From positions 93,072 through 157,071 of the forward strand of contig NW_003314423.1 of assembly GCF_000143415.4 (NCBI RefSeq): a stretch of 64,000 nucleotides of DNA, given 5' to 3'. Numbering within the stretch: the stretch's first letter is position 1; every line of letters begins with the position of its first letter. The notes under the pieces were generated by a model that was not told the DNA's origin, did not search any database, and saw only the letters and a program-made list of their open reading frames with translations. The position numbers and the translations under genes are program-made. The stretch is from Selaginella moellendorffii (lineage: Eukaryota; Plantae; Lycopodiophyta). Of this stretch, positions 1-64,000 are shown piece after piece.

Positions 1-15
1 GCCTTCGGGATATGG

Positions 16-396
16 ATGTGCGGCCGCGCTTCCTCCGCTCAGAGTGCTCGCGTCGCGCAACAGGTGGAAGTTGTCAAGCCCGGCTTGAGCAAGGAGGCGA
101 TAGCAAGGATACCAATCACCAGCAGCTTTGCGAATCCAGAGGGGGGCACTAGCAGCAGCAGCAGCAGCAGTAGCGAGGCGTGCGCGATTTGCCTGGGTGA
201 ATTGGACGACAGGGTCCGGGTCCTTCCCAAATGCAGCCACGCCTTCCACGCCGAGTGCGTCGATATGTGGCTCTTCTCGCACAAGACTTGCCCGACTTGC
301 CGGTCGGATCTCTCCAGCCTCGAGCAGCAGCAGCAACAACAACAGCAGCAGCAGCAGCCAGATCAAATGGTAGTGGTGGTGGTGGATTCCCGGTGA
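16..396 (+). CDS. ATL-type RING-H2 E3 ubiquitin ligase, 5'-truncated by the window edge
   Basis: [11 protein letters not shown] (GLD-like motif), then CAIC-x13[14 protein letters not shown]6-CPTC. Poly-S and poly-Q tracts. The TM segment presumably lies upstream of base 1. Confidence 0.9.
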
Positions 397-1236
397 CGAT
401 CGATAGTTCTCTCGTAGCGGCGTTGGTTTTTCCCTCTTCTCGAGCAAAGCTCTTTCGCGTAGTCGTAGAGGCAGGAGGAGTTGGATTGTCATATCAGTTA
501 AAGTCCGGACTGGAGATATCAATGTAGGCAGGAGGGATTGTCTCTATGCGATGAGCAGAGAGCTCTTTTTTGGCTCGCATGGCATCATCGCTCGGCTTAT
601 ATCCAGGTCGCGACGCGATAGAGAGACGATCGAAAGCGAAAGAAGTTGCGTGGTCCTGCAAACAATCAGAGCAAGGAGAACAAGGTCTTCCTTCTTGATC
701 TATATCGGAGAACTTATGTCCTGTAGATTGATATAAACGTGGCAAGAAAAAAAAATAAAAATGGGACCCTTCAAAAGAGAGACCCTGTCAAAATGGAAGA
801 TAGTTTCTTTCGCCCATGGAGAAGCAATCTATAACCCAGTCGAGATACGAACGATAGAAACTATTAAGCGCGTAGAGAAAGCTTCCGGGAATCAATCTCT
901 CAACCCTTGGCCTCCAATTTGGAAGGCGGTAGCTTCAACTTCTAGGCTTCTAGAACAGGAAACTTTAGGATGTGCACGGCCCTCCATGTCATAGCCCAAG
1001 TCCTGCCTTTCGCCCCATGTCATAGCCCCGGGAGAAGACGTGCGAGAACATAGAGGCGCGCGGAATTCCACCACGTGTCAAGCCGCCAAACCCAGCTTCG
1101 CGCGCTCTTACCCTAAAAACCTCCCCTTCTTTGGATATAAATTTAGGGCGGCAACAACAACCCGGAAAAACAGGGGGCTGTTCTTCTTGGAGCTCTCGCT
1201 CCTTGGGCGGAGAAAAGGAGGAATTTTCATGTTTCC

Positions 1237-1908
1237 ATGGCGGATTGGAGCTCCGGAGGCTCGATCTCTTCGTTTGCGTGGCCGCCATTCCCGTCCAATG
1301 GCATGGAGGACGGGCAGTGGCCGCCGTGGCCGGGCGCCGGCACTGGCAACAACAATTTCTTTGGCTGGCAGGGGTTTGGATTCGCGAGTCCCAGGCGCAA
1401 CGACGGCCTGGGCGCCGGGACGATCATCCTCGTCGCGGTGCTCGTCACTGGATTCTCGCTCATGACGCTCCTGCTGCTGCGCCTGTGGTTCTGCGGGTGC
1501 TCCCAGGACGACGACGCGCGGCGCGCGGGGAATTCGCAGCCCGCGATCGCGAACAAGCTCGCGATTGGGCTGCGCAGGGACGTGATCGAGAGCTTCCAGG
1601 TGGTGAATTACAAGGCGCTCGTCGCCATGAGGGGAAGGGAATCATCATCGAGCGCCCCGGGCGAGGGGGAGTGCTGCTGCCCGGTCTGCCTCATCGATTT
1701 CGGGGAGGAGGACAAGAGGATCAGGGTTCTTCCCGGCTGCGGCCATGGATTCCACACGGAATGCATCGATATGTGGCTCTTCTCGCACACCTCCTGCCCC
1801 GTCTGCCGCCGGGAGCTCCTCCCGCCATCGCCCAGCTCCAGCGCTCGCCGGGATGATCGCGTCGTCGTCATAGAGATCCCCCAAATCCATCCCCAAGAGC
1901 GTGGCTGA
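1237..1908 (+). CDS. ATL-type RING-H2 E3 ligase, intronless (ATG probably 1303)
   Basis: TM helix IILVAVLVTGFSLMTLLLLRLWF, GLRRDVIESF motif, RING-H2 CPVC-x16-CGHGFHTECIDMW-CPVC. Confidence 0.92.
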   Translation: MADWSSGGSISSFAWPPFPSNGMEDGQWPPWPGAGTGNNNFFGWQGFGFASPRRNDGLGAGTIILVAVLVTGFSLMTLLLLRLWFCGCSQDDDARRAGNSQPAIANKLAIGLRRDVIESFQVVNYKALVAMRGRESSSSAPGEGECCCPVCLIDFGEEDKRIRVLPGCGHGFHTECIDMWLFSHTSCPVCRRELLPPSPSSSARRDDRVVVIEIPQIHPQERG

Positions 1909-3240
1909 TGATCGTGCCGCGTGGGCTCTCGCATTTCTTCGTTTTCTCCTTTTCGTGTTCTTTCCGGGGCATATTCGCGGCGGATATTCCAGGCTCTGCG
2001 CGTTCTGTGAAATAAGGCCCTGCTCGACGGTCGATCCAAAGGAATCGACCGAGAGAAGTCACATGGAAATTTAGAATTCTTTTCGCTGGCTCTCTCGCTC
2101 GCTCGCTCGCAGCGATCGATCGATCGATCGAACCAGCGTGTCAATCTCGTTGTCTATCCTTCGAATTTCATGACGAATGGAAAAACAAAAAAAGTCGAGC
2201 GCTCCAGAACAAGAACAGAGTTTTCTACGCTTTTTGGCCCCGTCGATAGATTTTTCTATTGGATTGGAGCAATGAGCTGGAGAGCGACGAATCAATAGTC
2301 GCTTTGCTTAGCTTCGCATGGCAGCACTGCAGTGGAGCCAAGCCAAAGTCTTCTTCTTCTTCTTCTTTTATTTTGTCTTTGGAAGCACTTTGGAAGCTTT
2401 TGATGATGATTATGGCGATGACGAGGATTCATGATCCGGGCGCGCAATCGCTGTCGTTGGTCCCCGCCCGGAACGTCGCATCTGACGGCGCGTGTTGATC
2501 GAGCCGCCCGCCAGTCGCCACCACTGCCTGTTGTTTAGCTTCCAAGCATTGTCGCAGCAAAGGCCTATCTCTCCTTTCCGTGGCTAGCCATAACAAGAGA
2601 GATCAAAGTAAGCAAATCCCAAGAGCGCAATGGTGTAGCTATCAATCGCGAAGCTCGGTTTACTTGATTTTTCTTCTTTTCTTCCAGTCTCTTTCTCACG
2701 ATCGATCGTAAATTCCTTCGCTCCAACTCCACTATGTATGAGGTCGCCATCAAATTCCTAGCTAGGCCTACCAGAAACTTGCATTGGATTACGTACAGAA
2801 GCCGGGAAATCGTCTCTCGCAATCCAAAACAGTGAGATTTTCCTTTCTTTAATGCTCAAAGTTTTCCTCTCTTGAACAGTAATGCTAAAGACTAAAAGTC
2901 TAAGTCTTCTAGCAAAGGAAGTTTTGGAGGTCTTGGCGCCAAGTAACCCCGAACATTAGGTCACCATCCATTTTCTGGGGTCGCTCTCCTACATCTACCA
3001 AGAGCAACAGGAAGAAAAACGAAACATCCGTAGAGAAATCAATCATTTCCTACTCTTGATTGATTAGCAATGGTGTTTATTCTCTGGCCATGGGTGACGC
3101 TGGCAAACAGGGTCCTTGAATCGTTATTATAATCCAGCAAACAGGAAGAATTTCGATTTGTACAATGCCAGGAAATGCGATGATTGATTGCGTGCTAGAA
3201 ATTCGAGAACAGCTACACCAACTATCTTTGCCAAGAAAAT

Positions 3241-3918
3241 TCACCCACACTCGCAATCGGTGGCTACCGGCGCGGGGGAGGATGGGGCGGATCGGCTGCT
3301 GCGCCGGTGCTGCTGCCGATCGCAGAGAGAGCCCGAGGAGCTTGCACCATTCGCGACGATCGATCCAGCGCAGGGTTGATGATCATCGGCCGCGATTCCC
3401 CTGCGGCACAGGGGGCAAGTGAGATACGAGCAAAGCCAGAGCTGGATGCATTGGGTGTGGAAGCAGTGGCCGCAGCCGGGCAGCGCACGGATCTCCCAGC
3501 TCTGAATTTCACGATCGCCCAAATCAAGATCTTCGGATTCCTCCTCCCCACCGCCAATCTTCCGCCCAAAATCTGTCAAGCACACCGCGCAGCACTCGTC
3601 CGCGCGCCGCGCATCGTCCGATGAGACAATGGGCAGCAATCCAACGGTCGCCTTGGCGCGCGTCTGGCGCTCTTGCGCCCCCACGGACGGCCCGATTCTT
3701 CCCTCCCCCTGCTGCCGTCCCCTCCTCCGCGAGCTAAAGCACCAGAAGAGCACCATGATCGAGAGGCTCGCCCCCATTCCACACAGGACGATCGCGACGC
3801 AAGTGAGAGTGGTGAGATGGAAGGGCTTGTGGTGGCGGTAGAGGTGATTGTGGATCATAGGCGCCGAATCGGGAGCTCCTTCTTCCCCAGCGAGTGAGAA
3901 TGGCGGGAACCTTGCCAT
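3241..3918 (-). CDS. ATL-type RING-H2 E3 ligase with a long RING loop insertion
   Basis: TM LTCVAIVLCGMGASLSIMVLFWCF; CAVC-x35-CGHCFHTQCIQLW-CPLC. Start taken at ATG 3918 (MARFPP); the ORF extends to 4071. Confidence 0.85.
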   Translation of the reverse strand: MARFPPFSLAGEEGAPDSAPMIHNHLYRHHKPFHLTTLTCVAIVLCGMGASLSIMVLFWCFSSRRRGRQQGEGRIGPSVGAQERQTRAKATVGLLPIVSSDDARRADECCAVCLTDFGRKIGGGEEESEDLDLGDREIQSWEIRALPGCGHCFHTQCIQLWLCSYLTCPLCRRGIAADDHQPCAGSIVANGASSSGSLCDRQQHRRSSRSAPSSPAPVATDCECG

Positions 3919-4160
3919 TTTTTCGCGGCGCCGCGGCTGCTGTCGATCGATGCCGATGTTGCGATGCGAGGGCTGCTGAGATTTCAATCGGGGAGGCAGT
4001 GATTTATCTGGATTGAGTGGAGGAACAGGAGCTATAGCAGGGGAAATGGCCACTATAGGTATCGCCATCAAGAAATTCCAGAAAATTGAAAAGCAAGAGC
4101 TTGATGCGCTTGAAAAGAGAGAAGAATCTTCCTCTGCTAGGCCCGTAGATCAGGATCTCA

Positions 4161-4790
4161 TCAGGATTGAGCGATTCCAGCGGCAGCAGGGTTGGAATTG
4201 TCGGCTGGTTCTCGTCCCACCGTTAAATCCTGATCTTGGCGGTGATTTTCTTCTTCTTCTTCCTCCTCTCGTCTCGGTTCTTGGTGGACAGCGCATCGGC
4301 AGAGAGGGCAAGACGCGGAGGTCCGGAGCCACACATCGACGCAGTGGGGATGGAAGCAGTGGCTGCACCGCGGCAAGAACCGGATCTTCTCGTCGCCCGG
4401 CTGATCATCGGAGAATTCCGCCAGGCACACCGCGCAGCATCCCACGCCGCCGCCAGCGCCAGCGCGGTTCTTGGAATACTTGGAGAGGAGGTCTTGGAGA
4501 GTGAGGAGCGGGAGCTTGTTGATCTCGTGGGGCTCCAGCCCGGGCTTGGGGTGATGAGCGGCGGCGGCGTGGATGTGGATGTGGGCGAGGTTGGCGGCGG
4601 CGGCGGAGCGGCTGAGCACGACGTTGAGGCGGCGGCGCGGGCAGAGGAAGTAGAGGCCCAGGAGCCCCAGCAACGAGATGAATGTGAGGATCACCATGAC
4701 GATGAGCGTGATGATAGCGCCGTTGCTGAGATGGAGGATCTGGTGCTCCATTTCGCCGTGGTTGACGGAATTGGAGGAATTGAGCTCCAT
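4161..4790 (-). CDS. ATL-type RING-H2 E3 ligase, intronless
   Basis: TM AIITLIVMVILTFISLLGLLGLYFLC, GLEPHEINKLP, CAVC-x19-CSHCFHPHCVDVW-CPLC. Confidence 0.92.
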   Translation of the reverse strand: MELNSSNSVNHGEMEHQILHLSNGAIITLIVMVILTFISLLGLLGLYFLCPRRRLNVVLSRSAAAANLAHIHIHAAAAHHPKPGLEPHEINKLPLLTLQDLLSKYSKNRAGAGGGVGCCAVCLAEFSDDQPGDEKIRFLPRCSHCFHPHCVDVWLRTSASCPLCRCAVHQEPRREEEEEEENHRQDQDLTVGREPADNSNPAAAGIAQS

Positions 4791-5050
4791 GGGAGTGGAA
4801 AGGATGATCAAGGAGGAGAGATCAAATCAAACCTGCACTGCCAGGAGCAAGGAGGAAATCAATGGACGGATTGCTCGATCTATCTAGCTCCATCACCTTG
4901 CAATTGGGTTGCGATTTTAGTCCAGTTGCCGAATTTTGGTTTTTCCCGGGCCTCATGAATGGAGGAGACGCGGTGGTTCCACGAGGTGGGGATCCATCAA
5001 AGACGCGAATTGAGCGCGACCGCGGTCGCTGGAACGTCCATCCATTCCAC

Positions 5051-5109
5051 CGCCAAGCGTGCCCTAATTAGGGCTTTGGGGCGCGCCAAGCGTGCCCTAA
5101 CTAGGGCTT
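5051..5109. promoter_or_regulatory. Tandemly duplicated 26-bp element containing the palindrome GCCCTAATTAGGGC, in a divergent promoter
   Basis: cgccaagcgtgccctaa(t/c)tagggctt at 5051 and 5084, between the divergent ATL (4790) and RWP-RK (5408) starts. Regulatory role is inferred. Confidence 0.45.
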
Positions 5110-5407
5110 ATGCGGGCGCGGGGGGTTGAGGTGGGAATATGCCGCCGGCCGGCACGGCCTCAAAAACACCGCTTGACGCGAGCAGAGCAAGAAAATGGTG
5201 AGGATCCTCTCCGCGATTCCTTGGCGCATCCATGGGGTAGGCGGAGGCGGCGGCGGCGGCTCGGTGGCGACGCTGTATCCTCCCAATGGCGGCTGCGCGG
5301 AGGTACGCGGTGGGGTTTTGTCACTGCCGGCAGCATGAAGAGAGCAAGAGATCATCGCGCAAGGGTTTGATGGTAGAATCAGCGGCAAGGGGGTACTGCA
5401 TTGTCCA

Positions 5408-7567
5408 ATGTCATCGTCTTCGCCGCCAACGGCACTGGCATTGCCGTGGTTTGATCAGCGTAGCGGCGGCACGATCGCGGATTTCCTCAGGAACAACAAG
5501 CCGCCGGAAGAGGTGCTGCTCAATTTCCTGGTCAACCCCTCGCCCGCGCCGAGGCCGTTGACTCCGTTGACCGGCGGCGGCGGCGGCGGCGGCGAGTACG
5601 AGAGTCTGGCGATGGCGCGGCCCTGCGAGACGAGCCACGGCCCCGACTTTAGCGGCCTCTTGTTCGAGGGGAGCAGCATCAAGTCCGAGGATGACGCCGC
5701 CGCTGACGATGGCTTGAATGGAGAGCTCATCGCCTTTGATCAGATCGACGCAGATATGGCCAGGGACTCCTTCTCGCTCTTTGGTGGCGCCGCCGCCGTG
5801 GACGACAGTAGCAACGGGAACTCCCACGACGGGATCGAGCTGGAGGTTTGCTCGCCATCCAGGAGTGTTGGAGCTGCCGCCGCCGCCAGCGCGCTGCTCA
5901 ACTTCCCGCTCAACAACTTCCTGGCGCAGCATGGGAGCTCGTTCCTGGCCGCCGCGGCCGCCGCGGCCGCCGCCGGTGTTGCTCCCGATGGCTCGGAGCT
6001 CGTTGGTTTTGAGGCGGCTCCGGCCGAGATCCACGCACAGTCGTGTAGCAATCTCGTGGGGGACTGGAGCTTGCCACCCGACACCATTCTTCTTCCTTCT
6101 TCGCACGGCGGCAGCCATGGCAGTGAGTCCAACAATGCTGGTAGCAGCAGCGGGACAAACAACATGGTTCATCAGTATAATCTCCAGTGCGGTTCTTGCC
6201 AGATCCTACACTGTATTATCCACTCAAATGGTACGTAACTTTCTTCTCTTCCTCCTTCTCTCGGTCTCTTTGTTCTTGTTTCTTTCTCTTTGTTTTTCTC
6301 TCGTCTGACTCGTTGATTACTATACACACTGCATGAGCTCCACCATGACTTGTACTAGATCAGTGCAGGAGTCCAAGACACCAAGCTTGAGATCCACGGA
6401 TGCGACGGGCAGAGCTACAACGCCGTGCTGCACACTCGGTTTTGTGTGGACGATGGATTTCCCACCACCTTGGAGCAGCAGATTGTTGAGTAAGCCAAGC
6501 TCCCTGTGAAAGGTTTCTCTTTGTTGTCATCTTTGATGCTTTTCTCATTATGAGTTGATTAGCTCCGTGCTTGTTTGTTCTTTGCAGGTTTCCAGTGGGT
6601 AACGCGGAGTATGTGAAGCAATTTCTACTCCAGTACAGCCTCTTGCGAAGGAAGGAAGGCTTCGTACTGCGGCACGATTCCACGGGGAGCTTTGACACGG
6701 GCGGAGCGTCCGGTTTTGGAATCGGGCCCGACTGTTTGAACGAGTCGTCCGCTTCTTTCCCAAAGCAACTTGGCCGCAGTTTGTTCTCGGACCTTCACTC
6801 CGGTGCGTTTTCTTGTTTCCTTGATAGGACAGCATGCGTGTTTCGTTTTGCTTTTTTCTTTTGTAGACATTTCTATTGCTTTCTTGCTTTTCCGGACACT
6901 GGTCCTCTTTTCCTTTTTCCTCTTATATGTTTTTTGCTAAACCAACATGTGCTGAGCTCTGTTCTCCAACAGCCTCCGATACTTTGAACGCGTTTGGTAA
7001 GCAACATCTTCTGGGGCCGAGCAAAGCAAACCGAAGCAGCAGCTTGGACAGCATGGACCCTGGCGACGGTTCCAACTTGCCTGTCAAGCCTCCAAAGAGC
7101 AACGCTGCCGCACAGGTTTCCTTCTGTCGCCCCCCAGCCAAAGGGATGAGTTTCTCACTGTAAGATCACACCGGTGTGTTTGCTTTTGCTCCTCTCCTCA
7201 CCGAGTGTTTTTGCACTTTCAGAGGGAAAGAACCGGCAAGCTCAAGATGTCCGATCTAGCGCAGCACTTCCACCTTCCTATAAATGCCGCCGCCAAGGAG
7301 CTGGGAATCTGTCCAACGGTGTTGAAGAAGATTTGTAGGAGGAACGGGATGCGTCGGTGGCCTCATAGAAAGGTAAGAATGTCTCTCTCTCGCTCTTGTT
7401 TTTTAATCTTTCCTCCATAGATTAAGAGTATAGAGCGGATAATCGCCACCTTGGAGCAGACAATAGCAGAAGGGGCTGGGCAAGGTGACGAAGGAATTCG
7501 TATGGAGATAGCGATGCTGCGGAACGAGCGTGCTCAGCTATGCGCGGGTTTGCTCGGGGAGACCTGA
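5408..7567 (+). CDS. RWP-RK domain transcription factor, RKD-like (no PB1 domain); 6 exons
   Basis: GT-AG exons 5408-6230, 6369-6489, 6588-6802, 6973-7115, 7223-7372 and 7421-7567 join in frame. DLAQHFHLPINAAAKELGICPTVLKKICRRNGMRRWPHRK|IKS is the RWP-RK domain. An upstream CxxC...IIHSNG...KLEIHG...VKQFLLQY block resembles RKD proteins. Confidence 0.92.
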
Positions 7568-8008
7568 TCCGCGGACAAGTTTTCTTTCTTGTCCTCGCGA
7601 GCGGTGTATTATACTCAGATCTAGCAGCAGTAGCGCGCGAGAGAGCGAGAGCAAGCTAAACGAAGAGAAGAATTTTTTTTTTTTAATCGGCTTCGTTGTG
7701 TACATCGTAGGAACTTGTTCGGTTGTGTCTTGAAGCTGTAATTACACTCCGTGTACAAAGTGGTCTCACTTCTTTTCCGATAGAAACTCCGGAAAAGAGG
7801 AGGAAGAAAAGAGAGTCGTGAAAACTGACCGATCCGACTTATCCTTTCCTCAACGACGTCCAAAGTTTGATATAGACACATTCCCGAGTGTTCTTTCCTT
7901 GGGCTCCTGTTTTCACGCACCACACCCATAAGTAGCGAACGAGACGAACTTGGAAAAAACTCAAGTGAAAGAGAGAGAAGAGTTTTTTCTTTTCTTACCC
8001 GAGGATCT

Positions 8009-8500
8009 TCAGGTGGAAACCACCTCGAGCAGCGGTTCCTTTTGCAAACTGTCGCGGCAAATCGGGCAGGAGCTGTGCGAGAAGAACCACATGTCGATGC
8101 AGTCAGTGTGGAAGCAGTGGCCGCAGCGCGGGAGGTGCCGAATCTCCGAGTCTCCCTTCCCAAACTCGATCAAGCACACGGCGCAGCACTCGACATTCTC
8201 TTCGCCGCTCTTGATCTTCACCAGCTGCTCGTAGCTCACCACCGGCAGCCGCTTCACTAGATCCTTGGAGAGTCCCAGCCTGGACTGGAAGCCACCAGCA
8301 CCAGCACCAACGAGCCCCTGTCCCTCCTCCTGTACCTGCCTGTGACGCCTGTTGCGAGCCTCGACGCACTTGCACGCGTAGAAGAAGATGAGCAGCGACA
8401 GCAGCATGAATGCGAAGAGGATGGAGCAGACAATCACCACCGTGAGGCGATCGGTTGCCAGGGACGAGGAGAGTGGCGACGAAGATCTCGGGTCTTGCAT
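8009..8500 (-). CDS. ATL-type RING-H2 E3 ligase, intronless
   Basis: TM VVIVCSILFAFMLLSLLIFFY, GLSKDLVKRLP, CAVC-x16-CGHCFHTDCIDMW-CPIC. Confidence 0.93.
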   Translation of the reverse strand: MQDPRSSSPLSSSLATDRLTVVIVCSILFAFMLLSLLIFFYACKCVEARNRRHRQVQEEGQGLVGAGAGGFQSRLGLSKDLVKRLPVVSYEQLVKIKSGEENVECCAVCLIEFGKGDSEIRHLPRCGHCFHTDCIDMWFFSHSSCPICRDSLQKEPLLEVVST

Positions 8501-8883
8501 TCTTCCCTTTCGCCAAGCTTGTCAGTCCCGCGTCGAGGAGAGAATTGGGGCTCCAGGTCATTAGGAGCGCAAGCTGACTTAGTGTTGAGCTGACACCGGA
8601 GGAGTTAAACAGTAGCATTAGTCGGTCATCGCTGCAGAAAGCCACACACTGAGGAATCTGCCCCCTCAAACCAAACCAAAGTGTAGCGTCTGGCTGGATA
8701 GCTTTTACGTCGTCTCGATCCTAGCAATCAGAATCCCGTCATGAGATCACACCAGCGAAAAGAAAAGAAGGAAAATGGAACGTACCTCATACGTCGATCG
8801 AGGGGAATAAGCCACCGACGTCAGCACGCTTGCAATTTGCTCGGCATCTTCTCGAGGAGAGGGGGCCCTTCCCTCCTTGTCTC

Positions 8884-11800
8884 TCAGTCGGAATCACTTA
8901 CTTCTAAATCGATGCAGACCCTCTTCGGCGAACGCAAACAGGCGGCTTGTAGTACTGACTTGTCAAGCTTTCTTTTTTGCGCGAACGTCGGCAGCGTGGT
9001 TCTAGCCGTTCTCGTAGAATCTCTCTCCTCCTCGGCGGCAGCTGATGGTAAAATCGAGTCTATAGGAACTACTTTACCATCGATTTGGCACGTAAAAACG
9101 AATGAAACCTGGTCCACATCCACTTTCAGTCAAATTCTTAAGGAGACACTGCGCACTCACCTCTTCACCAGCAGCCCATTGCAAGATGACATCAGGGACT
9201 GTTGATGGATGCGAATGGTGAGCCCAGCGTATCAGGTCCTCTTCGGCAGGCTCACCTATCTGGCGACAGGAAAAAGAAAAAAACTTTTATCTATGCATTG
9301 ACCATCGAGTAGACCTCCAGACCTGTTTCTCCCAATGCCTTTGCCTCTCCAGACAGCCGGCAGTCCCAGCGAAAGCGCCTATATCACCTAGTTGATTAGC
9401 TAGTTCATTTGGAACATTTTCAACATCGCAACGTTCACAATCAAGCGTGTCATGTGTATCAGAACTGGATAAAAAACGATTTAATGAGCCGCAAGGAATT
9501 CATAATCCATTGCAATCACCTTATGTCGCGAAGGGTGAACAGATCCCTCAAATCTTCTGTGGATAGCGCGTTGACCTGGAACAGGACTACAACTCTCTTC
9601 AAAAATTTAATCAGCTTTCGAACCTCAGCTTTGGAGTCGCCACTGATCACCTTTTGAAGTCCTTCCTTCGATATTTGACGCTGATAAACCTGCTTGCGAC
9701 AAGCGTGTTAGAAAAAGTAGCGCTTTCACAACTACACCTTTATGCTACCTTCTCTTCGATTGTACCAGTTGCTAAAAATCGATAGATGTACACACGCTTC
9801 TTTTGGCCATCTCTCCAAACACGCGCTGCTGCCTGCATCCTAGTTAAAGCAATGATATTCAGAACGTTTCTGTTACCTGTTTGTCATTTGCCGGATTCCA
9901 ATCAGGATCAAATAGAACCAGCCGGTTGCCGCCAATCAAGTTTAATCCACATCCACCGGCCTTGCTACTCAGCAGGAAAGCGAATTCGTTCTGTTCACCG
10001 ACAGTTTAACGTTGGATAAACGAAATGCATTAAAGTCATAATAACCTGTGACGGATCATTAAACTTTTGCACCAGCTTTTGCCTTTTCCCAATCGACGTA
10101 CTTCCATCAAGCCTTACATAGGGATAGTTCCGTTCTCGACAGAGTTGAGCAAAGAGATCCAAGGTCTGAGAGCAAACATTTATTTAAATTTAGAGGGAAA
10201 AAAGAAATTTTACCTGTGTATAATTCGATACAAGCACGATCCTATCGTTTGTTTTCTTCCGTAGATTCTCCAGTAGACGTGCTAGAACAAACATTTTTCC
10301 AGACAACTTAACCCAGCTTCCGTCGGAAGGAGTCCCTCTGTCAGGGTACCATGTCATATACCCTGTTAGATGAAAATATGGCTTTTGATAAGGATCTACC
10401 TTCCAGTATGCATCTCCTTCGGAAAAAATTGCATGCAATTCTCAAAGCCAGCGGCTTCTGATCCGCCCGCACGAACAGTGTCATATATCAGCTGCAGGCA
10501 AGAGTTTGAAACAATGACTCGCTGCGAATCGATCTACCTTTGGATGGCTGCAAAGCTTTTTCAAAGCCGTAATTGATGCAAGGACACGAGCACGTTTTGC
10601 TTTGTCTTGCAATGCCAGACGGACCTGCACAACATGGAGTTCAGAAAGAAGCTAAATGCTCAGAAGTTTGCATACATTCTTTGAGTGTATAAAGTGTGTA
10701 TACAGCTCTCGTTGCAGGTTCGTCAGCTTGCAGCAAACTACCTCCACGATCTACAAATTTAGATAAAGTTAGCGATAAAGTACCAAAGCTTTATTCACCT
10801 TGGGAGGAAGATGGTTGGACAAAAGTGCATTCGTACGCCGAAGTATGAACTATAAGACAACCAATTTCAGTTCAGTATCAAAATTGAACTCTCAGCTGGA
10901 TACTTGATTGACTTTCTCGCTTAGCTCTGCAGAGCGCTCCAATCCTAGTTTTCTTGCCTCTTCTGTAGCCTCAGGCTCACGACCGCGAAGAATAGGATTC
11001 TAGACCGATACAAACACTCAAAATACCAAAGGAAAAACTGCCGCTGTTTACCTGATAATACCGGCGAAATGCAGCCACGTCGCCTAGAATGCCAGGATTC
11101 GTAAAATTCACCATAGCGTAAAACTCTTCTAGATCATTCTGCAAGAGAAAAATGATGTACTGCAAGTAATTATATTGAAACGCGGACCTGCATTGGAGTG
11201 CCAGAAAGTAGAACTCTCCTATGGCACTGAAGACTGGCAAGTGCCTAAATTACCAACCCCTTAGAAAAACCAAAACGACATATGTAAAAAGCTCACTTGA
11301 TTTGTTAGAGTGTGGTCGTTCTTCAGCCTGTGTGCTTCGTCACAAATAAGAAGATCACAAGCACCTTCTTTCTGAAACTTGCCCGCATGCAATCGAAAAG
11401 TTTCGTATGAAATTATAAGAATCTACAGAAACTCCTGCCCATGATTAGAAAATTTACGTTTGAAAAAAATTTGAAATACCTGAAATGCATTCCTGGGTGA
11501 AAGAAAACTGGCCACGTCTTGAAGAACTTCAGCACGTGATGCCTCGCAAATTGCAATGACGCTAGCACGCCCACCAAGCCACTTCTTGATCTCAGATTCC
11601 CAGTTACTTACCAGACTGGTGGGAGTGACAATGATAATCCGCTTAGCTATTGGCGATCCTTGGAAACCTTGTCTCAATAATGTCCAAAGAAGCGTTATAG
11701 ACTGCAACGTTTTCCCAAGCCTGGAAATAAATCGTTAAAGAGGAAGGCGTCCAACAACTGAACTGGACGTTGTACCCCATGTCATCAGCGAGAATGCATC

Positions 11801-12481
11801 CAGACCAAGCCGCATCGCCAGCTTTTGAGAACTCGCGAAGGCCAGTTACACACTCAAACATGAACTGGACGCCTTCCCTGCATATACATTCCATTGTGAA
11901 AGAAAACAGAACCAAGAAAGGGATAAGAAAACAAAACAACAGAGTACCTTTGATGTGGTCGAAGGAACTTCGCGACAATTGGATCGACCACTATAGTCGC
12001 ACCATCCTCGTTTCCATCAGGCTGCCACAGCACCAAAGGCTCGAAGTCATCCGGAAGCTCTATACTCCCTTCACTGGGATCCTCTTGAATCGGCAGCGTC
12101 TCAACATTGGGACTCAAGGGAAGTAGAGGCTGTCTCTTCCAAGGAACAAATTTTTTCCTTGCGGAGAGGCGCCGAAGCAGCTCGTCACTGTTGGTCTGCC
12201 CGCCAGGACACGGGGACTTGAAAGGCCTCCTGATCACGGCGGCGCCGTCTGTGACAGTGAGAACCTTTGGAATCAATGCCTGTCGCTTCACAACCAAGTC
12301 TCCCCTGAAAAAAAAAATTTAAAAACCAAGATGAGAGTGAAATGTGCTCAAGAAGCCAGAGATTATCTCACCTCAGTAGCGCTGCCACATTCTCGGACTT
12401 CCTGTTCTCTGGCGTGGCGAGATCTTCTACCCCTTCTTCTTCCTCCTCATCGTCCTCGAGCTGGAAATCTTCATCGTCCAT
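8884..12481 (-). CDS. RAD54: DNA repair and recombination protein RAD54 (SWI2/SNF2 ATPase), multi-exon
   Basis: Exons encode LRPHQR|[19 protein letters not shown]|[67 protein letters not shown]...[43 protein letters not shown] and [14 protein letters not shown] at 12481, stop at 8884; many ~50-70 nt introns. Confidence 0.95.
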
Positions 12482-12492
12482 GGCCGCGCCGC

Positions 12493-12612
12493 AAACCCTA
12501 GCTAGAGAATCGCGCGATCTAGGCGAAGCGAACCTTACGAGTGATCCACGGGCGAGGCGGCGACGCGAAACCCTCCCTCTGCTCAGGAACCCTAGCTACT
12601 AAACTTCCCGCC
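12493..12612 (-). promoter_or_regulatory. RAD54 proximal promoter: telo-box-like AAACCCTAG and near-consensus E2F site TTCCCGCC
   Basis: aaaccctag at ~12494 and ttcccgcc at ~12605. Both motif types are typical of plant cell-cycle and replication genes. The E2F match is imperfect. Confidence 0.4.
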
Positions 12613-12982
12613 AGTACAAAAAGATATTCGTCTAGTATAAAATTCAAATGATTAGGGTCTCCCTTGTCCCATTCTTTTGTTATTGTTTATTGTTGTTCGA
12701 TCAGTGCGGACAGCAAGATGGGGAGGAGTGATTCGAAGTGATCATAGATCCTACAACTTACAAACGCTTCTTTCTCTTGCGAAGAGATGGGCACATTTTA
12801 TTTTCTTTGGTAGCACGAAGTGTGTGAGCAAGCAATACGTGTCTCACGCCAACAATGTGTGTGGCGATAGGCCGTGCGGGTGATTTTGATATGGATGCGT
12901 ATGGTGCGCGTACGAACCGGTGAGATCAGTTAACTCCCTCTGTTCTTGCAAGCTTATCCGATCTTGATCAACTTTGTCAGTG

Positions 12983-13669
12983 TCATTGCTTTGTCTCTTC
13001 CCGATCCACCTCGCGATCCCGATCGGTGCGAGCTCCAGGATCAACTACAATGACGATTTGAAGCTCGGATTGCTCCGATTGCTCTGGTGGTGTTGGTGCT
13101 GCTGCTGCTGCTGCTGTGTCAGTGGCAGTCGACTGTGATTTGCTCCCGGCGGCGGTGGCGGCAGCGGCGACTAAGCTCGTCCGGCAAACGGGGCAGAAGA
13201 GATGCTTTTGGAGCCACTCGTCGACGCAATCGCAGTGGAAACAATGGGAGCAGTGCGGAAGGAAACGGAGCCTGTCACTGGCAGGATCCAGGCGGCTCTG
13301 CTGCTGCTGGAAGTCTGTGAGACAAACAGCGCAGAATTCGCCACCCTTGATCCGCCCTGCCACCTCGCCCGCCCCCACAACCGGGATCTTCTCCAAGTGC
13401 CCCGCCGCCGCCGCTCCTCCTCCTCCGCCGCCGCCGCCGCTCCATTGCGAGCTGCCGCTGGCGGCACTGCTGTCGCCGCCGCCGCCGCCGCGGTCCAGCG
13501 ACACATACCTGCAAAAGTAGAAGGCGAGCAATGCGAGCGTGCAGACGATCGCGGCGGCGCCAATCGCGAGCGCCGAGGTGAAATTCTGGCCAATGTCATA
13601 GCCCGAGAGCGTGGGCGCTACGGCAGAGGCGGCGGAGGCAGCGGCGTTGGGAGGTGGCGCGCCAAGCAT
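12983..13669 (-). CDS. ATL-type RING-H2 E3 ligase, intronless
   Basis: TM ALAIGAAAIVCTLALLAFYFC, CAVC-x23-CSHCFHCDCVDEW-CPVC. Start at ATG 13669 (MLGAPPP); the ORF extends to 13765. Confidence 0.9.
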   Translation of the reverse strand: MLGAPPPNAAASAASAVAPTLSGYDIGQNFTSALAIGAAAIVCTLALLAFYFCRYVSLDRGGGGGDSSAASGSSQWSGGGGGGGGAAAAGHLEKIPVVGAGEVAGRIKGGEFCAVCLTDFQQQQSRLDPASDRLRFLPHCSHCFHCDCVDEWLQKHLFCPVCRTSLVAAAATAAGSKSQSTATDTAAAAAAPTPPEQSEQSELQIVIVVDPGARTDRDREVDREETKQ

Positions 13670-14334
13670 TTCTATCTTCCGGGAGATTCCAGCCAAGAAC
13701 CCTACGAGGAACAAGTTCTCGACCAAAACATTCCGCCCGTTTCTCCGCATTAAAAAGGAAGCCAACCATATATAGATCTAGCTGGCCAAACGTATAGCCA
13801 ACGGAATATGCACCGCCACATGGAGCAAAGAGAATCCGCCACGTGGCAGCGAGGGTCTACCGTACGGTACGGTGCCGTGATTTTAGCTCAAAAGAAGAAT
13901 TCTTTTCCCGGGGAAATCTAATGGGAGGTCCCGTGGGGTCAGAACTTTGTCAACGCTGGAGCCTGGAGCGACCGACACAAATCAATGCCAGAGACTTGCA
14001 TTGTTTGTTTGTATCCTTGTTCCAGTGGATAACGCTAGAGAACTCGCGAGCCAGATCTCCACGTCTCCTTTTTTTTGCCCGTGGATGAATGGACGAAGGC
14101 TCGAGAGAGATGGAGGTGGAGAAATGGAGGTGGAGAGATGGCGATGGCGCAGCGGCGGAGAGGCTGCCCAGTACAGAGACCACGCGCAAGGAATTGATTG
14201 TTTTGCCAGTCGAAGATTCACGCACCTAGTAGAAGAGTTTGGGCGAATCTTCATGACTTTGCTCCGAGAGCGACGGTTGCTTTGGCTATGCTTTATCAAG
14301 AAAGGGAGAGGGAGAAAAAAACAAAACTTGTCCC

Positions 14335-15450
14335 TCAAGGCTTTGCGTGATCTTCTTTGGCTGCTTGAGGAGCATCTGCTTGATCTGCTTGAGGAGTGTC
14401 GGCTTGATAGTGATCGTTCGGAGGATTGTCAGCACGGCTGAGCTCCTCGAGATGGGCTTGGATGTCCACACTGCGAGCTTGATCCGGAGAACCGTCGCTC
14501 TGGTCGTCAACTTTGCTGCTGCGTTTGAGCTCCTCGAGCTGGGCACGTACGTCGGCATTGAGATCGAATGGAATTTTGTTCTGCTTGAGAGCCTGCATAT
14601 AAGTGTAGAGCTCGTCCATGGTCAGCTCTTGAGACTTTTGATTCTGCGATAGCTCCGGGTGCGTCGCGAGTACTTGCTGGGTCACACTCTTTATCCTGTT
14701 CGTGGCTTCTTCACGCTGCCAGAGTCACAATTCAGGAGAAGAAAGAAAGAAAGAACGAGAGACAATCTTATAAACACTCGCTCACCGCCTGGATCATCAC
14801 TTGCTCCTTCTTCAAGAGCTCCTCATGGAGCGTACGGAAGACCTTTAACACCATTTGCTCCTGATTCCGCCGAGCTTCCTGCATCTGGCGATCGAGAAAA
14901 CCCACCAAAGCGATCACTCCAGGCTCGCTTCCAAGTATCTGGGATTTGGGCTCTCACCTCGCGAAGCACCGGATCTTCTCCCTTGAACACTATCGAAATG
15001 ATTCTTCTCACGCTTGTGACCCACCGCATTTTTCTAGCCTCCGTGCCCTAAACCCCTTCTTTGGATCCAAGCTAAATAACAAAAGTCTGCATTGCTTTAA
15101 TCATAGCCTATGGTTGATACATCCAGAGCTCCTCCTTGTCTTTAAAACTTGCCATCCGATCTAGATATTAGTAACTTGGGGAGAATGAGGAAGATAAATG
15201 GCTATGTTTCTATCCTCCTTATGCTCATTGTCTATGCTTTGAATGTGAATGGAAGCAAGGGTGATCTTTCCACATTTTTCTCTGATTTTCTGATTGAATT
15301 CACAAATTCTCTTGTGTAGATAGATGGGATGAACTTCTGAGAGCGGATGCTGAGCAAGCCAAGAGCATAATCCAGCGTGAGGTCGGAGCTAGTGTTAATG
15401 TTATAGTGCTTCCAGAGGATAGTTTTTACACTGGTGATTATCATTGGAAT
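14335..15450 (-). pseudogene. Spliced gene of unknown function (coiled-coil, acidic tail); 5' part disrupted
   Basis: GT-AG joins give ...IVFKGEDPVLRE|MQEARRNQEQMVLKVFRTLHEELLKKEQVMIQA|REEATNRIKSVTQQ...QADTPQADQADAPQA. Upstream exons carry stops. A 5' paralog lies at ~38695-39250. Confidence 0.5.
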
Positions 15451-15644
15451 AGAGTGAGGATTTTCAAAGATAAAAACAATAAGGTATCCAAAGTTCCAAA
15501 GAGAGGATAGAAAAATAACTATGGCCCAAGATAAATTTAATTTTAATATTTACAAAAGTGGCACAGTTATTTTAAATAAACATATATTTCCATTCATTTG
15601 TAATCTGATCATTGTTCCACAATCCTCCCATTAGTTTCCTAAAA

Positions 15645-17123
15645 ATGTCTTTGTGGTTTATTATTCTTGTATCATTCTCTTTAATTTCAAGCCGTGGCTG
15701 GGATCCAGACGCTGAAAGTCTTGTCCGTCTACAAATTTGGTAACTCTTACTCCGACACTGGCAACTAGGACACTGGATTTCCATACTTCAACATCTTCAC
15801 AATTCCCAGATCCCATTGCAACACTGCCCCTAAGGCAAGGATTTTATCGCAACAATCAACACTCCCAGGGAAGGTTTTGCAATGGATTGACTACCTCACA
15901 CCTCGGCTTCCCTCTCCTGTCCCCATACTTGTGGAGCATCACCATGGCCTCCAACTTCTACCGCGGCGCAAACTTTGCCTATGGAGGATCCACGGCCGCC
16001 TCGGTCTACGAGAACCACAACCCCTTCGATCTAGACGTCCAGGTCTTCAAGTTCTTGTGCCTCCAGCACCTGCCCAACACCACCTCTGGATCCCATCACC
16101 AGCTTATTTTTCGGATGCCCTCTTCGTGATCCAAGCCAGCTCTGCAGACTTCGCCTACATGTGAGGATGTAGTACATCCAAGATCACTGTATGGCTGAGA
16201 CACGTGGTGACACGTGGTGGATCTGGAGAGTCACAGACTCTCACCTGTGTATGTATGGTGATGATGATATTTGAGTGATAGAGTTTTTCTCTTCTTCCTT
16301 AGTTTTCAACATGGCATCGGAGCTCAAGGATTAAATCCTGGGCTGAATGGAGGAGGAAGACAATAAGCCCCCTGATCTGGAGTGGCTGTGAATTGCAAAT
16401 ATCAATATGGAGGTTTTCTTGTTTATTTTGTCTTGTGCAGGCAACCCTAAAATGGAGGCCGTTCTTGATCGAGACTGGCCTGGATTTGAATTGGAAGGGC
16501 ACTGCTTGCGGCACTGCTTGCTACCGCTGGAGACGATCTGATGCCCCTGCTGCTACAAGGGAAGGCTTCCTGGAGACTTGCTGATGCTGCCAAGAGGCTT
16601 CTCTCGGGAATTGCTGTGCGCAAAGGCCTTGAGGCTGATGGGAGAGATCACATTTGAGTGGGGGACATGGAACAAGATGCTGGTTCCTGATGGGTCCTAA
16701 TACAAGCTGGGCTGTGTGCAAGCTTGGGTACCTTGGAACTTGCTGCTACTCTTGTTCAACACCACAAGATGCTGATTTCATGAGCTCAGCTTTTCTCGGC
16801 TGAGTGGGGGGAGTGAGATAGGTTCACAATGGTTTAGCATTAATTTCTTTTTTCTGATCCAACCTTCGCATGATGATCTCGGCTGAGTGGGGGTGTGAGG
16901 ATGTAGTACATCCAAGATCACTGTACGGCTGAGACACGTGGTGACACGTGGTGGATCTGGAGAGTCATGACTCTCACCTGTGTATGTATGGCAATGATAA
17001 TATCTGAGTAATAGAGTTTTTCTCTTCTTCCTTAGTTTTCAACACTACAATCTCTTCACCCAGAATGTGAGCATCCAAAACATGACTGCGATGGTTGTGC
17101 CCATGGTCGCTGAGACCATCTAC

Positions 17124-17124
<1 letters not shown>
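15645..17124 (+). pseudogene. GDSL esterase/lipase pseudogene, interrupted by a TRIM and 3'-deleted
   Basis: Near-identical to 39388-40015 (LGFPLLSPY, GANFAYGGSTA) with frameshifts. TRIM at 16160-17044; joined to ECD sequence at ~17124. Confidence 0.88.
16160..17044 (+). mobile_element. TRIM (terminal-repeat retrotransposon in miniature), 885 bp
   Basis: TG...CA LTRs at 16160-16311 and 16894-17044. PBS TGGCATCGGAGC (iMet-like) at 16312; PPT TGAGTGGGGG. TSD CTACA, single in the paralog at ~39934. No ORF. Confidence 0.95.
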
Positions 17125-17727
<603 letters not shown>

Positions 17728-17995
17728 CGCGACGAACTGCTTCGATTTGGACGAGACAGAGACGGAGACAAAGCTTCCCTTGTAGAAACCAACGAGTGGG
17801 ACCGTGGAGTGTGCGGGCTCCACAGTTCGTTACAACTTAAGACCACACGTTTGGACGAGAATGCTGCTCTTGCAGGATCCGAGAATTATATACTTCAGTT
17901 ACCAGGTAGTCATTTTTAAATTTTATGTTTTCTCACCTCACATTTAGAATTCTTCTCCCAGATAATACTCAAAGCCACGATCTTGGAAACAGCAC

Positions 17996-18490
17996 GTGTT
18001 TCCATGGTTCCAGAGTGAGGATCTAGAAAAACAACTATATCACGAGGCAATAAAGTCCCCAAAGCTACCAAATGAAGCAGCAAACCAACAAGCCGAGGGA
18101 GATGGAGAAGTGGCCAAAGAGGACTGCAGGAGCAGCCTCCGCGTTGCTCACAGAGCTCCGTGGCTGCAGGCTCTCGTCCTTGGCGCCAACAATGGCCTGG
18201 TCTCGATAGCATCGCTCCTCCTGGGCGTGAGTGCCAGGAACAGTAACGAGCGCAGCATCATCCTCTTGGGCATCGCAGGCCTCATCACCGGCACGTGCAG
18301 CATGGCAGTGGGAGAGTTCGTGTCGGTGTCCTCACAGTGCGACACCAAGGTGGCCGAGATAGAGAGGGAGCGGCAGCAGCACGCTCCCGGCAGGAGATGG
18401 AGGAGCTGGCCCAGATATACGTGACGTGCGGACTGACGCCTGAGAGAGGTGGCAGCACAGCTCTCCGGCAAAGGCCAGGACGTGGTTAAA
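17996..18490 (+). pseudogene. VIT1/CCC1 (vacuolar iron transporter-like) pseudogene
   Basis: RAPWLQALVLGANNGLVSIASLLLGV...AGLITGTCSMAVGEFVSVSSQ, then frameshift and truncation. Confidence 0.85.
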
Positions 18491-19489
18491 GTTGGTGCTG
18501 GTTGGCGGAATGCTGCCCTTAGTCTTCAACAAGCTCTTTAACTTTAAGAGCTTTTAAAAATGAATAGGAGTTTAAATAAATGTGGAATATTTATATTCTA
18601 AGATTCTATTATTGTACAAAAAATATAATGATGTCCTACTTAAAACAAATATAAACCCTGGGAAGTTATCCATTAACTTTCTTCTAAACTTTAGATTTTA
18701 GAAAAAAATCTGAAGCACTCATTCATAAGAATAAACAATCAAGAAATTAAAAGTAAAATATTTCTCAAACACATTTTGCCTCCAAAGTAGTGTAGGTGTA
18801 TTGGATTGAGGGTTAAAAGATGTTATGGGTTTTCAAAATGAAATATGATAGAATACCTTTGTGTATATTATACATAATATTCACCATCTCCGTCTCATTA
18901 GCAATGGTAAAGGGATAATGAAAGAAATGATTTTGCTTGAGGTATAGACTAATGAGAGACTCACTAAAATATATATATAAAAAAAAGAGTGTTTATATCT
19001 GCTTGTTATATTGTGAGTGTATAAAAAATATGAAAATGAAATATAGAGATGTATATATTAATTAGTTCAAAACCCTTAGTTTATATATAGGACCGAGTGG
19101 TCTGGATTGAAACTAATTCGATACCTATAAAAATCCCACTATACTAATATTAGTATATAATATTGTAGTTGTACACTTGGACCTCACATCATCCTCTTCT
19201 TTTGAAAGGATGGAAAATAGTCAAAGTTCTATGATTAATGGGTTAGGATCTGGAGGAACATCAAAAGGAGGCATTAGTGGATCTATAGGTGGTGTTAGTT
19301 AATCCCTTTTTATGAAGTGTTTTAACTATTACAAATTAATCTATTAAATGTTATATTGAACTTCATAAACTTATGGTCCAACTTACTCCAACACTTAATA
19401 TGGTCTTTTCTATTGAGTAAAGGGCCCCTTAGACAAACCATATACTATAAGATTATGAAAATTGTAATGCACATAACTTTTACCTTTTA

Positions 19490-19950
19490 CCTTATAGTAT
19501 TTTACCATAGGATAACCATGAAGTAGAACGGTAAGGGTAGCAAAGCAGAACTTGAGTTCAAGGTCTTGGGCCACTGAACAAAGAGACAGAGCCTAACTCC
19601 CGAGCATATAGCCAAAGAGTGACAGAATTGAGCATGGAATAAGTCATGAGCATTCAGTTTAAGGAGTAAAGGAGCAGGAGCATGGAGCAATGTTGGAATA
19701 ATCTTAGAACTTCCAACTCCAATGCCAGGACTAATATGCAAAACAAAGTTAAATAGAGTTTAACATTATTTTAGCATACTAGTGGTTTAATGCAAGGATA
19801 TAAGTATTTCACCAGTTAGCATGGTATGGAATTTGGACTTGGACTTAAATTGGATGCAAAACAAGGATAGGCATGCACGCATAAACTAAACTATACTCAG
19901 ATTGGTCAGGTATACCCAATTTACCCACTATCCTTGGAACCCTTTACATT
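19490..19950 (-). mobile_element. Heavily decayed fragment of the same LTR family as 20721-21875
   Basis: tttaccataggataac, ttgggccactgaac, aactcccgagcata, ccaatgccaggac and tagcatgg(t)atggaa are colinear with the young LTR. Most differences are C>T or G>A. Confidence 0.75.
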
Positions 19951-20720
19951 ATTAATGCCAATACCTCCATTCAGGAAATGGAAGATGTTAATTTAAAAAA
20001 CGTTAACACCGATATGTGTGGCCAACCTCATCATATGCCCAATAGCTGACATCATGGCCATGACCATGTCTTTGTTTTTTTCCTTAAACACGAGCAACAA
20101 TAACATTAACCTTTATCAGAATAGGATCATCTTCTATAGAAAGTGGAGTTAAAGGATGTGTAACGAGAAATGGAAGAAGTGATATCTTATAACATTATGT
20201 TCGTTGAAAAGTATTATCAAGGATGGTTGGAGCAAATGCATATGCAAGTCAAACAAAATCTTAAGGTGGGCATAACATTCCCAACTTGATCCACTTCCAC
20301 ATAAAGCAAAAAGTTCTAAAAACAAATGCCAAATTGCATTATTGACTCAAATGGCCTTTAACAAAGATAATGCAATTATTAAAAGGCATTATCACAATTA
20401 TCAATATATTTAAATACACGTTTGAAGACATCTAGGAGAATACTCTAATCCACATAAGTGGTTGTGCTTAAACCATTGTACCACTATAATGCTGTTCCTT
20501 AAAGACATGTGGAAACTCATATAAATGCTAAGCATCATCCCAAGAATGATAGGTAACAATCACTGTAAAGTGATTAAACTAATGGTATGCATTATTTTAG
20601 GATTCCCATAAAAAAACTCTGACTAAACATGAGAATTGGTAATAAGAGCAAGAGGAGTTATAACAGATTCTATAAATGTTACTATCAACCTCTTTTAACT
20701 CTGGAATAGTAGTTGATGTA

Positions 20721-23700
20721 TGTAGCGCACGTGGTTTTGACCCTTTATCCTATGGTGATTTACCATAGGATAACACCACGAAGCGGAACCTAAACCCTCT
20801 TTGTGCCACGTGACGGATGCCACGTGTCACATGCCACGTGTCCATGCCACGTGTCCATAGGAACCCAAGGTTCAGGGCCTTGGGCCACTGAACGATAGAA
20901 CGGTGCCAAACTCCCAAGCATGGAGCCAAGGAGTGTCGAAACCGAACCACGGAGCAACTCCCGAGCATAAAGCCCAAGGAGCGAAGGGACAGGAGCCCGG
21001 AGCGACTTGGAACAGTCCTGGAGCAACCAGCATCCCAATGCCAGGACCAGCCCGCAAAACGGAGCCAAATGGAGTTTGGCGCTATTTTGGCATACCGGTG
21101 GCCTAACGTGAGGATATGGGTTCTCCCCCAACTAGCATGGAATGGAACTTGGGCTTAGACCCAACCCGGACGCAGAACAAGGACAGGCCCCCAAGCGGGA
21201 GCTAAATTTTGCCTCAGGTTGGTTGGCCATGCCCAACCTACCCCCTATCCCTTTTATACATTTGGAACCCCCCATAGCCCCCCCCCCCCCCCCCCTTGAG
21301 GAACACACGCTTTGGGCTTTCACCCCAAGCCTCCCTTAGTATCAGGAGTTAGTCTTTGGGACAAGCTCGAAACTTATTAAATATGGAATGTCCCTAGATT
21401 GCGAATTTGGACACGGGACGAACACCATTGTGTTCAGGACGATCTCTACATTCCGTAGATATGCCAAATGAGCAAATCTGGACACTTTCCACAAATAGCA
21501 TTTGGGACCGAAATGAGACTAACACAAAGGGCATGATAGCGAGGGTGTTTGGCAGACACGGTAAGCTATCATGTAGCGATATTGAGGGACCAATCTCAAT
21601 ACGCGAGGGTTCTTGTCAAGCCAGTGCAAGACAGAGCAAAAGAGAACTAACAAGCCGGGCCAAGTATGCTCAGCTAAATAGACACTTAGGAATTCCTTCC
21701 TTATGCTCATCCGGCCAAGTACAGATGCAAAGTCCAGTTTACTAACACTTGAACAAGAGGGGCTAATAAAGGGAACCAGCAATACCGACCTCCTGCCATC
21801 GTGGCAGTAAGGTAAGAGTGTCCGTAAGGACTAGTCGACAGGTAACTTTCGATACCCGAAGTCACATGCGCGACACTCTCCCCCCCTTGGGAAGATCGAC
21901 GTCCTCGTCGATGCATACTCGAGTCTAGAATACCGCCAAGGAAACAACTCCAGAAAAAGTTCACGGTACTCACACTATGTGAGAAATGCACCAACTTAAA
22001 TGAGTTAGGGGGCAACCTCTTTGTCTAACGCGGATGCGCTACCAGCTCACACATTCCGGCCGTCGCCGACAAGGAAATGACCAACGGAGTCAGCCACCCT
22101 TGCTGCTCTGGGAGTCACCCAGTGTACAAAAGTGTGATACACCCCTGCCCGCAGGGACATAGAGAGAGAAGCCGGAGGCCCCTAACCCTCCTGAGCAAAG
22201 AAACCAAACCCGTCGGTAAGGTTTAGATAGACTACTGTAAACAGGCAGTTAGAGTTGTTTACACGGTCACGCCCTTTGTCGCGAATGTGACTTCAGGTAT
22301 CGAAAGTTACCTGTCGGCTAGTCCTTACGGACACTCTTACCTTACTGCCACGATGGCAGGAGGTCGGTATTGCTGGTTCCTTTTATCAGCCCCTCTTGTT
22401 CAAGTGTTAGTTTACTGGGCTTAGCACCTGTACTTAGCCAGATGGACATAAGGTAGGAACTCCTATGTGTTTCTAGCTGAGCATACTCGGCCTGGCTCTT
22501 AGTTCTCTTTTGCTCTGTCTTGCACTGGCTTGACAAGAACCCTCGCGTATTGAGATTGGTCCCTCAATATCGCCGGATGATAGCTTATCGTGTCTGCCAA
22601 ACACCCTCGCTATCATGCCCTTTGTGTTAGTCTCATTTTGGTCCCAAATGCTATTTATGGAAAGTGTCCAGATTTGCTCATTTGGCATATCTACGGAATG
22701 TAGAGATCGTCCTGAACACAATGGTGTTCGTCCCGTGTCCAAATTCGCAATCTAGGGACATTCCATATTTAGTAAGTTTCGAGCTTGTCCTATAGACTAA
22801 CTCCTAATACTAAGGGAGGCTTGGGGTGAAAGCCCAAAGCGTGTGTTCCTCAAGGGGGGGGGGCTGTGGGGGGTTCCAAATGTATAGTAGGGATAGTGGG
22901 TAGGTCGGGCATGGCCGACCAACCTGAGGCATAGTCTAGCTCCCGCTTGCGTGCCTGTCCTTGTTCTGCGTCTGGCTTGGGTCTAAGCCCAAGTTCCATT
23001 CCATGCTAGTTGGTGGAGTACCCATGTCCTCGCGTTAGGCCACCGGTATGCCGAAATAGCGCCAGACTCCGTTTGGCTCCGTTTTGTGTGCTGGTCCTGG
23101 CATTGGGATGCTGGTTACTCTAGGACTGTTCCAAGTCGCTCCGGGCCCCTGTCCCTTTGCTCCTTGGGCTTTACGCTTGGGAGTTGCTCCGTGGTTCGGT
23201 TCCGTCACTCCTTGGCTTCGTGCTTGGGAGTTTGGCACCGTTCCTTTGTTCAGTGGCCCAAGGCCCTGAACCTCGGGTTCCTGTGGACACGTGGCATGGA
23301 CACGTGGCATGTGACACGTGGCATCTGTCACGTGGCACAAAGAGGGTTTAGGTTCCGCTTCGTGGTGTTATCCTATGGTAAAACACCATAGGATAAAGAG
23401 TCAAAACCACGTGCGCTACATTTGGTATCAGAGGATGAGTCTCAGCGAGTACTATTCAATGAGATTGGGCAACTAGTCTCGTTGCATACGCAGAGATGAA
23501 AACGATGATCCGAGTGGGTACACGTTATGGTGCAAAGACTTCGCATTGGTTCCTTGGGATAGGTTTTGGGTTACCTTGTTGTACCTTATGATGTGAGCTT
23601 GCGCTTGGGCTCATAGGATGGTTTGGAGATGTTCCATTTGCACGAGTTTGAGCTTGGGCTCATGAGTGAGGCGCATTAGCAACTTGAGGTTACACTTTGA

Positions 23701-26700
23701 GTTGGCAGGATTAATGTAAGCCTATCGATGGTTCCAGTGGTTCTGTAAGTTGTTCCATGTACCATGGGTGAAAGCAAACCTCCCTGGGTTTGCTATGAGT
23801 GGCAAATAGGCTGGTCCGTAGCTGTTTAGCACGGCACTAGTGGATCCTTCCTAGGTATGGTTATAAGTGGATCAATCAAGACTGTAGGGATTAGTCTATT
23901 GGTTCAAGTAATCATTGCCGTGCTCTCTCATAAGCTTTTCTTGGACTGGACTAAAAGCAGTGCGAAAGCAAGCTTGAGGTTTGGTCAAAAGATGAGACCG
24001 AAAAGAGAGTCATCGGGGACGGAGGATCAAATACGTAAATCATTTTCTCTTCTTGGAGAGATGATTTGCAACGAGGTGTTAACTCATTGCTTGTGTTCAC
24101 ATTATGCAATCAAGAGTCCCTACCTTGATGCATGTTGGAAATGATGGTCTTACAAGTGGTGAGTTATGGGATGGATAGTGGTGAAACACTAAACCATTTT
24201 GTCTAGGCTCGCTATTGGAAGACTTGGGTTGCAGTGCTCAATTCTTTTCCGGGGAACCTTGCTATTGTTCCTTGAGTAGCTTGGTGTTGGATTAGTTTTG
24301 AGATTGGTCGGATAGAGAGTGGCATGAGCTTGTCCGTGTTGTAAACAAAAGTTAGTGGTGTTGGGTGTCGTAAACCTCTATTGGTGGAGTGTGGCATTTA
24401 TGTTGCATTTTGTCGAATCGAGTTGGCATTTGATATTCACATGAACGTTTGAAGTAATGACATAAGCCTTGCTCATTGCGTTACTCAATTGATGATCAAG
24501 TCATTGTGATTTATATCATATCCATGTGATAATGAGCAACGTGTTTACGAAGTTGCTTGATTAAATGATGATCAACCCCAAAGTGGTTGATGGAGAAGCT
24601 AGTCTACTTGCACGAAGTAGCATTGTAGAAACTTTGACTGGATTCTCAATGGCGGTCCATTATGCTAAGCTTAAGTTGGTACCTTGTTTCCTTGAGGGTT
24701 TGCCCATAAGGTGTTGGGAATGGGTTGTAGCATTCATTTGTTATAGCTCATCTGTTGATCCGTTAGCACTTGGAGTAGATTATTGGATGGAGAAGATGTG
24801 AGGTTGACGCATTGACATCGCTAGCACTTGTGTTAGTGGAAGTGGCATTGTTGATTCGAGTGATGAGGAATTTTCCTTAGAGCTTGATTTTCCATGTCAT
24901 TTTTCTTGTTAGTGTTTTGGCTTCACATTGGATCTTGAAGGTGGTTGAAGAAGAGTGTTAGTGCAATGTGGATATCTGAAGATGTGGTCTTCGTGATCAA
25001 GCCTTGGATGTTCATTTTGCACTTTGCGGATGTCGGTGTTGGATGTCGGTTATATGGGCAAAGATGTTCGATGCTTAAGCATGTTGTTCGATCATGAGAA
25101 TTTGTGTTGAGGTGAGCCTATGTGAAGTTGTTGGTAGGAGGAAGTTGGTTGAGTCTTGAAAGTTTGCAATCCTGGACTGAGAGTCATTCTTTCTCTAGGA
25201 TGGGAAATTTTCCACAAATTTTCTTAGACTTTTCCAATGGCTGGTCTATTGATCATTTTGTCCGAAAACCATTCCGTTTTCGAAAGCCAGTACAAACTAG
25301 TGAAAGGGGGTTGGAGTTGACTTCGGTTGGCTTAGATCTTAGTAAGTAGTTTGTATGATGCGACCCGAAAGGGATGCTAACTTTTGAAGCTAAAGCAATT
25401 GAGTTGGATAGAGTCTGGAGTTGGTGTAGAAGAGTGGCCGTTGCACTTTTCTAAGAAAGGTGACCCTTGTGCCTTTCTTTTGTAGCGTTATGCTTGGTAG
25501 CAGGTTGCACTTTGCATTTCGTTAGACTCTATGAGAGTAGTGAGCTCTCACTGATCTTGATTTGGTCTTGGTGGCTTTGCGCTTTGGCTGAGGATGGTGA
25601 TGTCCAACTTAGTTGTTTGCAAGTTGAAATGTTGGCACCCGTACTGTAGCTTTGTCTATGAGGAGGTTGTGTACCGAAATGATCCATCTCATGGTCTTCA
25701 CTTTAGTTTCGACTGAGTGTTGATCATGCATAGCTAGCCTCTTCAAGGCATACTCAGAGCTAGTGGCTAAATGCATTAGTGAGCTTATCGCAGTTGAGTT
25801 GGATTCGAGTGGTCATTTAGTTTGTGCTTGTCCATGAACATTTATCTCAACCTGGGGTATCACGTTCATGTTGGACAAGTATATGACTCAATGGCATGAG
25901 TTTAGTGTTTGAGTCTTGTGAAGGCAAGTTGAGGGGTGATTGTTAGTTGCTTTGTGACTAGTGATTACTTGTAAACTTTGTCGAAAGACTATGACACTTG
26001 CTTCACTCGATGATGATTTAGTAGTGATGGGCTTGCTTTGCCGGATGGTGTTGCGGAGGATCGTGTCATTAAACTTACATGGGTTTTCCATGTTAGCATG
26101 TCGACTCTACCTCTGTTAATATCATTTGGTTGCGTTTAGTTCGTGGTGTTGGATTTCATGGAGTCTTGGATGTGGTGATTCACTCCTTGAGGAAGTGTTA
26201 TCTGTGACTGAGTATTGTTGAGAGATTGGTCTCGGATACTGAGTAAAGTATCTTCGACCTTGGTTAGCTTGGTTGTTAGAGAGCTTTGAGTGGTGATACA
26301 CTTGTGCTTTCTTTTAGCTTTGTTCTAGTGTTGATGGCATTGAAGCGATGCCTTTTCATTGACATTGTTGAAGTTGATATTCAAGTGAAATGAGATATCT
26401 CTCCATAGGATTGATATTGAGTGTCATTAGTCTCAATGAAGATAGTGTTGATGATTTGGCTATGGCTTTGTGTTATTGGCATTCGTACATTTGCTAGTTA
26501 GCAACTATGTTAGCATTCAAACAAGCTGAGTGGCAAGTTTGAGTTAGTTGTGTTCTAGACGAGATTATTTAGTAGGGGTTGAGCTTTGGCTTTTCCTTGA
26601 AAAGTGATTTAGTTGTGGATAACACTAACTTTACGAGATGAAGAGTTAGTGATTGATATTGGAATATTTGAATCCTTATTGGATTTGAGTTGGAATATAT

Positions 26701-29700
26701 CGATCATTGATGATTCTTCTTGTGCTTGTTATGATGTGAGTTACGTCTTGCTATAGATGGATTCATGGAGGATCGTTTGATGATCACTTGTTGAGCATAG
26801 CTTTATTATGCTTAGCTTTTGGATTGATGCAGACATGCTCTTCATTAGCTTTGCATTATGAAGTTTAGCTTATAGATGTGTTGAGGAGGATATTGTGTGT
26901 TGTACCATGATTTTTTCTTTAGCATTGACGTTAGTCCATGCAAGACTCGTGATCATTATTAGGCAAGACTTGGCTATAGACTTCTTCGAACTTTTGGTTC
27001 TTTGAGTTTTATGCTCATTGTTCCATTTGTTAGAAGTTATTGGGGAATGCATTTTGGCTTGTTAGCTTCGATGAAGTTAGTATTTGCATCTGGCAATCAT
27101 TGGTGATGATTAATTATCATCTAAGATAGTTGATTATCCTTGTCAAGGGTTTTGCTTGGTTGTTGTTGATATAGAATGATTCGCTGCTCCTTGAGATAGT
27201 GGATTCTTTCTTAGACGATGATTATGCATCTCTTTATTGATAGGATGATTGATGATCTTTTATGGTGGTTAGTTGTTCTCTTTGATGGCTTGTGGCTTTT
27301 CGCAATATCACATGTTCTTTGTGGTTTGCTCTGGATTGGTCTCTTGGGTTTGAGACATCAGTAGGATGTTGCTGACACTTACTTAAGCAACTTGAGTTCC
27401 TTAGTATTGTTGGCTAGGATCTATTTGGATTGGCTCGTATGATAGTTGACATGACCGAGTGTTTGTTGGCCATACAACATTCATTCTATTTTGTTGATTA
27501 TTGCTCGAGTTTGTTCTGATAGATTGGAATGTTATTTCCTCCGGGTGATACATTCGCGAGCATTTTGCTTGCTTGTCGATGATACTTGGTGTTCTCTGAG
27601 TTATCTCTCGTAAGTTGTTAGCTTACTGTCTACTATCTTTGGTAGTTAAGTTTCATCATTGAGTTTCCTTGATGATATACTTGCTATTGAATTTTGTTGG
27701 ATGGTCATTCCTATGTTTTCCAATGATAGTGGTCTTGGTGGTTCCTATACTATAATACTAGTTTATCGGATGATAACTTACTTGGAATACTTTTGTGTTC
27801 TAATTTAAGATATCTTCACTGATAATTAAGACTCTAAGATATCATTGTCTATGACTTTGATATTGTCCATCTATTGATCTTTGAGTTTGGGCCAGTAATA
27901 GGCAGACTGGCTTCGGCACTTCGTGTGCATGTTGAAATCTCTAGTCATGGGGTAGCTACTGTCGACTGGTCACATAACCCGCCTCTCTGTCGATGTTCCT
28001 TATTCCGTTAAAAGGGCGTGACCGTGTAAACAACTCTAACTGCCTGTTTACAGTAGTCTATCTAAACCTTACCGACGGGTTTGGTTTCTTTGCTTAGGAG
28101 GGTTGGGGCCTCTGGCTTCTCTCTCTATGTTCCTGCGGGCAGGGGCATATCACACTTTTGTAAGCTGGGTGACTCCCAGAGCAGCAAGGGTGGCTGACTC
28201 CGTTGGTCATTTCCTTGTCGGCGACGGCCGGAAGGTGTCTGAGCTGGTAGCGCATCCGCGTTAGACAAAGAGGTTACCCCTAACTCATTTAAGTTGGTGC
28301 ATTTCTCACATAGTGTGAGTACCGTGAACTTTTTCTGGAGTTGTTTCCTTGGCGGTATTCTAGACTCGAGTATGCATCGACGAGGACGTCGATCTTCCCA
28401 AGGGGGGGAGAGTGTCGCGAATGTGACTTCAGGTATCGAAAGTTACCTGTCGGCTAGTCCTTACGGACACTCTTACCTTACTGCCACGATGGCAGGAGGT
28501 CGGTATTGCTGGTTCCTTTTATCAGCCCCTCTTGTTCAAGTGTTAGTTTACTGGGCTTAGCACCTGTACTTAGCCAGATGGACATAAGGTAGGAACTCCT
28601 ATGTGTTTCTAGCTGAGCATACTCGGCCTGGCTCTTAGTTCTCTTTTGCTCTGTCTTGCACTGGCTTGACAAGAACCCTCGCGTATTGAGATTGGTCCCT
28701 CAATATCGCCGGATGATAGCTTATCGTGTCTGCCAAACACCCTCGCTATCATGCCCTTTGTGTTAGTCTCATTTTGGTCCCAAATGCTATTTATGGAAAG
28801 TGTCCAGATTTGCTCATTTGGCATATCTACGGAATGTAGAGATCGTCCTGAACACAATGGTGTTCGTCCCGTGTCCAAATTCGCAATCTAGGGACATTCC
28901 ATATTTAGTAAGTTTCGAGCTTGTCCTATAGACTAACTCCTAATACTAAGGGAGGCTTGGGGTGAAAGCCCAAAGCGTGTGTTCCTCAAGGGGGGGGGGC
29001 TGTGGGGGGTTCCAAATGTATAGTAGGGATAGTGGGTAGGTCGGGCATGGCCGACCAACCTGAGGCATAGTCTAGCTCCCGCTTGCGTGCCTGTCCTTGT
29101 TCTGCGTCTGGCTTGGGTCTAAGCCCAAGTTCCATTCCATGCTAGTTGGTGGAGTACCCATGTCCTCGCGTTAGGCCACCGGTATGCCGAAATAGCGCCA
29201 GACTCCGTTTGGCTCCGTTTTGTGTGCTGGTCCTGGCATTGGGATGCTGGTTACTCTAGGACTGTTCCAAGTCGCTCCGGGCCCCTGTCCCTTTGCTCCT
29301 TGGGCTTTACGCTTGGGAGTTGCTCCGTGGTTCGGTTCCGTCACTCCTTGGCTTCGTGCTTGGGAGTTTGGCACCGTTCCTTTGTTCAGTGGCCCAAGGC
29401 CCTGAACCTCGGGTTCCTGTGGACACGTGGCATGGACACGTGGCATGTGACACGTGGCATCTGTCACGTGGCACAAAGAGGGTTTAGGTTCCGCTTCGTG
29501 GTGTTATCCTATGGTAAAACACCATAGGATAAAGAGTCAAAACCACGTGCGCTACACCCTTTTAACAGAACAAGGAACATCGACAAAGAGGCGGGTTGTG
29601 TGACCAGTCGACAGTAGCTACCCCATGACTAGAGATTTCAACATGCACACGAAGTGCCGAAGCCAGTCTGCCTATTACTGGCCCAAACTCAAAGATCAAT

Positions 29701-32700
29701 AGATGGACAATATCAAAGTCATAGACAATGATATCTTAGAAGCTTAATTATCAGTGAATATATCTTAGATTAGAACACAAAAGTATTCCAAGCCAGTTAT
29801 CATCCGATAAACTAGGATTACAGTATAGGAACCACCAAGATCATCATAATTGGGAAACATAGGAATCACCATCTAACAAAACTCAATAGCAAGCGTATCA
29901 TCGAGAAAACTCAATGACAAAACTTAACTACTGAAGATGGCAGATAGTATGCCGAACAACTTACCAAAGATAACTCAAAGAACACAAATTATCATCAACT
30001 GGCAAGCAAAATGCTTGCGAATGTATCACCTGGAGGAAATAACATTCCAATCTATCAGAACAAACTCAAGCAACAATCAACAGAAGAGAATGAATGCGGT
30101 AAGATTAATAAACACTCACTCCTGCCAACTATCACAAAAGTCAATCTGAATAGATCCCAGCCAACAATACCAAGGAACTCAAGTTGCCTAAGCAAGTGTC
30201 AGCAATATCCTACTGATGTCTCAAACCCAAGAGACCAATCCAGAGCAAACCACAAAGAACATGCGGTATTGCGAAAAGCCAAAAGCTATCAAAGAGAACA
30301 ACTAACCATCATGAAAGATCATCAATCATCCCATCAATAAAGAAATGCATAATCATTGTCAAAGAAAGAATCCACCATCCCGCAGAATGGCAAACCATTC
30401 TATATCAACAATAACTAAGCAACACCCTTGACAAGGATAATCAACTATCTTAGATGATAGTCAATCATCGCCAATGATTGCTAAACGCAAATACTAACAT
30501 CAATATCGAAGCTAACAAGCCAAAATGTTTTCCCCAACAACTTCTAACAAATGGAACAATGAGCATAAAACTCAAAGAACCAAAAGCTCGAAGAAGTCTA
30601 TAGCTAAGTCTTGCTTAACAATGATCACAAGTCTTGCATGAACTAACTTCAATGCTAAAGAAGAAATCATAGTACAACCCACAACATCCTCTTCAACACA
30701 TCCATAAGCTAAACTTCATAATGCCAAAGCTAATGAAGAGCATGTCTGCATCAATCCAAAAGCTAAGCATAACGAAGCTATACTCAACAAGTGATCACCA
30801 AACGATCCTCCATGAATCCATCTATAGCAAGACGTAACTCACTTCATAACAAGCATAAGAAGAATCATCAGTGATCGATATATCCCAACTGAAATCCAGC
30901 AAGGATTCAATCACTAACTCTTCCCTCTTATAAAGCTAGCATAGTCCATGACTAAATCACTTTTCAAGGAAAAGCCAAAGCTTAACCTCTACTAAATAAT
31001 CTCGTCTAGAACATAATTAACTCAAACTTGCCACTCAGTTCATTTGAACGTCAACATAGTTGCTAACTAGCAAATGCGCGAATGCTAATAACACAAAGCT
31101 ATAACCAAATCATCAACACTATCTTCATCGAGAACAATGAAACTCAATATCAATCCTAAGGATAGATATATCATCTCACCTGAATCTCAACATCAATATT
31201 ATCAATGACAAAGCATCACCTCAATGCCATCAACACCATAATAAAGCTAGAAGAAAGCAAGAGTGAATCACCACTCAAAACTCTCTTGCAACCAAGCTAA
31301 CCAAAGTCGAAGATACTTTACTCAGTATCCTAGACTAATCCTTCAACAATACTCAGTTACAGATAACACTTCCTCAAGGAGTGAATCACCACATCCAAGA
31401 CTCCATGAAATCCAACACTATGAACTAAATGCAACCAAATGGTATAAACAAAGGTAGAGTCAACATACCAACATGGAAAACCATATAAGTCTAATGACAC
31501 GATCCTCTGCAACACCATCCGATAAAGCAAGCCCATCACTGCTGAATCATCATCAAGTGAAGCAAGTGTAACAGTCTTCGACAAAATCTACAAGTAATCA
31601 CTAGTCGCAAAGCAACTAACAATCACTCTTTCAACTTGCCTTCACAAGACCCAAACACTAAACTCATGCCATCGAGTCATATACTTGTCCAACATGAACG
31701 TAATACCTCATGGACGAGATAAAGGTTCATAGACAAGCACAAACTAAATAACCACTCGAACCCAACTCAACCGCGATAAACTCACCAATGCATTTAACCA
31801 CTAGCTCTGAGCATGCCTTGAAGAGGCTAGCTATACATGATCAACACTAAGTCGAAACTCAAGTGAAGACCATGAGATGAACTCATGTCAGTACACAACC
31901 TCCTCACAGACAAAGCTATAGTATGGGTACTAACATCTCAAACTCAAACAACTAAGTTGAACATCACTATCCTCAGCCAAGGCGCAGGGCCACCAAGACC
32001 AAGTCAAGATTAGTAAGAGCTCACTACTCTCATAGAGTCTAATAGAATGCAAGGAGCAACTTGCCACAAGCATAACGCTGTAAAAGAAAGGCACAAGGGT
32101 CACCTTTCTAGAAAAGTGCAATGGCCACTTTTCTACATCAACTCCAGACTCTATCCAACTCAATTGCTCTAGCTTCGAAAATCAGCATCCCTTTCGGGTC
32201 GCATCATACAAACTACCTACCAAGGTCTAAGCCAACCGAAGTCAACTCCAACCCCTTCACTAGTTTGTACTGGCTTACGAAAACAGAATGGTTTTTGGCA
32301 AAGTGATAATAGATTAGCTATTGGAAAAATCTAAGAAAATTTGTGGAAAATTTTCCATCCTAGAGAAAGAATGGCTCTCAGTCCAGGAATGCAAACTTTC
32401 AAGACTCAACCAACTTCCTCCTACTAACAACTTCACATAGGTTCACCTCAACATACATTCTCATGACCCATAGTATGCTTAAGCCTTGAACATCTCTTTT
32501 TGCCCATACTTCCGACATCCAACACCGACATCCGCAAAATGCAAAGTGAACATCCAAGGCTTGATCACGAAGACCACATCTTCGGATATCTACATTGCAC
32601 TAACACTCTTCTTCAACCACCTTCAAGATCCAATGTGAAGCTAAAACACTAACAAGAAAAATGACATAGAAAATCAAGGTCTAAGGAAAATTCCTCATCA

Positions 32701-35273
32701 CTCGAACAACAATGCCACTTCCACTAACATAAGTGCTAGTGATGTAAATGCCTCAACTACACACCTTTTCCATCCAACAATCTACTCCAAGTGTTAACGG
32801 ATAAACCAACAAGCTATAGCAAGTGAATGCTATAACCCTTTCCAACACATTATGGGCAAACCCTCAAGGAAACAAGGTACCAACTCAAACTTAGCATAAT
32901 GGTCCACCATTGAGAATCTAGTCAAAGCTACTACAATGCTACTACGTGCAAGTAGATTAGCTTCTCCATCAACCACTTTGGGGTTGATCATCGTTAACCA
33001 AGCAACTTCGTAAACACATTGTTCATTATCACATGGATATGATATAAGTATCACAATGACTTGATCATCAATCAAGCAACAATATGAGCAATGCCAATGT
33101 CATTACTTCAAAGGTTTATGTGAGCATCAAGTGCCAACTCAATTCGACAAAATGCAACATAAATGCCACACTCCACCGATAGAGTTTTATAACACCCAAC
33201 ACCACTAACTTTTTGTTCACAACATGGACAAACTCATGCCACTCTCTTTCTGACCAAACTCAACACTAATCCAATACCAAGCTACTCAAGGAGCAATAGC
33301 AAGGTTCCCCGGAAAAGAATTGAGCATTGCAACCCAAGTCTTCCGATAGCAAGTCTAGACAAAATGGTTTAGCGTTTCACCGCTATCCATCCCATGACTC
33401 ACCATTTGTAAGACCATCATTTCCAACATGCATCAAGATAGGGACTCTTGATTGCATAATGTGAACACGAGCAATGAGTCACACCTCGTTGCAAATCATT
33501 TCTCCAAGAGAAGATGATTTACGTGTTTGATCCTTCGTCCCCGATGACTCTCTTTTCGTTCTCAATTTTGACTAAACCTCAAGCTTGCTTTCGCACTACC
33601 TTCAGTTCAATCCAAGAAAAGTTTATGAGAGAGCACGGCAATGATTACTTGAACCAATAGACTAATCCCTACAGTCTTTACTGATCCACTTGTAACCATG
33701 CCTAGGAAGGATCCACTAGTGCTATGCTAAACAGCTACAGACCAACCTATTTGCCACTCATAGCAAACTTAGGGAAGGTTTACTTTCACCCACGGTACAT
33801 GGAACAACTCATGGAACCACTGATAGGCTAACATTAATCCTGCCAACTCAAAGTGTAACCTCAAGTTGCTAATGCGCCTCACTCACGAGCCCAAGCTCAA
33901 ACTCGTGCTAACGGAGCATCTCAAATCCATCCTATGAGCCCAAGAGCAAGCTCACATTGTTAGGTACAAAAGGTAACCAAAACCATACCCAAGGAACAAA
34001 TGTGAACCCTTTGCACCAAACGTGTACCCACTCGGATCATCGTTTTCATCTCTGCGTATGCAACGAGACTAGTTGCCCAATCTCATTGTATAGTACTCGC
34101 TGAGACTCACCCTCTAATACCAAATGTAGCGCACGTGGTTTTGACCCTTTATCCTATGGTGATTTACCATAGGATAACACCACGAAGCGGAACCTAAACC
34201 CTCTTTGTGCCACGTGACGGATGCCACGTGTCACATGCCACGTGTCCATGCCACGTGTCCATAGGAACCCGAGGTTCAGGGCCTTGGGCCACTGAACGAT
34301 AGAACGGTGCCAAACTCCCAAGCATGGAGCCAAGGAGTGTCGGAACCGAACCATGGAGCAACTCCCGAGCATAAAGCCCAAGGAGTGAAGGGACAGGAGC
34401 CCGGAGCGACTTGGAATAGTCCTGGAGCAACCAGCATCCCAATGCCAGGACCAGCACGCAAAACGGAGCCAAATGGAGTCTGGCGCTATTTCGGCATACC
34501 GGTGGCCTAACGTGAGGATATGGGTACTCCACCAACTAGCATGGAATGGAACTTGGGCTTAGACCCAAGCCGGACGCAGAACAAGGATAGGCACGCAAGC
34601 GGGAGCTAGACTATGCCTCAGGTTGGTCAGCCATGCCCAACCTACCCACTATCCCTACTATACATTTAGAACCCCCCATAGCCCCCCCCCCCCTTGAGGA
34701 ACACACGCTTTGGGCTTTCACCCCAAGCCTCCCTTAGTATCAGGAGTTAGTCTCTGGGACAAGTTCGAAACTTACTAAATATGGAATGTCCCTAGATTGC
34801 GAATTTGGACACGGGACAAACACCATTGTGTTCAGGACGATCTCTACATTCCGTAGATATGCCAAATGAGCAAATCTGGACACTTTCCACAAATAGCATT
34901 TGGGACCGAAATGAGACTAACACAAAGGGCATGATAGCGAGGGTGTTTGGCAGACACGGTAAGCTATCATGTAGCGATATTGAGGGACCAATCTCAATAC
35001 GCGAGGGTTCTTGTCAAGCCAGTGCAAAACAGAGCAAAAGAGAACTAACAAGCCGGGCCAAGTATGCTCAGCTAAATAGACACTTAGGAATTCCTTCCTT
35101 ATGCTCATCCGGCCAAGTACAGATACAAAGTCCAGTTTACTAACACTTGAACAAGAGGGGCTAATAAAGGGAACCAGCAATACCGACCTCCTGCCATCGT
35201 GGCAGTAAGGTAAGAGTGTCCGTAAGGACTAGTTGACAGGTAACTTTCGATACCCGAAGTCACATGCGCGACA
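20721..35273 (-). mobile_element. Non-autonomous LTR retrotransposon (LARD-like), outer copy, ~7.27 kb excluding the nested insert
   Basis: LTRs at 20721-21875 and 34125-35273 (TG...CA). TSD ATGTA at 20716-20720 and 35274-35278. Minus-strand PBS tttggtattagagg next to 34125; PPT caaggggggagag next to 21875. No gag-pol ORF. Confidence 0.95.
22277..29556 (+). mobile_element. Non-autonomous LTR retrotransposon (LARD-like), inner young copy, 7280 bp
   Basis: 1144-bp LTRs at 22277-23420 and 28413-29556 look identical. PBS TGGTATCAGAG at 23423; PPT AAGGGGGGGAGAG at ~28400-28412. TSD CCCTT at 22272-22276 and 29557-29561. The 5-kb interior has no ORF over ~100 aa. Confidence 0.96.
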
Positions 35274-35646
35274 ATGTAGTTGCTTGATGCTATGCAATTG
35301 TAGTTAAACAATTAAACTTAGGAGGCTACTACTCTATATAAAAATGAACGAAAAGGAAAAAAAAAGAAAAAATTGAAAAATTTATAAGGAAAGTGAAATC
35401 TAGACAATGCAAAAGCTTCATCTAAACCAAAATCCAAAATATAACCATTCATCAGGGACAATTAAAAATGCTTCTCACCTACACTAATGTGAGTGTATAG
35501 AATATTGAAATAAGCCTAAAAACCCTAGTTATATACAAAAGTTGATATTAATTTGACAGCTGTCAAAATCCCACTACACTAATATTAGTATATGGCATCA
35601 TAGCTGTATACTTCAATATCATAATATTAATTGTTTTATTTCCAAG

Positions 35647-35647
<1 letters not shown>

Positions 35648-35696
<49 letters not shown>
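35648..35696. repeat. (AT)n microsatellite
   Basis: Perfect AT run of ~48 bp. Confidence 0.95.
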
Positions 35697-35702
<6 letters not shown>

Positions 35703-36381
35703 TAAATCAATCTATCTTATATATTTAAATCTTATTATGGCCCAGGATGAATAATTTGCTACATATTGTATGCAACAACACTTGATAATAGTATTGTTAT
35801 ATATATTTAATATTATTTAGTAATTTAATCTAGTGTATAATTATAATTATTGCATAAGAATAAACTAATATACTAGGAAGTGTTTAAGAAAGTCTAAAAA
35901 TTATAACTGTTAAATAGTATAATTCAAGAATATCCAAGCATATTCTAAGAGTCTAAACACATCTAAAATGTGATTTTTTTTCTTATAAAAGGTTTGGCTC
36001 TTATAAAATTCTAAGTGTTGACAATAAAAATTATTCTATTTCTTTAGGTCGATTCTTGAAAAATATAGAATATTAACATATTGATTGAATGCTATGTTTA
36101 TTTTTTATCTTTCACAAATGAATATAAATGTTTTTCTCATTAATAATTTTACTCAAGCAAACCTGTAAGTAGAAGTTGCAATGCATAACAAACACAGCAA
36201 TACTATTTTTCTTTCTTTGGGGAGTTTGCTCATTTTTCTTGATTTTTAGTAATAAAATAAGCCACAGTGATGGCTATTACTGAGTGATTATTAGATATTT
36301 ACAATATGAGGACATTCTACATTTATTCATTTAGATTAATTTTGTGTGCTACTTTTTTTCTCTTACCGATAATTAAGAACA

Positions 36382-37950
36382 TTACAATTGGGATAAGCAA
36401 GCCGTTCCAAAGAGACGGTAGCTGGGAAGCTTAAACTTCCTTTCCTGGAAGACGTTCTGTGGCACAATCACTTCCTCCACAAGCCTGCATGGTCGCAAAG
36501 CAAAAGCAATTGAGAATACATGAAAGCTTCCAGGGACATACCTGGAACTTTGATATGAAGAATGGTGATGATTGTCATCTACAATAGTTGCCTTGAGTCG
36601 TTTGCTCGTGGCTGCAGCAGAAAAGGAAAAGAAATTAGTAGAGGTAAAAGAAAAAAAACCAAAATACTTGTGTCCAGCTCGGCCTCGTCACGGTCCTCAA
36701 TTGGCACTGTCGAGGTTGTCCCTTCGAGCACAGTGGCCCCCTTGGGAAGGCGAATGGTGAGAATCTCATCCTGCAGATTAGCTATTAAACCGTCGACGTT
36801 GGTGTAAGGAGGAACGGCAAGCTTCTCGGGGCAGTAAACGTCCATCTCCGTGGAAACAAGCACACCCCGTCCATGTTTTTCAACATGCACTTGATCCAGC
36901 GACGAGAGACCTGTACAGTAGTACGCAAGAGAAAAAAAAAAACATGAGATAACGTTGTCTGCAGTTGACTTACCCGGCACTTGCACATCGACAGTGTAGA
37001 ACTGCTGGTTCTCGAAGGACGACCACAATAGCTTGCGCTTGTCATATCCTGCATGCCACAGAGAAAAAGAAATAAAAAAACTCCAGGCAGGATCAAAGCC
37101 ATACCTTTATCAATGTGCTTGAGGCAGTTTAGCAGCAGCTGGTAAGCATGTTTCTTCTCAAAGTTGTAGAGAGCAACTAGACCGCCATGATCAGGGAACT
37201 GCGGGAGCCCCCCGGCATCAGCCACCTCCTGCGCTAACTTGAGGCTCCTGACACACATCGTCAAGGGAGCGTCGGGGAAGAATTCAGTGCATGGAACGAC
37301 CGGTGTAGCATGTGATATAGAGCGCTGATGGACCAGAGCGGTGAGGTTTGTGGACTGCAGACGAAAGAACCTGGTCCAGGATTCAGCGCCAAACACTCTC
37401 GCCTGCTCCTGCAACTCGTGCACTTCAAGACTCCGGCAAAAGTCGTGCACGAGGCGAGTTTCTTCCCGTCCACGCAAGTCGCGAATTGCATTCCCGATCG
37501 CGGCTCCCACCCCTGCAAAGCCGGGAAGGGAGAGACGGCCGCCACGATGGCCGGCGGGCAAACCGCCCCATCGACCGCAAACCACCCGGACACGACCGGC
37601 GGGCGCAAGTCGCCCTCAGCCCCCGGCCGCCCGGCCTCGGGCTCCACGTAAGCGAGCGGGGGGTTTGGGATTCTCCCAGACGCCGTCCACGAGCTTGATT
37701 ATGTGTGTATATGGGACGGGATGTCGTCAAACCCGAGTGGTTTTCCAGTGGATGGGGGGATTTCGCTCACAATTTCGGTGTACTTGAGCGTGTAGTCCAG
37801 GAGATGCGCCTCGAGGCCGCAGGTGGTAACATCAGAGTTGCCCAGCACCTTAAAGGCTTGGCCGAGGACACGGTTGTCTAAGCGGAGCATCACCACCCAT
37901 AGAAACTCTCTAAACTCTTTGTAGGCTTCTGGGTCGGTGGTTTGCTCACC
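36382..37950 (-). pseudogene. Spliced gene: unknown N-terminal region plus C-terminal alpha-crystallin/HSP20-like domain; 5' exon disrupted
   Basis: Exons ..37105, 37048-36974, 36910-36668, 36611-36542 and 36484-36382 join in frame. FYTVDVQVPG|LSSLDQVHVEKHGRGVLV...LAVPPYTNVDGLIANLQDEILTIRLPK fits the ACD pattern. Stop or frameshift near 37700. Confidence 0.6.
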
Positions 37951-38044
37951 TGAAAGAGCTATTAGCTGCGCTTGCTGTGAGGATGCCGCTCCTACTCCTA
38001 GTCGCGCCTATCAGCCGCATCAACATTTTGCGTTCCTTGCTGGG

Positions 38045-38693
38045 TTTTGGGTTTTAGTATAGGCGCGAGCGATGGCATCCAGCTCCAGCACGCAATTCGA
38101 CTTGCGCCTCGTTGCTATCCCGGGCTAAGAACGAGGTATGGGCATAATCTGGAGGATGAATGGTTCGTGGTTTACTTGCTCTACGAGACGTGTATGTCAT
38201 GGGTGGGCGATGATGGGGGGATTTTGCTCATAGAGCGATACCAAGATGGTTGAAACCAGAGAACAGCCGAAACGGAGTGTGTCCGCTGCCCACCTCTCCA
38301 CCTGGCGGTGGAGTCTTTTTACTCTCGCGAGGAGAGTGGGGCCTGCGGTTTCGAGATGATGTATTGGGAACGCTCCAATTTACAGGATGAGCAGGCGGTG
38401 GGAAAGACATTTCGAAAGGGCCTGGAGGCTGGAGGCAATCTCTTAAAGAACACCGCCCGCTTTTGGACGACCGAGAGACTGAAACGTTTTGGCGAAGATT
38501 GACGTGAAGTTAATCTTTTCCAGAGAAGCAATGCAGGCCCCTGTGGCTTTGGAACATAGAGCCGAGGATTTTATGAATGTGGGTATCCCGATGACTCGTG
38601 GTTATATAAAGGTGCCGTGCAAGAGGAAATAGACGCTCACAATTAGAAAAGTGGTGGTAAGACTCTGCCACCTGCGACTTCAATCCCATCAAA
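38045..38693 (+). pseudogene. Ecdysoneless remnant collapsed by many small deletions
   Basis: Colinear blocks RTRYGHNLEDEWFVVYLLYE, ACGFEMMYWERSN and DDSWLY match ~40630-42062 at under half the length. Confidence 0.88.
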
Positions 38694-39387
38694 GTGATCA
38701 CTCCAGGCTCGAGTGTCTGGGATTTGGGCTCTCACCTATCCTTCTCACGCAGCCTCCGTGCCCTGAACCCCTTCTTTGGATCCAAGCTAAATAACAAAAG
38801 TCTGCATTGCTTTCATCACAGCCTCTGGTTGATACATCCAGAGTTCCTCCTTGTCTTTAAAACTCGCCATTGATCTAGATATTAGTAACTTGGAGAGAAT
38901 GAGGAAGATAAATGGTTATGTTTCTATCCTCCTCCTTATGCTCGTTGGCTGTGCTTTGAATGTGAATGGAAGCAAGCGTATGATCTCTCCACATTTTTCT
39001 CTCATTTTTCATTTTCTGATTGAATTCGCAAATTCTCTTTTGCAGATAGATGGGATGAACTTCTGAGAGCAAATGCCAAACAAGCCAAGAGCACGATTCA
39101 GCGTGAGGTCGGAGCTGGTGTTGATGTTATAATTCTTCCAGATGATGGTGCTTACAGTGATGATTATATCTGGGATAGAGTGAGGATTTTCAAAGATAAA
39201 AACAATAAAGTGTCCCAAGTTCCAATGAGGGGATAGAAAAATAACTATGGCCAAAGATAAATTTAATCTTAATATTTACAAAAGTGGCCCAGTTTATTTA
39301 AAATAAACCTCATAGAAATTTATTCATTTATAATCTGATTCACAATTTCATGTATAAAGGCACAATTCTCCCATTAGTTTCCTAAAA

Positions 39388-40566
39388 ATGTCTCTATGGT
39401 TTATTGTTCTTGTATCATTCTCTCTAATTTCAAGCCCATTACTCGTGGCTGGGATCCAGACGCTGAAAGTCTCGTCCGTCTACAATTTTGGTGACTCTTA
39501 CTCCAACACTGGCAACCTGGACGCTGGATTTCCCGTACTTCAACATCTTCAATCTCCCCAATTCCCATATCCCATCGCAGCACTGCCCCTAGGGCAAGGA
39601 TTTCTATCGCAACAATCAACACTCAAGGTTTTGCAATGGCCAGCTTATGATCGACTACCTCACCGATTACCTTGGCTTCCCTCTCCTGTCCCCATACTTG
39701 CGGAGCATCACCATGGGCTCCAACTTCCACCGCGGCGCAAACGTTGCCTATGGAGGATCCACCGCCGCCTCGGTCTACGAGAACCACAACCCCTTCGATC
39801 TCGACGTCCAGGTCTTCGAGTTCTTGCGCCTCCAGCACCTGGCCAACACCACCTCCGGATCCACCAAGCTCCCATCGCCAGCTTCCTTTTCGGACGCCCT
39901 CTTCGTGATCCAAGCCGGCTCCGCGGACTTCGCCTACAATCTCTTCGCCCAGAATGTAAGCGTCCAAAACATGACCGCGATGGTTGTGCCCATGGTCGCC
40001 GAGACCATCTACAACGAGACCATGATCCTCGCGCAGCTCGGCGGCGCCAAGAAGTTCCTCATCTTCAACCAGCCGGCGGTGGGCTGCCAGCCCTTCTTCC
40101 TCACGCAATCCAAGCTCTACGGCCAGACCCAGAGGGACGGGCTCAACTGCGTCAAGAGCTACAACGACATCGCCCAGGCATTCTCCTCGCAGCTCAACAA
40201 GACGGTGAGCGCTCTCTGCGGGGGGACGCCGGCTCCATGGTTGTCTACGCCGACCTCTTCCAGGCCAGCATCGATGCGATGAACAGCTTCCAGGCCGAGA
40301 ATGCGCTGCGGGCGTGCTGTGGATCGCCGCACGGCGATGGCGAGTCTAATTGCCAGACCGGGACGATCAATGGCGTCGCTACCATGTTTACGTGTGGATG
40401 CGGCAAAGGGAGGGCTTACACGAACAGCACCGAGTTTGCGAGCTGGGATGGAATTCACTACACAGAGGAATTTAACAAGGTGGTAATGGAGAAATTTACC
40501 AAGGAGAACATGTACTTTGACACCAGCGGTAGAATTTTTTGCCGCGTAACTTTTTTTACCAATTAA
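39388..40566 (+). pseudogene. GDSL esterase/lipase, intronless, with two compensating frameshifts
   Basis: Signal peptide, FGDSYSNTGN and C-terminal ACCG...WDGIHYTE are in one frame. The GDSL core (MIDYL..LGFPLLSPY, GANVAYGG, GAKKFLIFN..VGCQP) is in the 39647 frame. Confidence 0.85.
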
Positions 40567-40647
40567 CAAATAAAACTTTTCACATTTTTTTCTTTTTGTG
40601 GAATCACCCTTCTCACTAAGCAGCTAGGGTTTAGGTAGGGTTTGGCG

Positions 40648-42701
40648 ATGGATGCTGGTGCCGAGGACGCGGTGTTCTATTCGATCTATCCGGGATTACC
40701 AGCCGGCGCGAGCGATGGCGATACCTTGATCCAGCTCCAGCGCCTCCGCGACGATTGCCTAGCTGTAGCGTCGCCGCTTGTCCGTGGATACATCTGGCAG
40801 CACGCGCAGTTCGATTTGCAGGTAGCGCTTTCGGCGCCGCCATCGCACAGGGAGCCGGCATTTTCCGGTGACGAGGAGCCGGCGGCTCGTTGCGATCCCG
40901 GGCTGCCGCTTGTCTATGGAAGAACGAGGTATGGGCATAATCTGGAGGATGAGTGGTTCGTGGTTTACTTGCTCTACGAGATTTCTCGGAGGATTCCGGG
41001 GGTGTATATCAGGGTGTGGGACTCTGATGGAGAGTTTTTGCTCATAGAGGCAGCGTACGCGATACCAAGATGGTTGAAACCAGAGAACAGCCAGAACAGG
41101 GTGTTCATCAGCCAGGGGTCACTTCACATTCTTCCACTGCCCACCTCTCCGGCTCACGTTGGCCTTTCTCTAGCAAATCCAACGCTGGCAGAGGCCGTGA
41201 GAGTTCTTTCCAGCGGAAGCGTCGACACTAGAGCTTCCGAGGGTGTCCAGGCAGCAATCGGCCGAAAGTTGGAAGGATATCCCGAGCGGTCCCGGAAGAA
41301 CATGCACAGAGTGAGATGCAAGGTTCCTTTGAGCGTAGCGCAGGTGCTCAAGCACGAGCCACAGCTGGTTGCTCTGGCGGTGGAGGCGTTTTACACTCGC
41401 GATCACGATGCAATGGCTGCGGCCTCGAGGATGGAGAAGTTTTTACGTGGAGGGCAGGATGAGATAGTCACCGTGGCGGTTTGCTTGTCCAAGGCTATGT
41501 ACGCTCAGCTCAAGCAGCAGGTTTTCCAGGCTCCTCGGATTTATCCTGCGGAGGGACAAGATGACATTGGCGTGAAGCTGGCCTGCGGTTTTGAGATGAT
41601 GTACTGGGAACGCTCCAATTTCCAGGATGAGCAGGCAGTAGGCAAAACATTTCGAAAGGGCCTGGAGGCTAGAGGTTACTTTAAAGATCTTCTTGAAGGA
41701 TCGAAAGAACACCGCCAGCTTTTGGACGCTGCCTTTGCCAGCTACCGAGAGACGGAAACGTTTTCAAGAATAAGGTAAAGGTTGACGGGAAGTTAATCTT
41801 TTTTAAATTTTCTTCGTTTTTCCAGAGAAGCAATGCAAGTCCCTGCGAAACGAATTGACGAAATTTTGGCTTTGGAACATAAAGCCGAGGATTTCATGAA
41901 TGTGGATATCCCGGAAAGTGACGATGACTCGTGGTTATATAGAGGTGAAGATGAGCTAACAAGTGCCATGCAAGAGAGACAGAAGGAAATGGACGCTCAC
42001 GATAAGAAAAGTGGTGCTAAAACTCTGGCACCTGTTGTCGAAGGCGAGTTTGATCCCAGCGAATTGACCAAGACAATGAAGTCATTTGTGGACAAAATCT
42101 CAAGTTTTGAGGGTGCTGAGGTACCAAAGAGTAAGATATATTTGTGATCTTGTTTTGGGCTTTTGCTAACCATCAACTCTGACAGATGACGAGCCTGTGT
42201 CTATGGATTTGGAAAATTTTATGCAAGAGCTCAAAACAGCACTGAAACTGGATAATGAGCGTGCCGGGAACTTGCAGTCGGGCTCCTCAGATTCAGATTC
42301 GGGTGAAGGTATTCGTTTTCTCTCCTCTCAATATGCAAGCTCTAAATTGTTTTCCGTTTGAAAGCTCAGACGACGAAGATGGAGACCTTTCGAAAGGTGA
42401 CGATGACTTTATGGAGGAGTACTCCGACGCTATCCAACACGAGCTTAAAAACTCGAGTGTCTCCAAAACATTTGCTCAACCTGACGTGTCTCGCGCTTCT
42501 GGGTCAGCATCTACTTCTGCTACCGCTACCGGAGATGACAACTTGCCCGTGGACGTAGACCTCAACCTGCTCAAGAACCTGCTCGACTCGTACTCATCGC
42601 AGCAAGGCCTGCCCGGACCAGCGTCTAACGTCCTGGGAATGATGGGAATGCAGCTCCCAGACGACAAGGAGGAGCATAAACGTAAGACTCGGAGGAAGTG
42701 A
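40648..42701 (+). CDS. ECD: Protein ecdysoneless homolog (SGT1/ECD family); 4 exons, apparently intact
   Basis: Exons 40648-41774, 41826-42130, 42186-42308 and 42370-42701 join in frame. Motifs [88 protein letters not shown]. Telo-box-like TAGGGTTT x2 just upstream. Confidence 0.92.
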
Positions 42702-42994
42702 CGTGACGGAGTGCGTTGATTTGGACGAGACAGAGACGGAGACAAAGCTTCCCTCGTCGAAACCAAACAGTGGGACTGTGTTACAACTTAAGACCCACGC
42801 ATTCGGAGGAGAATGCTGCTGGACCAAGAATTATTTATCTCAGTTACCAGGTATTCACATTTATTTCTTTTCTTGCCTCACATTTCTTCTCCCAGATAAT
42901 ACTCCACTTGGATAGTGCATAAGACATGTTTAATCATCGTTTCATGTTTTAAATTTGCGGTTTCAGGAAATGTCGGGTATTTGAGAAGCTGGAT

Positions 42995-43480
42995 CATGTG
43001 ATTCCACGGTTCCAAGCAGCAGAGCAACAAACCGGGGGACATGGAGAAGCGGCCAAAGAGTGCCGGAGCAGCCTCCCCGTCGCTCAGCTGCCGGCTCTCG
43101 ACGACGGCCTAGCCTCAATAGCATCACTCCTCCTGGGCGTGAGTGCCAGGAACAGTAACGAGCGTCCTCTCGGGCATCGCGGGCCTCATCGCCGGCGCGT
43201 GCAGCATGGCGGTGGGAGAGTTCCTGTCGGTGTCCTCGCAGCGCGACCACGAGCCGAGATAGAGAGGAGGGGGCGGCAGCACACCGCCGGGGGTGCGGGA
43301 GAATTGACATGGAGGCGCTGGCGCGACCGTGGCAGTGTCGGCGACGGTGTTTACCACTGGCGGTGGCGTGCCCCTGCTAGCCGCGGGGTTCGTGGAGGCG
43401 TACCGCCATGGCGAGGCTGATGGTGTTGAGGCCCAGATAGTCGTGGACGAAGCTAAACACCGCGTTGGCGGCTGCATTTA
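42995..43480 (+). pseudogene. VIT1/CCC1-like pseudogene, copy B
   Basis: DDGLASIASLLLGVSA and, in a shifted frame, GIAGLIAGACSMAVGEFLSVSSQRD. Deletions relative to copy A. Confidence 0.8.
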
Positions 43481-43499
43481 CAGTTGATTGTTAAAGTTA

Positions 43500-44480
43500 A
43501 AGCCGACTCTTTCTTAGAAGAAAATTAATAAATGACGAAATCTTTTTTAAAAAAAGTATATTAAATAATTATGCCTGGATATTATAGGAATATTTTTGTA
43601 CAAATAATAGAATCCTAGAATATAAATATAAAATTTAAATATTCCATATTTAAACTCTAACTTTCTCCAGAAGACCTAGATTTTAGAAAAATCTGAAATA
43701 CTCTTGAAACAATCAAGAAATTAAAAGTAAATATATTCTCATTCACATTTTGCTTCCGAAGCAGTGCAAGTATTTTGGGATTGAGGGTTGAGAGATGTTA
43801 TGGGTTTTGTAAGTGAAATATGATAAAATACCAGCCTTCAGCATATTCATGCCTATACGACATATAATATTCAACGGTAGGAAATAAATGCTTTTACTTG
43901 GAGAGTTCAACCATTATAAAAAGAAAAAAGTGCTTAAATCCCCCATGTGAAATATGTCACACAAAAATTTAGACATACCAGCTTAATTCGAGAAACACTT
44001 TCATTCCAGTGCTATGTTTGAAACACTTTACTTTGTTATGCATTTGTGCTCTTTAGTTGAAATCTGAAATGTTGGAGAAACAGTTTGAGCACACACTTGC
44101 TTAAGTTTGAAACAGCTAAAATTCATGCGCTCACATAGATGCAATGTTTCACTAAGAATCACTTGATTATATCATTGGATGGTTTGGAAAAACATTAACT
44201 GATTAAAAATTGAAACTATAAGAAGAATATTCATTATAAGACAATTGTTTTCCAAATAATAATTATAGCTTTAAATCCTGCTGTGCCAAACAATATTAAT
44301 GAAAAAAAAATTAATATTCATGTGTGAAAGATATCTCCAAAGATAAATATGACACTCAATCAATATGTTATTATCTTATAGTTTTATTGTGCTAAATTAA
44401 ACGAATCAACCCAAAGAAATAGAATAATTTTTATTGTCCAGTACTTAGAATTTTTTAGGTACTAAACCTATAAAAACAAA
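43500..44480. repeat. AT-rich dispersed repeat (other copies ~18565-18960, 52740-53450, 53450-54320)
   Basis: Shared blocks tcaagaaattaaaagtaaa, gattgagggtt and aaatatgata(g/a)aatacc in all copies; ccagtgctatgtttgaaacacttta also at 53194. Confidence 0.85.
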
Positions 44481-44571
44481 ATATTTCTGATAATAGTACC
44501 GTGAAGGGAGCATCTAGCGGATTCTATGTATGGAGGGGTATGCAGGGCTGCTCGACTGACATGTCAGAGAA

Positions 44572-44880
44572 GTGCAACCTGACACATCTCGTGCTTTTGG
44601 GTTAGCATCTACTTTTGGTACCATGAAAACTTGCATGTGGACGTGGACCTCAACCTGCTTAAGAACCTGCTCGACTTATACTCATTTCAGCAAGAGACCA
44701 GCACCTAATGTCCTGGGAATGATTGGAATGCAGCTCCCATATGACAAGGAGGAGCATAAACGTAAGACTCAGAGGAAGTGATGTGAAGAACTTTAACAAG
44801 AGAGACATGCAGACAAAGCTTCCCTCACAGAAAACAATGAGTGTGGGACTGTGGACTGTGCAGAGTCTGTTAAAAGTTGA
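44572..44880 (+). pseudogene. Further Ecdysoneless 3' fragment plus 3' UTR
   Basis: [16 protein letters not shown]...PNVLGMIGMQLPYDKEEHKRKTQRK* matches the last ECD exon. Confidence 0.85.
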
Positions 44881-45659
44881 ATACTTGTTGACCTTTCTAG
44901 AGTTTAAATCATACTCCCTTATTTAAACGTGCTATTGGCATATGGCATCCGGCGTCTTTTATTCCATTTTTAGAATATTATTTCTGAATATGCTTATAAT
45001 CTAATGGCTTAAATTCAAAAACTTCAAATAGATGGCATGGATGAAGTGCTAAAGGGGTGGCAACGCTTCAATTAATGACGCTCCAAATCAAGTGAAATTT
45101 TTTAGGGCGATCGGGCAAATTCATACAGGACAAGCTGCCTTTGGTGGGCGTGTGCATACCCTTTGCGAAAGCCAGGATCGTGGATTGCTCATCGCTATTT
45201 GCGACACACGCACCTTGCCTGGGACAGGTCAAAGGTGGACAGTCTGAAGAACACAAGCTCCAGCTCCATGACGACTTCCCCACTGGCAACCACTCCTGTT
45301 CGCCACATTTTCTGTGCCATACAGTCTTGTTGAAGGAAGGATATTTATACTCACTCAGTGGTCATGTCATTGTTTGAAATGACTTTGGAAGATCAAGAGA
45401 CTGCGATGGTCTTTCATAGATTATTGCAAACCAAAAGTGCAATAAAACCTTTGTCGTTGTTTTGTCTCAAAACATTTTTGCTGTGTGCAGGCCGGATCCT
45501 CGCCCCTGTATTTCCCATCCGGCCAGATTCCAAAGTCTCTGCAAGCCACAAACGTTCTCCAGGAGCTGGCTGTGAGGTGGAAGAAGCGACGCATCCACAA
45601 ACTCCATGGTTTCATGTGACTCCATGAACATGTCAAGGATGTGTCCAAGCTTGCTAAGT

Positions 45660-46410
45660 TGCTGCATGCACTATTGGTGAACAACCGATCAAGGTAGATT
45701 GAAAATTCTTTACTTTTTTCTGAAGACAATTTGCAGGGACTGCTGAATCCTGCAGCTATGGCTAGGCTGGCGCTTGGAGAAGCTTCGACGAATCTTGTTT
45801 GGGCTAAGGTACTCTCATCTTAATTGTGTTTACACACCTTATGATCTGTTTAACTTTGCAGGTTGAACTTGATTCCGAAATATATGTACAATCCTGCTGT
45901 TGCTCTTCGTGACACTGTGATCGAGCTTGAGGTTGCAATAGAAGGTGGAAAGGACAGCTTGTCAATGGCTGCTCAAGCAGGTGGTGAAACTGTCAAGGCA
46001 CTTGCGAATCTCGTCATTAGTCGTATGTGACTTGTCCAGACATTACACTCATCGTCACCCCTGATTTGAAGGTACTGAAATTCATATCCTTTCATTCAAA
46101 TCTGATTACTTGCTTCTTCCAGATTGGAGAGGAAGTTGTTCTTTTGTTGGGACTGGCAAAGGTCATCTAGGAGGTTTTGCACTGGCCCAATTTTTTGATC
46201 AGGTCAGACAAACTGTGGTTTTCTTTCCTTGCTAGCTTCCACTATGCGGATTAGTGATACTTGCCTGGACGTTGAAATATTTAAAACGTGCCTTCAATGC
46301 GACACAGGTGATCATGTCATTCATCGGTTTTCTTTTTTAAACAATCTGGATTTTTCTGCGGACAGGACCTTATTGGCAAGAAACTTATTTCTGCAGGACA
46401 TGATATCAGA
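45660..46410 (+). pseudogene. Captured fragment of FGAM synthase (PurL/PUR4)
   Basis: CTIGEQPIK|GLLNPAAMARLALGEASTNLVWAK and IELEVAIEGGKDSLSMAA...YVTCPDITLIVTPDLK; introns retained. Confidence 0.85.
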
Positions 46411-46737
46411 GTTATAGTTTCATTGCTATAGTTTCATTGTCTATGCGAGAAATTATGGCATTGAAGTAGACATTCGGACACTCTAAGCATATCCATGGGA
46501 GGAGCTATTGCTACAGAAGTCGGGGATGAGACCACTGAACCATTAGAATCAGAAACAGATCAAGCATCAACTTAAATGCAGTCAAAGACGTGTTCACAAC
46601 CTTGAGCTTCAGGTAACCTCTATCCCTGCTTCATTGTAAGAGAGCGCCAGTGCTGAGAATTTCTTCTGTAACTTTTCCACCCTATACACCAGGGATGCAT
46701 GAAGAACTGGGCATTCCAAGTTTTTTACACTATGCAG

Positions 46738-47180
46738 AAAGGAATCATACTATTCAACCAGAAGCCTTGCATGAGTATTGATTTCCTTGTAAAAGCCAAG
46801 AAGTGGAGAAAATTCCTGAAGAGGTTGCCAGGTTCCTCCTGAGTGCCACAGGTCTCAACAGAGGCAGGATCCGAGTTGGCAACGTAAAATCTGGCTGGAA
46901 AATTATGGTTATGGTAAATTATAGTAATTTTGGACAAGGTATCAATGCTTTATCGATTACAGATTTTTATTACTGCTGCAACAGATAGAGATAGCGGCAT
47001 TATGCATCTTGCATTTGAACTGGTGGAGAAAGTTGCCAGAAATAACTTTCAACACATTACTGAAACCAAGAACACAATATTCACAGACTGTGAATGGCAT
47101 TCTTGCATTCATAAGAAAACAAGTTTAGTGACGATATCAGCCTCAACACTCTCGCTTTTCTGCGTTTTTGCGCATTGGTG
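46738..47180 (+). pseudogene. Captured fragments of a BIG-type Sec7 ARF-GEF
   Basis: KGIILFNQKP..IDFLVKAKK..PEEVARFL..ATGLN (Sec7 start) fused to RVGNVKSGWK|IFITAA...LAFELVEKV...ITET..IFTDC...ISLNTLAFLRFCA (downstream HDS region). Confidence 0.8.
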
Positions 47181-48039
47181 AAGGAAAGCTCAGTACTTTC
47201 AGATAGTAACAAACATCAAGTTGTTCTGTGCGACTTCATTGGAATCATCAAAAGACAGCAATCAGTGATTTTGAGAAGTAAGTTTTCTATTACTCTCGTT
47301 ACCACAGGCTGACGATTCATTCAGATGAGATTGTCAGTAAATTGTCATAACAACCAACGAGTTTATATGCCCAAGCAGACGTGTTTGCTTATGGCAAGGT
47401 CATTAAGGAATCTCTCGCAGTCTAAATGTTTCTTTCTTCATATCCCCGAGGAACCTTGAGCAGAAGGTGTTCTGGATTATTAGATTCTTCATAGAGTAAG
47501 TTCCTGAAGGTTCATTCCTTGCAGCTCTACAGTTACCTTGTTCTTGCAGACTTTCACAGGCAACCGTCCATCCCTAAGTGTGCTGTATTATAGATCCAGA
47601 TTACAAATGATCAAATCCAGATTTTGATTTGATATCTGATGTTACCAAATTATCATCTATGTGCTGTTATCTTCAGAGATGTAGGCAATAACAGCATCAA
47701 TGCAGGGAAGAATGCTGTATCCGCCATATGTGTATAAGTTTTGGAAAGCATTGCCATAGTTGCTCAAGAAAGAGAAAGAGATTGAAAAACACTAGAGGAA
47801 AAACTCATGCATATGTACCATCATTCCCGCCCAGCAAGTGTCTGGTAAATCTGAGAGAAAAGCTTTCACACTCCCACCGGGACCAAGTATGGAAGTAAAA
47901 AAACCAATTTTTTTTTATGATCTAGAGCTACATGCTAACGATGAAATTCACGCCTTGCTGTGTCAAACAAATGACCCAACCTGCGTAGTATCAAACTTGA
48001 AGGAAATGAGTACTACTTACATGAACAACCCCTGAAAAT

Positions 48040-48455
48040 CAGTGTTGGCAAGGATGCATTCATGTCCCAGGCAATCTATGAGAAGATCCTCTGGTGTTTC
48101 AATCCCACAAACAGCAACAACAACCAAACAACCAACTTGAGTTCCTTCAACTCAATCATGAAGTAGACTGTCTCTCAGTTTCTCCGAGTGACCAAGTCAG
48201 CTTGCAGGGAGACTTGTGATGCTACAAATATTAAACTTGGTGAATCAATCCTTTTAAGAGTGCCTTGGCTGGGAATTGAGTAAGCATGTGCATGGCCTTG
48301 CCACCAGTTTTCACCATCTATGCTCAGGTTACTACAAGCAAAAGCTTTATTAGCTTCTTCTCAGAGATGAAAGAAAAACTCGAGCTACCTTCTGCAGTTC
48401 CATAAGCTAAGGAGTCCTTTCTGGTACATCCAGAAGCACATTGAAGTTCCTATGG
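48040..48455 (-). pseudogene. Captured fragment of a class-3 lipase (diacylglycerol-lipase-like)
   Basis: IDGENWWQGHAHA and YFMIELKELK..VVAVCGIETPEDLLIDCLGHECIL resemble the plant GDNWWRGHAAAF and VRGTETPEDLITDGL motifs (recalled, not searched). Confidence 0.65.
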
Positions 48456-48512
48456 GTAAAAAATTGATAGCATAGACTGATTTTGTTTTTGAGTTGTATT
48501 TGTTATTATCAC

Positions 48513-48765
48513 NNNNNNNNNNNNNNNNNNNNNNNNNNNNNNNNNNNNNNNNNNNNNNNNNNNNNNNNNNNNNNNNNNNNNNNNNNNNNNNNNNNNNNNN
48601 NNNNNNNNNNNNNNNNNNNNNNNNNNNNNNNNNNNNNNNNNNNNNNNNNNNNNNNNNNNNNNNNNNNNNNNNNNNNNNNNNNNNNNNNNNNNNNNNNNNN
48701 NNNNNNNNNNNNNNNNNNNNNNNNNNNNNNNNNNNNNNNNNNNNNNNNNNNNNNNNNNNNNNNNN
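48513..48765. other. Assembly gap
   Basis: N run. Confidence 1.
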
Positions 48766-49001
48766 TAACGTAGCTACTGAATAGTTATATTACTATTGCA
48801 GTAAAATTAATGGCATGCATTGGAAATTGGGATTAAAGCAGTAACAAAAAATATGGATTTTGTCACACATGATGACATTTTGACACTTCTATGACAATAC
48901 AAGTTTACTTCTTCTTTTAAACAAAGAAACTCCGTTATATCACTCACCACTATAGTGTTCAGAAAATGCTAATAATATCACAATACAATTATATAAATAG
49001 A

Positions 49002-49034
<33 letters not shown>

Positions 49035-50166
49035 GAAACAAAACATTCTTGAGGATATCTTAGAATATCATTATTTTTAATATCTTTATAAATAATAATA
49101 ATGTTATAAATCATTTTTAGTATTCAATATTAGCATTTTCCACAAAATCCATGTTATATGTTCTTTCTATATTTCATTCTATAGTATTATAATCTATTTA
49201 TTTTATATTAATCTTATATTTTAGGTCAAGTTCAAAAAGAATTTTACATGATTTTCTTAAACATTCTAAGTCCACTTACAATATCAATATATTCCCACCT
49301 TTATAAAATATATGCATAAAAATAAAATTCACAAAAGAAATCAAATGATACTTCCAGAGGTGTTGGATTTGGGACTTTTGGACAAGGGAAATGGTGATTT
49401 ACCAAGACTTGATATATGGGAATATCCCTATACCCATGATCTTCAAGACAGTGCTCCACACAAAGGAAGCCTTTAGTTCAAACTATGGATTTTGATAAAG
49501 TATGGTACCTACAAAAATGGCCCCAAAATTCCAAAATTCCAAGCAAGGACCTCAAGAAATTGACCACACAATACAAGAGAAGTTCCTGAATGTTGGAGAC
49601 TATCCTGGAATAGAAAAAAAAAACTTCTTTAGACAATCACTGTTCTGTGAGGTGACCAAAAAGCCGAAAAGAAGTGCATTGAGGATGATCTTTGATCAAC
49701 AGGTTCTGTGAAGAACCAGCAGCAGCTGTGGTTGTGACACCTCCGTAACCTCAGCATCTGCCACCACCGCTGCAGTACCAGCAAGTAGCCTTTCGACCAT
49801 ACTGTCCGTATGATCCATTCGTCTCATAAACATAAGCTTTTATCACCTTTTAGGGCGCGCGTTTGTTCTGACTGTGTGATCTCACAGGTTGAAGATGATT
49901 ATGTGCACGAGATTCTAGCGGCAAAAGCTGTATGAGATCCCCATCTATGCAGGAGAACAAGGTAAAAACAAAGAAAAACTCGATCAGTTTTTGTTCCTCA
50001 TTCGTTTGCTTTTCTTCCATGCAGGCGCCCCAAAGTTCTCACAATCGATCTTCAACACTAGATCCCATGGTGAAAACTCTTAATTTGTTTCCAACCAAAG
50101 ACTTTTAATTCTTCTCCAAATTTACAACACTACGTTACAATAAACTTGAGCTTACTTCACATGCGC

Positions 50167-50900
50167 TTAGAAGAAGTCTATGAGTGGAGCTATGAGCAAT
50201 AAAATGTATAGTGCCGCTGTGAACCACATTGTGCCAATCTGGACCCATTTTGAAGGCTAGCCAATGTCGATAGCATCCTTGTCTCCGGTCCAGTGAGCAA
50301 CATAGCCGAGTACATGCTCGCAAGAGATAAAAGAATGAGTAGATGTACGTGACAGGATGGTGCTGGGACGGCTTCTTTGCTTCGTGGAAGTCGTGCTCAG
50401 ATCCAGTGCTGCTTAGTTTGTTGCTGTTTTTGAAATCTCTCCTTGAGAGCAAAGGTTGCAAAGGAGCTTCTGGAAGAAGAATTGAGTAGAAAAACTCACA
50501 AAGTCGCTCTAATGTTACCTTCCTTGCGAGGAGGAGCTGGCAGAGACAGAAAAGTGGTCAAAGAGTCCGCAGAATATATCACGGAGATAAGCGTGGTGGC
50601 CACTCCAATTCAATTGTAGTCTCACGGCTCACTTGACAATGCATTGTAGCAGTAGAGCAGGTAGCATTCAGCTGGAACAAATACAAAAAATCATTCATAC
50701 TCAACAGAGAAAACGTCGTTACCTGAGGATGCACGAAGATAGCAGAAAAAGAGATGCTAAGAGATAGCGAGCTCGTGATAAAGAAGAGATTGAGCTTGCA
50801 ATCTTGATAAGCAGGATTGAACCACTTACACAGATATCCCAAGACAAAAAAAGTCGCGATGTAGCACACTAAGGACACAGCAAGCAAGGCATTATACATG
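50167..50900 (-). pseudogene. Captured fragment of a Serinc (TMS/TDE membrane protein) gene
   Basis: ALLAVSLVCYIATF...WFNPAYQDCKLNLFFI, PVTYIYSFFY, LASMYSAMLLTG, WVQIGTMWFTAALY..LIAPLI; frameshifted, introns retained. Confidence 0.8.
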
Positions 50901-51854
50901 TGAAGTGTGCATCTTGTTCTATGTATAAAACTTCAGTACAAGTTCAAGTTCATTCAAATTGTACAACTTGAAGAATCTTCTGGAGCTCTAGCTGCTTGAT
51001 TCACACAGGATGGGCTCAATAGAAACCAGAACGTTTTTTATTCCATGAGACCAGGAGCACTGCAGCTTGGAATAGTTCCTGGTTCCCAATGTAGCCACTA
51101 AGAATAAGGATAAGGGAACACCATTTGTGAGATTTGTCAGCAGGTAATGTCATCCACACTAAATTTTTTGATTTTTTTATCAATACAGAATTTATTCGAT
51201 CAACTTACAAAATTTCCTTGTCATGCTCGCTCGATGTTGTTGATATTGCATGGAGTTATGCATCCAAGTCGACTGTGAGAATTCCTCATCCCTTGCTGAC
51301 CATGGCAAACTTTCTCAAGTCAGAGTTCTCCTTCTCCTACCCAGCTGTAAGTTCCATGGCACAAGGCTCCTGGCTGCCATGAAATCAAAGATGTGCTTAG
51401 GTTGTGTTCTTTGCTCTCCACACACGGACATTGAGAGACTCAGCACTGGTTGGGCGAGTCCCATTTCTATAAGAATGGAACAAGCTCAAAACCTGTTTTT
51501 TCATGTTCAGTAGATTCTATTTTTGCCCTGCTGGGATTATATTGATGGAGGCTTTATGGAGTGATCCTTGTGATGGTGGTGGGCAGGAGAAAGACGAGGC
51601 TGGGAATCCTGAAATCCCATGCTCTTGTTGCAGCAGGTTGAAGGTAGGGACTGTTCTAAGCAATTCTGGCTCTTCCTCATTTATTTTTCTCTCTTTTGTG
51701 TTTGGTAGTATGCTCATCAAAAGTGTGTGCAGCACTGGTGCAACTAAAAAGAGGACACCATCTGCAAGATTTGTCTGCAGGTACATCATTTACAACTTAC
51801 AATTTGCTTACCTTCCTTATGTTTGCTGATTTCAATCATTCTTTAGTTTTAAAT

Positions 51855-52645
51855 GCAGCCAAGGTAGAGCTCCATTCCTGAGAGTTATGACACAACACTT
51901 AAGAACTTAACTGCAAATGTGGATTTCCGCACAAGGGTCACCAACCTGTCGCTGCTTCCATCGCTGCATGATGTTTGTGGTCATGAGAAAAAAACAAAAG
52001 CTGCAGAAGGCACAGCTTAGAATCAAAGCTGTAAGTCTCAGTAGCAACTGGTAGTAGTAACAAGGTAAGAAACTTTGTTGTTTAGGCCGGCTGAGATTTC
52101 TAAGCAAGTTTCTGGCTTACCATGCTTGTGTTCTATGATTCTTATGATCATTTTTTCATTTTTTTTTCTTTTTCTTGGTGTTTGGTGCCTCACCTCTGTT
52201 TTGCAGCTTTTTAAATGCTACACAGCACCAATCCAGTTTCATGCCACTCCTATTGCTCTCTCCCTAATGACCACTCGAGGTATGTGTACTTTTTCTTTTC
52301 CTTGACATGCTTACTCAGATTCTTCATTGTTTAGTTTATAATTTTTTTTTTATAGTGCTGCTTTTTCATTAAGCAATTTCTGTGAAGCTGAGGTAGAGCT
52401 CCATTCCTAAGAATTGTGCTTAAGAACTTTCATAGAAGGGTCACTAAACTGTCACTACCACCATCACTGCATGATATCTGTGATTTTGTGGCTCAAACTT
52501 GTCATGAGAAAAACCAGTTAGTGCAGTAAAGAAATGACTAAAAAAGGCATGAAGGAATTGCAAACCTGGTAAAGCTGTATAATACATAGATTGGAATCAA
52601 AGCTGTAAGCCTTGGTAGCAACCAATAAAAATAAACATGCTAAGA
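51855..52645. repeat. Diverged ~230-bp direct duplication near the Helitron 3' end
   Basis: aggtagagctccattcct...cttaagaactt...aagggtcac...gtcatgagaaaaa...aatcaaagctgtaag at ~51860 and ~52390. Confidence 0.75.
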
Positions 52646-54379
52646 AAAAGAAATAGTTTAAACAATTATAGTTACAAATACATCTTTTCAAATTGAAAAT
52701 ATTCTCTACTACTCCCAGCGGAGCTGGGATCCCTACTAGTGTGGAATTATTGGTAAAACAATATTCCTATAATATCCAGGAATAATTATTTCATCATAAT
52801 TTTAAGTAAGATATATTTATCCATTAACTTTCTTCTAAACTTCAGATTTTAGAAAAAAAGCTGAAGTACTTTTGAAACATCAAGAAATTAAAAGTAAAAT
52901 TAAATTTTTATTCACATTTTGCTTCTGAACCAGTGTGTGTGTTTTGTGATTGAGGGTTCAGAGATGCTGTGGCTTTTATAAGCAAAATATGATAGAATAC
53001 CAGCCTTAGCCAGATGCCATATTGATGCCTATATGACACATAATATTCACTGTCTCAGAGGGTTAATGAAAGAAATGCTTTTGCTCGAGGCACAGGCCGA
53101 TGTGTCCCACTGAAATGAGAAGTTGTTCAACCATTGACAAAAAAAATGCTTAATCTAGACATACCATCTTAAGTTGAAACACTTTTATATTCTCCAGTGC
53201 TATGTTTGAAACACTTTACATTGTTATGCATTTGCGATATTTTATTGAAATCTTGAATGCTGGAGGAACAATTTGAGCACACACCTGTGCATGCAATGAT
53301 ATAATCAAGCATATTCTAGGATGGTACATTTCTTGGTGGATAATGCATATGAAACATTCATCAATCAAACACAACCTTTCTACACTCACAGCTGTGAGCA
53401 TCTATTTGAGCAGCAACTTTTAATATTGGATGGTTTGTGAAAAGCTAAACTGTGGAGTGTGCACAGTCTGTAACAAGTTGACAGAGTTTAAATGTGGAAT
53501 ATTTAAATTTTATGTTCTAAGATTCTATTATTGGTAAAAAAAATATTCCTATAATATCCAGGCATAACTATTTAATCATAATTGTTATTTATCCATTAAC
53601 TTTCTTCTAAACTTCAGATTATAGAAAAAAACCTGAAGTACTCTTGAAAAAATCAAGAAATTAAAAGTAAAATATATTCTCATTCATATATTGCTTCCGA
53701 AGTAGTGCATGTGTTTTGTGATTGAGGGTTCAGTGATGCTGTGGCTTTTATAAGCAAAATATGATAAAATACCAGCCTTCAGCCAGATGCCATATTGATG
53801 CCTATATGACACATAATATTCACTGTTCAAGGGGTTAATGAAAGAAATGCTTTTGCTCGAGGCACAGACCGATGGGTCCCACTGAAATGATAAGTTGTTC
53901 AACCATTGATAAGAAAATGCTTAAATCTCCCATAGGTCACGAAAACTCACCACCAAGAAATGTTTTAACCTTACCATCCTAGAATATGCCTGATTATGGT
54001 TTGTGAAAAGCTAAACTACAAAATTGATTAAAAAATTGTAACTATATAAAGAATATTCTAAGAATATTCTAAGCTGTTTCGTTTTCCAAATAATAATTAG
54101 TTAATGTGTTTTGAATCCTGTTGTGCCTCATAGGATGAAAACATATTAATGAAAAAAAAACATTAATATTCATATATGAAAGATAACTTCAAAGTAAACA
54201 TGACACTCAATCAAAGTGTGATTATCTTATATTTTTATTGTGTTAAATTAAGTATTTTCTCAACCCAAAGAAATAGAATAATTTTACTCTTAGAATTTTA
54301 GGAACTAAACCTTTATAAAAATAAATCTCAAGATGGCTAAACAGGTATTTTCTTTCTTTGGGAAGTTTGCTCCTAGTGC

Positions 54380-55480
54380 CAATGGTAAGCCAGCCGTTCC
54401 GGAGAGACGGTCAACTTAAACTTCCTTTGCTGGAAGACGTTCTGTGGCACAATCACTTCCTCTTGCGACAAGCCTCTTGCGGCAAGCCTGCACGGTCACA
54501 AAGCAAAAGCTATTGAGAAAACATGAAAGTTTCCAGGGACATACCTGGAACTTCGACACGAAGAATGTGGTGATGCTTGTCATCCTGCCTTGAGATGTTT
54601 GCTCGTGGCTGCAGCAGAAAAGGAAAAGAAATTAATAGAGGTAAAAGAAAAAAAACAAAATTCTCGTGTCCAGCTCGGCCTCGTCACGGTCCTCAATTGG
54701 CACTGTCGAGGTTGTCCCTTCGAGCGCAGCGGCCCCCTTGGGAAGGCGAATGGTGAGAATCTCATCCTGCAGATTAGCTATTAAACCGTCGACGTTGGTG
54801 TAGGGAGGAACGGCAAGCTTCTCAGGGCGGTAAACGTCCATCTCCGTGGAAACAAGCACACCCCGTCCATGTTTTTCAACATGCACTTGATCCAGAGACG
54901 AGAGACCTGTACAATAGTACGCAAGAGAAAAAAAACATGAGACAACGTCGTCTGCAGTTGACTTACCCGGCACTTGCACATCGACAGTGTAGAACTGCTG
55001 GTTCTCGAAGGACGACCACAATAGCTTGCGCTCGTCATATCCTGCACGCCACAGAGAAAAAGAATAAAAAACTCCAGGCAGGATCAAAGCCATACCTTTA
55101 TCAACGTGCTTGAGGCAGTTTAGCAGCAGCTGATAAGCATGTTTCTTCTCAAAGTTGTAGAGAGCAACTAGACCGTCGTGATCAGGGAACTGCGGCAGCC
55201 CCCCCGGCATCAGCCACCTCCTGCACCAACTCGAGGCTCCTGGCACACATCGTCAAGGAAGCGTTGGAGAAGAAATCAGTGCATGGAACGACCGCGGATG
55301 TCTAGGCGGAGCATCACCATCCACAGAAACTCTCCAAACTCGTTGTAGGCTTCTTGGGTGGGTGGTTTGCTCACCTGAGAGACATTCCTGCCTTCGCTGC
55401 TGCTCGTACTCCTACTCACGATTGCTGTGTGGATGCCACTCCTACTCCTAGTCGCTGTTGTTGTGTGAATCAGCCACCTG
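54380..55480 (-). pseudogene. Second copy of the HSP20-domain fusion gene, with an internal deletion
   Basis: Near-identical to 36390-37300. About 570 bp (equivalent to ~37303-37875) is missing at the junction near 55295. Confidence 0.8.
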
Positions 55481-55806
55481 AACATATTCTAGGGCTTGGC
55501 TTGCTTGCTATATGACTCTACTCAGGAGTTGATATTGTAGAACCAAAGCTTACTTAACTGGGACAGAACGAAGAAATTGTCATTGTTTTGGGAGTCGATT
55601 CCTCTATTACCAAAATTCAGTATTTTGAGGGGTAAGGGATAGGATCCTCTTGGTATTAAGTCGCTAGGCTCTCATTTCTCAGTACGTAACTCTTTCAAGT
55701 TTCATACAGGTACTGGACCTGCTTGTGTCGACGCAGTTGCACTACTGCAGTAAGTTGCCCGAGCTCTCAATCGCAAGGACAACAAGCGGTTCCACTCGTG
55801 GAAGCT

Positions 55807-55906
55807 NNNNNNNNNNNNNNNNNNNNNNNNNNNNNNNNNNNNNNNNNNNNNNNNNNNNNNNNNNNNNNNNNNNNNNNNNNNNNNNNNNNNNNNNNNNNNN
55901 NNNNNN
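55807..55906. other. Assembly gap
   Basis: 100-N run. Confidence 1.
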
Positions 55907-56389
55907 CATGGCAGGAGTGGAATTTATCATCCAAGGCGGCATTCACTAGTTTGATCGTTCACTAGCTTGATCATAATTTTGTAACGAGCAAAGAGATAAA
56001 TATATCTCAACTGATAATGACGTCTCACAGCTCAATGTGATGGTGAGTGTGCTTTGCAGGGTGATCATGGGCTCCATGGTTGTCTTTGCTAATTTCTTCT
56101 TGGTTGAGGATGTGTTGCAAGCATGCTGTTTATCACAGCACGGTGATGGTGACTTTAATTTCTAGGCCAGAACTAAAGCAGAAGGTTTAATCAAGTTACT
56201 GAAAAAAAGGTTATTATATCAGGGCACAAACTTGAGGTTTAGTTTATTTTAAGTTTGAAAAAAGAGTTTTTAGAGATGAAAGATCAAATATATAAATCAT
56301 CTTTTCCTCTCCAAAAAACTATAATGAGGTGTAATGTCATTGCTCATCTTCACATCATGTAATAAAAAATCTTTACTTCGATGCATGTT

Positions 56390-57060
56390 AGTTATGGTAG
56401 GAGTAGTATGCTATGGAATGGGTAGTGATGAAGAGCTAAACCATTTTGTTTAGACTTGGGTTGTAATGCTTAATTCTTTTTTAGGGAACTACCTTGGTTT
56501 TTGATTAATTTTGAATTTGGTTGGAAAAAGAGTGGTATGAGTTTATTTATATTGTAAATAATGCTAGTGGTGTTAATATTGTAATATATGATATTGAAAT
56601 CACAATAATTTTATCATTAATTACAAGGAAAGCCATACTATAAAGATTTACACTAGTATAATATAATAACTTTAATCAACAAAATGCAACATAAATGCCA
56701 CACTTCATTAATAAAGATTTTGATAATATGTTTACAAAGTTGATTGTTTTACAAAGTTACAAACGATGATCAACCTTAAAATGGTTGATAGCGATGCTAG
56801 TTTACTTACTTGTTAAGTAGTAATATTGTAGTAACTTTGATTGGATTATCAAAGATGATCTATTATGCTAAGTTAGTGTTAGTACTTTGGTTCTTTGAGA
56901 ATTTGCCTATTAAGGTTTTGGAAAAATTATAACATTCAATTGTTATAACTTGTAAATAAATTTTTTGATACCTAAATTCATTGGTACTTTGGTTTTATGA
57001 AAGTTTACTTATTAAAGTTTTGGAAAAGTTATAACATTCATTTGCTATAACTTGTGTTAG
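56390..57060 (+). mobile_element. Decayed homolog of the LARD internal region (~24160-24750)
   Basis: ctaaaccattttgt, gacttgggttg, aaagagtggtatgag, gatgatcaacc..aa.tggttgat and tatgctaag are colinear with the young element. Confidence 0.75.
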
Positions 57061-57189
57061 GTGTTAGCTTTGACCACATGATGAAGTTGCTGATGAAATT
57101 ACAAAGGTTTGAACTATTCAAAATGTTATCTATAAGTTGTGAGCTTTTAATTAAAATTAGTAAGAGATGAAAGATGAGATGCATAATAT

Positions 57190-59400
57190 GATGGATACCA
57201 TACATGACATGGTGGCGCTCTAAGTAAAACTTCTTTAGTGGATTGACTTAAGATTCCAATTTTTTTTCCAGTGATGATGGTGTGGATGAGTCTCTAGCTT
57301 GGCTAGGTAATATGAAGAAGTTTTTGCCTGCTAGGGGAACTCCAAATGTAAAGGCTTTAGTGGCTATTCTAGTGGTTTTACATGATGTGAGTCTTTACTA
57401 ATGGAATTAGCTTAAGAAGTCTCGTGTTGTGGATAAGAAACCATTAGTGTCTACCATGGATGAGTTTGAGGCTACTTTTTATTTATGTTTGCCCCTCATT
57501 ATGATATGGAGAATGCTCATAGGGAATATCGAGATTTCTAGCAAAGGAAAATGACACTTAGGGATTATATTGAGAAGTTTACTCACTTCATTAGTCATAT
57601 TCCAAAAAAGGATCCAAATCAGAATAAATTCTACTTCATTAATGACTTTTATAGTAAGAGCATATGGTAGCATTTACATCATTCTTAGCCTACAAAGAGT
57701 TTGGAGGAGTTTTTTGATGTGGCTTATCGGCATGACAATGACAAGCATAAGTCTTATAAGCATTCGAGGAGTCCTTTTATTGAGAATCATTGTGATTATT
57801 GATAACTTTTAATAAAGAACTTTTGCTTACTCTTTACATTCGAAGTAGTCACCACATACTTCAGTTTATGATGTTTGTTCACATCCTTGTGTCCATGTTG
57901 GAGCCAAGGACAAGCCCCATTTACTGACATCAATTTCAGCTAAGCTATATAGAGGAATAATAAATTCAATGAAAACTAAAGAAGTTACTTGACTTTCATA
58001 GTGCACCTTATTTCTATCCTTTTAATGTCCTCATTGACCCCTATTGAGCCAAGGGGAACTAGCACCTCCATTTGTGCACTCAATTTACCAATCCTTCCAT
58101 TGTGTAGACCAGCTATTCCATGTGAGATTCCATGTGAGACAACTAATCATCCACCCGTACCGCAGTCTTACTGTAGAGACCTTTGTCCGTGCCTTTCATT
58201 GTGTAGACCAGCTATTCCATGTGAGATTCCATGTGAGTCATCCACCCATACTGCAGTCCTACTGTAGAGACCTTCGTCCGTGCCTTTAATTGTGTAGACC
58301 AGCTATTCCATGTGAGATTCCATGTGAGACAACTAGTTATCTACCCGTACCGCAGTCCTATTGTAGAGACCTTCGTCCGTGCCTTCCATTGTGTAGACCA
58401 GCTATTCCATGTGAGATTCCATGTGAGACAACTAGTCATTCAGCCGTACCGCAGTCCTATTATAGATACATTCGTCTGTGGATACTCCACACAAGAGGAT
58501 GTAGACCAGCTATTCCATATGATGCAACTAGTCATCCACCCGTACTGTAGTCCTATGGTGGATACCTTTGTCGGTGGATACTCCACACAAGAGGAAGGGC
58601 ATACGCATGGATGTCCAATACGTACAATTTCAAATTTAGGGGTAGGAATATACTTTGCTTAAGGGTATATTATATTTTTAAGTAGCCACTAATCAATGAG
58701 AATTGAACCTGTGTCATTTGCTTCAATACCACATGTAGCACATCTTATCTCTCTCCCTTTAAGACAACTAAAAAAATGGTAATTGTTTGATGAGAGAGCC
58801 TTTAGTGGCTATTTTATCCCCATTTATCCCCTAAAGTTCCAAGGATCCACAGTGACAGTATATCTAAATCTCATCCTATAATCAAATGTGCTACACTTTG
58901 GATTTGGTGCACTAGTCTTGCTTGTGAAAAAGAAGGATGGTTTAATGTAGATGTATATTGATTACCGTGTCTTGAAGAAAAAGATGGTGAAAGATAAGAT
59001 ATAGATGCTACATTTAAATAATATCTTAAACAAGCTTGGTGAAGCATAAGTGTTTACTAAGATTGGCATAAGGAGTGTATATCATCAAATTGCAATAGAC
59101 GAAGTGTATATTTCCAAAACAACATTCAATATGTTATGCTGTTTGGTCTGACAAATGCATCAGTCACATTTACTTGGTTGATGATAAAGGTGTTTAGGCA
59201 TTTTTTTCATGAGTTTGTGGAAATTTTTTTTAGTAAGAATATGGAGGAGCATAAGGTTTCTTTATTACTATATAACAACAACTTTTATATGAAGAAGAAT
59301 AAATATAGATTTTCAAAGTCAGAGGTGGAGTATCTAAGTGTAAACAACCAAAGAGAAAGACTTGAGGTGTAGTCCATTGGGTTCAAATATAAAGCCATGA
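57190..59400 (+). mobile_element. Decayed Ty3/Gypsy gag-pol relic
   Basis: Gag-like LKIPIF..DDGVDESLAWL. RT motifs LVLLVKKKDG..MYIDYRVL, FTKI.IRSVYHQI and MLFGLTNASVTF..LM.KVF. Many stops. Confidence 0.8.
58090..58600 (+). repeat. ~99-bp tandem repeat, ~5 units
   Basis: Units begin tgtgtagaccagctattccatgtgagattccatgtgag at 58101, 58200, 58291 and 58390, with a degenerate unit at ~58499. Confidence 0.92.
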
Positions 59401-59787
59401 ATAAAAGTGCACTTTTTTTTCCAATTAATTAAAGGTTTTGAAATACTTGGGTTAATTTAAATAGTATTGGGTTGGGTGACCTCATGGGAAGTCTAAATTC
59501 ATGAGTTTACATTTGATATTAAAGAGGTCTCAAGTCTAACTTGATTGGTTGGTTAGTGGAATCACACTATATGTTAAAATTGACATCTGGTAGGTCTAGT
59601 TTGGGTAAGGTGTTAAGAGAGTGAGGCTTTCAACTTCCATTCATGAGGGCATGAACTTGTAAAGAAGAATATTGAATTGTAAAAAACCAAAAAGAATGAC
59701 TCAAGAAACAATCCATTAAATTTAAATATAAAAAGAAAAGGCCTATAAACTATTGTAACTATGGACATCTTAAAAGAGAGAGAGACA

Positions 59788-59945
59788 ACTCTTACTCTTG
59801 CTCCTACTCTACTCCTACTCCCGCTCCTACTCTACTCCTACTCCCACTTTGCTCCTACTTTGCTCCTACTCTTGCTCCTGCTTTGCTCCTACTTTTGCTC
59901 CTGCTCCTACCCCTACTCCTACACCAGTTCCTACTACTCCCCTAT
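59788..59945. repeat. Degenerate hexanucleotide repeat (CTCCTA/CTCTTG)n
   Basis: About 25 hexamer units. Confidence 0.9.
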
Positions 59946-61399
59946 TGCAACCATATCTTGAGAGAGAGAATATTTCAATTTTTAGAATATTCTAAATAGT
60001 TGTATAAAAATTCCGCGAGGGTGAAATATCAATCTGTGTTTTATGTCTTAAGCTAGAGCATGGAGAGAGAGAGCTTAGGACATGAGCAAAGCCACAGAGA
60101 GGAGGAGGATTGAGATGTTATACCTCAACATAGTGAACCCAACATGACATCTACCTTTTTTCTTTCTAGAGTATTTCTTGATTGATAAAAATGATCCACA
60201 TGGTTTGGAGTGGAGATTTTGAAGAGGGATAGGCTAGGAGAGTAAGAATTACCCCATAGAGAGATTTCTAAGTGTGGGAGTGAAATTTCATCTTCTCGAA
60301 GCTATGGCGTGTAGTGCATGTTGCTAGTCATATTTTCTCCCCTGTCTTGGATCCATTTGAGGCGCTCTTTCTTTGAGTGTGTAGATCTTGAGCTCCTCTT
60401 TCCAAAAAGCATAGGAATTTATGATTTGGTGGAGAGATGAAAGAGTTCTAGCCATTTTTCTTTCAGTTTTTATTTCTCTTCTTACATATATATTTTTCCC
60501 TCTAAGCTCAAATCTTGGGGAGAAATTGTACCAATTTGTTTAATGGACTCCTAGATCTTGCTAAGAGCTATCCAAGGAGTGGTTTCTTGGAGGCCAATTT
60601 GTTAAGAGCCACGACATGCATGCATTTTTCTTTTAGTGCACAGACACAATTCAATGTGGAAGTTTTGCATGGTGAGAACTCTCTCCATTTTATGCATTCT
60701 TGTAAAATCTTGCTTCTAAGTGATCTTAAAACATGAACACAACTACCCATCATCCAAATTTATGCATTTCCATTGTTTCTTGCCAATCATGCTTTAGTTT
60801 CTTTCTTTCACTATTATTTGTTGTGTCGTACACACCTTGCTTTGATATTTCTTTTGAGTCACAACTTTGATATTTTCATAGAGTTTTAAGCCAAATCTAA
60901 GTCATTTTATCTAGCGCTGTGTGATGAATGAAGTTGTATACCTCTCTAGCACATAAAGTTTTTGCCTTTCTCACAGTTTCTTACATTAAGATTGTAGATC
61001 CTTTTGTGATCTATCATTCCCAAGTTGAATCATTCATTTTGGTGCACAATTCTATGAGATGGTATTATTTTCCCTAGCTTTCACCCTTGTTCAGTGCGGT
61101 CATTATTACTGATTATTCTCCCAGTTTTACACCTTGGTTTTTGCAAATCTTTTGTGTGAAGAAGACAACCTAACTTTTTAGGCCGACATCGAGCCACTTT
61201 CCAGACAATTCCATCCATCATAACAACAGTTCTTAGCAAAAAAACACAACTCTTGTTTCTTTTAGAGATATCTCAACATTTTCACACCTCTTAGAGTTTT
61301 ATTTTTAGAGTTTGCAACATTCATGACCATTTATTTTGGTTGTGAGCTTTGTTTAGGGCGTTTGGGGATGATTCAACTTGCTAGATTAGGTGTATCACT

Positions 61400-63300
61400 T
61401 CATAGCATTACCATGTTTGGGCATTTATAATGATTTGAACATTTTATACCGGTGAGAACATGGTCATAATCACTTGGTGGATCAATTTGGAAAGCACTAG
61501 TCTCTACTTTGAAAGGCAAGTTTTCATGTTTGAGGCGAGAGCTTGATTTCCATGAACAAGGAAGATTCACTAGATCCAACAATACCTTGTTTGGGGATTT
61601 GCAGCAGCTAGTAGAAATGGCTAATTTGGTCCATATCCTACAGTGAGGTGTGAATTTACCTCTCTTCACACCTAGAGCTTCATCAGCATAGAGTTATAGA
61701 GTAGAATTTGAGGTCATTTATGACTCAAATAAAATTACGGTGGATGTGGGCAAGTGCGACCACTTTCTTTGATCAATGTATGGACAAGCTCAAATTTGGT
61801 CAAAGTCACTCTTGGATACAAAGTGGGAGCGATACACAAAGGTGAAGAAGCTCTTCCTTAAGACATTTAGATAGGAGAAGGATTTCCAACAACTTCACAC
61901 TGAGCTCTTTCTTTCCGACAAGCACTTCATGAGTCTATCATTGAGTATATTTGGCAGTTTAAACAACACTTGCTCACTCAGATTCCAAACCTCACAGAGA
62001 CAACTATGGTTATTGCCTTTGTCTAGAGGTTGAAGTTGCTCATCTAGTGCAAACTTCTCAAGCATAAGCATACCAAGTGTCATCTAGCTTTTGAGCATGC
62101 TAAGGAGGTTAAAAAGGAGTTTTGTCTCACTCTAGGCATTTCCAAGGTTGCTCAATCTCCATCCAGCCACCTCCTTGAGCATTCGATTGCAACGGTTTCT
62201 CACCAACCTACACCTAGAGTCATGGAAGAGAGATTACTACCAGCATTGAAATCTGCCATTACAGAATTTTGCCAATACAAAGACCTCCTTGAGCATCAAT
62301 AACAAGCTCTCTTGCACTAGCAGTAGTAGTAGACTACCATCCTCAAGGAATTTAAGGCATTAAGACTTCAGTAAACAGAGATAGCATCAAGATGACCTTG
62401 TCGTTGGTGTACCCATTGTGAGGCTAGTACATACTCAATAGAACAATGCTATTGCCTCCATCTAGAGCTTCAACCTCCAAGGAGCCAATGTGTCCAGAAG
62501 CATCCACTTGCTAACACTTTGGCCACCTCTAGATGGATATCAACAACAGCTCTAATAGCATGCAATTGAAGCCACCCCATCGATGAGCGAAGGAAAGGAT
62601 CTAGCTCTCCACATCAACACCATCAACAATTATAGCTATGACTTGAGCTTAGAAGAAACATTAGCCAACAACACGGACATCAATAGAGAGTACAACTCAG
62701 TTGTTTAACAAGTTCCAGATCCAACCATTGCATGTAAATTGCCTTTTAGTCAGCATTTGTTCGATCCCCTATATTTGATGTAGGACCTTCTCAACTCAAT
62801 AACACATCTTCTCTAGGCTTGGCTGCCATGACTCCTCCTGCATCTTTAGCTCTTCCGATGGACATCATGCAGCACTTATTGCACATCTCAATCACCCTCC
62901 CACTTGGACAACTTTTAAGATCTGGACAGTAACTAGAAACTCTTACACATTCTAGCCAACCTCTTCTTCATGCTAGAGAGGATATCCACATCATGGATAC
63001 AATAACAACACAAGATCTGAGAGCTTTTATGGCATCAGTCACTTTGGGAGATATTGTCACAGTATAAGTGCTCTTGGATTCAGGATTAGGGAGTAATGTC
63101 ATCTCCTTGGTATTTGGCAAAGTTTGCTGGGTTCTAGATCTAGGACAACACCATCGTCATCTTCAAAACCTTTGCAAATCATACTGTGATCTTGTAGGCA
63201 TATGCCGCTAAGTGCCGATATCAGTCCAAAGGATTTTATCATGGATGGACTTTGTGGTAGTGGGCTTCCAGCATGAGCTCGGACCATAGTTGAGCTCACG
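61400..63300 (+). mobile_element. Second decayed LTR retrotransposon gag-protease relic
   Basis: Zn-knuckle-like WCTHCEASTYSIEQCY (~62405) and aspartic protease VLLDSG..SNVI (~63068); many stops. Confidence 0.6.
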
Positions 63301-64000
63301 AGTAGAGCTCAATTTTCAATTGTAATTTAGTACAAATATTATAAACTTTAAAATTTTAAAGTTATGGCAAACCTAATAATTTCATAACTCTCTATATATT
63401 ATATAGATAGAAATGTTCTAAAGGACACCTCTTGTTCTAATAATTTAAATATTTACTACATGCAATGATAGGGTTTAGGACATATAATGTTTGTTAGAAC
63501 ATAAAATAAAATGTTTCCAAAAAGATTCTTGTCACTTCTTTAAATTTGTACTTTGTGCTTTCTGGCTAGTAAATGTTAGGTTTGTCAGAATTTTAAAATT
63601 ATTAAATTGGAATTAAGATTCTATTTAAAGACATATAACCATTTGAAAGGAACAATTGTGATGGTACATATGCTCTCAGAATACATTGTAACATCATACA
63701 CCCAAAAGACTATCATGAAATATTTTTTGAGATGGTAAAGACAAAAATGGAGACTCACAAATACTATGGGCAGTATTGCGAAAAGAACCTCGTAAGTATA
63801 TGAAATGAAAAGTGAAATAATAAAATATTTTTATTAATTATATAAGGTATAATTAGTTTATATTATTGATAGAGAATAAACATCGATAGTGCTGGAAAAT
63901 CTAATTAGCTCCAAAAGTTTTCTGCAACTCGGCAATAGTAAGGCTTGCTTGGTGTATATGAATATCCACTTTAGGATCCTAGTGCAAAATGTTGATGAAG

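Follow-up and report, generated by a model that had tools for sequence, protein, structure and literature searches.

Background

Canonical Helitrons have TC and CTRR ends, carry a palindrome about 11 nt from the end, insert between A and T and leave no target site duplication (TSD) (PMC4778049; PMC12477314). The capture of gene fragments by Helitrons is an ordinary and already known behaviour, best known from maize, where about 2,791 elements carry pieces of 376 genes (PMC13317346). The non-autonomous Helitrons of maize have a 5' TC and a 3' CTRR with a small hairpin, contain fragments of several genes and insert near other Helitrons (PMC12477314). Helibat1/Helraiser of the bat, which has been mobilised experimentally, has TC and CTAG ends, an AT target and no TSD (PMC4778049). 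Pack-MULEs and Pack-CACTAs also hold intron-retaining host fragments between their ends, but they are bounded by terminal inverted repeats and duplicate their target site. Helentrons (Helitron2) use a TT target and have subterminal inverted repeats. No publication on gene capture in Helitrons of Selaginella came to light, a result that carries little weight because the search was made without the primary genome and Helitron papers.

Here we describe positions 44909-52739 of the window, that is, of the whole stretch of 64,000 nucleotides that was analysed. This segment of 7.8 kb is very probably a non-autonomous Helitron of Selaginella moellendorffii whose cargo is made up of broken fragments from about eight host genes that are unrelated to one another. 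A previous interpretation, made without database searches (the sequence-only reading), had proposed a gene-capturing Helitron in a probably lycophyte genome. The host guess was correct, as the stretch matches S. moellendorffii scaffold GL377727.1 with 100% identity over the 11.9 kb compared and GL377583.1, which is the other haplotype, with 96.8%. The identification as a Helitron also holds, given the TC and CTAG ends, the insertion between A and T without duplication and the recurrence of the termini at further loci.

Boundaries of the element

The ends of the element and its target site are composed of the following features:

44900-44908, plus strand: left target flank, last base A, from the junction reading and flank alignment
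44909-45121, plus strand: Helitron 5' terminus (TCATACTCCC...), about 213 nt common to family members with other cargo
52713-52729, plus strand: 3' hairpin with a 7-bp stem and a 3-nt loop (TCCCAGC-GGA-GCTGGGA)
52736-52739, plus strand: 3' terminal CTAG, followed by the target T; the alignment with the sibling at locus L004 stops here and its flank is different
52740-52747, plus strand: right target flank, first base T, from the junction reading and flank alignment
53484-53500, plus strand: empty paralogous target site, an exact 17-nt match to the joined flanks

The 5' junction at 44909 reads AAA|TCATAC and the 3' junction at 52739 reads CTACTAG|TGTGG. Six nucleotides separate the hairpin from CTAG, and the stem ends 10 nt ahead of the last base of the element, against 11 nt in Helraiser (PMC4778049). 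Taken alone, the hairpin is modest evidence (folding z = -1.9); a related hairpin is present at seven other CTAG ends among the fetched sibling and family loci. Alignment of the junction shows zero bases gained or lost, hence no TSD. The A|TC start, the 7-bp hairpin 6 nt ahead of CTAG|T and the missing TSD are all as the sequence-only reading had described them. Self-BLAST detects no terminal inverted repeats in the element, only internal direct repeats.

With its TC and CTRR ends, hairpin, A|T insertion without TSD, absence of terminal inverted repeats and dispersed copies, the element has what characterises canonical non-autonomous Helitrons. Other classes were rejected: Pack-MULEs and Pack-CACTAs for the lack of terminal inverted repeats and TSD, neither of which the S. 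moellendorffii element has; Helentrons because the target is A|T, the ends are TC and CTAG and there is no inverted match between the ends; and autonomous Helitrons because RepHel (HUH Rep plus Pif1-type helicase) is missing. The left flank at 44481-44908, a duplicated 3' end of ecdysoneless, was also rejected as a part of the element since family homology begins at 44909.

A mosaic of gene fragments

Each cargo exon was searched separately by reference, and the interior of the element is resolved as follows:

45122-45627, no strand assigned: cargo, partly exon-like, with no Pfam match
45628-46200, plus strand: frameshifted fragment of FGAM synthase (PurL); Pfam PF22689, E 8e-5 and 2e-4; PDB 9n9w, E 2e-5
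46490-47190, plus strand: fragment of a BIG ARF-GEF, by tblastn with full-length plant BIG proteins; the sibling gene model has PF09324
47214-47585, plus strand: fragment of cytosolic glucose-6-phosphate isomerase (PGI), with an intron at 47278-47324
47990-48360, minus strand: probable class-3 lipase fragment, with an ETPEDL motif and diverged minus-strand host RNA reads
48513-48765, no strand assigned: assembly gap, AT-rich non-coding DNA in siblings
48766-49600, no strand assigned: AT-rich spacer with an (AT)n run; matches of about 80% in L004 unit 1, L006 and L007, parts being common to other Helitrons
49700-50090, plus strand: fragment of an expressed host gene, with diverged plus-strand RNA reads and no Pfam match
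50170-50930, minus strand: Serinc fragment, middle to C-terminus; Pfam PF03348, E 5e-8 and 2e-4; weak PDB matches to Serinc3
51112-51785, plus strand: two RING-CH (RINGv)-like pieces (51112-51146 and 51566-51785), with an intron at 51644-51708
51854-52647, minus strand: fragment of an expressed gene, present twice (51854-52072 and 52383-52647, repeats 75-81%)

In a related element at L007, the FGAM piece follows the 5' end without the partly exon-like segment seen here at 45122-45627. The FGAM piece has small GT-AG introns at about 45694-45736, 45809-45861 and 46072-46122. The BIG piece joins the beginning of Sec7 (aa 606-660, numbered on a plant BIG of 1779 aa) to the HDS region (aa 1208-1290), with an internal loss of about 550 codons, and introns lie at 46613-46692 and 46914-46962. 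The PGI piece matches PDB 7e77 with E 0.03 in this element and E 6e-4 in the sibling, and RNA reads run on in frame past both of its ends. The pieces at 51112-51785 contain an internal 83% repeat and attract plus-strand host RNA reads; they have zero library matches, and from their cysteine pattern we take them to be RING-CH-like. For the duplicated fragment at 51854-52647 the Atlas search was blank, and its minus-strand RNA reads have a coding-like loose end.

Of the donors named in the sequence-only reading, FGAM synthase (+), BIG (+) and Serinc (-) were recovered through Pfam, PDB or tblastn, and the class-3 lipase found no library match: Pfam, Atlas, homolog search, metagenome scan and PDB gave nothing usable for 47990-48360, which is presumably a lipase to judge from its ETPEDL motif. 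A gasdermin match of this piece (E 0.12) was taken as chance. The PGI fragment had been missed and the RING-CH-like pieces had not been reported.

GT-AG introns of 43-80 nt are kept in the cargo pieces, which indicates capture at the DNA level, as had been claimed. With introns this short, about eight donors fit in 7.8 kb of a lycophyte genome, a difference from maize. Three of the eight pieces are antisense to the element, whereas antisense pieces survive less well in maize (PMC12477314). The FGAM, BIG-HDS and spacer modules are found in other Helitrons in other contexts, so that part of the mosaic may, on these comparisons, stem from cargo exchange between elements and not from fresh capture. 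We infer several rounds of capture; a search of the intervals that separate the fragments gave no relic hairpin-CTRR ends inside the element and so lends stepwise read-through no support.

Coding capacity and transcription

The element does not encode RepHel, in agreement with the sequence-only reading and in contrast to Helibat1/Helraiser. Its longest stop-free stretch is 140 codons, without Rep or helicase motifs, and since the gap fill of the siblings is non-coding, the reading frame is not at issue there. The cargo reading frames are interrupted by many stops and frameshifts.

RNA evidence comes from 12% of one library (run X21), probably from another individual, mapped over 46900-52899. 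None of the 702 reads reaches at least 99% identity and 52 fall at 95-99%. The reads are 85-99% alike to the element, 97% of them continue into unlike sequence, and their strand is the one expected for each donor; they are consistent with transcripts of intact donors located elsewhere. The spacers have no coverage in this run, and no cross-fragment joint is present among the joints listed. This library therefore gives no sign of transcripts of the element over 46900-52899.

It had been suggested that the element could produce chimeric transcripts or siRNAs acting on the donor genes. Such effects are known for Helitrons of maize and Brassica (PMC13317346), and gene predictors do fuse the pieces, for instance in the model SELMODRAFT_412042. 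Against this, one library holds not a single near-identical read, no read over the spacers and no listed joint between fragments, and the cargo is full of stops and frameshifts. The chimeric-transcript suggestion was thus not borne out by the RNA reads, a functional role is unlikely, and exon shuffling into transcripts is unsupported so far. Most likely the cargo consists of inert pseudogenic material.

Sibling copies and the assembly gap

Siblings were reached by searching with the BIG piece, which led to gene models of S. moellendorffii in which even the frameshifted tail of the piece recurs. A near-identical copy, at L004 (GL377581.1), is 98% identical over 45525-48512 and 95% over 48766-52739. 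Its homology ends at the same CTAG and the flank beyond differs; on its 5' side, nucleotides 4-19 of the element are followed by a gap of 597 N, equal to the length of the missing part. Substitutions between the two copies amount to 1.2-1.8%, near the 1.0% between haplotypes at ecdysoneless, which indicates a recent copy event. L004 was rejected as the allele of the window, the allele being GL377583.1. Partial copies with the FGAM-BIG-PGI order kept occur at 90-92% in L005 and L006, so that at least four loci carry this cargo, and the copies sharing the order are 90-98% alike. Contig depth was not taken as a measure of copy number.

The 5'-terminal 213 nt recur at 83-89% on two further scaffolds, at L007 (2301 and 9555) and L008 (9489), each time with a different upstream flank and different cargo. 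Both termini therefore recur at other loci, the 3' end at L004 and the 5' end twice at L007 and once at L008. Helraiser has been mobilised in experiments; for the S. moellendorffii element the sign of mobility is the recent copies.

None of the aligned contigs bridges the assembly gap at 48513-48765 in this copy, and the link across it comes from siblings. The scaffolder might have joined two Helitron pieces, separate or nested, and members of the family are indeed often stacked. This reading is very improbable: L004 is N-free from window position 45525 to the 3' CTAG, L006 crosses the gap too, and the outer flanks of the element rejoin to the base. The fill, of 220 N-free bp in L004 and of 247 bp in L006, contains no termini and is simply AT-rich DNA; it is matched by contig loose ends from both gap sides. 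The contiguity on which the proposal of a single Helitron depended is thus seen in two siblings that carry both sides joined, the gap of this copy itself being unbridged.

The insertion site

The preserved empty site proposed at 53484 was confirmed, since the joined 9+8 flank is found there exactly. Upstream of 52739 there are 879 A|TC starts, of which 44909 alone rejoins to a site present elsewhere. The 53484 repeat is a paralogous tandem copy, 7% diverged from the filled one, in which an additional 28-bp deletion begins 6 nt beyond the junction on the right side. Further empty copies lie at about 43650 (minus strand), at 18568 (with a 4-nt insertion) and at L003 12860 (other haplotype, single copy). 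Aligned to 53484, to the inverted copy at about 43650 and to L003 12860, the flanks show no gain or loss at the junction.

On the other haplotype, 10 kb of GL377583.1 contain the target repeat and none of the element cargo. Both the neighbourhood and the allelic region are made of diverged tandem duplicates, and the empty sites are therefore paralogous and not strictly orthologous; the allelic region differs from the element locus by more than the element.

That the segment is instead a decayed segmental duplication or a remnant of a gene cluster, Helitron-like at its ends by chance, is largely refuted and extremely improbable in spite of the diverged tandem duplicates around it and the modest hairpin, because homology to siblings breaks off precisely at TC and at CTAG, where unrelated flanks begin, a single A|TC start rejoins, and the at least six unrelated genes within 7.8 kb have no counterpart in the allelic region and do occur at unlinked loci.

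Head-to-tail arrays

Six of eight CTAG ends of the family adjoin the 5' end of another Helitron, in a small sample of fetched loci that is biased to annotated cargo. Among these six, three adjoin a 5' end without exactly TCA, one has an extra TCA and two are flush. An independent contig has the 3' end of the element, then TCA, then its own 5' end, and stacks of (TCA)4-6 head the trains in L004, which has six TCA, and in L005 and L008. These abutments and stacks are what would be expected if new copies had repeatedly entered earlier elements at A|TC and TCA|T. Reviews report that Helitrons insert near other Helitrons (PMC12477314); the S. moellendorffii relatives insert into, and not only near, the 5' ends of others, which is a difference from maize. 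We tentatively propose, as a possibility that may well prove wrong, that the family targets the first letters of Helitron 5' ends (A|TC, TCA|T), which would generate head-to-tail trains of unlike elements, (TCA)n leftovers and cargo exchange driven by stacking. If so, the 44909-52739 copy would represent a solo founder, given its single TCA and its empty site.

Proposed origin and significance

By analogy with Helitron biology (PMC4778049), a RepHel encoded elsewhere would nick at the 5' TC and peel off one strand; it would halt at the hairpin and CTAG, and the copy would be pasted into an AT site. The cargo was presumably assembled at the DNA level in several steps before the family spread. 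It may have been gained by read-through of the terminator or by repair-type template switching, partly from other Helitrons (PMC4778049). The 44909-52739 copy would have landed recently in one unit of the local tandem duplication.

The locus offers a clean example outside the flowering plants: its boundaries are complete, its target site survives in empty form, and both a near-identical sibling and older copies exist. It is useful for mapping capture junctions. It also bears on annotation: SELMODRAFT_412042, 428634, 431744, 432182 and 431742 are false gene models that fuse Helitron cargo, and a 315-aa gene model spanning the 5' junction of the element is a false fusion too. By itself the S. 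moellendorffii element opens no new mechanism; self-targeting of the wider family, if confirmed genome-wide, could open one.

Trains and stacks of related Helitrons

At related loci in S. moellendorffii, Helitrons are arranged in head-to-tail trains, in which the CTAG end of one element abuts the 5' end of another, the TCA often being missing at the joint, and (TCA)4-6 stacks are located at the train heads.

Head-to-tail train and stack sites
L004 (near-identical sibling locus): 2606-2640, 9256-9272, 17152-17170
L005 (partial sibling copy): 5213-5224
L007 (copy of the 5' terminus, different cargo): 2297, 9554
L008 (copy of the 5' terminus, different cargo): 9488, 17932 and about 3222 (minus strand)

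One stack in L008 carries an additional insertion about 13 nt inside a 5' end. At L005 5213-5224 the FGAM synthase fragment of the sibling copy is interrupted, at an A|T site, by a reverse-oriented stack of related Helitrons, and L007 17948-18116 shows a similar arrangement.

Surroundings of the element

The window holds diverged tandem and segmental duplicates comprising GDSL lipase, ecdysoneless 3' end, VIT-like and HSP20-like pieces.

Diverged tandem or segmental duplicates (window)
14898-18857
36394-44480
44575-44853
52746-55455

The number of duplicate units differs between the two haplotypes, and the segment at 43514-43659 lies in the opposite orientation to its counterpart on the other haplotype. 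A large, ORF-poor LTR-type element (20720-35273) is nested inverted within a relative; the other haplotype lacks this insertion (L003 4934-4939). Elsewhere, an RWP-RK gene and a SNF2-type helicase gene are surrounded by a cluster of six or more small RING-H2 (ATL-like) genes (16-13765), and units of 91-99 bp form a tandem array (58093-58595).

Gene models built on Helitron cargo

A 315-aa annotated gene model (window 44623-48035; L009 13976-17388) starts outside the element, in the duplicated ecdysoneless 3' piece, crosses the 5' junction and continues into the cargo; it is probably a false fusion. Helitron cargo is also the source of the models SELMODRAFT_412042, 428634, 431744, 431742 and 432182, at loci L004, L005, L006 (another partial sibling copy), L007 and L008. 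A piece of a kelch gene is common to about 30 S. moellendorffii models and, because this same piece is Helitron cargo in L004, L007 and L008, the family that shares it may be inflated.
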